Source: Gammaproteobacteria bacterium (GTDB lineage Bacteria > Pseudomonadota > Gammaproteobacteria > GCA-001735895). From it: DNA of 64,000 nt. Each line of letters starts with the position of its first letter. Within the stretch, counting starts at the first letter, position 1. Position numbers and translations under genes: made by a program. Positions 1-64,000 of the stretch are shown here, in pieces. Where the stretch lies: assembly GCA_050298595.1 (NCBI GenBank), contig JBNKUM010000115.1, forward strand, positions 97,178-161,177, given 5' to 3'. The notes under the pieces were generated by a model, which saw nothing but the letters and a program-made list of their open reading frames with translations, did not search any database and was not told the origin of the DNA.

Positions 1-277
1 CTTCCATGCTGTAAATAGCCATCACAGCCTGAATAGGAATATAAAGGTTTTGTGACACCCCTGAGAAACGTGTGGAAAATGCAATATAGGCATTATCGAT
101 CTCAAGGCCCTGCACCGCTCGATGAGCGATATTCAATACCACCTTACCGTCTTTAGCGATACCAGAGGGGATCTCCACACCTGGTTGGGTAGTATCGACC
201 ATAATATAAGGGGTAGCATTATTATCTTCCAGCCACTCATACAGGGCTCGGATGAGATAAGGTTTATTCGGGGTCAT
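1..277 (-). CDS. sspB: ClpXP protease specificity-enhancing factor SspB (3' end runs off the window)
   Basis: Translated by hand from ATG at 277: MTPNKPYLIRALYEWLEDNNATPYIMVD...DGKVVLNIAHRAVQGLEIDNAYIAFSTRFSG; lies downstream of sspA. Confidence 0.93.
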   Translation of the reverse strand, partial: MTPNKPYLIRALYEWLEDNNATPYIMVDTTQPGVEIPSGIAKDGKVVLNIAHRAVQGLEIDNAYIAFSTRFSGVSQNLYIPIQAVMAIYSME

Positions 278-290
278 ATCATCTCTCAAT

Positions 291-328
291 AAAAAAGGCC
301 GCTATCGGTAAATATGATAGCGGCCTTT
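291..328 (-). terminator. Intrinsic terminator-like hairpin between sspA and sspB
   Basis: 13-bp perfect stem AAAGGCCGCTATC (294-306) / GATAGCGGCCTTT (316-328); ends in T6 on the minus strand. Confidence 0.7.
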
Positions 329-360
329 AGTGTTAACGGCCAGATTAAAACGAAACCGTT

Positions 361-987
361 TTAATCCACCATGTCACGTTCCTGCTCACTCAAACTCTTC
401 TGGAAAGAAGGTCTGGAAAATACCCGTTTCATGTAATCATGAATTGGCTTGGTCGAAGCCGGCAACTCAATACCATAATAAGGTAATCGCCAGAGTATAG
501 GAGCAATACTGCAATCCAGTAAACTGAACTCTTCAGACAGGAAATATGGCATGGCACTAAACACTTCCACAGAATTGACCAGACTTTCAGTCAATGCCTT
601 TTTCGCCTGAGCTTTTTTCTTATCAGTTCCATGTTCGATATCGGGCAACAGGCTATACCAGTCACTTTCAATTCGAAACAGGCCGAGTCGACTTTTTGCT
701 CTGGAAACCGGATCTACCGGCATCAAAGGCGGATGCGGAAAACGTTCATCAAGATACTCAATCAAAACCCGAGCATCATACAAAACCAGGTCCCGATCTA
801 CCATGGTTGGCACCGTGGCATAGGGATTTAGTTCGAGCAGATCTTCAGGAAGATTGTCCATATCAACATCGTAGATTTCGACGGTGATATCCTTTTCTGC
901 CAGAACGATACGGCTACGATGACATTGTGGGTCAATCGGAGATGAAAAACAGGTCATCACCGAACGACGATTAGCTACAGCTGACAT
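361..987 (-). CDS. sspA: Stringent starvation protein A (GST fold)
   Basis: NRRSVMT, LNPYATVPTMVDRDLVLY, EYLDERFPHPPLMPVDP motifs; petABC-sspAB synteny. Confidence 0.97.
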   Translation of the reverse strand: MSAVANRRSVMTCFSSPIDPQCHRSRIVLAEKDITVEIYDVDMDNLPEDLLELNPYATVPTMVDRDLVLYDARVLIEYLDERFPHPPLMPVDPVSRAKSRLGLFRIESDWYSLLPDIEHGTDKKKAQAKKALTESLVNSVEVFSAMPYFLSEEFSLLDCSIAPILWRLPYYGIELPASTKPIHDYMKRVFSRPSFQKSLSEQERDMVD

Positions 988-1013
988 ATAGTTATGTACT
1001 CAGGTTAAGTGTT

Positions 1014-1778
1014 TTAGTGTACGTCTTTCCAGTATTCCTTCTTCAGCAGATACGACAGTATCAACAATACAAAGAGGAATATCAGGACGCCCGTACCTAC
1101 ATTTTGGCGCTTCTGTTTGTAAGGCTCGGCCAGGTAATCAAGGAAAGCAACCAGGTCTCTTACTGTCTGGTCATACTCTTCAGGAGTCATTGAACCGGGA
1201 GTAACCTGCTCAAAACCGACCATGACTTGATGCTTGCCACCTTGACCATCATCCTGCTCTTCAATGATAGCCTTTTTCAGGCCTTCCAGTTCGGATAATA
1301 CATGAGGCATAGCGACTAACGGAAAAACACCATTATTGACGCCAAAAGGACGAGTCTCATCGATATAAAAACCACGCAGGTAATTATACAGCCAGTGAGT
1401 CCCGCGCGAGCGGGCAACCAGTGATAGGTCTGGTGGAGCAACACCAAAAGCAGCTTCGGCATACTCCTTGCTGATAGTAGTTTTCATCAACTCGCCAACC
1501 TTGGTTTTTTCGCCGTACTTGTCAGTGGTGAAAATCAGGTTTTCAGACACTAGCTCATCAGAAATCCCCAAATCCTGTCCTACACGATTATATCGAGAAT
1601 AACTCGCAGAATGACAGCTCAGGCAGTAATTTGAAAATGTAGCTGCACCACGTTGCATTGCGGCTTTATCATTCCAGTCGATAGAAATATCATCATTTGG
1701 AAAGATTACCTCACCACCAGCTGCCAGACTCAGAACAGGAAATAACAATCCTGCAACAAGAATTAAAGACTTCTTCAT
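1014..1778 (-). CDS. petC: Cytochrome c1
   Basis: Signal peptide, CLSCH heme motif, PPDLSL, C-terminal TM ending LKKEYWKDVH. Confidence 0.97.
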   Translation of the reverse strand: MKKSLILVAGLLFPVLSLAAGGEVIFPNDDISIDWNDKAAMQRGAATFSNYCLSCHSASYSRYNRVGQDLGISDELVSENLIFTTDKYGEKTKVGELMKTTISKEYAEAAFGVAPPDLSLVARSRGTHWLYNYLRGFYIDETRPFGVNNGVFPLVAMPHVLSELEGLKKAIIEEQDDGQGGKHQVMVGFEQVTPGSMTPEEYDQTVRDLVAFLDYLAEPYKQKRQNVGTGVLIFLFVLLILSYLLKKEYWKDVH

Positions 1779-2995
1779 GATGTAACCCTCGCTGGAACTG
1801 GCTTGGTTTTTTCATTTTTACTGATAAACCACAGGCCAATAAAATATCCAAAATATCCTAATGTAAATAAACGAGCAAACCAGGTACGTTCTGTGGTCGC
1901 AGGCAATGCGCCCAGATAACCAAGACCAATAAAACTAATAACAAATATCACCAGCAACACCTTGAATGCACTAGAACGATAGCGTATTGAATGTACCTTA
2001 CCTCTATCCATCCAGGGCAGCAGGAACAGGAAAATAATGGCACCAAACATACCAATAACACCCATCAGCTTATCAGGTACCGCACGTAGAATGGCGTAAA
2101 AAGGAGTGAAGTACCATACAGGTGCTATATGCGCTGGAGTCTTGAACGGGTTGGCTGGAATAAAATTAGCTGCTTCAAGGAAATAGCCATTCATCTCAGG
2201 CATGAAAAACACTACAACACTAAACAGCATCAGGAATACCACAACACCGACAATATCTTTCACCGTGTAGTAAGGGTGAAAAGGGATACCATCCAGAGGA
2301 ATACCATTCTCATCCTTGTTCTTTTTAATTTCGACACCATCAGGATTATTTGAGCCAACTTCATGCAGTGCAAGAATATGCATTACAACTAACATTAATA
2401 GAACGATAGGCACCGCGATAACATGCAATGCAAAGAAACGGTTCAGAGTCGCATCGGAGATAACAAAGTCACCACGAATCCACAGTGTCAGGTCATCACC
2501 AATGACAGGGATAGCACTAAACAGTGAAATAATAACCTGAGCACCCCAGTAAGACATCTGACCCCATGGCAATAGATAACCCATAAAAGCTTCAGCCATC
2601 AGCGCCAGGAAGATAAACATTCCAAAGATCCAGATCAGCTCACGTGGTTTCTGGTAGGAACCGTACATCATGCCGCGGAACATATGCAGGTAAACCACAA
2701 TAAAGAATGCAGAAGCGCCTGTGGAGTGCAGATAACGAATCAACCAGCCCCAGTCAACATCGCGCATGATGTATTCAACCGAAGCAAATGCCAGTTCGCC
2801 ATCGGGTTTGTACTGCATAGTGAGAAAAATACCGGTGACTATCTGTAACACCAGCACCAGTAATGCTAAAGACCCAAAGAAATACCAGAAGTTAAAATTC
2901 TTTGGCGCATAATACTTGGACAGATGGTCTTCCCACATTTTGGTAAGTGGAAAACGCGCATCTACCCAACCTAATAAATCTTTACCCATACTCAT
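1775..2995 (-). CDS. petB: Cytochrome b of bc1 complex
   Basis: GYLLPWGQMSYWGAQVI, PVWYF (PEWY variant), heme-ligand histidines. Confidence 0.98.
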   Translation of the reverse strand: MSMGKDLLGWVDARFPLTKMWEDHLSKYYAPKNFNFWYFFGSLALLVLVLQIVTGIFLTMQYKPDGELAFASVEYIMRDVDWGWLIRYLHSTGASAFFIVVYLHMFRGMMYGSYQKPRELIWIFGMFIFLALMAEAFMGYLLPWGQMSYWGAQVIISLFSAIPVIGDDLTLWIRGDFVISDATLNRFFALHVIAVPIVLLMLVVMHILALHEVGSNNPDGVEIKKNKDENGIPLDGIPFHPYYTVKDIVGVVVFLMLFSVVVFFMPEMNGYFLEAANFIPANPFKTPAHIAPVWYFTPFYAILRAVPDKLMGVIGMFGAIIFLFLLPWMDRGKVHSIRYRSSAFKVLLVIFVISFIGLGYLGALPATTERTWFARLFTLGYFGYFIGLWFISKNEKTKPVPARVTS

Positions 2996-2996
2996 T

Positions 2997-3572
2997 TTAT
3001 GCTTCTCCGTCTTCGCCGATTAATACGACGGTTTCACTCACATAACGATGCTTTGGAATCACCAGATTGGTCGGTGCAGGAACACCCTGATGTACACGTG
3101 CAGCAAAGTCAAACTTGGAGCCATGACAGGGGCAGAAAAAGCCACCCATCCAGTCAGCGGTGATTTCCGGACGAAAGGATGGCGAGCAACCCAGGTGAGT
3201 ACAGATACCAATTACAACCAGATACTCAGGCTTGATTGAGCGATGCTCATTCTTACAGTAAGCAGGCTGTATACTTTCATCCGAATTTGGATCACGTAAT
3301 ACGTCAACCATCTTGGGAAGTGTTGCCAGGGCTTCTTCTCCACGGCGCACAATCCATACAGGCTTACCTTGCCACTTAACAATTATTTGCTGACCTATGT
3401 CCAGTTTACCTATGTCCGCCTCAACCGGCGCACCGGCAGACTTGGCTTTGGCACTGGGATTCCAGGTCATGAGAAACGGGACAGCCGCAGCTACGACACC
3501 GGCACCACCAACAACACTGGTCGCAGCGGTGAGAAAGCGTCGACGGGATTTATCTATACCTTCAGATGACAT
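2997..3572 (-). CDS. petA: Ubiquinol-cytochrome c reductase Rieske Fe-S subunit
   Basis: Tat motif SRRRFL, CTHLGC and CPCHGS; ATG at 3572 preferred over the ORF-track start 3605. Confidence 0.97.
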   Translation of the reverse strand: MSSEGIDKSRRRFLTAATSVVGGAGVVAAAVPFLMTWNPSAKAKSAGAPVEADIGKLDIGQQIIVKWQGKPVWIVRRGEEALATLPKMVDVLRDPNSDESIQPAYCKNEHRSIKPEYLVVIGICTHLGCSPSFRPEITADWMGGFFCPCHGSKFDFAARVHQGVPAPTNLVIPKHRYVSETVVLIGEDGEA

Positions 3573-3772
3573 CTGAATCTCTCTCCATCTTAAGAAATCG
3601 GACACAGACTGGCCTGTCTAACCTAAATTAAACTACACAATCTGCACAAAAAAACGGGCGCAAGAATATACTAATTTTCTTATTTCGTCGAGGCTTTAAC
3701 CAAAATAAACCCCGCCAACAGGAGCTATATCAAGTGAACCCCTGGATTCAAAAAACGCCGGAAACAACCTCA

Positions 3773-4510
3773 TTAGACCGGATTATCAATATCAATAAAA
3801 CTATGCTTAATAGAAAAACGTTCCGCTAAAAGATTTCCTAAGGCCTGAACGCCATAGCGCTCGGTAGCATGATGCCCGGCAGCGATATAATGTATCCCAG
3901 TCTCGCGTGCAAAATGTACGGTTGATTCTGAAATTTCACCAGAAATAAATAGATCAACCCCCTGCTTAACTGCCTGTTCTATATATGATTGTGCTGCTCC
4001 TGTGCACCAGGCAATACGTCGAACAGGATGTTCACCTCCATGTATCAATAAGGGGTTACTATCGATAACCTCACCCAGATCTTCCAGTACCTGCTCAACC
4101 AAACAGCTGTCAGCCACCTCACCCAACCACAGCAACCCCTGCTGACCGGTCACCAGCCAACCCATACGTTTAGCCAATTGCGCATTATTGCCGACAGTAG
4201 GATGTGCATCTAAAGGCAGATGATAGGCCAGTAAACTAATATCATGCTGAAACAGCTTACGGATACGATTTCCCTTAAATCCCACTAATGGTACAGCCTC
4301 CCCTTTCCAGAAATACCCATGATGAACCAGCAGCGCATCAGCGCCCTGTTGAATAGCAGCATCAATTAATTCCAGACTGGCGGTTACGCCTGTTACCAGA
4401 TGATTCAAATCGGCCCGCCCTTCGACCTGCAAACCATTCGGACAATAATCATCGAATTCATCGATAGAAAGATAGTCATCGCAAAAATGACACATCTCAT
4501 CAAGTTGCAT
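3773..4510 (-). CDS. Nif3-like dinuclear metal center hexameric protein (YbgI family)
   Basis: DYCPNGLQVEG, LVHHGYFWKGE, YHLPLDAH, AAGHHATERYG. Confidence 0.95.
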   Translation of the reverse strand: MQLDEMCHFCDDYLSIDEFDDYCPNGLQVEGRADLNHLVTGVTASLELIDAAIQQGADALLVHHGYFWKGEAVPLVGFKGNRIRKLFQHDISLLAYHLPLDAHPTVGNNAQLAKRMGWLVTGQQGLLWLGEVADSCLVEQVLEDLGEVIDSNPLLIHGGEHPVRRIAWCTGAAQSYIEQAVKQGVDLFISGEISESTVHFARETGIHYIAAGHHATERYGVQALGNLLAERFSIKHSFIDIDNPV

Positions 4511-4558
4511 TATTATCTCTACCTCCTTAATTTTGAGTAGCTATGATAAAGTAATTGG

Positions 4559-5731
4559 ATGAAAATTTTAAAACTATTCCTGTTTCTGTTTCAGTTCGCA
4601 TTTATTGGGCTGATACTGGGTGCCGCTTACCTGATATGGCAATCTCCAGATGTACCGGCAACCATAAATAGCTGGTTACCTAACACATGGCAATCTAGCC
4701 CCGAAATTAAGACCGCAGCACCTTCCTTACCCGACCCTCAAGGACCATTCTCCTATGCTGAAGCAGTACAAACCTCTGCACCTTCAGTAGTCACTATCTA
4801 TACCAGTAAAACGGTCAAGCAGAGTGTACACCCTTTACTCGACGATCCGGTGTTTGATCAGCTGTTTGGAGATCAATTAAAAAAATATAAACGTGATAAG
4901 ACCTCAACCAACCTTGGCTCAGGCGTCATAGTTTCCAGCGACGGATATATTCTGACCAATCAACATGTAGTCGACGGTGCTGATGAAATTCTGATTTCAC
5001 TATCCGATGGCCGTAGTAGTGAAGCCAGAGTCATTGGCGAGGACCGTGAAAGTGACATTGCTGTTTTGCATATTCCTCTGAATAATCTGAAAAACATCCA
5101 GGTTGCTAACGGCGACAACCCCATTCGAGTGGGCGATGTAGCACTCGCAATCGGTAATCCTCTCAACGTGGGGCAGACTGTCACCATGGGTATTATCAGC
5201 GCCACCGGGCGTAACAGGGTAGGATTGAATACTTTTGAAAACTTCATCCAGACCGATGCCGCCATCAACCCTGGGAATTCCGGCGGTGCACTGGTGAATG
5301 CGCATGGTGATCTGATCGGTATCAATAGCGCAATCTTCAGTCAGTCAGGTGGCTCACAGGGTATAGGTTTTGCCATACCCATTTCTCTGGCACTGGATGT
5401 CATGCAGCAAATCGTCAAATATGGTCACGTCAGCCGGGGCTGGCTGGGTGTTGAAGGCACAGATATTACCGCTCAGGCAGCGATTAACTCGGGCAATCCG
5501 AATATACGTGGGGTGCTAATAGTCGGTGTATTTATCGACAGCCCTGCCGACAAAGCAGGTATATTGACCGGAGATGTCATCACTGCGATTGATCACAAAC
5601 CGGTCAGTAAGGTACGTAATGTGCTGGAGATCATAGCCGGACATAAACCTGGGGAAGAAGTTGTCATCGATATTCTGCGTGACGGCCAATCTTTATCATT
5701 ACCGATGATGACAACCGAAAGACCACAATAA
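4559..5731 (+). CDS. degS: DegS/AlgW-type membrane-anchored serine protease with one PDZ domain
   Basis: N-terminal TM, LTNQHVV, QTDAAINPGNSGG catalytic motif, single PDZ. Confidence 0.85.
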   Translation: MKILKLFLFLFQFAFIGLILGAAYLIWQSPDVPATINSWLPNTWQSSPEIKTAAPSLPDPQGPFSYAEAVQTSAPSVVTIYTSKTVKQSVHPLLDDPVFDQLFGDQLKKYKRDKTSTNLGSGVIVSSDGYILTNQHVVDGADEILISLSDGRSSEARVIGEDRESDIAVLHIPLNNLKNIQVANGDNPIRVGDVALAIGNPLNVGQTVTMGIISATGRNRVGLNTFENFIQTDAAINPGNSGGALVNAHGDLIGINSAIFSQSGGSQGIGFAIPISLALDVMQQIVKYGHVSRGWLGVEGTDITAQAAINSGNPNIRGVLIVGVFIDSPADKAGILTGDVITAIDHKPVSKVRNVLEIIAGHKPGEEVVIDILRDGQSLSLPMMTTERPQ

Positions 5732-5773
5732 AGCTGAGGAAATGAAAAGCGCTAGCCGAACTGAAATTCTCGG

Positions 5774-6253
5774 CTAGTGCTTATACAATTTTTCAAAGCC
5801 AGCCACTGAAAATCCATTCATCCGCTTATTGCCGACCAATATGAGAGGCAAACCATTGCTTCCTGATTTTCTATAGTCAATTTCACCTTTTTGTGATTTT
5901 TCAACATCATACTCGTCAAATGCAATCTTCTTTTTCTTAAAATAACGCCGCGCCTGTTTACAATAACCACACCAGGAAGCGCTATACATCACGACATCCT
6001 TTGAGGTTTCTTTGCTTTCAGTGATTAAACCAGGGTCAAACTTAAACTTTGATTTATCCGAACCATTTGCAGGTGAGTAACTGGAAAAAGAATTGACCTG
6101 AACATTAATCTTTTCAACCTTTCCCTTTTCAGGGAGGCTGTTGGAAAAATGCACCGTACCCTTGCTATCTACCCATTTATAAATCTCTGCTGCTGCAGTA
6201 TTAATGAGTCCGATCAGCAAAACGATGATCATTAAGCGAAACATCATTGTCAT
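5774..6253 (-). CDS. Exported DUF4124 + glutaredoxin (NrdH-like) domain protein
   Basis: Signal peptide, IYKWVDSKGTVHFS (DUF4124-like), C-terminal WCGYC. Confidence 0.85.
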   Translation of the reverse strand: MTMMFRLMIIVLLIGLINTAAAEIYKWVDSKGTVHFSNSLPEKGKVEKINVQVNSFSSYSPANGSDKSKFKFDPGLITESKETSKDVVMYSASWCGYCKQARRYFKKKKIAFDEYDVEKSQKGEIDYRKSGSNGLPLILVGNKRMNGFSVAGFEKLYKH

Positions 6254-6405
6254 TACTCCCTACACCCTGGAATTATCGGTATAGTAAAAAGGTATAGCAA
6301 TTTATACGCTAAATCACAACCTGATTACCCAGATAAAAGAGTTAGACCTACCAAATTGAAGCCCAAAAAGTATTTTGTTTATGAATTTCTGGGTCTCCAC
6401 TTATA

Positions 6406-7710
6406 TCAGGGCTTTATACGATACTCGGCTGAACGGGCATGCGCAGTCAGCCCTTCACCATGTGCCATGACAGATGCCACCTTACCCAATGTGGAGGCAC
6501 CTTCTGAGGAACAGCCAATCAGGCTAGAACGTTTCTGAAAGTCATACACGCCCAGGGGAGATGAAAATCTTGCCGTACGCGAGGTTGGTAAGACATGGTT
6601 TGGGCCTGCACAATAATCACCTAGAGCTTCCGCAGTGTAACGACCCATGAAGATTGCGCCAGCATGCTTAATTGAGCGGGCAACTTCTCTGGCATTCTCT
6701 ACCGATAACTCAAGATGCTCTGGCGCGACATAATTGGCTACTTGCACCGCTTCATCCATATCCTGCACATGGATCAAGGCGCCACGTGTTGACATGGAGG
6801 TATGGATAATGGCTTTACGCGGCATTTCCTGAATAAGCTTATCGATACTCTGCTTAACCTGTTGCAGAAAATCCGCATCAGGAGAAACCAATATTGACTG
6901 AGCATCTTCGTCATGCTCGGCCTGCGAGAATAAATCCATCGCAATCCAGTCCGGGTCGGTTTTGCCGTCGCATATCACGAGAATTTCCGAAGGCCCGGCT
7001 ATCATATCGATCCCTACTGTACCAAACACCATACGCTTGGCTGTTGCCACATAGATATTGCCCGGCCCGACAATCTTATCGACCTGAGGTACTGTTTCTG
7101 TACCATAAGCCAGTGCGGCGATAGCCTGTGCACCACCAATGGTAAAAACCCGGTCCACATTGGATAGATGCGCAGCGGCCAGTACCAGATCATTCACCAC
7201 ACCATTCGGTGTTGGCACCACCATGATGAGTTCTTTTACTCCGGCGACCTTGGCAGGAATTGCATTCATCAATACCGACGAAGGATAGGCTGCTTTGCCG
7301 CCTGGTACATAAAGCCCGGCTTTATCCAACGCAGTCACCTGTTGTCCGAGAATCGTACCGTCATCTTCGGTATATTCCCAGGAGTCCATTTTCTGTCTTT
7401 CTGCATAGCTACGTATACGCTTAGCCGAGAGTTCTAGCGCATTTTTCTGTTCACTAGACAAGCTTTCAAAAGCCTGTTTCAGGGTTTCCAGCGGCATTTC
7501 CAGCTCTGACATACTGTCGACTTTCAAACCATCAAATCGAGCTGTTAAATCGAGCACTGCCGCATCACCCTGATTGCGAACGCTAGACAGAATTTCGATC
7601 ACAGTACTCATAACCTGTTCATCGGATTCCGAATCCCAGGCCAGTAATTGTTCCAGTTGTGGCCAGAAATCTTCGCTCTGGCTGTTGAGTTGTTTGATTT
7701 CAATATTCAT
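6406..7710 (-). CDS. hisD: Histidinol dehydrogenase
   Basis: [47 protein letters not shown]. Confidence 0.98.
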
Positions 7711-7726
7711 CGTGATCTCTTAAGCC

Positions 7727-8368
7727 CTAACAGGATGGCTCTTCCACCGCTGCTTCAATTTTTTCTACAACCTGCTTGATCGCCCGGTTCTTCATTTTTA
7801 ATGAAGCCCGGTTAATGATCAGGCGCGAACTGATATCCATAATAAATTCCAGCGGCACCAGGCCATTAGCCTTTAATGTATTGCCGGTATCAACCAGATC
7901 AACAATCATATCGGCCAACCCAACGATAGGTGCCAGCTCCATTGAGCCGTACAACTTGATCAACTCAACCTGACGACCCAGTTTAAGAAAATAATCTCGT
8001 GTAATCCCGGTATATTTGGTTGCCACCTTCAAACGCCCGGCTGGCAATTCACGATCAGCATAACCTGCGGTCATGAGCTTACAGGGTGCGATATGTAAAT
8101 CGATACGTTCATACAGGCCTTCACCGCCATGCTCCAGCAACACGTCTTTGCCTGCAATACCAATATCTGCGGCACCATATTGAACATAGGTCGGCACATC
8201 AGCAGATCTTATCAATACCAGATTAATATTTTCGTGATTGGTTTTAAAAATCAACTTGCGGCTTTTTTCCATATCCACTTCAGGAATAATGCCCGCGCGT
8301 TCCAGTAACGGCAGGGTTTCTTTAAGGATACGGCCCTTGGCCAGAGCGATGGTAATTAAATCGATCAT
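7727..8368 (-). CDS. hisG: ATP phosphoribosyltransferase, short form (HisZ-dependent)
   Basis: [49 protein letters not shown]; 213 aa. Confidence 0.97.
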
Positions 8369-8419
8369 AAGACTTTTAATATTATTGGATTTATGGGTTT
8401 CGTCTAAATTAATTGAAAC

Positions 8420-9679
<1,260 letters not shown>

Positions 9680-9776
9680 TTATGATTAGGACCCCAACAG
9701 CCATCACCGAGAAAACGGGGCATTGTATCAGAACAGGCCTTCGATAGTGAATCGAAGCATTATATGGATAATTCTA

Positions 9777-10079
9777 TTACTTATTTTCGCTAAGTAATGA
9801 GTCCACTTGACTCAATCTTGCGATGGTCAGTAGTGTCTCGGAAAGATGGATAAATGAAACAGTCTTTTCACTTTTCTGCACAGCTTTTTTTAGTTCGATC
9901 AGCAGTGCAACAGCCGTACTATCGACCTTAGTTACCCCACTGAAATCAATCACCCAGCCTGACAGGGTTTTACCCTTGCGAGTCATTTGCTCTAGAGCAT
10001 ACATCACTGTATCGCATATCAGCTCACCCTTAATCTGGATATACTGATTACCTTCATCGAATTTAACTTCAACACCCAT
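9777..10079 (-). CDS. mlaB: MlaB STAS-domain subunit
   Basis: IDFSGVTKVDSTAVALL STAS motif; last gene of the mla operon. Confidence 0.88.
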   Translation of the reverse strand: MGVEVKFDEGNQYIQIKGELICDTVMYALEQMTRKGKTLSGWVIDFSGVTKVDSTAVALLIELKKAVQKSEKTVSFIHLSETLLTIARLSQVDSLLSENK

Positions 10080-10105
10080 CTATCGTTTACTCGCCAGTCA
10101 GTGAC

Positions 10106-10723
10106 TCAGGAATTTTCCTGCTTATTACGATCCTGCAATGATTTGATCAAGCCATCTACGCCGGCTTCTTTTATTTTACGTGAAAAGGTCGAGCGATAAT
10201 TACTCACCAGACTGATACCATCTACACTAATATCGTATACCTTCCAACCATCATCTTTCTTATAAACCTCATAGTTCAGCGGGATGGGAAAACCACCTTT
10301 TTGTTCGATTTCAGTTCTGATCGAAACATCGCCTTTCTCCAGGCTACCGCGCATAGGCAAATACTTGATCACCTGGTCATTATATTCCAGCAACGCTTTT
10401 CCGTAAGTTCTAACCAGCAACTGACGAAATTCATTAACCAGTTTCGGCTTCTGCTGTTTATTGACCTTAACCTTATAACGTCCAAGTGCCAGATCCGTCA
10501 TGCGGTCAAAATCAAAATGCGGTAACACCTTCTCATCTACCATGGCATAGAGTCTGGCTGGATCCTGCTTGAACTCCTGTGAGCGTGACTTGATGATTTC
10601 CAGTACTTCATCAGCCGTTATTTTGATCAATTGCTCTGGGGCAGAATCTCCCGCCATCACCGGCTGTTGAAAAAATCCGGCAATAAGTACGAATACACTT
10701 AGTTTTAATAAAAGGCTTTTCAT
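10106..10723 (-). CDS. mlaC: Periplasmic phospholipid shuttle MlaC/Ttg2D
   Basis: Signal peptide, LPHFDFDRM, WKVYDISVDGISLVSNYRS. Confidence 0.95.
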   Translation of the reverse strand: MKSLLLKLSVFVLIAGFFQQPVMAGDSAPEQLIKITADEVLEIIKSRSQEFKQDPARLYAMVDEKVLPHFDFDRMTDLALGRYKVKVNKQQKPKLVNEFRQLLVRTYGKALLEYNDQVIKYLPMRGSLEKGDVSIRTEIEQKGGFPIPLNYEVYKKDDGWKVYDISVDGISLVSNYRSTFSRKIKEAGVDGLIKSLQDRNKQENS

Positions 10724-12084
10724 TGATACACACCACTCACACTTTTCAATTTGGAAACATGATTATTGTAATCATTCACAATCTTTACATATTCGGCATA
10801 CGCCAGCACATAGGCCTGCATGGCGGTAAGAATCTTCTCGGCTTCTTCCAGCCCTGCCTCAAAATCGGTGTAACTGGCAATCATCCAGCGCCTTGCCGAC
10901 TTCGCACTTTCCTTCATAGCCAGCATAGCCTTGTACTTGGATTGCACATAGTGATATTGCTCAGCCACCTGAAATGGAATGCCCTTACGCGCAAACGATG
11001 CCTTAGACACTAAAGCGTCCAGCTCAGCCTGTTCCTGTGCTACGCGAGCCGGTTGCGCATCAGCTTCCCATTGCCAGCGCATACCAATCACGGGTGAAGC
11101 TGCAACATGATTAAACGGGTCAAAAATATGCGGATTATCCAGTCGCTCACGACCCGGCGCATAAGAAAGAGACCCCGCCACACCCGCATAAATGATCGGT
11201 TTTTCACTTGATCTTTTGGCTTCAACCAGAGCACGTCGTGCTGCTAGGCCTGCCTCAATCTGCTTAAATTCGACCCGGTTTTGGGTAGCGCTATCCACCC
11301 ACTCCTGCAGTTCCATATCTGGCAGATCTACCGCCCGCAGACGTGTATCTTCCAGTTGCAACTCTTCATTTGCATCGATACCGGTTAACAACCTTAAACC
11401 TTCCATTGCTATGCTTTCCAGGCCACTGGCTTCAGCCAGATAGCGATGGATCAATCCAAGACCTGCCTCCAGGGCATATTGATTACTTAAGGTTGCCTTG
11501 CCGTTATCTTCATCCAGCCACTCATTGACTAACTCAAGTGCTGCAGTCAATCGCTTTTCGGTATCTTCCATCAGGAAACGGCCATCACGTGCGGCCAGAT
11601 AACCGTTATAGGCTTTTACTACATCCAGCTTGATAGATTCCTTCTCCAGCTCAACATCCTGTTGTTTGATAATAATGTTATTACGTGCCGCTTCCTGATA
11701 ACTCTCCAGCTGACCGAATGTGGTCAGCGGGGTGACGACACTAAAGGTCATGCTCACCCAGGGCGACAGTCCATCATTAAAATCATAGGTATCACTACGA
11801 GGGGTACAGTTACTGCTACAACTATCAGCGCCATTTTCATAAAACCCGCCGTCGACACCAGTAATCACTGCCAGAGCACTGTCTACGGCAAAGCGCCATC
11901 CACCTGTTCCTTCCGCCTCCTGCAGCAAGGCCTTCGCTTTACGCACAAAGGCCTGTTTTTCTTCAATCCTGGGATCGGCATTTAATGCCCGTTCTATGGC
12001 CTGTTCAAGATTCAACGTAACCGTTGCATTTCCCGCCAGTGGGAATAGCAATAATGACATTAATATAAGAATAGGTTTTTTCAT
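10720..12084 (-). CDS. TolC/outer-membrane efflux family protein
   Basis: Signal peptide, LNLEQAIERAL N-terminus, two OEP-like repeats (DVVKAYNGYLAA; QNRVEFKQ...KRSSEKP), C-terminal YEAG-like DFEAG. Confidence 0.8.
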   Translation of the reverse strand: MKKPILILMSLLLFPLAGNATVTLNLEQAIERALNADPRIEEKQAFVRKAKALLQEAEGTGGWRFAVDSALAVITGVDGGFYENGADSCSSNCTPRSDTYDFNDGLSPWVSMTFSVVTPLTTFGQLESYQEAARNNIIIKQQDVELEKESIKLDVVKAYNGYLAARDGRFLMEDTEKRLTAALELVNEWLDEDNGKATLSNQYALEAGLGLIHRYLAEASGLESIAMEGLRLLTGIDANEELQLEDTRLRAVDLPDMELQEWVDSATQNRVEFKQIEAGLAARRALVEAKRSSEKPIIYAGVAGSLSYAPGRERLDNPHIFDPFNHVAASPVIGMRWQWEADAQPARVAQEQAELDALVSKASFARKGIPFQVAEQYHYVQSKYKAMLAMKESAKSARRWMIASYTDFEAGLEEAEKILTAMQAYVLAYAEYVKIVNDYNNHVSKLKSVSGVYQ

Positions 12085-12093
12085 GGTTATCTA

Positions 12094-12549
12094 TTATTCC
12101 TGAGCCTTGCTGAACAGAAACTGACTGATGACCTGCTCAAGTATCACTGCTGACTGGGTATGACGTATTTCGGACTGATTCTCCAGCAATTTCTCATCGC
12201 CGCCCGGCTCCAGCCCTATATATTGTTCACCCAGCAATCCAGCCGTGTAGATACTGGCAATCGTATCATTAGGGAAAGCATTATATTTCTCATCGATCTG
12301 CATCGTTACTACAGCCTCGAAATACTTGCTGTCGTAATCAATTTTTGATACCTGACCTACCTTTACACCGGAGACCTTGACCGCTGAACGTACCTTTAGA
12401 CCACCGATATTTTCAAATTTTGCGCTCACCTGATAGAAGCCACTATTACTGATACTGCTCAGATTACTCGCCTGCATTGCCAGCATAAACAGAGCCGCAA
12501 GGCCTATGCCGACAAACATACCAACCGTTACTTCAATGCTTCGAAACAT
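12094..12549 (-). CDS. mlaD: MCE-domain protein MlaD (short form)
   Basis: N-terminal TM, FENIGGLKVRSAVKVSGVKVG, TAGLLGEQYI, TQSAVILE. Confidence 0.96.
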   Translation of the reverse strand: MFRSIEVTVGMFVGIGLAALFMLAMQASNLSSISNSGFYQVSAKFENIGGLKVRSAVKVSGVKVGQVSKIDYDSKYFEAVVTMQIDEKYNAFPNDTIASIYTAGLLGEQYIGLEPGGDEKLLENQSEIRHTQSAVILEQVISQFLFSKAQE

Positions 12550-12558
12550 GTCTAACCC

Positions 12559-13311
12559 TCATTGGAACATTATGGCAGTCAGGATAAAGTCCATACCCAG
12601 AACAGCCAGTGATGAATTTACTACCGTGCGTGTGGTTGCGCGCGCTACGCCTTCAGATGTAGGAATACAGTCGTAACCCTCAAACACAGCTATCCAGCTC
12701 ACAATAAAACCGAATACCATGCTTTTGATAACGCCATTCATAACATCATCATAAAAATCTACCTTGGCCTGAATCTGCGACCAGAAAGCACCCGAATCGA
12801 CGCCCAGCAAATCAACTCCGACCAGATAGCCGCCTAAAATACCGACCGCACTAAAGATAGCGGCCAACAATGGCATAGAGATAAATCCCGCCAGGAAACG
12901 CGGCGCAATAATACGCTCAACTGGATCAACCGCCATCATTTCAAGGCCAGAAAGCTGCTCGGTTGCTTTCATCAAACCAATCTCAGCGGTTAATGCTGAG
13001 CCCGCACGGCCAGCAAATAACAAAGCGGCTACCACCGGACCCAGTTCGCGCACCAGCGATAAATCGACCACCATACCGAGCGTATCCTCAGCACCAAAGG
13101 TATTCAGTGTGTAGTACAGCTGTAACGCCAGCACCATACCCACAAATAAACCCGCAACCAGCGTAATCAGCAGCGTATGTACACCCACCGAAAACAGTTG
13201 ATGAATGACCAGCCCAAATCGCGGGAATAGCTGGGGTAGCGCAAGCAGAATTTTACTTAAAAATATCGAACCCCGGCCTAGACGGGAAATAAAATTGACC
13301 AGTGGTTTCAT
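12559..13311 (-). CDS. mlaE: MlaE permease
   Basis: [32 protein letters not shown]. Confidence 0.97.
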
Positions 13312-13313
13312 TT

Positions 13314-14111
13314 TTACAGCTTCATCAATTGTTGTGTGATGGGGTCACCGGGATAATGGAAAGGCACAGGACCATCCGCCTGACCTTCGATAAACTGGCG
13401 CACCCATTCTGAATCAGATTTGCGGATTTCATCGACACTGCCTTCAGCCACCAGTCGGCCCTCGGAAATTATTTTTACATCATCAGCTATCGACAGGGTT
13501 TCTTCCACATCATGTGAAACCAGTATACTGCTCAGCTTTAATGCATCATTGGTATCACGAATCAATTTCACTAGCACCCCCAGAGAGATGGGATCCTGCC
13601 CGGTAAAAGGCTCATCGTACATAATCATCATCGGATCCAGCGCCAAAGCACGCGCCAGTGCAACACGTCGCGCCATACCACCGGATAATTCGGCCGGCAT
13701 CAATTCACTGGCAGCACTTAAGCCCACAGCCTGCAGCTTGATCAATACCAGATTACGGATCATCGACTCATTCAGGCGCGTATGCTCTCGCATCGGAAAA
13801 GCAATATTATCGAATACATTGATATCCGTCAGTAGCGCACCTGACTGGAATAGCATGCCCATTTTTTTGCGCATTTTGTACAGATCAGAACGATTGAGTT
13901 TATGTACATTCTGCCCCTGCACCAGAACTTCACCCTGATCCGGCTGTAACTGACCACCGATCAGTTTGAGCAGGGTGGTTTTTCCTGTACCACTAGGCCC
14001 CATCACCGCAGTGATACGGCCTTCATGAATATCCATATCCACCCCAGCGAAAATAATCTTTTCACCGCGTTTGAAATGCAGGTTTCGAATTTGAACTAAG
14101 GTATCAGTCAT
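13314..14111 (-). CDS. mlaF: MlaF ABC ATPase
   Basis: [24 protein letters not shown]-terminal DGPVPFHYP. Confidence 0.97.
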
Positions 14112-14197
14112 AAAATTATTTGCTCAGCGAGGCGCGAGTCTATCAACATCATTGCGCGAAGACTACGCCTGTCATAACAATTCTCTTCTTCTCAGGT

Positions 14198-14797
14198 TTA
14201 ATAACCCATCAACTCGGTCAACGTGCGAATTTCAGTTAACTGTTGATAGCTGGTATCAGCACCCTGTAACCATAATGTTTTATGCTCAACAAGTGGGGCT
14301 AACTCGCTACCGCTCAGCCATTGCTCGATCCATTCACGATACTGACGAATATTTTCAGCCATGGGTAAAATTGCAAAGCGTGCATTTCGTGTAGACGAAT
14401 GGCTCGGAGTCCACACATCATCAAACTTACATATTTCTAATTCAGCAGATAATACTGTTTGCAAATTTTCTTTGTGTAACAAATTGTTACCAGCAGACTG
14501 ATCAACAATGAGTGCAGAAATTCGGCAGTCATCGTTTTGCATAAGTGACTGTATGATGGGAATTTGAGTGGAATGTTCGATATATAAACCAAGTTCAAAC
14601 TCCTCAGGTAAATCAGTAATCCACTCAGACAATAGAGCAGTCTGTGAGCCAAGCTCTGGCAGGCTCAGGCAGACAGTGTTAAATTCATTACTGTAGAAAG
14701 CCAGCTTCCAGTCCTCAGGAATATCATCCGGATAGAACCCTTGCTGCTTTGGGAAGTTTATCCAGTCGAACACTCCGACCGATATTGAATAAGTCAT
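14198..14797 (-). CDS. Hypothetical protein with DUF72-like N-terminus
   Basis: 199-aa ORF; FYPDDIPEDWKLAFYSNEFNTV resembles the DUF72/YecE N-terminal motif; the rest is not recognisable. Confidence 0.6.
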   Translation of the reverse strand: MTYSISVGVFDWINFPKQQGFYPDDIPEDWKLAFYSNEFNTVCLSLPELGSQTALLSEWITDLPEEFELGLYIEHSTQIPIIQSLMQNDDCRISALIVDQSAGNNLLHKENLQTVLSAELEICKFDDVWTPSHSSTRNARFAILPMAENIRQYREWIEQWLSGSELAPLVEHKTLWLQGADTSYQQLTEIRTLTELMGY

Positions 14798-14883
14798 AAC
14801 TCAGTTATTCTCACAAGATTTTACTGGAAAAAAAGACATAGAATCGTTAGTGTTCGCACCCTGAATCACAACGACCTAATATT

Positions 14884-15411
14884 ATGGCAGAACAACTTAC
14901 AGATCGACACAGCTTTAGCTATCAGGAACTTATCGACTGCGGCAATGGCAAGGTCTTTGGCGAAGGTAACGCCCTGCTCCCCTTACCCCCCATGTTGATG
15001 TTTGATCGTATCACCAGCATCACCGAAGGCGGTGGTAAATACGATAAAGGCTATATAGAAGCCGAACTCGATATCAATCCGGATCTGTGGTTCTTTCAGT
15101 GCCACTTCAGCACAGACCCGGTCATGCCTGGCTGCCTGGGCCTGGATGCCATGTGGCAGCTGGTGGGCTTTTACCTCGGCTGGAAAGGTGGTCCAGGTCA
15201 TGGTCGGGCGCTGGGATCCGGCGAAGTCAAATTCTTTGGCCAGGTATTGCCTGATGCAAAAAAGGTAACCTACAAGATTCACATCAAACGCCTGATTATG
15301 CGTAAACTGGTCATGGGTATTGCTGACGCAAGCATGGAAGTCGATGGGCGTGAAATCTATACTGCAAGCGACCTTCGAGTAGGACTTTTTACCTCTACCG
15401 ACAACTTCTAA
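14884..15411 (+). CDS. fabA: 3-hydroxyacyl-ACP dehydratase/isomerase FabA
   Basis: [37 protein letters not shown]. Confidence 0.97.
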
Positions 15412-15414
15412 AGT

Positions 15415-16389
15415 ATGTTGTTATCTGCGCTGGCCATCCTGGTTGGACTGGGTTTACTAGTATGGAGCGCCGATCTATTTGTAGAAGGCGCATCAGCTAC
15501 TGCTCAAAACCTCGGGGTTTCCACGCTCATCATCGGTATCACGGTTATTGGTTTTGGAACCTCTGCGCCCGAGATTTTGATCTCGATCTTTTCGGTATTC
15601 GATGATACCCCCGATCTGGCGATTGGTAACGCTCTGGGCTCTAATATCGCCAATATTGGGCTGATACTCGGCATTACCGCGCTGATCATGCCACTGGGTA
15701 TCGCATCCAAGATCCTCAAACGTGAATTCCCTATTCTCATCATCGCATCAATCATCCTGAGCTGGACGCTATGGGATTTGCAGCTTGATTTAGTCGATGG
15801 AATCGTTTTGCTTAGCAGTCTGTTCATCGCACTCATCTATCTGATGCGTTACAGTCAGAGTGCGAAAGACGATGTGCTTTCCACTGAATTGGACCAGGAA
15901 ATCCCGCACGACATCCCGACCGGCAGAGCACTACTGCTAACACTGGTGGGCTTGTTGATTCTAGTTGGCAGCTCCAAATTACTGGTATGGGGCGCTGTTA
16001 ATATTGCGACTGAGCTAGGTGTCAGCGAGCTGGTCATCGGCCTGACCATTGTGGCTCTGGGCACCTCGCTACCCGAACTGGCTGCATCGATTGCCGGCGT
16101 GAAGAAGAATGAATCAGATCTGGTCATAGGCAATGTGGTGGGCTCAAATCTATTCAATTCTCTGGCTGTCATAGGTGTCCCTGCCCTAATGACTGATTTC
16201 AATGTTTCACCGATTGCTATTAGTCGAGATTTAAGCGTAACGCTGGGCTTCACTGCAATTTTATTCCTGCTGGCCTACCTGCCCAAATCAAGTTGTTGCA
16301 AACTGACGCGCTTTAAAGGCGGCCTATTACTTTTGGGTTTTGTGCTTTATCAGAGCCTTTTGTATTATCAGATAGTCAATCAGAGCTAA
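15415..16389 (+). CDS. yrbG: Calcium/sodium antiporter (YrbG family)
   Basis: Two alpha-repeats GTSAPE / GTSLPE, GNALGSNIAN; precedes kdsD. Confidence 0.93.
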   Translation: MLLSALAILVGLGLLVWSADLFVEGASATAQNLGVSTLIIGITVIGFGTSAPEILISIFSVFDDTPDLAIGNALGSNIANIGLILGITALIMPLGIASKILKREFPILIIASIILSWTLWDLQLDLVDGIVLLSSLFIALIYLMRYSQSAKDDVLSTELDQEIPHDIPTGRALLLTLVGLLILVGSSKLLVWGAVNIATELGVSELVIGLTIVALGTSLPELAASIAGVKKNESDLVIGNVVGSNLFNSLAVIGVPALMTDFNVSPIAISRDLSVTLGFTAILFLLAYLPKSSCCKLTRFKGGLLLLGFVLYQSLLYYQIVNQS

Positions 16390-16395
16390 AACCAC

Positions 16396-17367
16396 ATGGC
16401 AGAACACTCATATCAAAACCTGGGCAAGGCCGTACTCATCAATGAAGCTGAGGCGATACAGGCCATGGTCAAAAGAATCGACGAACGCTTTGAGAAAGCC
16501 TGCGAGCTAATCCTGGCCTGCAAGGGGCGCATTGTGGTCACTGGCATGGGTAAATCTGGGCATATCGGCAATAAAATCGCAGCTACTCTGGCGAGTACCG
16601 GTACCCCTGCCTTTTTTATGCACCCCGGAGAAGCCAGCCATGGCGATCTGGGTATGATTACCGCCCAGGACCTGCTGATTGCCTTATCCAACTCGGGGGA
16701 AACGGCTGAAATCACTACTCTACTGCCACTGATAAAGCGCCTCAAATTGCCTTTAATCTCTCTAACAGGCAATCCAAACTCAACCCTGGCAGAGTTCGCC
16801 GATATCAATCTGGATGTAGCCGTAGAGAAGGAAGCCTGTCCATTGGGGCTGGCACCTACATCCAGTACTACCGCCACTCTGGCAATGGGTGATGCGCTGG
16901 CAGTTGCGATATTGCAGGCGCGTGGATTTACCGAAGAAGACTTTGCGCGCTCTCACCCCGGCGGTAGTCTGGGGCGTCGTTTGCTGTTGCGCGTTAGCGA
17001 TATCATGCATACTGGCAATGCCATCCCTGTGGTAGATCAAAGCGCCACCCTCAAACAGGCATTACTGGAAATCAGTAACAAGGGTCTGGGTATGACTGCC
17101 ATTGCAGATAGCCATCAAAAACTACTGGGCATCTTCACCGATGGAGACCTGCGCCGCACTCTGGATACCCAGGCAAATATTCAGACGGCATTGATCACCG
17201 AGCACATGACGGCGAACTGCGTTACCATTCAGCCAGAACAGATCGCCAGCGATGCATTAACCCTTATGGATGATAAGAAGATAAATGCACTTATCGTGAC
17301 CGATAAAAATGGGCTGATTCAGGGTGCATTAAACATGCATGACTTATTAAGAGCTGGCATCGTATAA
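16396..17367 (+). CDS. kdsD: Arabinose-5-phosphate isomerase KdsD
   Basis: GMGKSGHIG SIS domain, EASHGDLG, C-terminal CBS pair. Confidence 0.96.
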   Translation: MAEHSYQNLGKAVLINEAEAIQAMVKRIDERFEKACELILACKGRIVVTGMGKSGHIGNKIAATLASTGTPAFFMHPGEASHGDLGMITAQDLLIALSNSGETAEITTLLPLIKRLKLPLISLTGNPNSTLAEFADINLDVAVEKEACPLGLAPTSSTTATLAMGDALAVAILQARGFTEEDFARSHPGGSLGRRLLLRVSDIMHTGNAIPVVDQSATLKQALLEISNKGLGMTAIADSHQKLLGIFTDGDLRRTLDTQANIQTALITEHMTANCVTIQPEQIASDALTLMDDKKINALIVTDKNGLIQGALNMHDLLRAGIV

Positions 17368-17388
17368 AATCACATCAACAGGACAGCC

Positions 17389-17913
17389 ATGGATACCATT
17401 ACTCGACTCGCACAGAACATTAAACTGGTCATTTTCGATATCGATGGTGTACTCACCAATGGCACCCTGTTTTTCGATAATAAAGGCGAAGAATACAAAG
17501 CTTTTAACTCTAAAGATGGTCACGGTATCAGAATGTTGCTGGAGTGCGGGTTACAGGCTGCAGTCATTACCGGACGAAAATCCGAACTGGTATTACACCG
17601 CATGAATGATCTGGGGGTAGAGCTCATATTCCAGGGCTACCGGGATAAACGTCCAGCTTTCAATGAGTTATTAAAGGTCACTGGCCTTGAAGCCTCACAA
17701 ATTGCCTATATCGGCGATGATGTTGTTGACCTGCCCATCATGCAACAGGTGGGTATGGGTATTGCCGTACAGGACGCTCACCCATTTGTCATTCAACATG
17801 CCGACTATGTGACCAAACTAGGAGGTGGCCTGGGTGCAGCGAGGGAAGCCATAGAGTTTATTCTGCAGTCACAGCAACTGTTACATGACAAGCTGGAAAG
17901 CTATCTGAAATGA
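17389..17913 (+). CDS. kdsC: KDO-8-phosphate phosphatase
   Basis: FDIDGVLT HAD motif, FNSKDGHGI, IGDDVVD. Confidence 0.96.
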   Translation: MDTITRLAQNIKLVIFDIDGVLTNGTLFFDNKGEEYKAFNSKDGHGIRMLLECGLQAAVITGRKSELVLHRMNDLGVELIFQGYRDKRPAFNELLKVTGLEASQIAYIGDDVVDLPIMQQVGMGIAVQDAHPFVIQHADYVTKLGGGLGAAREAIEFILQSQQLLHDKLESYLK

Positions 17914-18479
17914 AACTGCGCTTTCTGCTCATGTTTATAGTTACTCTTATTGGCGCGATTATTGCCGGCTGGTTTTTTGATCGACAACATCTGTCCATAG
18001 TGCAAAATCCGTTACAAATCCCGGACAACATTGATTACTATCTATCAGGCGTTAAATTAAAAACCTTCAATCAACAGGGTACGCCAGGCTACCAGTTAAA
18101 TAGCCCTTATCTGGAACACTTTGTGCGCGAAGATATCAGCATCATACAGCAACCAGACATACGCTATTTCTCCGACAGTGCCGACTGGTTGATGGCTGCA
18201 GAACAGGGCAAGCTGATTCATCGGGAGGATATTATTGAGCTACAGCAAAAGGCATCAATCAAGCGCAATCAGATTAACAGCTCCATGCATCTAACCAGTG
18301 AGCAAATGATATTCAATCCTGACCAGGAAACCGTAGAATTACCAGTAGCCCTGAGAATGCAAAAGGATCAACTCGATTTAAAAGCACAATCTGCACTGCT
18401 GGATATGAAGCACGAGCATCATGTTTTTCAACGGGTTAATGCCATTTACCAGACAACCAAAGCTCATGAACCCAGTTAA
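17910..18479 (+). CDS. lptC: LPS export protein LptC
   Basis: Single N-terminal TM, beta-rich periplasmic part; kdsC-lptC-lptA synteny. Confidence 0.88.
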   Translation: MKLRFLLMFIVTLIGAIIAGWFFDRQHLSIVQNPLQIPDNIDYYLSGVKLKTFNQQGTPGYQLNSPYLEHFVREDISIIQQPDIRYFSDSADWLMAAEQGKLIHREDIIELQQKASIKRNQINSSMHLTSEQMIFNPDQETVELPVALRMQKDQLDLKAQSALLDMKHEHHVFQRVNAIYQTTKAHEPS

Positions 18480-18957
18480 ACTATTCGTCGTTTTATTCTG
18501 TCTGATACCTTTATCCGCCATTGCTTTAACCAGCGATAAAAACCAGCCTATCCAAATAGAGGCAGATCGTCTGGAAATCGACGAAACTAAACATATCAGC
18601 CATTATCAGGGAAACGTTGAAATGACGCAGGGCAGCCTTAACTTTATTGCTGATAGCATCATATTCCACTTCGATGAAAACAACGATTTACAATGGCTAC
18701 AGATTGAAGGCCAGCCTGCGCATTTTAAGCAACTTAATGATGATCAAACCTCTATTAGCGGCTCAGCGCTACGAATGAATTACTACCAGACCAAATCCGA
18801 GCTGGAATTACTCGGTCAGGCCCAATTCCAGTCCGTACAGGACACCATAGAAAGCGAATCCATTATTATCAACACCGATACCGATACACTACAGGCGGGT
18901 GGTGAGCAAGGTAAAGGACGGGTCCGTATGCTGATTCAGCCCAAGAACAATGAATGA
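18466..18957 (+). CDS. lptA: LPS export periplasmic protein LptA
   Basis: ATG 18466; signal peptide, [34 protein letters not shown]. Confidence 0.93.
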
Positions 18958-19675
18958 ACTGGCCGCCAGCGAACTGGCAAAGAGTTATGGCGGTAAAACA
19001 GTCGTCAAATCGGTCAGCCTGAGCGTTAAAAGCGGGCAGATCGTCGGTCTGCTTGGACCAAATGGTGCGGGAAAAACCACCTGTTTTTACATGATTGTAG
19101 GCCTGATCCACAGCGATAAGGGTGAAATCACCCTCAACCAGCAGCCGATTACTGGCCTTGCCATGCACCAACGCGCACTAAACGGCATTGGCTATTTGCC
19201 GCAGGAAGCTTCGGTATTTCGCGGGTTAACCGTTGAAGACAATATTCGGGCTATTTTACAATTGCGGAAAAAACTCAGTTCAGAAGAGAGAAATCGCAAA
19301 CTGGAACAGTTACTGGAAGATTTTCAGATACAGCATATTCGAGAAAGTTTGGGAATTTCACTGTCTGGAGGTGAACGCCGACGCGTAGAAATCGCACGTG
19401 CTCTGGCTAACGACCCGCAGTTTATATTGCTGGATGAACCATTTGCCGGGGTAGACCCTATCTCTGTGGTTGATATTCAGAATATGATCCGTCAACTGGC
19501 TGATCGTGGCATAGGCATTTTGATCACTGATCATAATGTCAGAGAAACACTGGGAATCTGTGAACACGCTTATGTAATGGGTGAAGGGACTATCCTGGCA
19601 GAAGGAGACGCCGATCAAATTCTATCTAACAAAATCGTTAGAAAGATTTACTTGGGTCAGGATTTTAAGCTATAA
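18950..19675 (+). CDS. lptB: LPS export ABC ATPase LptB
   Basis: [44 protein letters not shown]. Confidence 0.97.
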
Positions 19676-19726
19676 AGTGCTTATGAGAACAACAAAACGA
19701 ATGACTCTCACCGCAGTGATAAAAGA

Positions 19727-21214
19727 GTGTCAATGAAACAAAGCCTGCAACTAAAAATTGGTCAAAGCCTGACCATGACACCCCAACTGCAGCAAGCTAT
19801 CAAGCTGCTACAGTTATCCTCACTTGAACTTCAAACTGAGATCCAGCAAACCCTGGACAGTAACCCCCTGCTCGATCAGGAAGATAACCTCTCCGAGGTT
19901 CTGATTAAGGAAAAATCTAATGATAAGGAAGATAATACTGAAATAAAAACCTCCGCCGAACAGATCGATCAGGAACGTTCAGAGCAGTCCCTGCCCGAAG
20001 ATCTTGGGCTGGATACCGGATGGGAAGACATCTACGACATCCCCCCCAGTGCATCGCTTAGCCCATCAGTTTCCGGTAATAACGAAGACTTCAATGACCT
20101 GTTTGAAAATCAGTCAAAACCCGCTGATGCCCTCTACGAACACCTGATCTGGCAACTCGACGCAGCATCCCTGACCGAAACCGACAAGGATATCGGTCTG
20201 GCTATCATCGATGGCGTGGATGATAGAGGGTATTTAACCGAATCGCTGGAAGACATCCATCAAGGACTACTTAGCGATCATCCAGAAATAGAAATGGATG
20301 AAATCGAAGCCATGCTGACTTTTATCCAGCATTTTGATCCTGTTGGTGTTGCAGCAAGAACCCCTGCTGAATGCATGCTGATACAACTACGTCAATATGA
20401 CCCCGCTACCCCACATTTAAATAAGGCTCTGGCACTGGTAGAACGTTATCTGGACTATCTGGCCAGTAATGATTACGCGATTTTAAAACGCCGTCTGCAG
20501 GCTAATGATGCAGAGCTGGCCAATATTGTGCGCCTGATTCAAACCACCAACCCTCATCCTGGACACCTGATAAGCACAACGCACGCCGAATATATCACCC
20601 CGGATGTATATGTCGCCAAACTCAATGGCCGATGGGCGGTAAAAATCAATCCTGATAACGCACCTCGCCTGAAGATCAATACTACTTACGCCAACCTGGT
20701 TAAACGTGGTGACAACAGTGAACAGAATAATTACCTGCGCGATCATCTGCAGGAGGCTCGCTGGTTCATAAAAAGTCTGCAAAGCCGAAATGACACACTG
20801 CTTAAGGTGGCGAATTCTATCGTAGAACGCCAGCAGGGCTTTCTTGAATATGGCGATGAGGCGATGAAACCCATGGTATTACGTGATATTGCCGAAGAAC
20901 TGGAAATGCATGAGTCCACCATTTCAAGGGTAACCACACAGAAATATATGCATACACCACGCGGGATCTTTGAATTTAAATACTTCTTCTCCAGCCATGT
21001 CGGCACTGCCGATGGCGGAGAGTGCTCGGCGACAGCGATTCGAGCCATCATCAAAAAACTGATAGCGGCTGAAAACGCGAATAAACCATTAAGCGATAAC
21101 AAGATTGCAGCCATTCTGGATGAACAGGGAATCAACGTAGCACGGCGTACCATTGCCAAATACCGTGAAGCGATGAATATTCCGCCATCCAATGAAAGAA
21201 AACGTCTCTTTTAG
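19727..21214 (+). CDS. rpoN: RNA polymerase sigma-54 factor
   Basis: MTPQLQQAIKLLQL, HESTISRVT, RpoN box ARRTIAKYRE. Confidence 0.98.
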   Translation: MSMKQSLQLKIGQSLTMTPQLQQAIKLLQLSSLELQTEIQQTLDSNPLLDQEDNLSEVLIKEKSNDKEDNTEIKTSAEQIDQERSEQSLPEDLGLDTGWEDIYDIPPSASLSPSVSGNNEDFNDLFENQSKPADALYEHLIWQLDAASLTETDKDIGLAIIDGVDDRGYLTESLEDIHQGLLSDHPEIEMDEIEAMLTFIQHFDPVGVAARTPAECMLIQLRQYDPATPHLNKALALVERYLDYLASNDYAILKRRLQANDAELANIVRLIQTTNPHPGHLISTTHAEYITPDVYVAKLNGRWAVKINPDNAPRLKINTTYANLVKRGDNSEQNNYLRDHLQEARWFIKSLQSRNDTLLKVANSIVERQQGFLEYGDEAMKPMVLRDIAEELEMHESTISRVTTQKYMHTPRGIFEFKYFFSSHVGTADGGECSATAIRAIIKKLIAAENANKPLSDNKIAAILDEQGINVARRTIAKYREAMNIPPSNERKRLF

Positions 21215-21300
21215 AGACACCCGGTAGTGACATGTAGTTACTACCTTAACCACTCATAGAGAACAACTATGAGAACTGTGAAACCTTCAGGAGGTATCTA

Positions 21301-21618
21301 ATGCAAGTTAGTCTAAGCGGTCACCATATAGAGATCACAGATTCACTGCGCAATTATGTTAATGAGAAAATCGAACGTCTTGATCGTCATTTTGATCAGG
21401 CACTCGATATCCATGTCATTTTAACGGTAGAAAAACTCAGACATAAAGCTGAAGCAACCATGCACATAAGCGGTGGAAATTTATATGCCGATGACATACA
21501 GGAGGACATGTATGCAGCTATAGATGGCCTGGTCGATAAACTTGATCGCCAGGGTAAGAAACACAAGGAAAAATCTAAGGATCACAGAATCAAAAACGAC
21601 ATGATAGACGTCGCTTAA
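21301..21618 (+). CDS. hpf: Ribosome hibernation promoting factor
   Basis: GHHIEITDSLRNYV, DMYAAIDGLVDKLDRQ; follows rpoN. Confidence 0.95.
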   Translation: MQVSLSGHHIEITDSLRNYVNEKIERLDRHFDQALDIHVILTVEKLRHKAEATMHISGGNLYADDIQEDMYAAIDGLVDKLDRQGKKHKEKSKDHRIKNDMIDVA

Positions 21619-21625
21619 CCCCCTC

Positions 21626-21660
21626 GGCGGGGAGGAGAGATTCTCCCCGCCTTGATTATC
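21626..21660 (+). terminator. GC-rich hairpin after hpf (weak terminator or mRNA stabiliser)
   Basis: GGCGGGGAG (21626-21634) / CTCCCCGCC (21643-21651); interrupted U-tract. Confidence 0.5.
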
Positions 21661-21721
21661 TCTTGCAAGCTTCATTTTTTTCGCTAACATGCGCGCTTAA
21701 ACCATACCGGATTACAGGGTA

Positions 21722-22204
21722 ATGTCCATTTCATCGTTACTGGCAACAGATCGTATTTTTACTGATGCTGAAATATCGAGTAAAAAACGATTACTGGAAT
21801 ACATCGCTGAAAAAGCGGCTGAAGAACTCGAGCTTTCTCAAAATATCATTTTCAATGAGTTACTTGAACGTGAAAGGCTGGGTAGTACCGGTTTGGGCAA
21901 GGGTTTTGCAGTACCACATGCCCGACTTGAAAATCTGACTCAAACGCTGACTTATTTTTTAAAATTAGACGAAGCAGTTAAATATGATGCTGCTGATCAG
22001 TTGCCCGTTGATTTGATCTTCGTTATCTTTATCCCCCAGGCCTCCACCGAAGAGCATCTTAAAATTCTTGCCTCTCTGGCTAAATTATTCAGCCACGAAA
22101 AAGTATGTAGAAAAGTGCGTAAAGCCAAATCAGCCGAGCAGATTCTACGTATCATTGAAGAGGCAGAATCCAGTATGATTCCGGATTCTGACGGTACGGA
22201 CTAA
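21722..22204 (+). CDS. ptsN: PTS EIIA-Ntr
   Basis: RERLGSTGLGKGFAVPHAR; rpoN operon. Confidence 0.93.
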   Translation: MSISSLLATDRIFTDAEISSKKRLLEYIAEKAAEELELSQNIIFNELLERERLGSTGLGKGFAVPHARLENLTQTLTYFLKLDEAVKYDAADQLPVDLIFVIFIPQASTEEHLKILASLAKLFSHEKVCRKVRKAKSAEQILRIIEEAESSMIPDSDGTD

Positions 22205-22208
22205 GATC

Positions 22209-23156
22209 ATGCAATCCAGCGTGACGATAGGTGATTTTCATCAACGCTTTCAAAAACGCTTAAAGCTGTCCTTCTCCTCCGGTCAGGTTGGTCTGGACAG
22301 AGAAATCAAACTCTCCGCCGGTGAGCAAAAATACCAGGCTGTTGATTATCTTAATATTATTCGCCCCTCCAGCGTCATTGTTATAGGCTTACAGGAGTCG
22401 GCTTACCTCGCCTCTCTTAGCCTGCAGCATCAGCAAAGAATTTTCGAAAAATTATTCACAGGCCCTGCCTGTACCATTATTCTCAGCCAGGGCTCTCATC
22501 TTAATGAGGCACTCATCAGGCACATTGCAGAATTCTCCATCGCTGTTTTCAAATCAGAATTAGCAGATACAAATCTACTATCCGACCTGCGCTATTTCCT
22601 CAACCTGGCACTCGCAGAAACCACAACCGAGCACGGTGTTTTTCTTGAAGTCTTCAGTATCGGTACATTTATCACCGGTGACAGTGGTGTAGGTAAAAGT
22701 GAGCTTGCCCTTTCCCTGATTTCGCGTGGGCATCGGCTTATAGCGGATGATATTACCGAATTCTCACGCATATCTACCGGAGTCATAGATGGTATACACC
22801 CTGGATTATCCAACGACTTTATGGAAGTACGGGGTCTTGGTATTCTCAATATTCGCGCCATGTTTGGTAGTAATGCTTTAAGACGAAATAAAACCCTGCG
22901 TATGATCGTCAACATGGTTCAGTTTACTGCTGAGAATCAGCACCAGTTCGATAGACTAGGCACCACCCAGCATACACGTAATATGTTGGGTCTCGAGATA
23001 CCAGAGCTTACCTTACCAGTCGCTCCGGGTCGCAATCTGGCCGTACTGGTGGAGGCTGCAGCTCGTAACCATTTGCTAAAAATAGGTGGATACAACTCTG
23101 CAGATGACTTTATCGAACGCCAAAGACTGGCAATACAGGCTAATGCAAAAGGATAA
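22209..23156 (+). CDS. hprK: HPr kinase/phosphorylase
   Basis: HGV..., GDSGVGKSELAL, RGHRLIADD, MEVRGLGI, PGRNLAVLVE. Confidence 0.95.
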   Translation: MQSSVTIGDFHQRFQKRLKLSFSSGQVGLDREIKLSAGEQKYQAVDYLNIIRPSSVIVIGLQESAYLASLSLQHQQRIFEKLFTGPACTIILSQGSHLNEALIRHIAEFSIAVFKSELADTNLLSDLRYFLNLALAETTTEHGVFLEVFSIGTFITGDSGVGKSELALSLISRGHRLIADDITEFSRISTGVIDGIHPGLSNDFMEVRGLGILNIRAMFGSNALRRNKTLRMIVNMVQFTAENQHQFDRLGTTQHTRNMLGLEIPELTLPVAPGRNLAVLVEAAARNHLLKIGGYNSADDFIERQRLAIQANAKG

Positions 23157-23204
23157 TCTCTCTTTCCTGCTCCTCTCTTTAGCGCAATATCAGGGATAAT
23201 TTTG

Positions 23205-24062
23205 ATGAAACTGAAGATCGTAAGTGGCCTTTCCGGCTCAGGTAAAACCGTTGCTCTGCATACGCTTGAAGATGCGGGATATTTCTGTGTCGATAACCTG
23301 CCTGTCGGTCTGTTGAGTGACTTTGTCACCACCATGAAAAATAATAAACCGGCATTTTATGACCTGATTGCAGTCGCGGTAGATGCACGTTGCGATATCG
23401 ATGATATGGCCCATTTCGACCATATTATTACCGAAATAAAGGCCACAGATGTCGAAGTTGAAGTTCTATTTTTAACCTCAAAGGTCGAAAAACTACTCAC
23501 CCGTTTTAGTGAAACCCGACGTAAACACCCCCTTTCACGCAAAGGCCTGCCGTTGATAGAGGCAATTCATCTGGAGCGCAGCATTTTGAGAAGCATTTCA
23601 ACAAATGCTGATCTGACCATAGATACCTCGGAACTGAATGTACACGAACTACGTCATACAATTAATCATCGACTCATACATGATGACCGAGGAACTATGG
23701 CAATTTTAATCCAGTCATTCGGTTTTAAACATGGTTTACCCGCCGATACTGACTTTATGTTTGATGTGCGTTGCCTGCCTAACCCTCACTGGGAAGGTCA
23801 TTTAAGGCCCTATACCGGCAAAGACCAACCCGTGATAGATTACCTTGAAGGGTTTCCTGAGGTACAGAAAATGTATACATCGATACTCGATTTCATGCAA
23901 AACTGGATACCCTGTTTTGAAAAAGAGGGCCGAAGCTATATGACAGTATCCATCGGCTGCACTGGAGGTCAACATCGTTCTGTTTACCTGGCACAGAAAA
24001 TCACCTCAGAATTGCAGCAGCTACGTGATAACGTCTCCATACGACACCGAGAATTTAGCTGA
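23205..24062 (+). CDS. rapZ: RNase adapter RapZ
   Basis: SGLSGSGKT, CVDNLP, ETRRKHPL, SFGFKHG, GCTGGQHRS. Confidence 0.96.
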   Translation: MKLKIVSGLSGSGKTVALHTLEDAGYFCVDNLPVGLLSDFVTTMKNNKPAFYDLIAVAVDARCDIDDMAHFDHIITEIKATDVEVEVLFLTSKVEKLLTRFSETRRKHPLSRKGLPLIEAIHLERSILRSISTNADLTIDTSELNVHELRHTINHRLIHDDRGTMAILIQSFGFKHGLPADTDFMFDVRCLPNPHWEGHLRPYTGKDQPVIDYLEGFPEVQKMYTSILDFMQNWIPCFEKEGRSYMTVSIGCTGGQHRSVYLAQKITSELQQLRDNVSIRHREFS

Positions 24063-24460
24063 TGGTTGGCATACTCATCATCACTCATAATCGCATTGGC
24101 GAGGATATGCTGGAGACAGCAGAAAGTATGATGGGCAAAACCTTTCCCAAAATAAAAAGTATCGGTATACCTGGTAACCTTTCCCCTGAAAAGCTCGGCA
24201 TCTACGCAGATCAAATAAAAGCCACCATCGATGAACTCGATAAAGGCAAAGGTGTGCTGATTATGACCGACATCATCGGAGCCACACCGAACAACCTGGC
24301 TCAGTACTTTTCAGAACAAAAGCAGGTAAAAATCATATCTGGCTTAAATCTCCCCATGCTGATTCGAGTGATTAACTATTCCGACCAACCGCTGGAGTTA
24401 TTGGCTAAAATTGGTATAGTCGGTGCCAATAAAGGTATTACCAAAGAAATCGACATATGA
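24062..24460 (+). CDS. PTS EIIA mannose/fructose-type component
   Basis: GILIITH, TDIIGATPNN, GLNLPML. Confidence 0.92.
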   Translation: MVGILIITHNRIGEDMLETAESMMGKTFPKIKSIGIPGNLSPEKLGIYADQIKATIDELDKGKGVLIMTDIIGATPNNLAQYFSEQKQVKIISGLNLPMLIRVINYSDQPLELLAKIGIVGANKGITKEIDI

Positions 24461-24726
24461 TCCAAAGTGATATAGAAATTATCAACAAGCTGGGGCTGCA
24501 TGCCAGAGCCGCATCTAAACTGGTAAACATGGCCTCGCAATTTTCCAGCTCTGTGTTTATTGGAAACAAAGGTAACAAAGTGAATGCCAAAAGCATCATG
24601 GGTGTTATGATGCTGGCAGCCAGCCAGGGAACCGCACTGACCCTGGAAGTCGATGGAGACGACGAAAAAAAGTGTAGCGATTCAATTATCGAACTGATCA
24701 ATAACCGTTTTGACGAAGCTGAATAA
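24457..24726 (+). CDS. Phosphocarrier protein HPr/NPr
   Basis: NKLGLHARAA (His15), NAKSIMGVM (Ser46). Confidence 0.95.
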   Translation: MIQSDIEIINKLGLHARAASKLVNMASQFSSSVFIGNKGNKVNAKSIMGVMMLAASQGTALTLEVDGDDEKKCSDSIIELINNRFDEAE

Positions 24727-24966
24727 AACTCCTAACCCGACCTGCTCGACAGCACAATAATTCATACAAACTGGCAGGTAATTTGTTACACTGCTGTAGA
24801 TTTTTTTGTCGCGCTCAGTTAGAGGGGTATCAGTCATGATTTCACATCAAACTCTAAACCTAACCAGTAAACTGGCGCTCTTAGAACTCTCCTTTTCTGC
24901 TCCTCTCAGAACCCTGTCTCAGTCAGGCAATTTGGCCTTTCTCTACGTTTTAAAAGGTTGCCATCC

Positions 24967-26316
24967 ATGAGCGAAGAAATTTCCGAACAACTTCGACTGG
25001 ATATTGCCCAGGCTCTGGAAGATACAGATAGCCTTGCAATAGCGGAGATTCTCGACGAAATCAGTGTCGCCCAGATAGCTGATCTACTCGATTCTATTCC
25101 CAGCTCACAACGAGATCTGGTATGGCCGCAAATCTTCCCAAATAATCTGGGGCAGGTACTGCTGGAAACCGGTGATGAAGTTCGCCAGCAAAAACTCAAC
25201 CAGCTCGATTCACAGGAAATTGCAGACATTCTGGAAACTGTGCCCGACGTGGACGATCAGGCCGATCTGATACTGACTCTGCCCCCCCAAAAGCTGGTCA
25301 GTGTTTTATATATCATCGACAAGCATAAGCGTGAGCGACTGGAATCGGTTTTATCCTACCCAGAGGATACCGCTGGCGGCCTTATGGATCTGGACCAGAT
25401 CACCATTCGCGCAGACGTTACTCTGGATGTGGTGCTGCGCTATTTACGTATTCGTGGTGAAATGCCTGCACATACTGATCAGTTGTTTGTTACTGATCGT
25501 TATGACCATTTCAAGGGTGTGCTCTCACTCAACAGCCTGTTAACCTGTGAGACAGAAACCCAGGTCGAAGACATTATGGACTCCGACATACTGCCGCTCA
25601 CAGCCATCATGCCTGACACCGAGGTAGCGCGGCTATTTGAAGATAACGATTTGATCAGCGCGGCTGTTATCGATGACGATGGTAAGTTAATTGGCCGCAT
25701 CACTATTGATGACGTGGTAGACGTAATTCGTGAGGAAGGTGATAGCTCGGTACTCAGCATGGCGGGTCTGCACGAAGATGAAGACCTGTTTTCGCCCATC
25801 TGGTCCAGTACCCGTCGCCGTGCCATCTGGCTAGGATTTAATCTGCTCACAGCATTCCTGGCTGCAGCGGTCATTGGTTTATTTGAAGCCACTCTGGATA
25901 AGATCGTGGCACTGGCGATATTACTCACTATCGTACCCAGCATGGGAGGTATTGCCGGGTCACAGACCTTGACTCTGGTTATCCGTGGACTTGCTCTGGG
26001 CCAGCTGGGTAGCTCCAACTTTAACAGCCTGGTGAAAAAAGAAATTACTGTCGGTTTACTAAACGGTATTTTGTGGGCGATGGTAGTTGCAGCGCTCACC
26101 GTGCTGTGGTTTCAGGATTTACATATCGCTGCAATTATCGCTGTAGCGCTCACCGTCAACCTTGTAGCTGGTGCATTTGCCGGTGCAATTATACCCGTAG
26201 TATTAAAGCGTATGGGGATAGATCCGGCTCTGGCTGGAAGTGTTGTTCTCACTACCTTCACCGATGTTATCGGGGTATTGGCTTTTCTTGGTCTGGCAAC
26301 GATCTTTCTGGTTTAA
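24967..26316 (+). CDS. mgtE: Magnesium transporter MgtE
   Basis: YPEDTAGGLM, CBS pair, GRITIDDVVD, MGGIAGSQ, DPALAG..TTFTD; ATG 24967. Confidence 0.96.
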   Translation: MSEEISEQLRLDIAQALEDTDSLAIAEILDEISVAQIADLLDSIPSSQRDLVWPQIFPNNLGQVLLETGDEVRQQKLNQLDSQEIADILETVPDVDDQADLILTLPPQKLVSVLYIIDKHKRERLESVLSYPEDTAGGLMDLDQITIRADVTLDVVLRYLRIRGEMPAHTDQLFVTDRYDHFKGVLSLNSLLTCETETQVEDIMDSDILPLTAIMPDTEVARLFEDNDLISAAVIDDDGKLIGRITIDDVVDVIREEGDSSVLSMAGLHEDEDLFSPIWSSTRRRAIWLGFNLLTAFLAAAVIGLFEATLDKIVALAILLTIVPSMGGIAGSQTLTLVIRGLALGQLGSSNFNSLVKKEITVGLLNGILWAMVVAALTVLWFQDLHIAAIIAVALTVNLVAGAFAGAIIPVVLKRMGIDPALAGSVVLTTFTDVIGVLAFLGLATIFLV

Positions 26317-26330
26317 GGCACCTGGTCCGA

Positions 26331-27242
26331 TTACTGTAAAATAAACTGCCTCACCACAGCGTTAATATCATCCCTGGCAAGCTCCCAGATTTCATCCAGC
26401 TCATAAAGCTCTATTGAAAGAGCGTCAGTGGCGAGTGGATTGATGTTAAGTTCATAACGTTCACCGCTACTGCCCATATGATGATTATTGACCCACACAT
26501 CTGCGATATGAACCGCAGCAGCAACCTGCAAATAATCGCTAGTTTCATCCAGATAATGATGATACATCACAGGCTCATAGATAGAATCTGGTACACGCCA
26601 GTTTTGTAACAAACACCCACCAGCTTCCGCATGCGTATAGCCTAGCGCTTCTTTTTCAAGTACAAATAAAAATTCTTCCTTAGCTTCTCGTTGAATCAAT
26701 AAATCATGCATCACACCCGGTAACTTTAGATAGAACACCAGTCGACCGATATCGTGTAACAAACCGCTAACATAAAATCTTTCAACCTGGCTGAGCTTGC
26801 AATAATGGGCTATAGATTTGGCTAATACACCGACAGCCACCGAATGCTCCCAGAACAGTTTCATATTCACCATGCCAAGAGGCACCTGGTTAAATGATTT
26901 GACTACCGAGGTTGCCAGTACCAGTTCACGAATCTGTCTGATACCGATAATCTGTACTGCTCTATCAATACTTTCAATACTCGCGGGAAAACTGTAAAAA
27001 GCACTATTCGCAATACTTAATAGACGAGCACAGATATCTGGCTCGCTAGATAGCAGTTTTGCGAAATCAGCCATACTCGAGTCGGGTTGTTCGATGAGTG
27101 ATTCCAGACGATAGTAAACGTCCGGTAAACTCACCAGTTTTGAGACATCCTGTACTAATAGATCAAGACTATGCCGTCCTCTATAACCCACTAATTCGCC
27201 TCTTTGTGTTGTTGCCATTGACAATACCTGTTGCCTGTACAT
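26331..27242 (-). CDS. HDOD-domain signal transduction protein
   Basis: LVSLPDVY, LLSIANSAFY, FWEHS, GLLHDIGRL, THAEAG..LLQNW. Confidence 0.92.
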   Translation of the reverse strand: MYRQQVLSMATTQRGELVGYRGRHSLDLLVQDVSKLVSLPDVYYRLESLIEQPDSSMADFAKLLSSEPDICARLLSIANSAFYSFPASIESIDRAVQIIGIRQIRELVLATSVVKSFNQVPLGMVNMKLFWEHSVAVGVLAKSIAHYCKLSQVERFYVSGLLHDIGRLVFYLKLPGVMHDLLIQREAKEEFLFVLEKEALGYTHAEAGGCLLQNWRVPDSIYEPVMYHHYLDETSDYLQVAAAVHIADVWVNNHHMGSSGERYELNINPLATDALSIELYELDEIWELARDDINAVVRQFILQ

Positions 27243-27476
27243 TTAATATAGCCCAGAAAAACTAAATATGATATCCAGGCGTTTCAGAACATTAAAATAT
27301 ACAAATATTTAGGACGCAAAGCAGAGATTTATCGTAACACTAGAGATTTTTGCGTTAAATCAATTTCAAAGCCGCTGCAATCACTTAAATTGCGCGTATT
27401 CTATAAAGTTTACACACCAAAGTTATGCTTTTTTTGTTACTTTGACACTAATAATTTTTATTTAAAGGGTAAGACT

Positions 27477-27956
27477 ATGCTAGATTCAAAAAAAATTGAT
27501 ACCGTTGAAATCTTTTTATCACTATCCATATTGTTAGAGTATGAATCAGCTGATCGTTTACGCGAACTGGCAAAGTTTATGCTTAATCATCAGGCCACAG
27601 AACTCTCTGAATTACTGGAAACACTAGCGAAGTATAGCGATCAACACGCATCAGAAATCCACGAATTAAGTGAGGGTAAAGTACTACCAGAACTGGCCAC
27701 TCTTGATTTAAGCTGGGAAGGCCTGGAAGGCCCAGAAACTACGGCTTACGAATCGGTTAACCCGCAAATGACAGTGGAAGATATGCTACAGCTAGCACTG
27801 CGTAACGAAATAAAAGGACAGGACTTTTATATCGACATTTCACTAAATTCACCTGATGATGCAGTGAGAAAATTAGCCGCTGAATTTGCTAACGAAGAAA
27901 AGGAACATGTTGTAATGTTGGAAAAATGGATCGCTTCACTGAATGAGGCTCACTAA
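27477..27956 (+). CDS. Rubrerythrin/ferritin-like four-helix protein
   Basis: ATG 27477; E-x-E..., ALRNE..GQDFY, EEKEH motif. Confidence 0.8.
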   Translation: MLDSKKIDTVEIFLSLSILLEYESADRLRELAKFMLNHQATELSELLETLAKYSDQHASEIHELSEGKVLPELATLDLSWEGLEGPETTAYESVNPQMTVEDMLQLALRNEIKGQDFYIDISLNSPDDAVRKLAAEFANEEKEHVVMLEKWIASLNEAH

Positions 27957-28066
27957 TAAACTGGGATTTTGCCTGAGACATAGAGCATGATACTGACTCA
28001 TCCATCGCACAAAAAGATAGTTTTTCAGGGCCACAAAAGAATAAAACTAACGAACGAGGCACGGAC

Positions 28067-28561
28067 ATGCACAGACTATATTTTTTAATTCCTAGCATTG
28101 AACTCACAGAAACCATAATTGACGAGCTTGAAAATCAGGGGGTAGCGCATAAGCATTTGCATGTTGTTGCAGCAATCACTCAAAATCTAAAGAATTTACC
28201 TGAGGCCAGTATCTGGCAGAAAACAGAACTAGCGCATGGTCTGGAATGGGGCACCGGCATTGGTGGGACAGCAGGACTACTAGGCAGTTTACTAACGGTA
28301 GCATTTCCACCCGGTGGCATCATTCTGGGTGGTGGTGCACTACTCATCGGTGCGGCTGCAGGCGCTGGAGTTGGCGCTGCTATGATGGGACTGATGAAAG
28401 GTCACGAGCATAATCATCAGCTAGATGATTTCAAAAAAGAGATTGATGACGGCCAGATCCTGCTGATGGTTGATATCCCTAAAGATGAAGTTGAAAGCAT
28501 CAAACAAAGTATTCTGTTGCATCATCCACAAGCCCATATCAAAGTTTCGCAACCACAATAG
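28067..28561 (+). CDS. Glycine-zipper membrane protein (DUF1269-like)
   Basis: MHRLYFLIP N-terminus, central Gly-rich hairpin, IDDGQILLMVD. Confidence 0.75.
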   Translation: MHRLYFLIPSIELTETIIDELENQGVAHKHLHVVAAITQNLKNLPEASIWQKTELAHGLEWGTGIGGTAGLLGSLLTVAFPPGGIILGGGALLIGAAAGAGVGAAMMGLMKGHEHNHQLDDFKKEIDDGQILLMVDIPKDEVESIKQSILLHHPQAHIKVSQPQ

Positions 28562-28627
28562 CGTCAGATGCTTGAAACCCTGCCTGGCAAAACGTAAGCT
28601 GGCGCATTTTCCAGGTAGCCACTGAAT

Positions 28628-29266
28628 ATGGATTTAGCAGATATCAGACGTGAATATAGTCAGGGTAAGTTAACTCGCCAGGATCTGAACGCAGATCCCA
28701 TTTTGCAGTTTGACAGCTGGTTTAAGCAGGCTCTGCAAAGCGATATCAAAGACCCCAGCGCGATGAGCCTGGCGACTGCCGACCAATCGGGTGGGGTCAG
28801 TATCCGTACTGTGCTGTTAAAAATTTATGACCAGCAGGGCTTTGTATTCTTTACTAACTATGAATCTGCCAAGGCCCGTCAAATCAGCGAAAACCCTAAG
28901 GTGGCTCTGCTATTCCCCTGGTTGAACCTGGACCGTCAGGTAAAGATTCGAGGGCGTGCAAGTCGCATTTCAACTCAGGAATCATTGAAGTATTTCATCA
29001 GCCGCCCTCGTGGCAGCCAATTGGGTGCATGGGTTTCTCAACAAAGCTCTGTCATCAGTTCCAGGGCGTTGCTAGCAGCTAAATTGCAGGAGATAAAACA
29101 GCGCTTTGCCGATGGTGATATCTCGTTACCCGAGTTTTGGGGAGGATATCGCGTAGAGCCTGAGTCGATAGAGTTCTGGCAGGGACAGCCGGATAGATTG
29201 CATGACCGGTTCAGGTACCAACGCCAGAGTGATAATAGCTGGAAAATTGAGCGACTGGCGCCCTGA
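28628..29266 (+). CDS. pdxH: Pyridoxamine 5'-phosphate oxidase
   Basis: RTVLLK, FFTNYESAK, EFWQGQPDRLHDR, IERLAP. Confidence 0.97.
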   Translation: MDLADIRREYSQGKLTRQDLNADPILQFDSWFKQALQSDIKDPSAMSLATADQSGGVSIRTVLLKIYDQQGFVFFTNYESAKARQISENPKVALLFPWLNLDRQVKIRGRASRISTQESLKYFISRPRGSQLGAWVSQQSSVISSRALLAAKLQEIKQRFADGDISLPEFWGGYRVEPESIEFWQGQPDRLHDRFRYQRQSDNSWKIERLAP

Positions 29267-29277
29267 TGATTCATTTA

Positions 29278-30621
29278 TCAATTAACCGGCAGTATTTTCA
29301 GTTGCTGAATTAACACCTGCTGATAATCTCGAATGCGCTGAACATACTCAACCGGTTCCAGCCCTCGTGCATAGCCATATTTGAGTTTTTTGTAGTATTT
29401 CTTCTGTGACAACAGCGGTAACAACTCTTTGACATCAACCCAGTAATCCGGATTTGTGCCTATTTCAGGAGCCAGACTCAAGGCATCACGCAAATGTGCA
29501 AACCCCACATTATATGAGGCAAGGGCTAACCATATCCGGTCCTCACCCTCAACTGACTCAGGTATTCGACCAATCATCCGCGCCATGTATTTAGCACCAC
29601 CCTGAATACTCTGATGTGCATCCAGCCGACTTTTGACGCCCATTTGCCTGGCGGTATTTAACGTTAGCATCATCATACCACGCACTCCGGTAGGACTTTT
29701 AGCTTTCGCATTCCAGTGTGACTCCTGATAAGACTGCGCAGCCAGCAGAGTCCAGTCCAGTTTGTATTTAATAGCGGCTTGCTCAAATTCAGTTCGATAT
29801 TTAGGCAGTGTGGTTTTGATTCTGCGAATAAATTTTCTCATATCAACATAATCAAAAATCTCCACATGGCCATAGTACTTTTCCTGTATCACTGCCAGCT
29901 GCCCACTTTCAGTAATATGATTCAACCAGTCTTCAATATAGCCTTCTAACTGTGGCCATTTTGAGTTGATAATCCAGGCCAGTGGTTGCGGCTCACTGAT
30001 AGGAAAAGCGACCACCAGCTCAGGAAAGTAGCGTCGATTAATACTGACGATATTTGAATCCGCCAGCACACAGTCAATCTTCTTTTGCCACACCTGCTCC
30101 AGCAACTGCTCGGTACCCATGTCTTCGACTTCCTGCCAGCGGATACGGGGGTGCTGCTGCTTGATCTGATGCAGTAGTTCCACGTAACTGCTATCAGCTA
30201 TCACCTGAATCTTTTTTCCAATCAAATCATCTATTTTACGAGGCAGGATACCATTCGAACGACGACAGACTACCTGCTGCTGTACTTCATAATACTGTGG
30301 GCCGAACAGAAAACCCTCAGCTCGACGCTTTTCAGTATCGGTCAAACCTGCCGCCGCTATATGAGCCTTACCCTGCTGCATCCAGTCCAGCACTTCTCCA
30401 ATGCTATCGACAGACTCCAGTCGAAATGGGATTTTGTAGTATTCGGCAAATGACTGTATCAGATCATACTCGGGGCCCAGTAACTCATCCCTACCCTGAT
30501 ACCAGGTTGTTGGAGCATTGCGCGAAACCACAATAAGTTCATCGGGCAATTTAGTTTCTGGAGGTTTGTTTCCACAGGCAGCCAGTAGAAACATCAACAA
30601 TAAACCTGGAAGGTAACGCAT
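29278..30621 (-). CDS. mltF: Membrane-bound lytic murein transglycosylase F
   Basis: Lipobox LAAC, SBP-like domain, YQESHW..AKSPTGVRGMMMLT, ASYNVG, YGYARG. Confidence 0.94.
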   Translation of the reverse strand: MRYLPGLLLMFLLAACGNKPPETKLPDELIVVSRNAPTTWYQGRDELLGPEYDLIQSFAEYYKIPFRLESVDSIGEVLDWMQQGKAHIAAAGLTDTEKRRAEGFLFGPQYYEVQQQVVCRRSNGILPRKIDDLIGKKIQVIADSSYVELLHQIKQQHPRIRWQEVEDMGTEQLLEQVWQKKIDCVLADSNIVSINRRYFPELVVAFPISEPQPLAWIINSKWPQLEGYIEDWLNHITESGQLAVIQEKYYGHVEIFDYVDMRKFIRRIKTTLPKYRTEFEQAAIKYKLDWTLLAAQSYQESHWNAKAKSPTGVRGMMMLTLNTARQMGVKSRLDAHQSIQGGAKYMARMIGRIPESVEGEDRIWLALASYNVGFAHLRDALSLAPEIGTNPDYWVDVKELLPLLSQKKYYKKLKYGYARGLEPVEYVQRIRDYQQVLIQQLKILPVN

Positions 30622-32060
30622 CAGAACTTCAATAGTTTAAGCACGGGTTGATTATTGTCTGAACGCTTTCCGAATCCAGAGAGAACTGCTACAGATTGCC
30701 CTTTAAGCTTGATTTTCAATTTTCGCGACAGGGCTTTAGCCATGCTTCCCCAGTTACTGGTTTCGTGAGTTTGCATGACTACCGGCGTCACTCCCCAGTG
30801 CAGCATCAGAATGCGGGCAGTATTGTCATCGGTACAGATACCAAAGATTGGAACACCAGGCCGAAAAGCGGAAACAACACCTGCGGTAGCACCACTCGTA
30901 GTAGGCACAAACAAACCTAGCAACCCCAGCTCCTGAGCAATATCAACCGCCGCATGGGCTAATGCCCGGCGTGGCGAATAGGTGACCTTCATGTCCACCT
31001 CGTTCAGACTTTGCGGATTATTCTTCTGCCATTTTTCCAGCTCTTCCAGAATATGCCCCATATAACGCACGGCCTGAATTGGATATTTGCCGACTGAGGT
31101 TTCACCCGATAGCATAACTGCATCGGCTCCATTTAGTGCCGCATTTGACACATCGCTAACCTCTGCACGCGTAGGTCGTGACTCCACGATCATGGATTCC
31201 ATCATTTGAGTCGCTACAATCACCGGTTTACAGGCGGAACGAGCCCGATTAATCAGGTCTTTTTGCACCATGGGCACCTGTGCTGCATCGATCTCTATCC
31301 CCAGGTCGCCACGTGCTACCATGATGGCATAGGACTGTTTAAGGATTTCGTCGATGTTATGCAGGGCTTCGGGTTTTTCTATCTTGGCAATGATCGGTAA
31401 CTCACAGCCCTGTCGTTGCATAAAATTCTTTAACTGAATAATATCCTTTTCACTACGTACAAAACTTAGCGCGATAAAATCAGCCCCCATCTTGAGCGCA
31501 AAGATCACATCTTTTTTATCACTGGCGGTGAGCGAGGAGGAGGATACGGGGCTATTGGGCAGGTTTATACCCTTTTTGTCTGTGAGCAGGCCACCATACA
31601 CAACGCGACACAGGATATCCCTGCCTTCAACCTTCAACACCTTGAGTTCCATTTTTCCATCATCCAGCAGGATTCTGTCGCCGCTAGACACATCCTTATG
31701 CAACTGAGTGTACTGGCAGGGGATGATGTTTTCTTTTTTGGATACAGCCCGCGTAGTTACTATGACTTCAGAACGGGCACGCAATTGCATAGCACCCTCT
31801 TTAAGCAACCCGACACGTATCTTGGGACCACACAGATCGCAGAAAATCGCCACCTGATGCTTTAGCTGTTTGGCAGCCTGTCTAACCAGTTCAAAACTAT
31901 GCTGATGATCAGCAGGCGAGCCATGCGACATATTCAGTCGAATAATATTGACGCCAGATTCGAGTAGTCGAGTGACTGTTTCGCGGTCATTGGTAGCAGG
32001 ACCCAATGTGGCAATAATTCGGGTTCGACGATGGTTCTCAAAATTAGAAGTACTAAACAT
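30621..32060 (-). CDS. pyk: Pyruvate kinase
   Basis: IIATLGPA, RLNMSHG, IIAKIE, MVARGDLG, ATQMMESM, DAVMLSGET. Confidence 0.97.
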   Translation of the reverse strand: MFSTSNFENHRRTRIIATLGPATNDRETVTRLLESGVNIIRLNMSHGSPADHQHSFELVRQAAKQLKHQVAIFCDLCGPKIRVGLLKEGAMQLRARSEVIVTTRAVSKKENIIPCQYTQLHKDVSSGDRILLDDGKMELKVLKVEGRDILCRVVYGGLLTDKKGINLPNSPVSSSSLTASDKKDVIFALKMGADFIALSFVRSEKDIIQLKNFMQRQGCELPIIAKIEKPEALHNIDEILKQSYAIMVARGDLGIEIDAAQVPMVQKDLINRARSACKPVIVATQMMESMIVESRPTRAEVSDVSNAALNGADAVMLSGETSVGKYPIQAVRYMGHILEELEKWQKNNPQSLNEVDMKVTYSPRRALAHAAVDIAQELGLLGLFVPTTSGATAGVVSAFRPGVPIFGICTDDNTARILMLHWGVTPVVMQTHETSNWGSMAKALSRKLKIKLKGQSVAVLSGFGKRSDNNQPVLKLLKF

Positions 32061-32366
32061 GAAGCCGTCCTGTGACTATTTTGCATAAAACGATAGCAGA
32101 AAAATCGATATCTAACTTTTGATTCATTGGCTTTGGTTCTTCAGCGTAAATCCTGTCTATGAAATTGCCAATGCGGTCACAAAATTTCCTTCAACAGACG
32201 CCATCTGAAGGCTCAGTGTGAGTAGAGTCACAGTCTGCAGAGAACTACTCACTATACTCAAAACTTCATCACTGGGGTGGCATTTCGATTTTCTCAATCT
32301 CCTTCAGTCATTCCAGCCGGATGAAAGACCTGTACCTGAACTCAGTTAAGCTCCTGAGTTTAGTTC

Positions 32367-32395
32367 ACCGCCTGCTTTGTCAGGCGGTTTTTTTT
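32367..32395 (+). terminator. Intrinsic terminator facing the + strand
   Basis: ACCGCCTG-CTTTGT-CAGGCGGT followed by T8; no U-tract on the minus side. Confidence 0.75.
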
Positions 32396-32404
32396 GCCCG
32401 GGTT

Positions 32405-32878
32405 TTATCCGGAGAATATTTTCTGCCACCAGTACTTTCTACTACCCGTAGGTGGAAAAGTCTGTTGTAGATCGACGGGGGGCAATAAGCTCATCACCCA
32501 TCCTGGCAGCGGTGGATTTTCACTATAACCGCAAACCACACCAAGGTTGTTTGGGTCATAAATTTTGACCAGAGCGGGCATTTTCATATCATCAACATAG
32601 ACAATGCCGCAGTAATCTTCTGCATGCTCCTTACGCAATAACTCATCGATAGACTGGATGAATTTATCCAGCTGTTCAGGCGTTGCTGGTGTATTTGGTG
32701 GTATTTCTCCGACTGCGTAGATAAACCAGGATTGCTGCTGTTGTAAAACTGTCTCCCACAGTTGGGAAAGATCATCCCACTTCAAAACACCACTGAGAAA
32801 GCCGCGATATTTCTGCAGATAAGCATCTTCTGTTATCGAGCCTTCTTTAATGGCGCTTTCTACAGCAGCTTCAACCAT
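32405..32878 (-). CDS. Conserved hypothetical protein coupled to tldD
   Basis: 157-aa ORF overlapping the tldD stop, with a GGAGG SD; [13 protein letters not shown] and [13 protein letters not shown] motifs. Confidence 0.8.
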
Positions 32879-34316
32879 CGGTACCTCCTACCGTGATTTC
32901 ATCAATTTTCAGCGAGGGCTGCCCAACACCGACCGGTACCGACTGACCATCTTTGCCGCACACACCCACACCACTGTCCAGCGCCAGGTCATTACCAACC
33001 ATGGAAATGCGATTCATGACTTCGGGGCCGGAGCCAATCAGTGTTGCGCCTTTTAACGGACGCCCCAATTTCCCATTGTTTATTTCATAGGCTTCCGATA
33101 GCGAGAATACGAAGCGTCCAGAGGTAATATCAACCTGCCCACCACCAAAATTGACAGCAAAGATACCTTTATCAACGGATTGAATGATTTCTTGCTGCTC
33201 CGATTCCCCCGCCAGCATGTAGGTGTTGGTCATGCGAGGCATGGGTAAATGCGCATAGGATTCACGTCTGCCATTAGAGGTGGACTGGGTACCCATCAGG
33301 CGAGCATTCATTTTATCCTGCATATAGCCCTTGAGGATGCCATTTTCGATCAGCACTGTCGATTGCGCGGCGACCCCTTCATCATCTACTGAAAGCGAAC
33401 CTCGGCGATTGACCAGAGTGCCATCATCCACAATCGTACACAGGGGTGAAGCGACCTGCTGCCCCATTGAGTTACTGAAAGCGGAGGTTCCTTTACGATT
33501 AAAATCACCTTCAAGCCCATGACCCACAGCTTCGTGTAATAACACACCCGGCCAGCCAGCCCCCAGCACCACCGGCATAGTTCCCGCAGGGGTAGGTATA
33601 GATTGCAGATTAACTGCAGCCTGGCGTACTGCTTCGCGTGCATATTCATAAGCGGCATCGCTTTCGAAAAACACGTCGTAATTGTACCGACCTCCACCAC
33701 CCGAGGTTCCCTGTTCACGTCGTCCATTGTCATGCATTAGCACGGTGACGTTTAATCGAACCAGGGGACGAATATCCGCCGCCAGCGTGTCATCGGTAGC
33801 TGCAATCAGGATATGTTCAATACTTCCGCTGAGAGAAATAATCACCTGCTCAATTCGACTGTCAAGTGAACGGGTATAGACATCAAGCTTTTTTAACAGA
33901 TCAACCTTATCGGCAGAGCTGCGGCTGTCTACCGGGTTGAGTGCAGGATAAAGTGCCTCAGAAGGCTTGCTGGATAACATTATTGAGCTGCTAGCATCCT
34001 GCCCCTGACGAGCAATGGCGCGTGCATTTTTTGATGCGGCAGTTAACGCCTGGATACTGATATCGTCGCTATAGGCAAATCCAGTTTTCTCGCCATACAT
34101 GGCGCGTATACCAACTCCGCTTTCGATATTAAATGAACCTTCACGAATGATGCCATCATCCATTACCCAGGATTCCTGCTGCGATACCTGAAAATACAGG
34201 TCGCCGGCATCGATTTGATAATGCTGCAATTGATCCAGCGTTTGCTGGATATGCTGTATTTCTACATCACTAGGCTGAAGGATGACCTGTTCTACAGTGG
34301 ATAAAATATTCGACAT
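32871..34316 (-). CDS. tldD: Metalloprotease TldD
   Basis: [40 protein letters not shown]. Confidence 0.97.
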
Positions 34317-34318
34317 AA

Positions 34319-35140
34319 TTAATTCAATACTCGGGAAATCTTGCGATGGTTTAATACGGGAAAACGCTCTCGTATCTGTTGTTGCTGGGATAAATTGATA
34401 TCGGCAATAGCGTACCCCGAACCACTGTCGATTTCATCAACCACTTTCCCCCACGGATCTACGATTAAACTGTGTCCATAGGTTTCACGTCCATTAACGT
34501 GATAACCACCCTGGGCGGATGCTGCGAGATAACATAAATTCTCGATGGCTCTGGCTTTCACCAGTGTATGCCAGTGCGCGTTACCGGTAACGGCTGTGAA
34601 TGCAGCTGGCAATACGATTACTTCGGCTCCTTTATCCACCAGCGCCCGGAATAACTCCGGAAAGCGTAAATCATAACAGATTGCCAGCCCCAGTTTCATA
34701 TCACCAACCTGTAGCACCACGACTTCTTCACCCGGCTCGAACATACTGGATTCATGGTATTGCTCGTCACCACCGGGCAACAATACATCGAACAGGTGGA
34801 TCTTATCGTAACGAGAAATGCACTCACCCTGTGGATCATACACCAGTAGTGTATTGCGAATTTTATTTGAATGTTCTGATTTAAGCGGCAAGGTTCCTCC
34901 CACCAGATAAATGCTGTGTTTAGCTGATTGTTGAGATAGAAACTCCTGTAAAGGCCCATCACCAAAAGTCTCTCCAAACTGCAAAATTTCAGCATCCTTC
35001 GCAGTGATCATGCCAAAGTTTTCGGGTAATACGATCACTTCGGCACCATCATCCACTGCATTTTTGATCAGTTTTTCTGCTTCCAGCATATTCCCCTTAA
35101 GGATTGAGCCAGAAGCCATCTGTATCACTGCCATACGCAT
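34319..35140 (-). CDS. Carbon-nitrogen hydrolase (Nit1 / deaminated glutathione amidase family)
   Basis: [20 protein letters not shown] catalytic triad. Confidence 0.93.
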
Positions 35141-35511
35141 TAGAATTCCAGCTCCTGAGTATGTCCAACCAATATGCGTATTTCACCACTCGACTGAAGC
35201 CCCGGTGAAAGATAGATAGCGTCTGAAGGTACCCCAAGAGAAACTAACCAGTCCTTCAATTCCGCAGCCCACAATTCGCCACTGTCTTCACCAGGATAAC
35301 TCAGCTTTAAACCTGCATCATCCAGGCTGCCCCAGTAACTTACGGCAAGCCTTAATGGCTCCATTTGTGGCAATACATCCCCAGTTCTGGGCCTTGCCCA
35401 GCTATCAGCGCTAAGGTTAAAAATCCTCAGCGAATTTGCCTGCAAGGGTAAGCAGGTCAGCAGAAGGATTAATATCAGTCCTCGATAAATCAGATGACGT
35501 GTTTTAATCAT
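35140..35511 (-). CDS. Small exported hypothetical protein
   Basis: 123 aa with signal-peptide-like N-terminus; overlaps the yhdP stop and the nitrilase start. Confidence 0.75.
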   Translation of the reverse strand: MIKTRHLIYRGLILILLLTCLPLQANSLRIFNLSADSWARPRTGDVLPQMEPLRLAVSYWGSLDDAGLKLSYPGEDSGELWAAELKDWLVSLGVPSDAIYLSPGLQSSGEIRILVGHTQELEF

Positions 35512-38500
35512 TGTAAACGATTACTCTCAGGTTGAATTGGATTATCGGATTTGGGCGTATAGTCTGGTTTTTCAATCAACTCAATATCTGGATTTTCCCA
35601 GGTACCACTGACTTTATATTCTATTTCAACACTTTTTTCGATGGGTTTCTTGAAAATTTTCTGGATAAGCAGTAATCCCCAGCCCACTGTGTTGCTGATA
35701 GCCAGCGAGCCAATGACCGGTAGTGTCTCTCCAATTTTTGGCACTATAACCATTATTTGATCATAGGTTTTTTCTCGCAGGTTGGTGCTGCCATAAATAT
35801 TAACTTTTGCAGAATCAGAATCCATCGAAGCATTCTCTGTATCCATAATTTCGCCATGGATATTAAAGCGCCCCTTAATATCGTTAAACTGCATGCCTTT
35901 ATTTATAACATCGCCAAAATCCAGAAATAAACGTTTTGGCAGTGCATTTAAACTTAATAACCCAACAAAACGTCCAGCACCAGGCTCTACATTTCGCAAA
36001 TAACCATCTTCAAGTGAAAGTTCAACTTCTCCGATCAGAGTTTCCCAGTTCATTTTAAATAAGCTATCACCCCATCCAATCTGACCATTGAATTTAACCC
36101 TGCCACCCTGAATTGTCTCTCCCAATCCTAGATTATTAATAGTTGCACCAAAATTCTCACCCCTGAGATCGATATTGAATACACTCACATGCTGTTTGCT
36201 TTCAGCATTAAACTGCCAGTGCCCGGATGATTTTAACTGCACCTGGTCTTTTGCAAAATCCAGTTGGTCGATAACAAACATATTGGATTGATTACTGGTT
36301 TTTAATTTGAAGTCCCTAAATGTCATGGATCCTAAGAAGGCGAGTTTACTGCTGATATTTAAATTCGGCATATCTGTAATATCAGGGTTCACTTTTTTAT
36401 CTGCATCGTTTTTTTTGTCAGCATCCATTTTTTGCCATCGGATATAATCCAGCTCCGCAGATATTGGTTTTGATGCAGTATATTTGAATGGAATGACTAT
36501 ACGACCTTTGATTAGCGATGAAGTCACATCCCCCACTAAAGCACTATTATCATTCGACATTTGTATTTGAGTATCTTTGACTTTCTGGTTAGCCAACTCG
36601 CAATCCTGTATGCGTAAGTCAACAGAGCTGATCTGTTCTAATAGCGAAATTGAGCTAACCTGATCACTTCCAAAATAGGTTTTATAATAATCTGTCCAGC
36701 CATTAATATTTACCTTATCAATATTTCCCATCAGCTCTAAGCCTTGCTGTGGGATTTCAGGTTTATTACCCTCACCAAACATCACAGCCATGGATTGCAA
36801 CTGATAACTGCCCTGCTTATCCAGCTGCAATCTTCCTGAACTGGAAAAAACATCACCCATTTTCAACGCATATTCCAAGTCACGATTTTTAATAGTAATA
36901 TCGGTTTTAACAGCCTGTATAGCAGCCGTGTCAAGGCTAATTGGTTGCGGAAAATTTAACTGAGTCCCCTTTAAATAGGAACTCGCTTTTACACTAACTC
37001 CTTTTTTTTCATACCCATCGTGATCATTCGGAATTGAGACATCTACACTCCAGTTACTTTTCCCTTTCACAGGTTTACTTAAATAATCAGGCAATGCCGT
37101 CATAAGTCCTGATGTATCCATATCTCCCAGCATTGTGATATTGATAGCATGATTGATTCTATCGCTATCAATATTCAGCACAACCGGGTCGTGCCTATAA
37201 CGCCCTTTAATTTTACTGGCTGTTAGATTTTCATTATCAACTTTCAACTTACCATTTATCTTATCCAGCTCGACCATCCAGTTCGGTATAAATAACTTTA
37301 CATTCTGCAAGCGGGTATTAGCCTGAACTGAAACTCTCTTTTTTGAGTCAGCTTCAAGTGGAATAAAAATATCCACATCACTAGCAATCAATCCTGAAAC
37401 GCTATGTTTCTGAGTTTTAATTTCATCAAAAAAATTGAGGACTGGTAGCGCACTTAAAGTATCTAGCAAATCATCAGCACTTGCATCGCTTTTAGCATGA
37501 ATAAACAATTCAGCATTCATCAAATCTGGGATGCTTACCTCTACCTGATCAACTTCAGTAGCGGCAAATTTCGTCTGTGAGAATTTGATATCCATTGCGG
37601 TATTATGAAAACTCACGATTCCTTTCCCACCGCTGACCGATGGCCATCCACCATAGATATCTATTTCTGGATTTTCAGCATTGAATAGCGCATGAAATTC
37701 ACCTGCCTGATGTTGCTGCAATACAGACAGGTTTTGCAGGCGTCCATGAAACAGGAGTTCACCATCAATTACATGTGCATCTTTTATCGAGCTATCGAGC
37801 CAGGCCAGGGTTTTCTCTGGTATCACGGTAACGGGTAAATACCTTGAGGTAGAGCTCCCTTTTCCATCCTGATAATGCGCTCTCAGGCCCATAAATGGTA
37901 CACCCTGCTGAGGGATCTCCAGCCAGGCATGCCCCTTAAGCTTGATATCATTATTGCTCATGATAAATTCATCCGACTCCAGTAACAACTGATCTGCTAT
38001 CTGGCTAAACCTGATATTAGCGTTGAATGCTGCTAACTTAATTGGCAGTCTAAATAACTCGCCAAAATCAACTGAAAGCCGTGATGATGATAACTGAATC
38101 TCACCTTTTCCATTCGATACTTTCACTTTTCCTGCCAAACCATTCACAGCGGGTATCTGCCCGTCTCGCTGACTTCTTAAATGCTCAAAATCAAAGCTCA
38201 GGGTAGACTGATTAATATCGTTGACATCAAATTCTGCCACAAAGTTTTTTATCTTTGCACGTAGCGCTATGCGATTAATCAGACTGAATGATTCTTCATT
38301 GCGGATGATATCGGATAAAAGTATCTGTAAGGCTTGAAGATCAATGCCATCAACCCATACTTTAGGTCTTGCATGCGCTTGATCGATAATTAATCGTGAA
38401 TTAAAACCAGGCAGCCTACTCTGCCCCCTATACACATGATCAAATTCACTATCTATTTGCCAGTCGCCCTGTAGATAAATCGCTTTTTGATGAAGTTTGA

Positions 38501-39404
38501 ATCTTATTTCCTGATTCATTTCATCGCTTACTTGCTGTAGACCAGCCTGATCACCACTAATACCTGAAGTAACAACTTCAGAAAACTCGGCATCATTGAT
38601 AATTTGACGGGGCTGATAATGAGCCATATTGATCCAGCTTTTTAAACTGACTCTGGCTTCGTCCACACCGGGCACCTTGATATCAAACAACTGAGCTAAA
38701 CTGGCAAGCCCAACAGCATCAACATCCAGATACATTTGTTGCGACTCGGCATCGCCGATTAATTTTACATTCAACTGCTTACCCAGTGCTGCCGGTAATT
38801 GACTATTTAGAGTTAGCGATAATAAATCTCCAGCTCTGGAACTGTGTAACCCCGTTCTCTGGATCAGGTACTCAGTATCATTATATTTATCAAGAATTTG
38901 AAGTATTCGGATATCGATACTGACAAAATCGGGGAGACGAGAAAAAAAAGCGTGCACATCAAGTTTATCTTCGATGTTTTGCTGACCTTTTAAGGGTATA
39001 TCCTTTAGCCACCAGTTAGCAGACTTATCTCTCACAACAATCAATTTTTCTATCTTGCTGTGCAACGACAATAGTTTGAGTTCCCCATGTAGCAGGGTAG
39101 AAAACAGTTTTACACTGAGTTCAAGCTGATTAATAGATAGCGCTTGCGAACGCCCGGGTATGCTAAGTGATGCCCCATGAATTTTTAGTATTGGATGAAA
39201 ACCCCGCCAACTACCCTCCACAGATTCCAGCGATACGCCTGTGATTCCATATGCAGCGAGTTCGCTTTCAATTTCAGACTTAAAGTGATCAACCTGTGCA
39301 ATCAAAACACGCCCTGTCAAACTCAATGAAGCCGTGACAAAAACTAAAATAATAATGAGTCGCAAGCTGACATGCGCCATGATTGCGCTTGTTCTAACAA
39401 GCAT
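35508..39404 (-). CDS. yhdP: YhdP/AsmA2 family phospholipid-bridge protein
   Basis: 1298 aa, N-terminal TM, WLDSSI..G, GAGRFVGLLSLNALPKRLFLDF, YKVSGTWENP; rng-yhdP-tldD synteny. Confidence 0.92.
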   Translation of the reverse strand: MLVRTSAIMAHVSLRLIIILVFVTASLSLTGRVLIAQVDHFKSEIESELAAYGITGVSLESVEGSWRGFHPILKIHGASLSIPGRSQALSINQLELSVKLFSTLLHGELKLLSLHSKIEKLIVVRDKSANWWLKDIPLKGQQNIEDKLDVHAFFSRLPDFVSIDIRILQILDKYNDTEYLIQRTGLHSSRAGDLLSLTLNSQLPAALGKQLNVKLIGDAESQQMYLDVDAVGLASLAQLFDIKVPGVDEARVSLKSWINMAHYQPRQIINDAEFSEVVTSGISGDQAGLQQVSDEMNQEIRFKLHQKAIYLQGDWQIDSEFDHVYRGQSRLPGFNSRLIIDQAHARPKVWVDGIDLQALQILLSDIIRNEESFSLINRIALRAKIKNFVAEFDVNDINQSTLSFDFEHLRSQRDGQIPAVNGLAGKVKVSNGKGEIQLSSSRLSVDFGELFRLPIKLAAFNANIRFSQIADQLLLESDEFIMSNNDIKLKGHAWLEIPQQGVPFMGLRAHYQDGKGSSTSRYLPVTVIPEKTLAWLDSSIKDAHVIDGELLFHGRLQNLSVLQQHQAGEFHALFNAENPEIDIYGGWPSVSGGKGIVSFHNTAMDIKFSQTKFAATEVDQVEVSIPDLMNAELFIHAKSDASADDLLDTLSALPVLNFFDEIKTQKHSVSGLIASDVDIFIPLEADSKKRVSVQANTRLQNVKLFIPNWMVELDKINGKLKVDNENLTASKIKGRYRHDPVVLNIDSDRINHAINITMLGDMDTSGLMTALPDYLSKPVKGKSNWSVDVSIPNDHDGYEKKGVSVKASSYLKGTQLNFPQPISLDTAAIQAVKTDITIKNRDLEYALKMGDVFSSSGRLQLDKQGSYQLQSMAVMFGEGNKPEIPQQGLELMGNIDKVNINGWTDYYKTYFGSDQVSSISLLEQISSVDLRIQDCELANQKVKDTQIQMSNDNSALVGDVTSSLIKGRIVIPFKYTASKPISAELDYIRWQKMDADKKNDADKKVNPDITDMPNLNISSKLAFLGSMTFRDFKLKTSNQSNMFVIDQLDFAKDQVQLKSSGHWQFNAESKQHVSVFNIDLRGENFGATINNLGLGETIQGGRVKFNGQIGWGDSLFKMNWETLIGEVELSLEDGYLRNVEPGAGRFVGLLSLNALPKRLFLDFGDVINKGMQFNDIKGRFNIHGEIMDTENASMDSDSAKVNIYGSTNLREKTYDQIMVIVPKIGETLPVIGSLAISNTVGWGLLLIQKIFKKPIEKSVEIEYKVSGTWENPDIELIEKPDYTPKSDNPIQPESNRLQ

Positions 39405-39477
39405 TACAGAGTATCCAGACAGACTGATAAAACATGGTTTTAAATGCTCGAGTTACAGAACAATTACTGCTGCGGCT

Positions 39478-40956
39478 TCAGACTGGCACCACGTCGTAAT
39501 TCTCCTGCGAATAATAACTTTCTACCTGTAGTTTGACCGGAATTTTAATAAAGGTTTCAAGTTCGGCCAGGTTACTTGCTTCTTCATCGAGTAATGCTTC
39601 AATTACATTTTGATTCGCCATCAACAGTAACTGCTTGGCTTCGTCATACAGACGTGCTTCACGTAGCAATTCCCTGAAGATTTCGTAGCATACGGTTTGC
39701 ACTGTTTTCTGGGTACCTCTACCGGAACAGGTACTACAGGTTTCACATAAAATATGCTCCAGACTTTCACGCGTCCGTTTACGCGTCATTTCAACCAATC
39801 CAAGCGGCGATACCTCGCACACCTGAGTTTTCGCATGATCACGTTCCAGATATTTTTCCAGAGACTTGATAACCTGTCTTTTGTGTTCTTCCAGCACCAT
39901 ATCGATAAAATCGATAATAATAATGCCACCCAGATTTCGTAAGCGCAGTTGACGAGCAATCGCCTGCGCCGCTTCCATATTGGTTTTAAAGATAGTTTCT
40001 TCAAGATTTTGATGCCCAACAAAAGCACCGGTGTTGATATCCACTGTCGTCATAGCTTCAGTTTGATCGAAAATCAGATAACCACCCGACTTCAGTTCTA
40101 CCTTACGGCCCAGTGCGCGCTGAATTTCATCATCGATATTGTATAAATCAAATAAGGGGCGATCACCTGGGTAGTGCTCAATTTTACAGGGTAAGTCAGG
40201 AATATATTTGTTCGCGAAGCGCTGTAGCTTTTGATAGGTCTCTCTGGAATCTACCTTCACCGTACTGGTTTCGTTACTCACCATATCACGTAAGGTACGT
40301 ATCGCCAGTGGCAGATCCTCGTGCAAAATGGTACCTGGCTTCGCGGTTTTGGCCTGTTCCAGCAAGCTATCCCAGAGCGTGCATAGAAACTTGATATCAC
40401 GATTGAGTTCCTCATCAACCACGCCTTCTGCTGCAGTTCGAACAATACAGCCTCCAGTCCTGTTTTCAGTCATACAGCTGGATAGCAGACTACGAAGACG
40501 TTCCCGTTCTTCCTCTTCCTCAATCTTGACTGAAATACCAATTAGTGAAGAATTTGGCATATACACAAGATATCGAGAAGGTACTGAAATACTGGTGGAT
40601 AATCTAGCTCCTTTAGTACCAATGGGATCTTTTACCACCTGCACCAACAGGCTTTGTCCCTCATGTAACAATTCATTGATCGCTGGCCTGACAAAATCCT
40701 CAGCGTTTTCATCATCATCCGTGCTCAGGTCAAAATCTGACACATGCAAAAATCCTGAGCGTTCTAATCCAATATCCACGAATGCTGCCTCCATCCCTGG
40801 CAGCACGCGATTTACCTTACCTTTATAGATATTGCCTACTATGCCCCTATTGCCAGTGCGCTCTATACAGACTTCTTGCAAGGATGCATTTTCTACGATA
40901 GCAACACGGGTTTCCTGTGGCGTTACATTGATCAGTATATCTTCATTGTTTGTCAT
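39478..40956 (-). CDS. rng: Ribonuclease G
   Basis: ILINVTPQETRVA, GNIYKG, QLRLRNLGGIIIIDFIDM, EMTRKRTRESL. Confidence 0.97.
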   Translation of the reverse strand: MTNNEDILINVTPQETRVAIVENASLQEVCIERTGNRGIVGNIYKGKVNRVLPGMEAAFVDIGLERSGFLHVSDFDLSTDDDENAEDFVRPAINELLHEGQSLLVQVVKDPIGTKGARLSTSISVPSRYLVYMPNSSLIGISVKIEEEEERERLRSLLSSCMTENRTGGCIVRTAAEGVVDEELNRDIKFLCTLWDSLLEQAKTAKPGTILHEDLPLAIRTLRDMVSNETSTVKVDSRETYQKLQRFANKYIPDLPCKIEHYPGDRPLFDLYNIDDEIQRALGRKVELKSGGYLIFDQTEAMTTVDINTGAFVGHQNLEETIFKTNMEAAQAIARQLRLRNLGGIIIIDFIDMVLEEHKRQVIKSLEKYLERDHAKTQVCEVSPLGLVEMTRKRTRESLEHILCETCSTCSGRGTQKTVQTVCYEIFRELLREARLYDEAKQLLLMANQNVIEALLDEEASNLAELETFIKIPVKLQVESYYSQENYDVVPV

Positions 40957-41546
40957 GTTAACTCTTGGTCTAAAAGATTGAATCCGACCTTTTGAAGTAG
41001 CTGAGCAGTTTCGTATAAAGGTAATCCCATCACTGACGAATAACTGCCCTGCATATTTTCTATGAAAATGGCGGCCTTACCCTGTATGGCATAAGCTCCA
41101 GCCTTATCTCTCGGTTCCTCAAGATGGCAATACCGTTCGATTTCTTCTGGTCGTAAATTTCGAAACTTTATTCTGTTATAGCTGGTAGTCTGATAAATTT
41201 CACCCTTCTTTCCTACCAGGGCTATGGCACTCAGTACCTGATGTTCTTTTCCGGATAATAAGCTCAGGATCTCTCGGCAATTGTGTTCTGATTCAGGCTT
41301 TCCGATCACCCTGCCCTGAATCTCAATTAAAGTATCTGAAGCCAGAACCCAATCGTCTGACTGCATATTGGTTAATTGCTGACACCCTTTGAGAGCTTTC
41401 TGTCGACTTAACCGAGCTGCGGTTTCTGAGGGCGATTCATGCTCAATCGGGATTTCATCTATTTCACCATCGATTATGTTAAATTTGATGCCGATCTGCC
41501 TTAACAGTTCAGCTCGACGTGGAGATTGAGAAGCCAGGTATAACAT
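40953..41546 (-). CDS. maf: Maf family nucleotide pyrophosphatase (YhdE)
   Basis: LASQSPRRAELL, DKAGAYAIQG, SVMGLP. Confidence 0.95.
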   Translation of the reverse strand: MLYLASQSPRRAELLRQIGIKFNIIDGEIDEIPIEHESPSETAARLSRQKALKGCQQLTNMQSDDWVLASDTLIEIQGRVIGKPESEHNCREILSLLSGKEHQVLSAIALVGKKGEIYQTTSYNRIKFRNLRPEEIERYCHLEEPRDKAGAYAIQGKAAIFIENMQGSYSSVMGLPLYETAQLLQKVGFNLLDQELT

Positions 41547-41555
41547 CAGCTGTTT

Positions 41556-42023
41556 TTATTCACGGTGATAAGGGTGGCCTTCAACTACTGACCAGGCTCG
41601 ATATAGTTGCTCTATCAGCACCACCCGAGCAAGGCCATGAGGTAACGTCATACGGCCTAATGCGATGGTTTGATCAGCCATAGAGAGAATTTCCGGAGCC
41701 AGGCCATCGGGACCTCCAATAATGAAATTCACCATCGGGTGATACAGTAACCAGTCACGATATTGCTCAGCCCACTGCTGGGTGGACCATTGTTTACCAT
41801 GTTCATCCAGTGCAATATTCAGGCTGCCGGTTTTAATTTTAGTTTTTATTTTTTCCGCTTCCTGTTGCTGTAACCTGGCTACAGTTTGACCGGATTTACG
41901 TTGCGCAGTAGCGATACAACTAAGACTAAGCTGCCGGCCCGGCAGGCGTTTCAGATAATCATTACTAGCCTGATCAACCCAGGCTGGCATTTTCTGACCG
42001 ACCGCAATGATCTGTAACTTCAT
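41556..42023 (-). CDS. rlmH: 23S rRNA pseudouridine1915 N3-methyltransferase
   Basis: IIGGPDG, TLPHGLARVVLIEQLYRA, HPYHRE. Confidence 0.96.
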   Translation of the reverse strand: MKLQIIAVGQKMPAWVDQASNDYLKRLPGRQLSLSCIATAQRKSGQTVARLQQQEAEKIKTKIKTGSLNIALDEHGKQWSTQQWAEQYRDWLLYHPMVNFIIGGPDGLAPEILSMADQTIALGRMTLPHGLARVVLIEQLYRAWSVVEGHPYHRE

Positions 42024-42043
42024 AACGAGTTAAACCCGCTAGC

Positions 42044-42391
42044 TCAGGTTTTCGGTTCCAGCTGCTCTTTCCATAGTCGTTCGATATCATAAAACTCACG
42101 CGTATCGGGAACCATAATATGAACAACCACGTCCCCCAGATCGATCAAAACCCAGTCACCCACATCTTCACCTTCCATACCCAATACCGTAACACCTGCT
42201 TTTTTAGCAGCATCCTGCACCGAGTTAGCTATGGATTTTACATGGCGGGTAGAAGTGCCACTGGCAAAGACCATACGGTCGGTAAATCCGGCAACCCCTT
42301 CAACATTGATATACTTGATATCGACTGCCTTCAGATCATCCAGGGCCTGGATAACTATTTGTTGTAATTCTTCAATTGTGTGTTCAGACAT
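42044..42391 (-). CDS. rsfS: Ribosome silencing factor
   Basis: ASGTSTRHV, WVLIDLGDVVVHIM, REFYDIERLW. Confidence 0.96.
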   Translation of the reverse strand: MSEHTIEELQQIVIQALDDLKAVDIKYINVEGVAGFTDRMVFASGTSTRHVKSIANSVQDAAKKAGVTVLGMEGEDVGDWVLIDLGDVVVHIMVPDTREFYDIERLWKEQLEPKT

Positions 42392-43006
42392 TCATGACTC
42401 ATAAAAATGGTTTTGCAAAATAAAGTTTAACACAGGCTGTGGTAAACAGCCGGTTACAGACTCAGCATTTTTTAATTGCTGGCGAATTTCAGTGGAGCTA
42501 CATGGATTAGGTGACATCTGGAAAAAATCGATCTTACCTGCTGGATATAGATGTAGATTGTCAGCATCATCCAGAAAATGACTCGACCATTGCTGTTCAA
42601 TGTTTTCAACACCGGGCCTGGAGCAGACGATCAAATGCGCCAACTGTAGAATTCCCTCAGGGTTTTTCCAGCTACTGAAACTATTGAATGAATCCAGCCC
42701 CATTAACCAGCACAGCACCGCATCAGGCTGCCTGGTTTTGATCTCGGATAAGGTATCAAAGGTATAGGAGGCTCCACCTCTTTCCAGCTCCAGGGTATTT
42801 AACTGAAAGTACTCACAGGGTTGAATGGCCAGTTCAACCATTCGTTTCCTTTGTTCGGCTGACGCCTGTGGCCGATCTCGATGCACGGGTAAATGACAGG
42901 GTACAAAGTCGATTTGCTGGAATGAATAGGCATTCAGTAACTGCTGTGCCAGTTGAAGATGCCCATTGTGTACAGGGTTAAAGGTACCACCAAACAGGCC
43001 AATCAT
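42392..43006 (-). CDS. nadD: Nicotinate-nucleotide adenylyltransferase
   Basis: GGTFNPVHNGH, SYTFDTL, SSTEIR. Confidence 0.96.
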   Translation of the reverse strand: MIGLFGGTFNPVHNGHLQLAQQLLNAYSFQQIDFVPCHLPVHRDRPQASAEQRKRMVELAIQPCEYFQLNTLELERGGASYTFDTLSEIKTRQPDAVLCWLMGLDSFNSFSSWKNPEGILQLAHLIVCSRPGVENIEQQWSSHFLDDADNLHLYPAGKIDFFQMSPNPCSSTEIRQQLKNAESVTGCLPQPVLNFILQNHFYES

Positions 43007-43027
43007 TGATTAAACAACAAGCCTGCG

Positions 43028-44305
43028 TTACTGGCGGATATGGCCATCGCCAAATACGATATATTTTTGCGAAGTCAAACCCTGTAAACCGACTGGGCCA
43101 CGCGCATGTATTTTATCAGTGCTAATGCCTATCTCTGCACCCAGACCATACTCAAAGCCATCGGCAAAGCGTGTCGAAGCATTGATCATAACTGAACTGG
43201 AATCTACTGCGCGCAGGAATTTGCGTGCCCGGGTGTAATTTTCGGTCACTATGCTATCGGTATGATGAGATCCATGCCGGTTGATGTGCTCAATGGCCTG
43301 CTGCATATCCTGCACGATACGGATCGATAAAATCGGCGCCAGATACTCAGTATCCCAGTCTTCTTCAGTTGCCGCTTTCATTTCTGCTACGATTTGGCGA
43401 CTTCGCTCACAGCCTCTCAACTCAACCCCTTTTTCGATATAGGCTGCTGCAAGCTGCGGTAATACCTGCTCTGCTACGGCGTCGGCTATCAATAATGTTT
43501 CCATCGCATTACACACGCCATAGCGATGGGTTTTGGCATTAAAGGCAATTTTGTGCGCCTTATCCAGATCAGCCTGATCATCGATATACACATGACAGAT
43601 ACCATCCAGATGCTTAATCACAGGAATAGTTGCTTCGCGTGAAACACGTTCAATCAGGCCCTTGCCACCGCGCGGAATGATCACATCGATAAACTCATTC
43701 ATGGTCAACATCATGCCAACAGCCGCACGGTCTACAGTATTAATAACCTGCACCGAATGCTCGGGCAAGCCGGCGACGTTCAGGCCCTGCTGAATGCATT
43801 CAGTGATTGCCTGATTAGAGTGCAGTGCTTCCTTACCACCGCGCAAAATAGTCGCATTACCCGATTTCAGACACAGAGCACCCGCATCAATGGTTACGTT
43901 GGGACGTGATTCGTAAATAATGCCGATAACCCCCAGAGGTACCCGCATCTTGCCTACCTGAATACCGGAGGGCAGAAAATCCATATCAGAAATCTCTCCA
44001 ACAGGATCGGGTAAGGTACTGATTTGCTGCAAACCCTCGACCATGCCTTGAATACGATTATCATCCAGTAATAAACGATCCAGCATCGCGGCATCCAGAC
44101 CATCTTTTCGGCCCTGCTCCAGATCCAGAGCATTGGCTTGCTTTATTTGTTCAGCACCGCTTACCAGCGCATCGGCTATCGCCAGCAGGGCTGCATTTTT
44201 CTGTGCTGGCTCAGCATTGGCCAGAATAGTGGACGCCGAACGTGCCTGATTACCAAGCTGTGACATGTACTGCAGCAGAGTCTGCTGCTCTAAAATTGCA
44301 TTCAT
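43028..44305 (-). CDS. proA: Gamma-glutamyl phosphate reductase
   Basis: [43 protein letters not shown]. Confidence 0.98.
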
Positions 44306-44307
44306 TG

Positions 44308-45327
44308 TTAGTTACCAGATTCGAAATTGATACCAAGCAGGCCGCTTACCAGTTGCCTGATCGCCTGCCAGTCGGCCTGCAGATAGCGTAATTGTTGTCC
44401 CTTATTAATGCGGTCTAATGTAGCACAGCTTTGAATAAATCGCTCTATCTGCACATAGCTGTATCTACTCAATGCCTGGTTATACAGGTTTTGTTTACTC
44501 TTCCAGATATTCAGCGAACGCCATAAGCTGTCGTTCAATCGATTCAATTGCTGCGCCAGCTTAAGCTGTAACAGAGTCTGCAACATACTTTGCAAGGCAT
44601 ACTGAATCTGTATGGGTTGAATGCCTTCCAGTTCAAGGCCCTGCAAAATCTTTAAAGCTCGCTGTGATTTACCCGCCAGGCAGGCATCGGTGAGCAGGAA
44701 GTGGTTATATCGAGCACTGCGCGAGATGCTCTCTCGGATCATATCGAGATTGAGTTGACTGTTATCTCCAAAGGTTAAAGCCAGCTTTTCCAGCTCCTGA
44801 TCGCTAGCCAGTAGATTGCCTTCAGTTAAATCTGCTAGATACAGCGCCGCCTGATGATCCAGTTGAATGCCTTTGGTTAATGCCCGTTGCACAATCCAGC
44901 CAGCCAGTTCGTTTGCATATACCGGCTTAAGTTCGCAAACTTCACCAGCCTGGTTGATTTTTTTAAGCCATGCGCTGTTCTGGGATGCCCTGTCCAGCTT
45001 TCCCATAACGAGGATAAAAACGACATCTTCGGGAGGAGTTTCAACAATTTGAGCGATAAACTTCGAACCAGCCTGACCTGGCCCGCTACCGGAGAAACGG
45101 ATAATGTGACATTTCAGGTTACTGAATAACGACATGCTCTGGCTGTCTTCTAAAATGCTACTCCAGTCAAAACCAGCCACGACCTGATGCGTGATAATTT
45201 CTTCAAAGCCCAGCCGTTGCAGGCTTTTACGCGCCTCATCCAGCCAGTCCCTTAGCAATAAAGGCTCGTCACTGGAAAGCAGGTATAAAGGCCGGGGAGA
45301 TGATTTGAGTGATTGTGGAAAATTCAT
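44308..45327 (-). CDS. holA: DNA polymerase III delta subunit
   Basis: [32 protein letters not shown]; nadD/lptE neighbourhood. Confidence 0.92.
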
Positions 45328-45395
45328 TCGGCTATTGTAATTGGCAGCTAGCTATCGCTGCAATTGACTTTAACCTGGAATCTGCAGTTGAATAG

Positions 45396-45561
45396 AAAAA
45401 AACCCTCGAATCATTCCTGACCGAGGGTTTAACCTGCTTTCATTTCATTCTGGTATATCCTGTCAGGTTTCCTTACCTGAAGCGCATCAAACACAGTCCT
45501 TATGCTCTGTTCATCCATGAGTAACGCCTTCCTTTACCTTTACCCTTATCCTTGAAGGTAT
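45396..45561 (-). ncRNA. CsrA/RsmA-sequestering sRNA candidate 1 (CsrB/RsmX/Y/Z type)
   Basis: 7 ANGGA/CAGGA motifs in ~166 nt, several in hairpin loops; TATAAT at 45573-45568; terminator AAACCCTCG..CGAGGG+T7; upstream GacA-like box. Confidence 0.85.
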
Positions 45562-45639
45562 GAATGTATTATAGTGGGTCGAGATCTTTATAAAATCAGC
45601 TATTGTTGACAGGTAAAGAGAGGATTTGCGGATGGCTTT

Positions 45640-45657
45640 TGTAAGCATTACCCTACA
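45640..45657. promoter_or_regulatory. GacA/UvrY-type upstream activating sequence
   Basis: TGTAAG-CATTAC-CCTACA, one mismatch to the established TGTAAG-N6-CTTACA GacA box; about -79 to -96 from the inferred start of sRNA 1. Confidence 0.8.
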
Positions 45658-45685
45658 AATTTATTTTGTAGCAGATTTCAGGCAT

Positions 45686-45831
45686 AAAAAAACCCTTCCC
45701 CGGTGATGAGAAAGGGTTTGTTGATGAGTATCTCAATAAAGATGAACTCTGGCTTTTCCCTTGAGCTTTCTTGCCCCCAAGAACCTGATACTAAATCAGG
45801 ATTCTTTCCTTTGCTGCTGTCCTTAGTGCAT
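45686..45831 (-). ncRNA. CsrA/RsmA-sequestering sRNA candidate 2
   Basis: 3 ANGGA motifs (45822, 45809, 45759), internal hairpin, terminator AAACCCTT..AAGGG+T7, TATTAT at 45843-45838. Confidence 0.62.
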
Positions 45832-45909
45832 GTGTGAATAATAGACAGTAACCCTGGGAAATGTAATGGCAATTGACGACAGAGAAAGAGCGACAAAGCA
45901 GATAAAAAA

Positions 45910-45927
45910 CATCAGTTTTTTCCTACA
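45910..45927. promoter_or_regulatory. Degenerate GacA-type box for sRNA 2
   Basis: Minus strand TGTAGG-AAAAAA-CTGATG; same TGTAGG half-site and same 84-bp offset to the -10 as the sRNA 1 promoter. Confidence 0.55.
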
Positions 45928-45943
45928 AGGGGGGGACTGCTCC

Positions 45944-47152
45944 CTATATGTCACGCAAACCATCAGATGGTTCGATACGCGAAGCCCTGATTCCACCTAA
46001 TATCGCAGCCCCTGCTGCAACCGTCAGCGTAAGCCCCAGAGCCCAGAAAAAGTGTTCGGGTAATAGATAACAGATTACGCGATCTATTTTAAGATTGGGT
46101 GCCAGAATCTGGTTTATTGTCTGCTCAGCCGTCAGATATATCAGCACCGCAAGTAACCAGCCAAGAAATCCGGTATAGAGTGCCTGCAGCACTGGAAACA
46201 ATATTATTTTACCACCCTGAAAACCCACCAGGCGCAGGATACTCAATTCCTTTTGCTTGCGATCTACATTTGCCCACAAACTCGCTCCTAATGAGAAAGA
46301 AAAACCCACCGCCCCCACCGAGGCGATGATCCAGAATATAATGGTCAGGTTATGATTAATGGATTGCACACTGAGTATCTGCTCAATATTGGCCTTGATA
46401 TTCACACCCTGTTGCTCCATTTCTGTCACCAACGGAACCACTTGATAGATCGTGTGCGCATACATTCTAAACGAGGGATATTCCCGCTGCTCAGGTTCCC
46501 TATCCCCCTTCCAGCCTAGCGCTACAACCTCACGACCATCCTTGAAACTTTCTGTGGCCAGCAGTAAATCCAGACTGACAAAAGCGACTTTACGGTTAAT
46601 CGTTCGCTCAGGCACAATATCTATCACCTGTAAATCCAGATGAACTCGTTCGCGCTTGCCTCTAAACTGACGGGCCAGACTGGCGTTGATTTTTTCGCCT
46701 TTTTTTGCATTCAGCTTATTCGCAATGCTTTCACTGAGCACAACCTGATAATAGCCCTGAGGCTTGTTCTCCAGACCCTTGAGTAATGGATCACCTGTAT
46801 CAGTCGCTAGCATCTCTGTAGAAAAAATCCGACCTACATTATCACTTTTTAACTGAATGGTAGCAGCCAATGCGCGGGTCTTGGGAATAATAAAGGCGAC
46901 ATCTTCTCGAGCACCATAGGTTTTAAACCACTCGTCGTCGTAGCGACCGCTGCCAACAGCTCGAATCTCACGATTATGCGGGTCTTCGATCAATTCGTTG
47001 ATCATAGAAGTGACGATGCCAAACTTTAACCCAAACAGAATCATCATGGGCGCCAGAACCGAGGCCAGCGCAAGGATAAAGCATCCACTCATGCGCCACT
47101 CGTGGCTATAATCGCGAAAACTCAGGGTTAGTATATTTCTGAACTGGCTCAT
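45944..47152 (-). CDS. ABC permease, FtsX/LolE/MacB-type (TagS-like)
   Basis: LAPMMILFGLKFG N-terminal TM, large periplasmic domain, NVDRKQKELSILRLVG, C-terminal TMs. Confidence 0.85.
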   Translation of the reverse strand: MSQFRNILTLSFRDYSHEWRMSGCFILALASVLAPMMILFGLKFGIVTSMINELIEDPHNREIRAVGSGRYDDEWFKTYGAREDVAFIIPKTRALAATIQLKSDNVGRIFSTEMLATDTGDPLLKGLENKPQGYYQVVLSESIANKLNAKKGEKINASLARQFRGKRERVHLDLQVIDIVPERTINRKVAFVSLDLLLATESFKDGREVVALGWKGDREPEQREYPSFRMYAHTIYQVVPLVTEMEQQGVNIKANIEQILSVQSINHNLTIIFWIIASVGAVGFSFSLGASLWANVDRKQKELSILRLVGFQGGKIILFPVLQALYTGFLGWLLAVLIYLTAEQTINQILAPNLKIDRVICYLLPEHFFWALGLTLTVAAGAAILGGIRASRIEPSDGLRDI

Positions 47153-47174
47153 ATTAGTGTTTACAGGCCCTTAA

Positions 47175-47900
47175 TTAATCGCGAAAAGTCGATTGGTAGA
47201 CATTGCCATTATCCAGCACCTCAGCCTCCTGGTGCAGGCTGCGCAAATCCATTTTATACACATGCGCCCAGTCATGACTGGCGGTAATCATGGTAATTTT
47301 CAACCCCTTTACCAGTTCCATCACCACGGCCATGATTTTTCTGGCCGTAATGGGATCTAGCGAAGCGGTGGGCTCATCGGCTAGTAATATGGATGGACGA
47401 TGTGCCAGTGCCCGTGTAAACGCCACGCGTTGACGTTCTCCTGCGGAAAGCAGTCCTGGTAATTTATCCAGCTGGCGATGGATACCCATAACACGCGCCA
47501 TCGAACGCGTTGAATCATCCTCCGGTAGATTCATCAGCTTACGTGGCAATTCGATATTTTCCCGCACGGTTAAATAGGGCAATAACCCGCCCTGCTGTAA
47601 TACATAACCAATATGCTGCTTACGCAGTTGAGACAGCTGATTTTGTTTCTTGCGTTGCCAGAGTGCATCTACAGGATGCTTTTCATTCTCACCCGGCGTC
47701 AGCATAAACTCATCGCTGGAATCAGGACGTAATGCCAGTGCCAGCATATCCAGCAAGGTACTTTTACCGCAGCCACTATGCCCTACCAGGGCGATATTTT
47801 CCTGAGCCTTTATTTTTAGATCAGGTATAACAAGGCGAAATCCTGTGCCGTCAACAAGACGGGATTTCACTACATTTTTGAGTGAATAAATAACAGACAT
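47175..47900 (-). CDS. ABC ATPase, LolD-like (TagT-like)
   Basis: GHSGCGKSTLLD, GYVLQQGGLLPYL, LSAGERQRVA, LADEPTASLD. Confidence 0.9.
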   Translation of the reverse strand: MSVIYSLKNVVKSRLVDGTGFRLVIPDLKIKAQENIALVGHSGCGKSTLLDMLALALRPDSSDEFMLTPGENEKHPVDALWQRKKQNQLSQLRKQHIGYVLQQGGLLPYLTVRENIELPRKLMNLPEDDSTRSMARVMGIHRQLDKLPGLLSAGERQRVAFTRALAHRPSILLADEPTASLDPITARKIMAVVMELVKGLKITMITASHDWAHVYKMDLRSLHQEAEVLDNGNVYQSTFRD

Positions 47901-47920
47901 ATAACTCAGGGAATTCTAGA

Positions 47921-49951
47921 TCAGGGCAACAGGTCAAGTACAACAGGGAAGACAGAGTTACCATTCACCGCACCACCACCAGGAGTTACCCACAGGTCAG
48001 TATGGTCGTGTAGAGCCTGATAGTAATTAATCTTGCTTTCCAGTCTATGCATGAACTCGATCTGCTCTTTGGCGGACCATTCCTGCCAGCTCGCCAGACT
48101 CAGGTTCATCACTTCACCGGTATAGGGTAGATCGTCGATATATTCACGCATATAGCCCATATCGGCCAGATTACCACCAGTCTGTGAGGTTCTATTGGCT
48201 ACCGAAGCTGGGTCACGACTTACTGATGCAGCCAGACTTTTCAAATCATTTAAGAATCCAGCTGGTGTCAACACACCCTCTTCTGCCAGATCCAGTACCT
48301 TTTGCAATACGCTTTTTAAATCAGATAACTGATCACGAGTTAACAGCACCCTGACATCTACTGTCGACTTTTGTGGATCGGTGAAATCTCGATCTACCAT
48401 CCAGGCATCGAAAACCTTGGGTAAGGGTTGGCCATTTTCTTTCTGCAAGTAGCGTAAACGTAAAGCATTTCCTAATTTTGCAACCCGGCCCTGTAATTGT
48501 GCCAGCTGAGGAGTTACGGGTGCTGGGGTTGGAGTTGCCTGCGCCGGTTGCTGTGCCTGTTGTTGCTGTTCGGGTATTGGTAAAGGTAACACCCCATTCA
48601 CGGTTGCCAGAACCTGCTGGGTAATCTGATTCGCCAGAACTTCTAGCACATTACCGAACTCATCCACCTTGCCGAGCTCCACGCCGTAATAAAAATCACC
48701 AATGCCTGGATAGTAGGAAAGTTGTTTGTATAGTTTCTCAGCTCTTGGGTGATTGGCCGCTGGGGAATCGGAACGTAGGTGCAGCACCCAGATTGATATA
48801 CCCTTATCATAAGCCAGTTGACGTAAAGCCTTGGCGCTCAGGCCCGTCGCCCCCAGTGAGTCATCACTTTCACGCGGGCCTGCATCGGTAATCAGAACAA
48901 CGTAGCGGGCGTCGAAATCATCCCAGCTGGTATTTTCAATCGCTGCACGAATACCTGCATAGGCATCTTCACGATAATCTCGACTTGATATAGATGAAGG
49001 TTCCAGGGTATTAACTCGTTCGAAGAAAGTATCAGCATTGGTACCCTGTTTCAGGTTAACGTAGGTGCGTGTTAGATAATCCAGTTCTGGGACCTGTTCG
49101 ACATTATCGCGAAACGCGGTTAAGCCGAAGCTAACCTGATTATTAAGACCCTGACGCGCAATAGAGTTATACACTTTACGCACTGCTTCACGCGTACGAT
49201 CAATATAGGGTCCCATTGATATCGTGGAATCTATGACAAAATGTATACCGCTGCGATAGTTACGCTGCTCGTTTGTAGCCGCAGCAGTTAGTACAGCATT
49301 GCTGTCTTTTTTTGACGATTGAGTGGATGGTTTTTCATTTACCACTTCATTTTGGCCACCTAAAGGGACACTGGCAATTTGTAGCATTCGCGCCTGCTCG
49401 TTACCCAAATACACATCTTCGTGTTGCTTGATCGGTACCAGATAGAAATTATTGCGGATATCTATGTGTCCTTCTGGTTGAATCGCAATAACCGGATTAT
49501 TGGCCAGCTTTTCGTCATTCACTACTGCCTGATAAAGTCGTGCATAGGCTTCCTGATCGTTATCATCAATCAGCTTCTGCAGGGAATCATGCTCTCCAAA
49601 CATCATTACCCGCTGAGTATCCTGCGGATCTTTAAAGGAAACGGTTAACGCCTGATTCCATACAATAGTTTGCGACTCGGGAATCCATCCTGAAATTCGC
49701 CCAAAACTGTCATGACCTATCTTGAGCCAGTTGCTTTCACGCTGGTAAACATAGAAGACACTGAATGGAACGAGCGTTTCACCTGCTGAAGTCATGTCGG
49801 GTTGCTGATAGAGCCTGGCATCAGGAATAGTCAACACACGTTGAAACAGTGTTTTTTTACCATCCATCAACAGGGGCTTTTCTAGCGCCCAGAGTTGAGT
49901 CGTCAATAGTGTTAATACAATTAACAACAGGCGAGACACGACTGGTTTCAT
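47921..49951 (-). CDS. Exported vWA-domain protein resembling the periplasmic part of T6SS kinase PpkA, without a kinase domain
   Basis: True start likely ATG 49951 (MKPVVSRLL, signal peptide), 676 aa; KPLLMDGKKTLFQRVL, MIDAS FVIDSTISMGPYI, VLITDAG, VRVLLTRDQLSDL, C-terminal VLDLLP. Confidence 0.8.
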   Translation of the reverse strand: MKPVVSRLLLIVLTLLTTQLWALEKPLLMDGKKTLFQRVLTIPDARLYQQPDMTSAGETLVPFSVFYVYQRESNWLKIGHDSFGRISGWIPESQTIVWNQALTVSFKDPQDTQRVMMFGEHDSLQKLIDDNDQEAYARLYQAVVNDEKLANNPVIAIQPEGHIDIRNNFYLVPIKQHEDVYLGNEQARMLQIASVPLGGQNEVVNEKPSTQSSKKDSNAVLTAAATNEQRNYRSGIHFVIDSTISMGPYIDRTREAVRKVYNSIARQGLNNQVSFGLTAFRDNVEQVPELDYLTRTYVNLKQGTNADTFFERVNTLEPSSISSRDYREDAYAGIRAAIENTSWDDFDARYVVLITDAGPRESDDSLGATGLSAKALRQLAYDKGISIWVLHLRSDSPAANHPRAEKLYKQLSYYPGIGDFYYGVELGKVDEFGNVLEVLANQITQQVLATVNGVLPLPIPEQQQQAQQPAQATPTPAPVTPQLAQLQGRVAKLGNALRLRYLQKENGQPLPKVFDAWMVDRDFTDPQKSTVDVRVLLTRDQLSDLKSVLQKVLDLAEEGVLTPAGFLNDLKSLAASVSRDPASVANRTSQTGGNLADMGYMREYIDDLPYTGEVMNLSLASWQEWSAKEQIEFMHRLESKINYYQALHDHTDLWVTPGGGAVNGNSVFPVVLDLLP

Positions 49952-49964
49952 AAACAGATCCGGA

Positions 49965-50558
49965 TTAATTAAAGTTGAGTAATAACTGTTGAGCGGCAGT
50001 GTTGCCATACCTGGCCTCGTCTTTTGCCCATTGACCCAGGTTCTCAAGGCGAGCCCTGGCAGGTTCGAAACCTTTTTCCAGAGATTGTGAGTACCATTTG
50101 TAGGCCTGCACCGCATCCGCCTGATCCAGCAGGTTATCTTCTGCACGGAACAGGGTTGGATCACTCATTTCAGCCATCACCATCATGGCGTCCACATCGC
50201 CTTCTCTAGCTGCGAAGAAATACATCAGGTGCGCGTCAGCCAGACTCCCTTCACTGGTATATAGTGCCGCTTTAGCCATCACTTCGTCTAAGGGGTAAGG
50301 CTTACCCTGCTTGCGTAACTGGCTAATATATTCTCTAGCGCGCATACCGGCAGGCACTAGTTCTTCTCGATTGATCTGACCTTCTTCCATCTGTGCAGCA
50401 TTGTTTTCAGGCGCATCATCAGTGGTGGCCTGTTGGGGGGCGATATTGCCGCGTCCAGAGGCGATGAAGATATAGATAATAAGCCCGATTACGATAAGCG
50501 AAACCCACAGCAGGGGATTTTTAGTGGATTTATTATGTGCTTTTTCTGCTTGTGCCAT
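49965..50558 (-). CDS. Membrane-anchored Sel1-like repeat protein
   Basis: N-terminal TM; AAREGDVDAM, DAVQAYKWYSQSLEKG, ARYGNTAAQQLL Sel1-like helices. Confidence 0.75.
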   Translation of the reverse strand: MAQAEKAHNKSTKNPLLWVSLIVIGLIIYIFIASGRGNIAPQQATTDDAPENNAAQMEEGQINREELVPAGMRAREYISQLRKQGKPYPLDEVMAKAALYTSEGSLADAHLMYFFAAREGDVDAMMVMAEMSDPTLFRAEDNLLDQADAVQAYKWYSQSLEKGFEPARARLENLGQWAKDEARYGNTAAQQLLLNFN

Positions 50559-50650
50559 ACAGTCTGTATTGTGGTTCAGATTGAGTCAGGACGCAGTATC
50601 CTGCATCACATGAATAATTTTGGCAAGCACTGAGGTCAGCTGAATGCCAT

Positions 50651-50684
50651 CCAGGGCCTGTTAACACGTGTTAACAGGCCCTGG
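50651..50684. repeat. Perfect 34-bp palindrome
   Basis: CCAGGGCCTGTTAACACGTGTTAACAGGCCCTGG equals its own reverse complement. Confidence 0.95.
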
Positions 50685-50691
50685 TAAAAGG

Positions 50692-51174
50692 CTATTTCTG
50701 TAATCGATATATCATTGAACGGATCAGGCCTCTTTCCAGCTCAACAATTGCTGCATTGATGCTGTCCTGCTGCGACAGTACATTATCAGAATCAAGCTCT
50801 AACGTCCTGTTCTGGGTCAACTTCTGAGATTCTATAAGTAGATTACCCTGTGCATCCAGCACACTGAATTTCAACTGCATAGAGAGTTGCACCAGCTCAA
50901 CATTGGCACTACTGGAAGTAGTCAATTTGCTGTCACTCAATCGGGTAAAACTAACCCTTAAACGCGGCGCATCCTGTGCTTCAGTGAGTGTAGCTGCTGC
51001 ATTGCTCAGGGCAGATCTCAGTTGTCGCCATTGTTGATTACTTAACTGCTCCTGCTGAACATTCAGTGGGTTATAACGCTCAGCGATCTTACTGCTACCA
51101 CGCAGATGAAAACCACAGGCAGAGAGCATGCCTGCACAGAGAAATAATATGATCAGCCTGTGAATTTGAGCCAT
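50692..51174 (-). CDS. lptE: LPS assembly lipoprotein LptE
   Basis: Lipobox LSACGFHLRG; directly downstream of leuS. Confidence 0.92.
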   Translation of the reverse strand: MAQIHRLIILFLCAGMLSACGFHLRGSSKIAERYNPLNVQQEQLSNQQWRQLRSALSNAAATLTEAQDAPRLRVSFTRLSDSKLTTSSSANVELVQLSMQLKFSVLDAQGNLLIESQKLTQNRTLELDSDNVLSQQDSINAAIVELERGLIRSMIYRLQK

Positions 51175-51178
51175 CACC

Positions 51179-55187
<4,009 letters not shown>

Positions 55188-55190
55188 CAA

Positions 55191-56048
55191 TCAGACATTA
55201 ATCTGGGTAGCGTCCAGATTGTTATCAATCACCTGATACAGATGAACCTGGCGGCTGTCGGCACTGAGTACACGAAAGGTGAACTGCTCAATATCGATAC
55301 TCTCACCGCGCGTAGGCAGATGACCAATATGACCTAACAGGTAACCACCGATAGTTTCAACATCGTCATTCACAAACTCAGTCTTGAAATATTCATTGAA
55401 GTCATCTAGCGGTGTTAATGCACGCACGCTAAATCGATTAGAACCGTGTTGTTTGATATCGACTTCATCTTCTTCGTCGTGTTCATCATCGATCTTACCC
55501 ACAATCTGCTCCAGCACGTCTTCAATAGTGACCAGCCCGGAGACACCACCATATTCATCGACAATCATCGCCATATGGCTTCGACTCACTCGAAACTCTT
55601 TCAGCAATACGCTTAGGCGTTTGCTTTCAGGGATAAAGGTGGCGGGACGGATGTAATCATTGATTTCAAAGGATTGATCGCTGTTCTGTGAGATCTGCAG
55701 TAAATCTTTCGCCAGCAGGATACCGACGACATCGTCTTTATCATCATCAATGACTGGAAAGCGCGAGTGCCCCGATTCATTGATTTCCTTGATAATGTCA
55801 CTTAACGAACTGGAATGATCTAGTACCGTCATGCGACCTCTGGGAATCATGATATCGCGCACTTGCATGTCAGAGACCTGCAGCACGCCTTCAATCATGA
55901 ATAACTCATCAACGCCGATGATATGATGCTGGTGAAAATCTCGAAGCAATTCTATGAGCTGCTCCTGGCTCTCGGGGTCTGAGGAAAAAACGCCGATTAA
56001 GCGTTCAAACCACCCCTTCGTCGATCCACTTGTGTCGGCGTCAGCCAT
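55191..56048 (-). CDS. corC: CorC/YbeX CBS-domain protein
   Basis: VRDIMIPR, SGHSRFPV, VDEYGGVSGLVTIEDVLEQIVG. Confidence 0.94.
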   Translation of the reverse strand: MADADTSGSTKGWFERLIGVFSSDPESQEQLIELLRDFHQHHIIGVDELFMIEGVLQVSDMQVRDIMIPRGRMTVLDHSSSLSDIIKEINESGHSRFPVIDDDKDDVVGILLAKDLLQISQNSDQSFEINDYIRPATFIPESKRLSVLLKEFRVSRSHMAMIVDEYGGVSGLVTIEDVLEQIVGKIDDEHDEEDEVDIKQHGSNRFSVRALTPLDDFNEYFKTEFVNDDVETIGGYLLGHIGHLPTRGESIDIEQFTFRVLSADSRQVHLYQVIDNNLDATQINV

Positions 56049-56066
56049 TTATCTCTCTGATGTTTA

Positions 56067-56229
56067 ACCCGGAAATTTCATGAATCTGCGCAAAAATCGC
56101 GCAGGATATTGGTTTCACAAGGAAATATCCGAAGGAATCCCGTATCGGTGATTACGGGTGACTGAGGATATATTCCTTGTGGAATCAATAGACCAGTGAG
56201 ATTGTACATGATTTATGAATTTTCCGGGT
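56067..56229. mobile_element. MITE-like imperfect inverted-repeat element (~163 bp)
   Basis: Terminal arms ACCCGGAAATTTCATGAATC / GATTTATGAATTTTCCGGGT, nested internal arms, no ORF; abuts the ybeY stop. Confidence 0.65.
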
Positions 56230-56687
56230 CATGGATTATTACTGGAATAGGGATTAGTTTGGCCTAGAGTGGCGAGAATTTCAATCTCCAGTGACTCCAT
56301 TTCTTCAGCCTGTTCATCGGTGATATGATCGTAGCCCTGCAAATGCAGCATGCCATGCACCACCATATGCGCCCAATGGGCAGATAATGCTTTACCCTGC
56401 TGCTCTGCTTCTCGCTCTACAACATTGGCACAGATAACAAGATCGCCCAGGTTATCGTAATCCAGGTACTCGCTTGCTTCGGCCGGAAAAGACAGCACAT
56501 TGGTGGCTTTATCCTGTGCGCGATAATCACGGTTGAGGGTGCGACTTTCCTGTTCATCGACAATACGGATGCTTTGCTCAAGATTGGCATAGGGCTGTTG
56601 CAACGAAGCCTCTACCCACTTCTGGAATAACGACTGATCAGGCACATTTGTGATGCCTTCGTCATTTTGCAGATCAATCTCTATCAT
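56229..56687 (-). CDS. ybeY: rRNA maturation RNase YbeY
   Basis: [27 protein letters not shown]. Confidence 0.97.
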
Positions 56688-57619
56688 TACCGGGATTCGA
56701 AATCTTCGTAGGCCTGGACAATATTCTGCACCAATGGGTGGCGCACTACATCTCGTGCAGAAAAATGACTAAAACCAATACCTTCTACATTATGCAAAAT
56801 ATCAAGCACCTGTCTGAGCCCCGATGACTGGTGTGAGGGCAGATCGGTCTGGGTAATATCTCCGGTAATCACCGCACGCGAGCCAAAACCGACACGGGTC
56901 AGGAACATCTTCATCTGTTGAGGTGTCGTGTTCTGGGCTTCATCCAGTATCACGAAGGAATTGTTTAGAGTGCGTCCACGCATATAAGCCAAGGGAGCAA
57001 CCTCTATGACATGACGGGCAATCAGTTTCTCCACCTTATCAAAACCCAGCATCTCATACAGCGCATCGTAGACGGGACGCAGGTAAGGATCGACCTTCTG
57101 CGCCAGGTCACCGGGTAGAAAGCCCAGCTTTTCACCCGCCTCGACAGCGGGTCTGGTCAGCACCAGTCGTGTCACGGTCTCCTGTTCTAGCGCTTCTACC
57201 GCTTTCGCAACCGCCAGATAGGTTTTTCCGGTTCCGGCAGGGCCGATACCAAAATTGACATCATATTTTTCGATGGACTCGAGATATTCATTCTGGTGTT
57301 GGGATTTGGGGAAAATCTGGGTTTTACGTAACTTGACGATCTGCTTCAGATCTTCAGGTTTTTGATCATTTTTATACATCATCAAAAGTTCCGATACTTT
57401 ACGCTCGGTGAGAATCCCTTTCCTGGCATGTTGAATAAAGGACTCAAGACAGGCAGAAGCACGACTGACATTCAATGGTTCACCATCAATAAGCAGCTCA
57501 TCATTTTGATGACGGCATTTGATATCAAACCAGATTTCAAGATCTTTGATATGTTTTTGAAATTCGCCGAACAGGCTGGCGCGTTGATCGGTATTCAGTT
57601 CAGAGATATTAATGTTCAG
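56687..57619 (-). CDS. ybeZ: PhoH-family ATPase (YbeZ), probable CTG start
   Basis: [30 protein letters not shown]; frame stays open 48 codons above the TTG at 57475, giving [20 protein letters not shown]. Confidence 0.9.
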
Positions 57620-59006
57620 AACAGGCTTCCTGTGTCGACAATTCCAGCCTGCGCTGCTTCACTTTATCAGCGAACATCGCTAATAACATAGCAAAAAATC
57701 CAGCAAAGGCTGATAAAAATACAACCAGTAGGATGAGTGTTTTATGTGTTAAACCTACAAGTCCCAGTGAAGGCACAGGCGGTGATACAATGCGGGTTTC
57801 ATTGTAGTTATCCAGCCTGGTCTTAATTTCTTTAATGGACTGACGCTGATTGGCGATATCATTTTCATAAGTGAATTTGATTTGTTCTACATCCAGCTTT
57901 GCTTTTTCCACCACCAGCTTTTGCTGGTCGATCTGTAAATTATTTTCAATCAACATCTGGTCATATTTTTGTTTCAGCACGTTGATTCGTTTTTCTATAT
58001 CAACAATTGCTAATTTATTGGCATCGATTTTGGACTGTACAGCAGCCTTTTCATTTTCCAGGGTCACATAATAGCGCTCTTCCAGGGTTAATAATCGATT
58101 GTGGTTTTGCTGGGATTCATTACTCAACATTAACAGGGACATTGCGCTTAATTGAGTGACTTCCTTTTGCGCAGCCTTACGGGCTTCACGATCTTCTTTT
58201 ATCTGTTGCGTCAGCTCAGTGAGATTTCTGGATATAATCTGCTTATTTTCTACAACGCGATCCACCTGTTGCTGTAACATCACCCCTGTTTTCTTGAGCA
58301 ATTCCAGTTCATGCTCACTGGAGGTGATTTGATTTTTAAACTCATCTTTCTTAATACCGAAGAAACTTTCATCCTGTAACCTTTTGAGCTTATCCTGTTC
58401 TGATTCCAGATGAATCTGTCTATCTTTTAACTCAATACTCAATAGCAGCGGGTTTTCCAGTTTTTTAAGTTTCAGTTGCGCCAGTTCCAGATCGGAAATC
58501 AATTTAGCCTGGAATGAATTCATCAATCGACGATGATCTTCTACAATTAGCTCAGCTACCTTTTGCTGAAATCCTGAAAATAACTGAACATTATCTTCCT
58601 TAACTTTATTGGTAATGGTTATAATCTCGCTACCCTTAGGATTTTCGGTTACTGTTTTAAAATTGCCAACAAGTTGATGTTTCATCACCCACTCACTGGT
58701 CAAAGCGGGTACGATAGAATTATTGACCTTGGATAATAAAGATTCAGCCGATTCCAGAGGAAATATTTTCCCTTCCTGAGCATAGGTACCAATTTGAACC
58801 ACTGTTACCAGTGATCGCTTTTCCTGAAACGTGAGAAACACAAACAAGGTCCCAACGATTAAGATCACCAAAAATACTGTTATAAAAACCTTACGATAAC
58901 CAACCAGAGATACCCATAGATCCACGAGATTAATTTCCTCTTCCTGAGGAGGATAGGGATAGGCCTGCATTGGATAACTCAGTGTTCCTCTGACTGGATC
59001 ATTCAT
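57609..59006 (-). CDS. Wzz/FepE-like polysaccharide co-polymerase with long coiled coil
   Basis: [12 protein letters not shown]1, long heptad region, Pro-rich VSPPVPS before TM2; no kinase domain. Confidence 0.8.
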
Positions 59007-59124
59007 TCAGGAAAATTTCCTTTCTCACTTGTCCGGTTATTTTACAATTTCAATAGAATATTATTTAAAAAAGTGACCTAACAACTAGCCATAGCTTATA
59101 TAGCGCAACATCCAGATAAATTCA

Positions 59125-60213
59125 TCAGATTTCTTCACGTCTTTGCTTGACCTTATCACTGAACATCGCGAGTAACATCGCAGCAAATCCTGCAAACGCC
59201 GCCAGAAAAACTACCAAAATGATCAAAGTAATACGTGTCAGACCCTGAGGCCCAAGAGAAGGTACAGGCTGAGCCACTACACGGGTACGATTATAGCTGT
59301 CAAGCTTAGATTGAATGCTATCAACCAGTCGTTGCTGTTGATCGATTGCAATCTGATGCTCACGCTGGATATCTTTAATCTGGACCCTACTACTTTCTAT
59401 TAAAGCCCTTAGCCCATCCTGCTGAATCTGGTTACTTAGCAAAACATCCTGATAGCGTATATTCAGCAATGACTGATTCAGTTTACCGCCACTGATAAAT
59501 AATTTACTTTGCTCATCATTTAAAGTGGTCAGAATCAAGTCCGTTCCACCCTGCTCAATCAACTTATAACTTTTGATCGTGTGCTCCAGCTTAGACTCAT
59601 TGTTTTTTTGTTGAAGAACGACCTTTTCCAGTTTTGAATTGAGCTCTTCAGGATCCTTTAATTGCTTCAATTTATCAACTGCTCGTAACAGTCCAGCTTT
59701 TAAATCTGATTGATAAAACGCAATTTTCTGGTCATGATCCTTGATCAACTCGTCAGTGAGTAAGCTCTGATAGTGGGTAAATAAAGCGATTTGCGCCTCC
59801 TTGATCTTGTTCTGAATCAGTATAATCTCGCTGCCTTTTGATGTTGAAATAGTCGTTTTAAACGAACCAAGCTCTGGATATTGAGCCCGGTATTGTGCAG
59901 TAATTTTGGGTACCAGCACATTAGATAATTTACTGATCATCGATTCTGGGGATTCCAGTTTTTGAATCGATCCGTCGCTGCCAACTGAACCAATTTCCAC
60001 CGCACTGTTCAACACATAGCGTTCATTAAACACAAACATGGCAAAAACCAGTCCGATGATCAGAAGTGAAATAAACACTCCAAAAAAAATCTTTCTGTAT
60101 TGAATAATGGCAATCCAGACATCCACTAGATTGATCTCATCCTCAGGATAACTTGTTTGAACATATTGGGGATAAATCGGTAGCAATTGCTCCTGTTTCT
60201 TGGCTTCATTCAT
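59125..60213 (-). CDS. Wzz/FepE-like polysaccharide co-polymerase (paralogue)
   Basis: EDEINLVDVW, TM1, coiled coil, VAQPVPS, TM2. Confidence 0.8.
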   Translation of the reverse strand: MNEAKKQEQLLPIYPQYVQTSYPEDEINLVDVWIAIIQYRKIFFGVFISLLIIGLVFAMFVFNERYVLNSAVEIGSVGSDGSIQKLESPESMISKLSNVLVPKITAQYRAQYPELGSFKTTISTSKGSEIILIQNKIKEAQIALFTHYQSLLTDELIKDHDQKIAFYQSDLKAGLLRAVDKLKQLKDPEELNSKLEKVVLQQKNNESKLEHTIKSYKLIEQGGTDLILTTLNDEQSKLFISGGKLNQSLLNIRYQDVLLSNQIQQDGLRALIESSRVQIKDIQREHQIAIDQQQRLVDSIQSKLDSYNRTRVVAQPVPSLGPQGLTRITLIILVVFLAAFAGFAAMLLAMFSDKVKQRREEI

Positions 60214-61538
60214 TAGCGACTCAATACTCCTCGAAGTGAATTATTTAAAGCCTCGGTGATGATCACCGGGGCAAACTGACCTATTAGCTCTTTAGGACCA
60301 GAAAAATTAACAACCCGGTTATTTTCAGTCCGCCCCGACAGCATTTCATCATCTTTTTTGGATAATCCCTCAACCAGAACAGATTGGGTTGTGCCTACCA
60401 TGTTCTGCGAAATTTCGGCCGCAAGCTGAAGAATGCGCGACTGCAGAATAGATAAGCGATTTTTTTTAACTTCTTCAGGCACATCATCAGCCATAAAAGC
60501 GGCTGGTGTACCTGGTCGTTGACTGTATATAAAACTGAATGAAGTATCAAACCCTATGTCCTCTATCAGTTTCATAGTGTGATCGAAGTCAATATCGGTC
60601 TCTCCAGGAAAGCCAATAATGAAGTCGGATGAAATGCTGATTTGTGGGCGAATTTTTTGTAACTGACGGATCTTGTGTTTGTATTCAAGCACCGTATGCC
60701 CACGTTTCATCTGCATCAGGATTCGATCTGAGCCGCTTTGCACTGGCAGATGGATATGACTCACCAGCTCTGGCACCTCGGTATAGGTCTGAATCAAACG
60801 ATCTGAAAATTCCACGGGGTGCGAGGTAGTAAAACGAATACGATCTATACCTTCTATCGCAGCCACATAATGAATCAGCAGAGACAGGTCAGCGATTTCA
60901 CCATCGTGCATCTGCCCGTGATAGGCATTTACATTTTGCCCCAGAAGATTGACTTCACGCACCCCCTGCTTTGCCAGGCAGGAAACTTCGGCAATTACAT
61001 CATCCAGTGGCCGATTGATTTCCTCGCCACGTGTATAGGGCACCACGCAAAAAGTACAATACTTGCTACACCCTTCCATCACGGAAACAAAGGCTTTTAC
61101 ACCATCTGATTTAGGCTCTGGCAGGTAATCAAATTTTTCTATCTCAGGAAAGCTGACATCAACTACTGGATGGTGCTGAGATTGCACCTCGGATAACATC
61201 TGCGGCAGACGGTGCAGGGTTTGTGGCCCAAACACCATGTCAACGTACGGGGCTCTCTGACGAATCGCATCCCCTTCCTGACTCGCAACACAGCCACCGA
61301 CACCGATCACCAGAGCTGGATTCTTCTGCTTGAGTTTTTTCCAGCGGCCCAGTTGCGAAAACACCTTCTCCTGGGCTTTCTCACGCACGGAGCATGTATT
61401 TAGCAATAAAACATCGGCGAATTCTTCTGAATCTGTTACCGACAGGCGACATTGTTGATTGAGTACATCCAGCATTTTGGCTGAATCGTATTCATTCATT
61501 TGACAACCGTGCGTCTTGATAAAGACTTTACCGCTCAT
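60213..61538 (-). CDS. miaB: tRNA-i6A37 methylthiotransferase
   Basis: [26 protein letters not shown] radical-SAM motif, TRAM domain. Confidence 0.98.
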
Positions 61539-61622
61539 TGGAACCTGTATGTGAAAAAACGGGGAACATACACCCAGAGTATTGATTTATCCAGTAGATA
61601 TCACACTTTTTACGCTTTCGGG

Positions 61623-63035
61623 TCAATTACGGCCGTATTTATCTTCAAATCGAACAATATCATCCTCACCCAGATAAGAACCAGTCTGAATTTCGATCAA
61701 CTCTAGCGGTAATTTCCCAGGATTTTCCAATGAGTGGGTTTGACCAACGTGGATATAGGTAGACTCATTCTCGGTTAGAAATACCGCTTCATCCCCACGC
61801 TGTACCTTCGCAGTCCCTGACACCACGATCCAGTGCTCGGCGCGGTGATGATGCATCTGCAGGGATAACTTTGCGCCAGGTTTAACCGTAATGCGTTTTA
61901 CCTTGAAGCGCTCGCCTTCTTCTACCGAGTCAAAACAGCCCCAGGGGCGATACACCACTCGATGAAAATTCGCTTCTTCACGACTTTCCTTCTTGAGCCG
62001 ATCAACTATCTGCTTTACTTCCTGCGACTTACCCTTGCTTGCCACCATGACGGCATCCTTCGTTTCCACAATGATTAAGTCATCCACCCCAACGGCTGCC
62101 ACTAAACGACTTTCACTCATCGCCAGATTGTTATGAGCATCGAACAACATGACATCGCCATGAGTACTGTTGCCCTCAGCATCCTTTTCATTCACATCCC
62201 ATAGCGATGACCAGGAACCAATATCATTCCAGCCAGCATCCAGCGGTACCACCATCGCACGCGCAGTTTTTTCCATTACGGCATAATCGATAGAATCGGA
62301 AGGGCAGTTGGCGAAAACCTCGACATTTAATCGGATAAAATCAAGATCGGTAGATACCTCTTGCATAGAAGCTTTAGTAATTTCGGCTATTGTAGGCTGA
62401 TGGGCAGCAAGCTCCTGTAAATATTGAGTGGAGGTAAACATAAACATACCACTGTTCCAGAGATAATTTCCCGCTTGTAGATAACTTGTCGCGGTATGCG
62501 CATCAGGTTTTTCTACAAAACCATCTACCTTGTATACACTCTGGTCATCATCTTTATCAAACCTGATATACCCATACCCAGTTTCGGCCCGGACTGGAAC
62601 GATACCAAATGTCACCAGCGCACCAGCTTGAGCAGATTCAGCCGCCTGTAAAATGGCCTGTTGAAAGGCTTGCTGATCCTCAATAACATGATCCGCTGCC
62701 AGCACCAGAAGTATGGAATCCTGCCCATTTACAGCAAGATCATGATAGGCCGCCAGTGCAATTGCAGGAGCAGTATTCTTTCCCTCCGGTTCCAGGATAA
62801 TCTGTGGATGCTCAATACCAGTCTGACGCATCTGTTCAGCCACGATAAACCGATGATCTTCATTACAGACGACAATGGGCGTATTGATCTCCAGTCCATC
62901 CAGTCGTTTGACGGTTTCCTGTAACATGGTCAATTCAGCATGCAAATTGATAAACTGTTTGGGGTACATCTTGCGCGAAAGTGGCCATAAGCGAGTGCCT
63001 GATCCGCCAGACAAAATCACCGGGGTAATTTTCAT
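61623..63035 (-). CDS. manC: Mannose-1-phosphate guanylyltransferase / mannose-6-phosphate isomerase
   Basis: LSGGSGTRLWPLSR, EPEGKNTAPA, FVEKPD, cupin QMHHHRAEHW. Confidence 0.97.
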   Translation of the reverse strand: MKITPVILSGGSGTRLWPLSRKMYPKQFINLHAELTMLQETVKRLDGLEINTPIVVCNEDHRFIVAEQMRQTGIEHPQIILEPEGKNTAPAIALAAYHDLAVNGQDSILLVLAADHVIEDQQAFQQAILQAAESAQAGALVTFGIVPVRAETGYGYIRFDKDDDQSVYKVDGFVEKPDAHTATSYLQAGNYLWNSGMFMFTSTQYLQELAAHQPTIAEITKASMQEVSTDLDFIRLNVEVFANCPSDSIDYAVMEKTARAMVVPLDAGWNDIGSWSSLWDVNEKDAEGNSTHGDVMLFDAHNNLAMSESRLVAAVGVDDLIIVETKDAVMVASKGKSQEVKQIVDRLKKESREEANFHRVVYRPWGCFDSVEEGERFKVKRITVKPGAKLSLQMHHHRAEHWIVVSGTAKVQRGDEAVFLTENESTYIHVGQTHSLENPGKLPLELIEIQTGSYLGEDDIVRFEDKYGRN

Positions 63036-63088
63036 TCTTTAATATCCGAGTATTGAATTAAAAAAAGTTACCATACAAGCTGGCCTGA

Positions 63089-64000
63089 TTATTTAAAGTG
63101 ACTGGTTTCCCAATTCCAGGCATGCTGGACGATTACATCAAGGTCATCATTGACAGGCTCCCAACCCAGCTCAGATCTCGCCAAAGAAGAATCAGCTACC
63201 AAAACCGCAGGGTCTCCGGGTCGTCGCAGCTCAGAAACCACATCAAAATCTTTACCTGTGACTTTTTTTACGGCTTCTATCACCTCGATCACTGAATATC
63301 CGTTACCATTGCCCAGGTTAAATCGTCTACTACCAGAACCTTTGATCAGTTGCCCCAAAGCAAGAAGATGGGCGCTACAGAGGTCGACAATATGGACATA
63401 GTCACGAACACAGGAACCATCTGGAGTTGAATAATCCTGCCCAAAGATAGAGATTTTATCCCGACGCCCCGATGCAGCCTGCAAAATCAGCGGAATCAAA
63501 TGAGTTTCGGGATTATGTCTTTCACCCAGCTCACCTTCGGGGTCAGCACCGGCAGCATTAAAGTAACGTAGACAAACCGATTGCAGGCCATAGGCTTTTT
63601 CATAATCATCTAACGCCTGCTCAACCATCAACTTACTTTTGCCGTAAGGATTAATCGGATTTTCAGGATGATTTTCATCGATGGGTGTATATTCCGGTTC
63701 ACCGAAGATTGCTGCAGTAGATGAGAAAATAAAACACTTAACCTTATGGCGAACCATAGCATCAAGCAGATTCAGGGTATTGGCAAAGTTGTTACGGAAA
63801 TATTTAGCTGGATCTCGTACTGATTCACCCACCTCAATGAAGGACGCGAAATGCATAACACCATCAAACTCGTTACTCGAAAAAACGCTGTCCAGAAATT
63901 CTGAATTTGAAATATCCCCTTCAACAAAATCACCATATTTGACTGCGTCACGATAACCCGTAGATAGATTATCCAGCGTCACAACATGATGACCAGTTTT
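63089..64000 (-). CDS. galE: UDP-glucose 4-epimerase (5' end outside the window)
   Basis: Frame open to the window edge (KTGHHVVTLDNLSTG); HFAS, SSTAA, YGKSK, LRYFNAAGA, RDYVH. Confidence 0.95.
   Translation of the reverse strand, partial: KTGHHVVTLDNLSTGYRDAVKYGDFVEGDISNSEFLDSVFSSNEFDGVMHFASFIEVGESVRDPAKYFRNNFANTLNLLDAMVRHKVKCFIFSSTAAIFGEPEYTPIDENHPENPINPYGKSKLMVEQALDDYEKAYGLQSVCLRYFNAAGADPEGELGERHNPETHLIPLILQAASGRRDKISIFGQDYSTPDGSCVRDYVHIVDLCSAHLLALGQLIKGSGSRRFNLGNGNGYSVIEVIEAVKKVTGKDFDVVSELRRPGDPAVLVADSSLARSELGWEPVNDDLDVIVQHAWNWETSHFK

What the first reader, a model, noticed from the sequence alone, without database searches (positions are those of the whole stretch)
9777..14111. Mla lipid-transport operon with a TolC-like channel between mlaD and mlaC
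Seen: the order is mlaF-mlaE-mlaD-[454-aa TolC-family]-mlaC-mlaB. The gap mlaD-tolC is 9 bp and tolC overlaps mlaC by ATGA, so they are translationally coupled. There is no mlaA/vacJ, no membrane-fusion protein and no RND pump nearby. Established: the canonical outer-membrane partner is the MlaA-porin complex, and in many Betaproteobacteria vacJ/mlaA occupies this same slot between mlaD and mlaC. TolC-associated MCE systems described elsewhere use a long periplasm-spanning MlaD. Here MlaD is short (151 aa) and a soluble MlaC is present. Inference: a hybrid system in which a TolC-type trimer replaces or supplements MlaA as the outer-membrane dock for the MlaC shuttle. The protein also has a CSSNC insert (possible disulfide loop) near its first predicted beta hairpin.
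Basis: partly seen in the sequence, partly recalled or inferred. Interest (0 to 1): 0.78.

Follow-up and report, generated by a model that had tools for sequence, protein, structure and literature searches.

The report
TolC-like channel gene paired with mlaC
A lipid-transport (Mla) operon of an uncultured marine gammaproteobacterium carries a divergent TolC-type outer-membrane channel gene locked to the gene for the lipid carrier MlaC, a pairing that recurs in many genomes and is fused into one protein in another phylum, which suggests an undescribed outer-membrane end for this lipid route.

Summary
The minus strand reads mlaF-mlaE-mlaD-[454-aa TolC-family gene]-mlaC-mlaB, with a 9-bp mlaD/TolC gap and an ATGA overlap into mlaC.

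The 454-aa protein is a full-length but divergent outer-membrane factor. Pfam OEP scores 65 bits, while the NCBIfam TolC and NodT models score only 21-23 bits. The AF2 model has pLDDT 92 and TM about 0.75 to TolC/OprM at 13-18% identity.

The gene is not a passenger:
- In 78 of 78 related loci with downstream DNA, mlaC follows it directly. The two overlap by 4 or 1 bp in 70 of 73 clean cases.
- One clade of 31 loci lost mlaFED and mlaB from the site but kept the TolC-like/mlaC pair.
- In Polyangia-type metagenomic proteins, 24 clusters are natural TolC-like+MlaC fusions.

I found no paper describing this pairing.

My reading is that the TolC-like trimer is the outer-membrane partner of MlaC. 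Whether it replaces or supplements MlaA could not be tested, because no whole genome was available. No MlaA lies in the window or the 80 loci. A complex prediction gave no verdict. I rate it a new variant of a known kind, interest about 0.7.

The parts
13314..14111 (-). mlaF, ABC ATPase (265 aa)
   Evidence: NCBIfam MlaF model 383 bits (below its 441 cut-off) and Pfam ABC_tran. Found upstream in 40 of 80 related loci.
12559..13311 (-). mlaE, permease (250 aa)
   Evidence: Pfam MlaE 254 bits. NCBIfam perm_MlaE_1 407.5 bits against a cut-off of 315.
12094..12549 (-). mlaD, short single-MCE protein (151 aa)
   Evidence: TIGR04430 183.6 bits against a cut-off of 135. Pfam MlaD covers residues 39-116.
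12085..12093 (-). 9-bp spacer between the mlaD stop and the TolC-like start
   Evidence: Read directly from the sequence.
10720..12084 (-). TolC-like outer-membrane factor (454 aa, P0001). A divergent, non-lipoprotein member of the family.
   Evidence: Pfam OEP 65.5 bits in two stretches. AF2 pLDDT 92.2 and pTM 0.84. Foldseek TM 0.71-0.77 to TolC, OprM and ST50.
12025..12084 (-). Predicted signal peptide (residues 1-20, ...PLAGNA/TVT) with no lipobox cysteine
   Evidence: Read from the translation. The cleavage site is my inference; no predictor was run.
11806..11820 (-). CSSNC (Cys89, Cys93) in extracellular loop 1
   Evidence: Both cysteines are present in 59 of 63 relatives and both are absent in 4 loci of one clade.
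11110..11160 (-). Extracellular loop 2 (APGRERLDNPHIFDPFN), one of the most conserved segments
   Evidence: Mean entropy 0.79 bits against 1.19 for the mature protein, in 63 sequences.
10843..10857 (-). Periplasmic tip turn between helices 7 and 8 (AGLEE), the most conserved segment
   Evidence: Mean entropy 0.64 bits. G411 aligns with the glycine of the SVGTRT stretch of E. coli TolC in a 16%-identity alignment. That this is the H7/H8 tip turn of TolC is recalled.
10720..10723 (-). ATGA overlap of the TolC-like stop with the mlaC start
   Evidence: The same 4-bp overlap occurs in 61 of 73 cleanly resolved related loci and a 1-bp overlap in 9 more.
10106..10723 (-). mlaC, periplasmic lipid carrier (205 aa)
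   Evidence: Pfam MlaC 185.7 bits. A profile of 63 orthologues matches solved MlaC/Ttg2D structures with E from 1e-27 to 1e-48.
9777..10079 (-). mlaB, STAS protein (100 aa)
   Evidence: Pfam STAS_2 and STAS. NCBIfam mlaB_1 44.5 bits, below its cut-off of 90.

Best explanation
The 454-aa protein is a trimeric TolC-type outer-membrane channel that has become the outer-membrane component of a Mla-type lipid route. MlaFEDB works at the inner membrane, MlaC carries the lipid, and MlaC hands lipid to or takes lipid from the TolC-like trimer.

Shown: the fold, the operon structure, the conserved coupling to mlaC, and the natural fusions.

Inferred:
- Physical docking of MlaC on the trimer. The periplasmic tip is my guess for the site, because its AGLEE turn is the most conserved segment. 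The shortest fusion linkers would also allow a site nearer the equatorial domain.
- The direction of transport and the lipid carried.

Whether MlaA is also present in these genomes is unknown.
For: 1. Fold. The protein is a full-length outer-membrane factor. AF2 gives pLDDT 92.2, four barrel strands, and two helices of 67-68 residues with partner helices. TM to TolC, OprM and ST50 is 0.71-0.77.

2. Separate subfamily. NCBIfam TolC and NodT score 21-23 bits against cut-offs of 225 and 210. In the 50%-identity representative library, the full-length representatives among the first eight listed are 40-48% identical. Later full-length hits have 32% identity or less.

3. Adjacency. 233 genome stretches encode relatives, of which 80 were fetched. 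mlaC follows directly in 78 of the 78 loci that have downstream DNA. Of 73 cleanly resolved junctions, 61 overlap by 4 bp, 9 overlap by 1 bp, and 3 have gaps of 0-11 bp.

4. Pair survives loss of the pump genes. 32 loci have no mlaD or mlaE hit upstream, each with at least 2.5 kb of upstream DNA held. None of the 27 of them with enough downstream DNA has mlaB. They still keep the TolC-like/mlaC pair. The 31 of them in the tree fall in one clade with 6 undetermined loci (SH-aLRT 100). That clade is nested among lineages that carry mlaFED, so this was one loss or relocation, and the pair was kept through later diversification.

5. Natural fusions. 24 of the 120 listed relatives of P0192 carry both PF02321 and PF05494 in one protein of 629-718 aa. 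They are 58-100% identical to P0192, and some come from contigs of up to 1.48 Mb. The alignment shows no internal signal peptide and a variable low-complexity linker. The two named rows of the listing, one of them a fusion, are called Polyangia.

6. Same order in that lineage. P0322 is an apparent read-through of adjacent genes and shows mlaD directly upstream of the TolC-like gene there too.

7. Slot. In Ralstonia pickettii the same slot between MlaD and MlaC holds MlaA. This is inferred from the accession order in Supplementary Dataset 1 of PMC10665443.

8. Conservation. Within the family, the periplasmic tip turn (0.64 bits) and extracellular loop 2 (0.79 bits) are more conserved than the protein as a whole (1.19 bits).
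Against: - No binding evidence exists.
- Conserved adjacency alone is weak in this data set. murA and hisG keep their places in nearly all loci that reach that far, without any functional link to Mla.
- The MlaC start was taken as the in-frame start nearest the TolC-like stop, which leans toward small gaps.
- The gammaproteobacterial and Polyangia-type TolC-like proteins share only about 25% identity. In the tree the Polyangia-type rows are the most distant outgroup, so a common Mla-linked origin is not shown.
- TolC channels are water-filled ducts with no known lateral gate. How a phospholipid would enter or leave one is unexplained.
- The tip is of the usual outer-membrane-factor kind, with a glycine at the turn. 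It could therefore still dock a hexameric adaptor of an ordinary pump encoded elsewhere.
- 153 of the 233 related genome stretches were not examined.
- The tree is the quick IQ-TREE run. The careful search did not finish.
Confidence: 0.65

Rival explanations
1. The protein is an ordinary exit duct for an efflux pump or type I secretion system encoded elsewhere. It sits in the mla operon only for co-regulation with envelope genes, as tolC does in the outer-membrane gene cluster of Negativicutes.
For: - It has canonical outer-membrane-factor architecture and length.
- Its tip glycine aligns with a TolC glycine.
- In Negativicutes tolC follows mlaEFD without any proposed direct role (passages of PMC10665443).
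- Unrelated genes (murA, hisG) are also syntenic here.
Against: - No membrane-fusion protein or RND/ABC pump partner lies in the 64-kb window.
- Matches to the curated TolC and NodT models are very weak.
- The pair with mlaC is kept after mlaFED and mlaB left the site.
- 24 fusion clusters with MlaC are hard to explain by co-regulation.
Confidence: 0.15
2. The pair TolC-like+MlaC, with or without MlaFEDB, exports a special lipid or other hydrophobic molecule to the cell surface. Candidates are a hopanoid-like or glycolipid-like compound. Its job would not be glycerophospholipid asymmetry. TolC-dependent glycolipid export in cyanobacterial heterocysts is a precedent (recalled, not checked here).
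For: - The best NCBIfam match of the MlaC is HpnM at 96.1 bits, slightly above MlaC at 90.9 bits. Both are below their cut-offs.
- Among distant relatives of the TolC-like protein are single proteins that also carry MMPL or LPG_synthase_TM domains.
- TolC-type ducts open to the outside.
Against: - The locus has the same flanking genes as the housekeeping mla locus of E. coli as I recall it: yrbG-kdsD-lptCAB-rpoN on one side and murA on the other. That argues for the housekeeping system.
- MlaD passes the curated MlaD cut-off.
- The MMPL and LPG_synthase fusions were not checked for being artefacts.
Confidence: 0.15

Closest known systems
Canonical Mla system of Proteobacteria (MlaFEDB, MlaC, MlaA with OmpC/F)
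   Same: - MlaF, E, D, C and B are all present, with a short MlaD and a soluble MlaC.
- The locus has the same neighbours as the E. coli locus as I recall it: yrbG, kdsD, lptC/A/B and rpoN on one side, murA on the other.
   Different: - A TolC-family gene sits between mlaD and mlaC and overlaps mlaC.
- No MlaA lies in the window or in the 80 related loci. The genome-wide status is unknown.
- The TolC-like protein has no similarity to MlaA.
Betaproteobacterial mlaFED-mlaA-mlaC-mlaB operons (example: Ralstonia pickettii 12J)
   Same: An outer-membrane component is encoded in the same slot between mlaD and mlaC. This rests on the accession order in Supplementary Dataset 1 of PMC10665443.
   Different: There the slot holds the lipoprotein MlaA. 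Here it holds a beta-barrel/alpha-barrel channel of an unrelated fold.
Negativicutes mlaEFD-tolC-tamB cluster (Veillonella parvula; PMC10665443, passages read)
   Same: A tolC homologue directly follows mlaD in an envelope-biogenesis locus.
   Different: That system has no MlaC and no MlaA. It uses a 419-aa MlaD with a long helical region and its own C-terminal beta-barrel, and no role was assigned to tolC. Here MlaD is 151 aa, MlaC is present, and MlaC is the conserved partner.
TolC/OprM outer-membrane factors of tripartite pumps
   Same: The protomer fold and length are the same, and it matches Pfam OEP.
   Different: - Sequence identity to solved members is 13-18%.
- It falls far below the curated TolC and NodT cut-offs.
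- There is no adaptor or pump gene nearby.
- It has a conserved extracellular loop and a Cys pair.

Membership tests
Outer-membrane factor (TolC/OEP, PF02321) | Two OEP repeats recognised by the Pfam model above its gathering score | tested here: met
   65.5 bits against a cut-off of 22, in two stretches.
Outer-membrane factor (TolC/OEP, PF02321) | Protomer fold: four barrel strands plus long helical hairpins of about 100 Angstrom | tested here: met
   AF2 pLDDT 92.2, strands at 64-75, 106-121, 297-308 and 326-336, and helices at 125-192 and 343-409. TM 0.71-0.77 to TolC, OprM and ST50.
Outer-membrane factor (TolC/OEP, PF02321) | Homotrimer forming one 12-stranded barrel | not testable with these tools
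   Three copies of 434 residues exceed the 1000-residue limit of complex prediction, and no model coordinates are returned.
Outer-membrane factor (TolC/OEP, PF02321) | Works with a periplasmic adaptor (HlyD/MFP) and an inner-membrane pump, often encoded nearby | tested here: not met
   No HlyD, RND or MacB-type neighbour matched among the 63 window ORFs of 110 aa or more plus mlaB. The rest of the genome could not be searched.
NCBIfam TolC (TIGR01844) and NodT (TIGR01845) subfamilies | Score at or above the curated cut-off | tested here: not met
   21.3 against 225.15 and 23.2 against 210.05 bits. There is no lipobox cysteine in the signal peptide.
Mla system | MlaF, MlaE, MlaD, MlaC and MlaB encoded together | tested here: met
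   MlaE and MlaD pass curated cut-offs. MlaF, MlaC and MlaB match the right models below the equivalog cut-offs.
Mla system | Outer-membrane lipoprotein MlaA (PF04333) | tested here: inconclusive
   MlaA is absent from the window ORFs. tblastn with E. coli MlaA found nothing better than E = 1.6 in 1,107,585 bases of window plus 80 loci. In E. coli mlaA is encoded away from mlaFEDCB, so absence from a locus says little about the genome.
MlaA family | The 454-aa protein is itself a MlaA homologue | tested here: not met
   The only Pfam match is OEP.
Negativicutes-type transenvelope Mla (PMC10665443) | Long MlaD with a helical extension and C-terminal beta-barrel, and no MlaC | tested here: not met
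   MlaD is 151 aa and MlaC is present.

The most novel reading that the evidence does not exclude
An outer-membrane-factor trimer has taken over the role of MlaA, so a TolC-type duct conducts membrane lipid rather than drugs or proteins. MlaC would act as its docking adaptor, either as a free shuttle (as here) or covalently tethered three per trimer (as in the Polyangia-type fusions). This would be a third architecture for MCE lipid transport, beside the MlaA/porin shuttle and the long-MlaD/PqiB/LetB bridges.
Probability: 0.3. Interest if true: 0.85.

Novelty: new variant of a known kind. Interest (0 to 1): 0.72.

Why it matters
How phospholipids leave or enter the outer membrane is still debated, and MlaA with a porin is the only characterised outer-membrane end of the MlaC shuttle. 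A TolC-family protein genetically locked to MlaC, and fused to it in another phylum, points to a second kind of outer-membrane terminus.

It would also extend TolC-type ducts to membrane-lipid traffic. The natural fusion proteins give a ready construct for structural work. The clade that keeps only the pair gives a natural test of which parts depend on each other.

Tried and rejected
- Complex prediction of one TolC-like protomer (residues 21-454, 63-row alignment) with MlaC (residues 25-205, 63-row alignment) gave no verdict. The scores were 0.23 and 0.22 against a mark of 0.32, and the controls were not run. This is neither for nor against binding. A trimer could not be submitted because 1302 residues exceed the limit.

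- A genome-wide MlaA search was not possible.

- I tried to reach a cultured member, with Woeseia as a lead, using a profile of the clade without mlaFED. The best 120 hits named no cultured organism.

- The ESM Atlas search returned only OEP clusters from several phyla and nothing more.

- Promoter and terminator scans were at or below chance. There were no Rfam families or tRNAs in the window.

- P0322 (MlaD+OEP in one protein) was rejected as a true fusion. It keeps the TolC-like protein's own Met and signal peptide after a stretch that looks out of frame, so it shows adjacency only.

- I first thought the DPFNH loop motif was unique to this subfamily. The alignment with E. coli TolC places D322 and N325 opposite a DDSN in TolC, so I make no such claim.

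- Seven literature searches returned nothing on a TolC/MlaC pair. One apparent hit was a false match to a FastTree option.

- Lumen hydrophobicity was not assessed because no model coordinates were available.


Full report
**1. What is in the sequence**

On the minus strand between 14111 and 9777 lie six ORFs in a row. Pfam and NCBIfam name them as follows:

| Gene | Coordinates | Length | Main evidence |
|---|---|---|---|
| mlaF | 13314-14111 | 265 aa | ABC_tran; MlaF model |
| mlaE | 12559-13311 | 250 aa | 407.5 bits against a cut-off of 315 |
| mlaD | 12094-12549 | 151 aa | TIGR04430, 183.6 bits against 135 |
| OEP/TolC-family | 10720-12084 | 454 aa | Pfam OEP, 65.5 bits against 22 |
| mlaC | 10106-10723 | 205 aa | Pfam MlaC, 185.7 bits |
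| mlaB | 9777-10079 | 100 aa | STAS protein |

Nine bases separate the mlaD stop from the TolC-like ATG. The TolC-like stop overlaps the mlaC start as ATGA.

Downstream come murA, hisG and hisD. Upstream lies a 199-aa ORF with no family match. Beyond it, divergently, come fabA, yrbG, kdsD, an HAD-type hydrolase gene, lptC, lptA, lptB and rpoN. These are the neighbours of the E. coli mla locus as I recall it, with one extra gene inserted.

None of the 63 window ORFs of 110 aa or more, nor the 100-aa mlaB ORF, matches MlaA, an HlyD-type adaptor or an RND pump. The window holds no Rfam family and no tRNA.

**2. What the 454-aa protein is**

- It starts with a signal-peptide-like stretch without a lipobox cysteine.
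- The AF2 model, built on a 76-row alignment, has mean pLDDT 92.2 and pTM 0.84. It shows four strands and two helices of 67-68 residues with shorter partner helices, which is the protomer of an outer-membrane factor of normal length.
- Foldseek finds TolC, OprM, ST50, CusC, OprN and others at TM 0.71-0.77 and 13-18% identity. A profile search of PDB sequences finds the same families at E values from 1e-6 to 1e-18.
- The curated NCBIfam TolC and NodT models give only 21-23 bits against cut-offs above 200.
- In the 50%-identity representative library, the full-length representatives among the first eight listed are 40-48% identical. Every later full-length hit is at 32% identity or less.

It is thus a member of the TolC superfamily but of a separate subfamily.

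The CSSNC motif lies in the loop between strands 1 and 2, on the cell-surface side. Both cysteines are present in 59 of 63 relatives and missing together in four (L072, L074, L077, L078). Those four group in one clade of the tree. This is what a disulfide pair would show.

Within the family, the most conserved segments are the turn between helices 7 and 8 (AGLEE, 0.64 bits mean entropy) and extracellular loop 2 (0.79 bits). The mature protein as a whole is at 1.19 bits.

**3. Is the gene order conserved?**

A word-index search found 728 relatives. The best 120 are 64-99% identical, and the named ones all come from uncultured Gammaproteobacteria or Proteobacteria. A scan of one genome per species found 233 stretches encoding relatives, and the 80 best were fetched.

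tblastn with the window's proteins gave the following:

- Two loci end at the TolC-like gene. In the other 78 of 78, mlaC follows at once.
- Where the mlaC ORF could be resolved cleanly (73 loci), it overlaps the TolC-like gene by 4 bp in 61 and by 1 bp in 9. In 3 it starts 0-11 bp after it.
- I took the in-frame start nearest the stop, which favours small distances. In the window itself the overlap is read directly.
- 40 loci have mlaF, mlaE and mlaD (or, where the DNA is cut short, mlaE and mlaD) directly upstream.
- 32 have no mlaD or mlaE hit upstream, each with at least 2.5 kb of upstream DNA held (up to about 8 kb).
- 8 are too short to tell.
- mlaB was detected in 22 of 36 of the first group and in 0 of 27 of the second.

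In the second group the TolC-like gene faces fabA across a short spacer, as seen in L028.

A quick IQ-TREE of 88 rows was built from the window, 79 loci and 8 outgroups. L044 was left out as incomplete, and the careful search did not finish. The tree places all 31 loci without mlaFED, plus 6 undetermined ones, in a single clade (SH-aLRT 100) nested among lineages with mlaFED.

The simplest reading is one loss or relocation of mlaFED and mlaB from the site. The TolC-like/mlaC pair was then kept through the diversification of that clade.

One caution applies. murA and hisG also keep their places in nearly all loci that reach that far, so adjacency alone does not prove a functional tie.

**4. Evidence from another phylum**

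Among distant representatives (about 25% identity), P0192 is a single 677-aa protein with an OEP part followed by a MlaC domain.

Searching with it gave the following:

- 24 of the 120 listed clusters carry both domains. They are 629-718 aa long and 58-100% identical to P0192.
- Some come from contigs of 118 kb to 1.48 Mb.
- The same listing holds unfused TolC-like proteins of about 470 aa.
- The two rows that carry an organism name, one of them a fusion, are called Polyangia.

The alignment of all 24 shows both parts conserved and no internal signal peptide. The low-complexity linker ranges from roughly 15 to roughly 100 residues.

P0322 combines MlaD and OEP. However, it keeps the TolC-like protein's own Met and signal peptide after a stretch that looks out of frame. 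I therefore take it as a read-through of neighbouring genes. It shows only that mlaD lies directly upstream of the TolC-like gene there too.

The order mlaD, TolC-like, MlaC thus recurs in a second phylum, where the last two are often one polypeptide.

The C-terminus of an outer-membrane-factor protomer ends at the equatorial domain, on the periplasmic side. This is established from TolC structures, and in the model here helix 415-450 ends the chain. A MlaC tethered at that point is therefore topologically sound. The shortest linkers would hold MlaC near the trimer rather than let it travel to the inner membrane. That last point is my inference.

**5. What is known**

I read passages and Supplementary Dataset 1 of Grasekamp et al. 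2023 (PMC10665443).

- In Negativicutes mlaEFD is directly followed by tolC and tamB. MlaA and MlaC are absent, and a 419-aa MlaD with its own beta-barrel is proposed to bridge the envelope. No role is given to tolC.
- In Ralstonia pickettii the accession numbers run MlaF, E, D, A, C, B, so MlaA occupies the slot that the TolC-like gene occupies here.
- The same table shows Woeseia oceani with mlaF-E-D-B-A in a row and its single MlaC elsewhere.
- It also shows three Bradymonadales genomes with MlaC but no MlaA.

The last two points are leads that I could not follow.

Seven full-text searches returned no paper on a TolC/MlaC pair or fusion. The library does not cover most subscription journals.

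**6. How it most likely works**

Shown:
- a TolC-fold outer-membrane protein;
- co-translation with mlaC;
- long-term retention of the pair;
- natural fusion of the two in another phylum.

Inferred: the trimer is the outer-membrane station of the MlaC route.

With a short MlaD (151 aa) and a duct reaching about 100 Angstrom into the periplasm, a gap remains that MlaC would cover, either as a shuttle or as an adaptor. The conserved tip turn is the most likely docking site.

Direction and cargo are open. A duct that opens to the outside fits outward delivery. The position in the housekeeping mla locus fits asymmetry maintenance. How a lipid would enter a water-filled duct is unexplained.

I put 0.65 on the statement that the protein is a functional outer-membrane partner of MlaC. 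I put about 0.3 on it having replaced MlaA.

**7. Rivals**

- An ordinary exit duct kept in the operon for co-regulation (0.15). This is weakened by the fusions and by the pair surviving alone.
- A dedicated exporter of a special lipid (0.15). The MlaC scores slightly better on the HpnM model than on the MlaC model, both below cut-off. Distant relatives are found fused to MMPL or LPG-synthase domains, though these were not checked for artefacts.

**8. What stayed unchecked**

- MlaA and mlaFEDB in whole genomes.
- 153 of the 233 related stretches.
- The context of the 25-32% relatives.
- The trimer and its lumen.
- Any physical interaction.

**9. Verdict**

I rate it a new variant of the Mla system with a TolC-family component tied to MlaC. 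It appears undescribed in the literature I searched and is directly testable.

Noticed in passing
window 14198-14797 (-): A 199-aa ORF (P0122) lies 86 bp upstream of mlaF on the same strand. It has no Pfam or NCBIfam match and no signal peptide. tblastn finds it at the same place in related loci, at 79% identity in L001 and 24-57% in others. Whether it belongs to the operon is unknown.
   Followed up: partly
window 35508-39404 (-): A 1298-aa YhdP homologue (Pfam YhdP, 659.6 bits) is encoded in the same window. YhdP is the AsmA-like protein implicated in outward phospholipid transport.
   Followed up: no
window 45944-50558 (-): An FtsX-type permease and an ABC ATPase are followed upstream by ORFs of 747 and 197 aa with no Pfam match. 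This could be an uncharacterised envelope ABC system.
   Followed up: no
window 57609-60213 (-): Two adjacent ORFs of 465 and 362 aa have no Pfam match at E <= 1e-5.
   Followed up: no
window 22209-23156 (+): An HPr kinase/phosphorylase homologue sits between ptsN-like (EIIA-2) and rapZ genes downstream of rpoN. As I recall, E. coli has no hprK at this place.
   Followed up: no
P0208, P0221, P0204 (distant relatives): These are single proteins that join a TolC-like part to an MMPL transporter (1230 aa), to an LPG_synthase_TM domain (822 aa), or to an unassigned 240-aa N-terminal part (692 aa). I did not check whether they are true fusions or read-through artefacts.
   Followed up: partly
L031 (CAXMQY010000129.1): The record is titled 'uncultured Haliangium sp.' (Myxococcota). 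Its TolC-like gene and its neighbours fall inside the gammaproteobacterial clade without mlaFED. This may be a binning or labelling issue.
   Followed up: no
Supplementary Dataset 1 of PMC10665443: Woeseia oceani has mlaF-E-D-B-A with consecutive accessions and its only MlaC elsewhere. Three Bradymonadales genomes list MlaC but no MlaA. Both are candidates for carrying a TolC-like/MlaC pair.
   Followed up: partly
L008 4787-7303; L050, L052, L054, L060, L066 between mlaC and murA: In several loci 1-4 kb of extra DNA lies between the mla genes and murA. In L062 and L066 it includes a second ABC ATPase-like hit.
   Followed up: no
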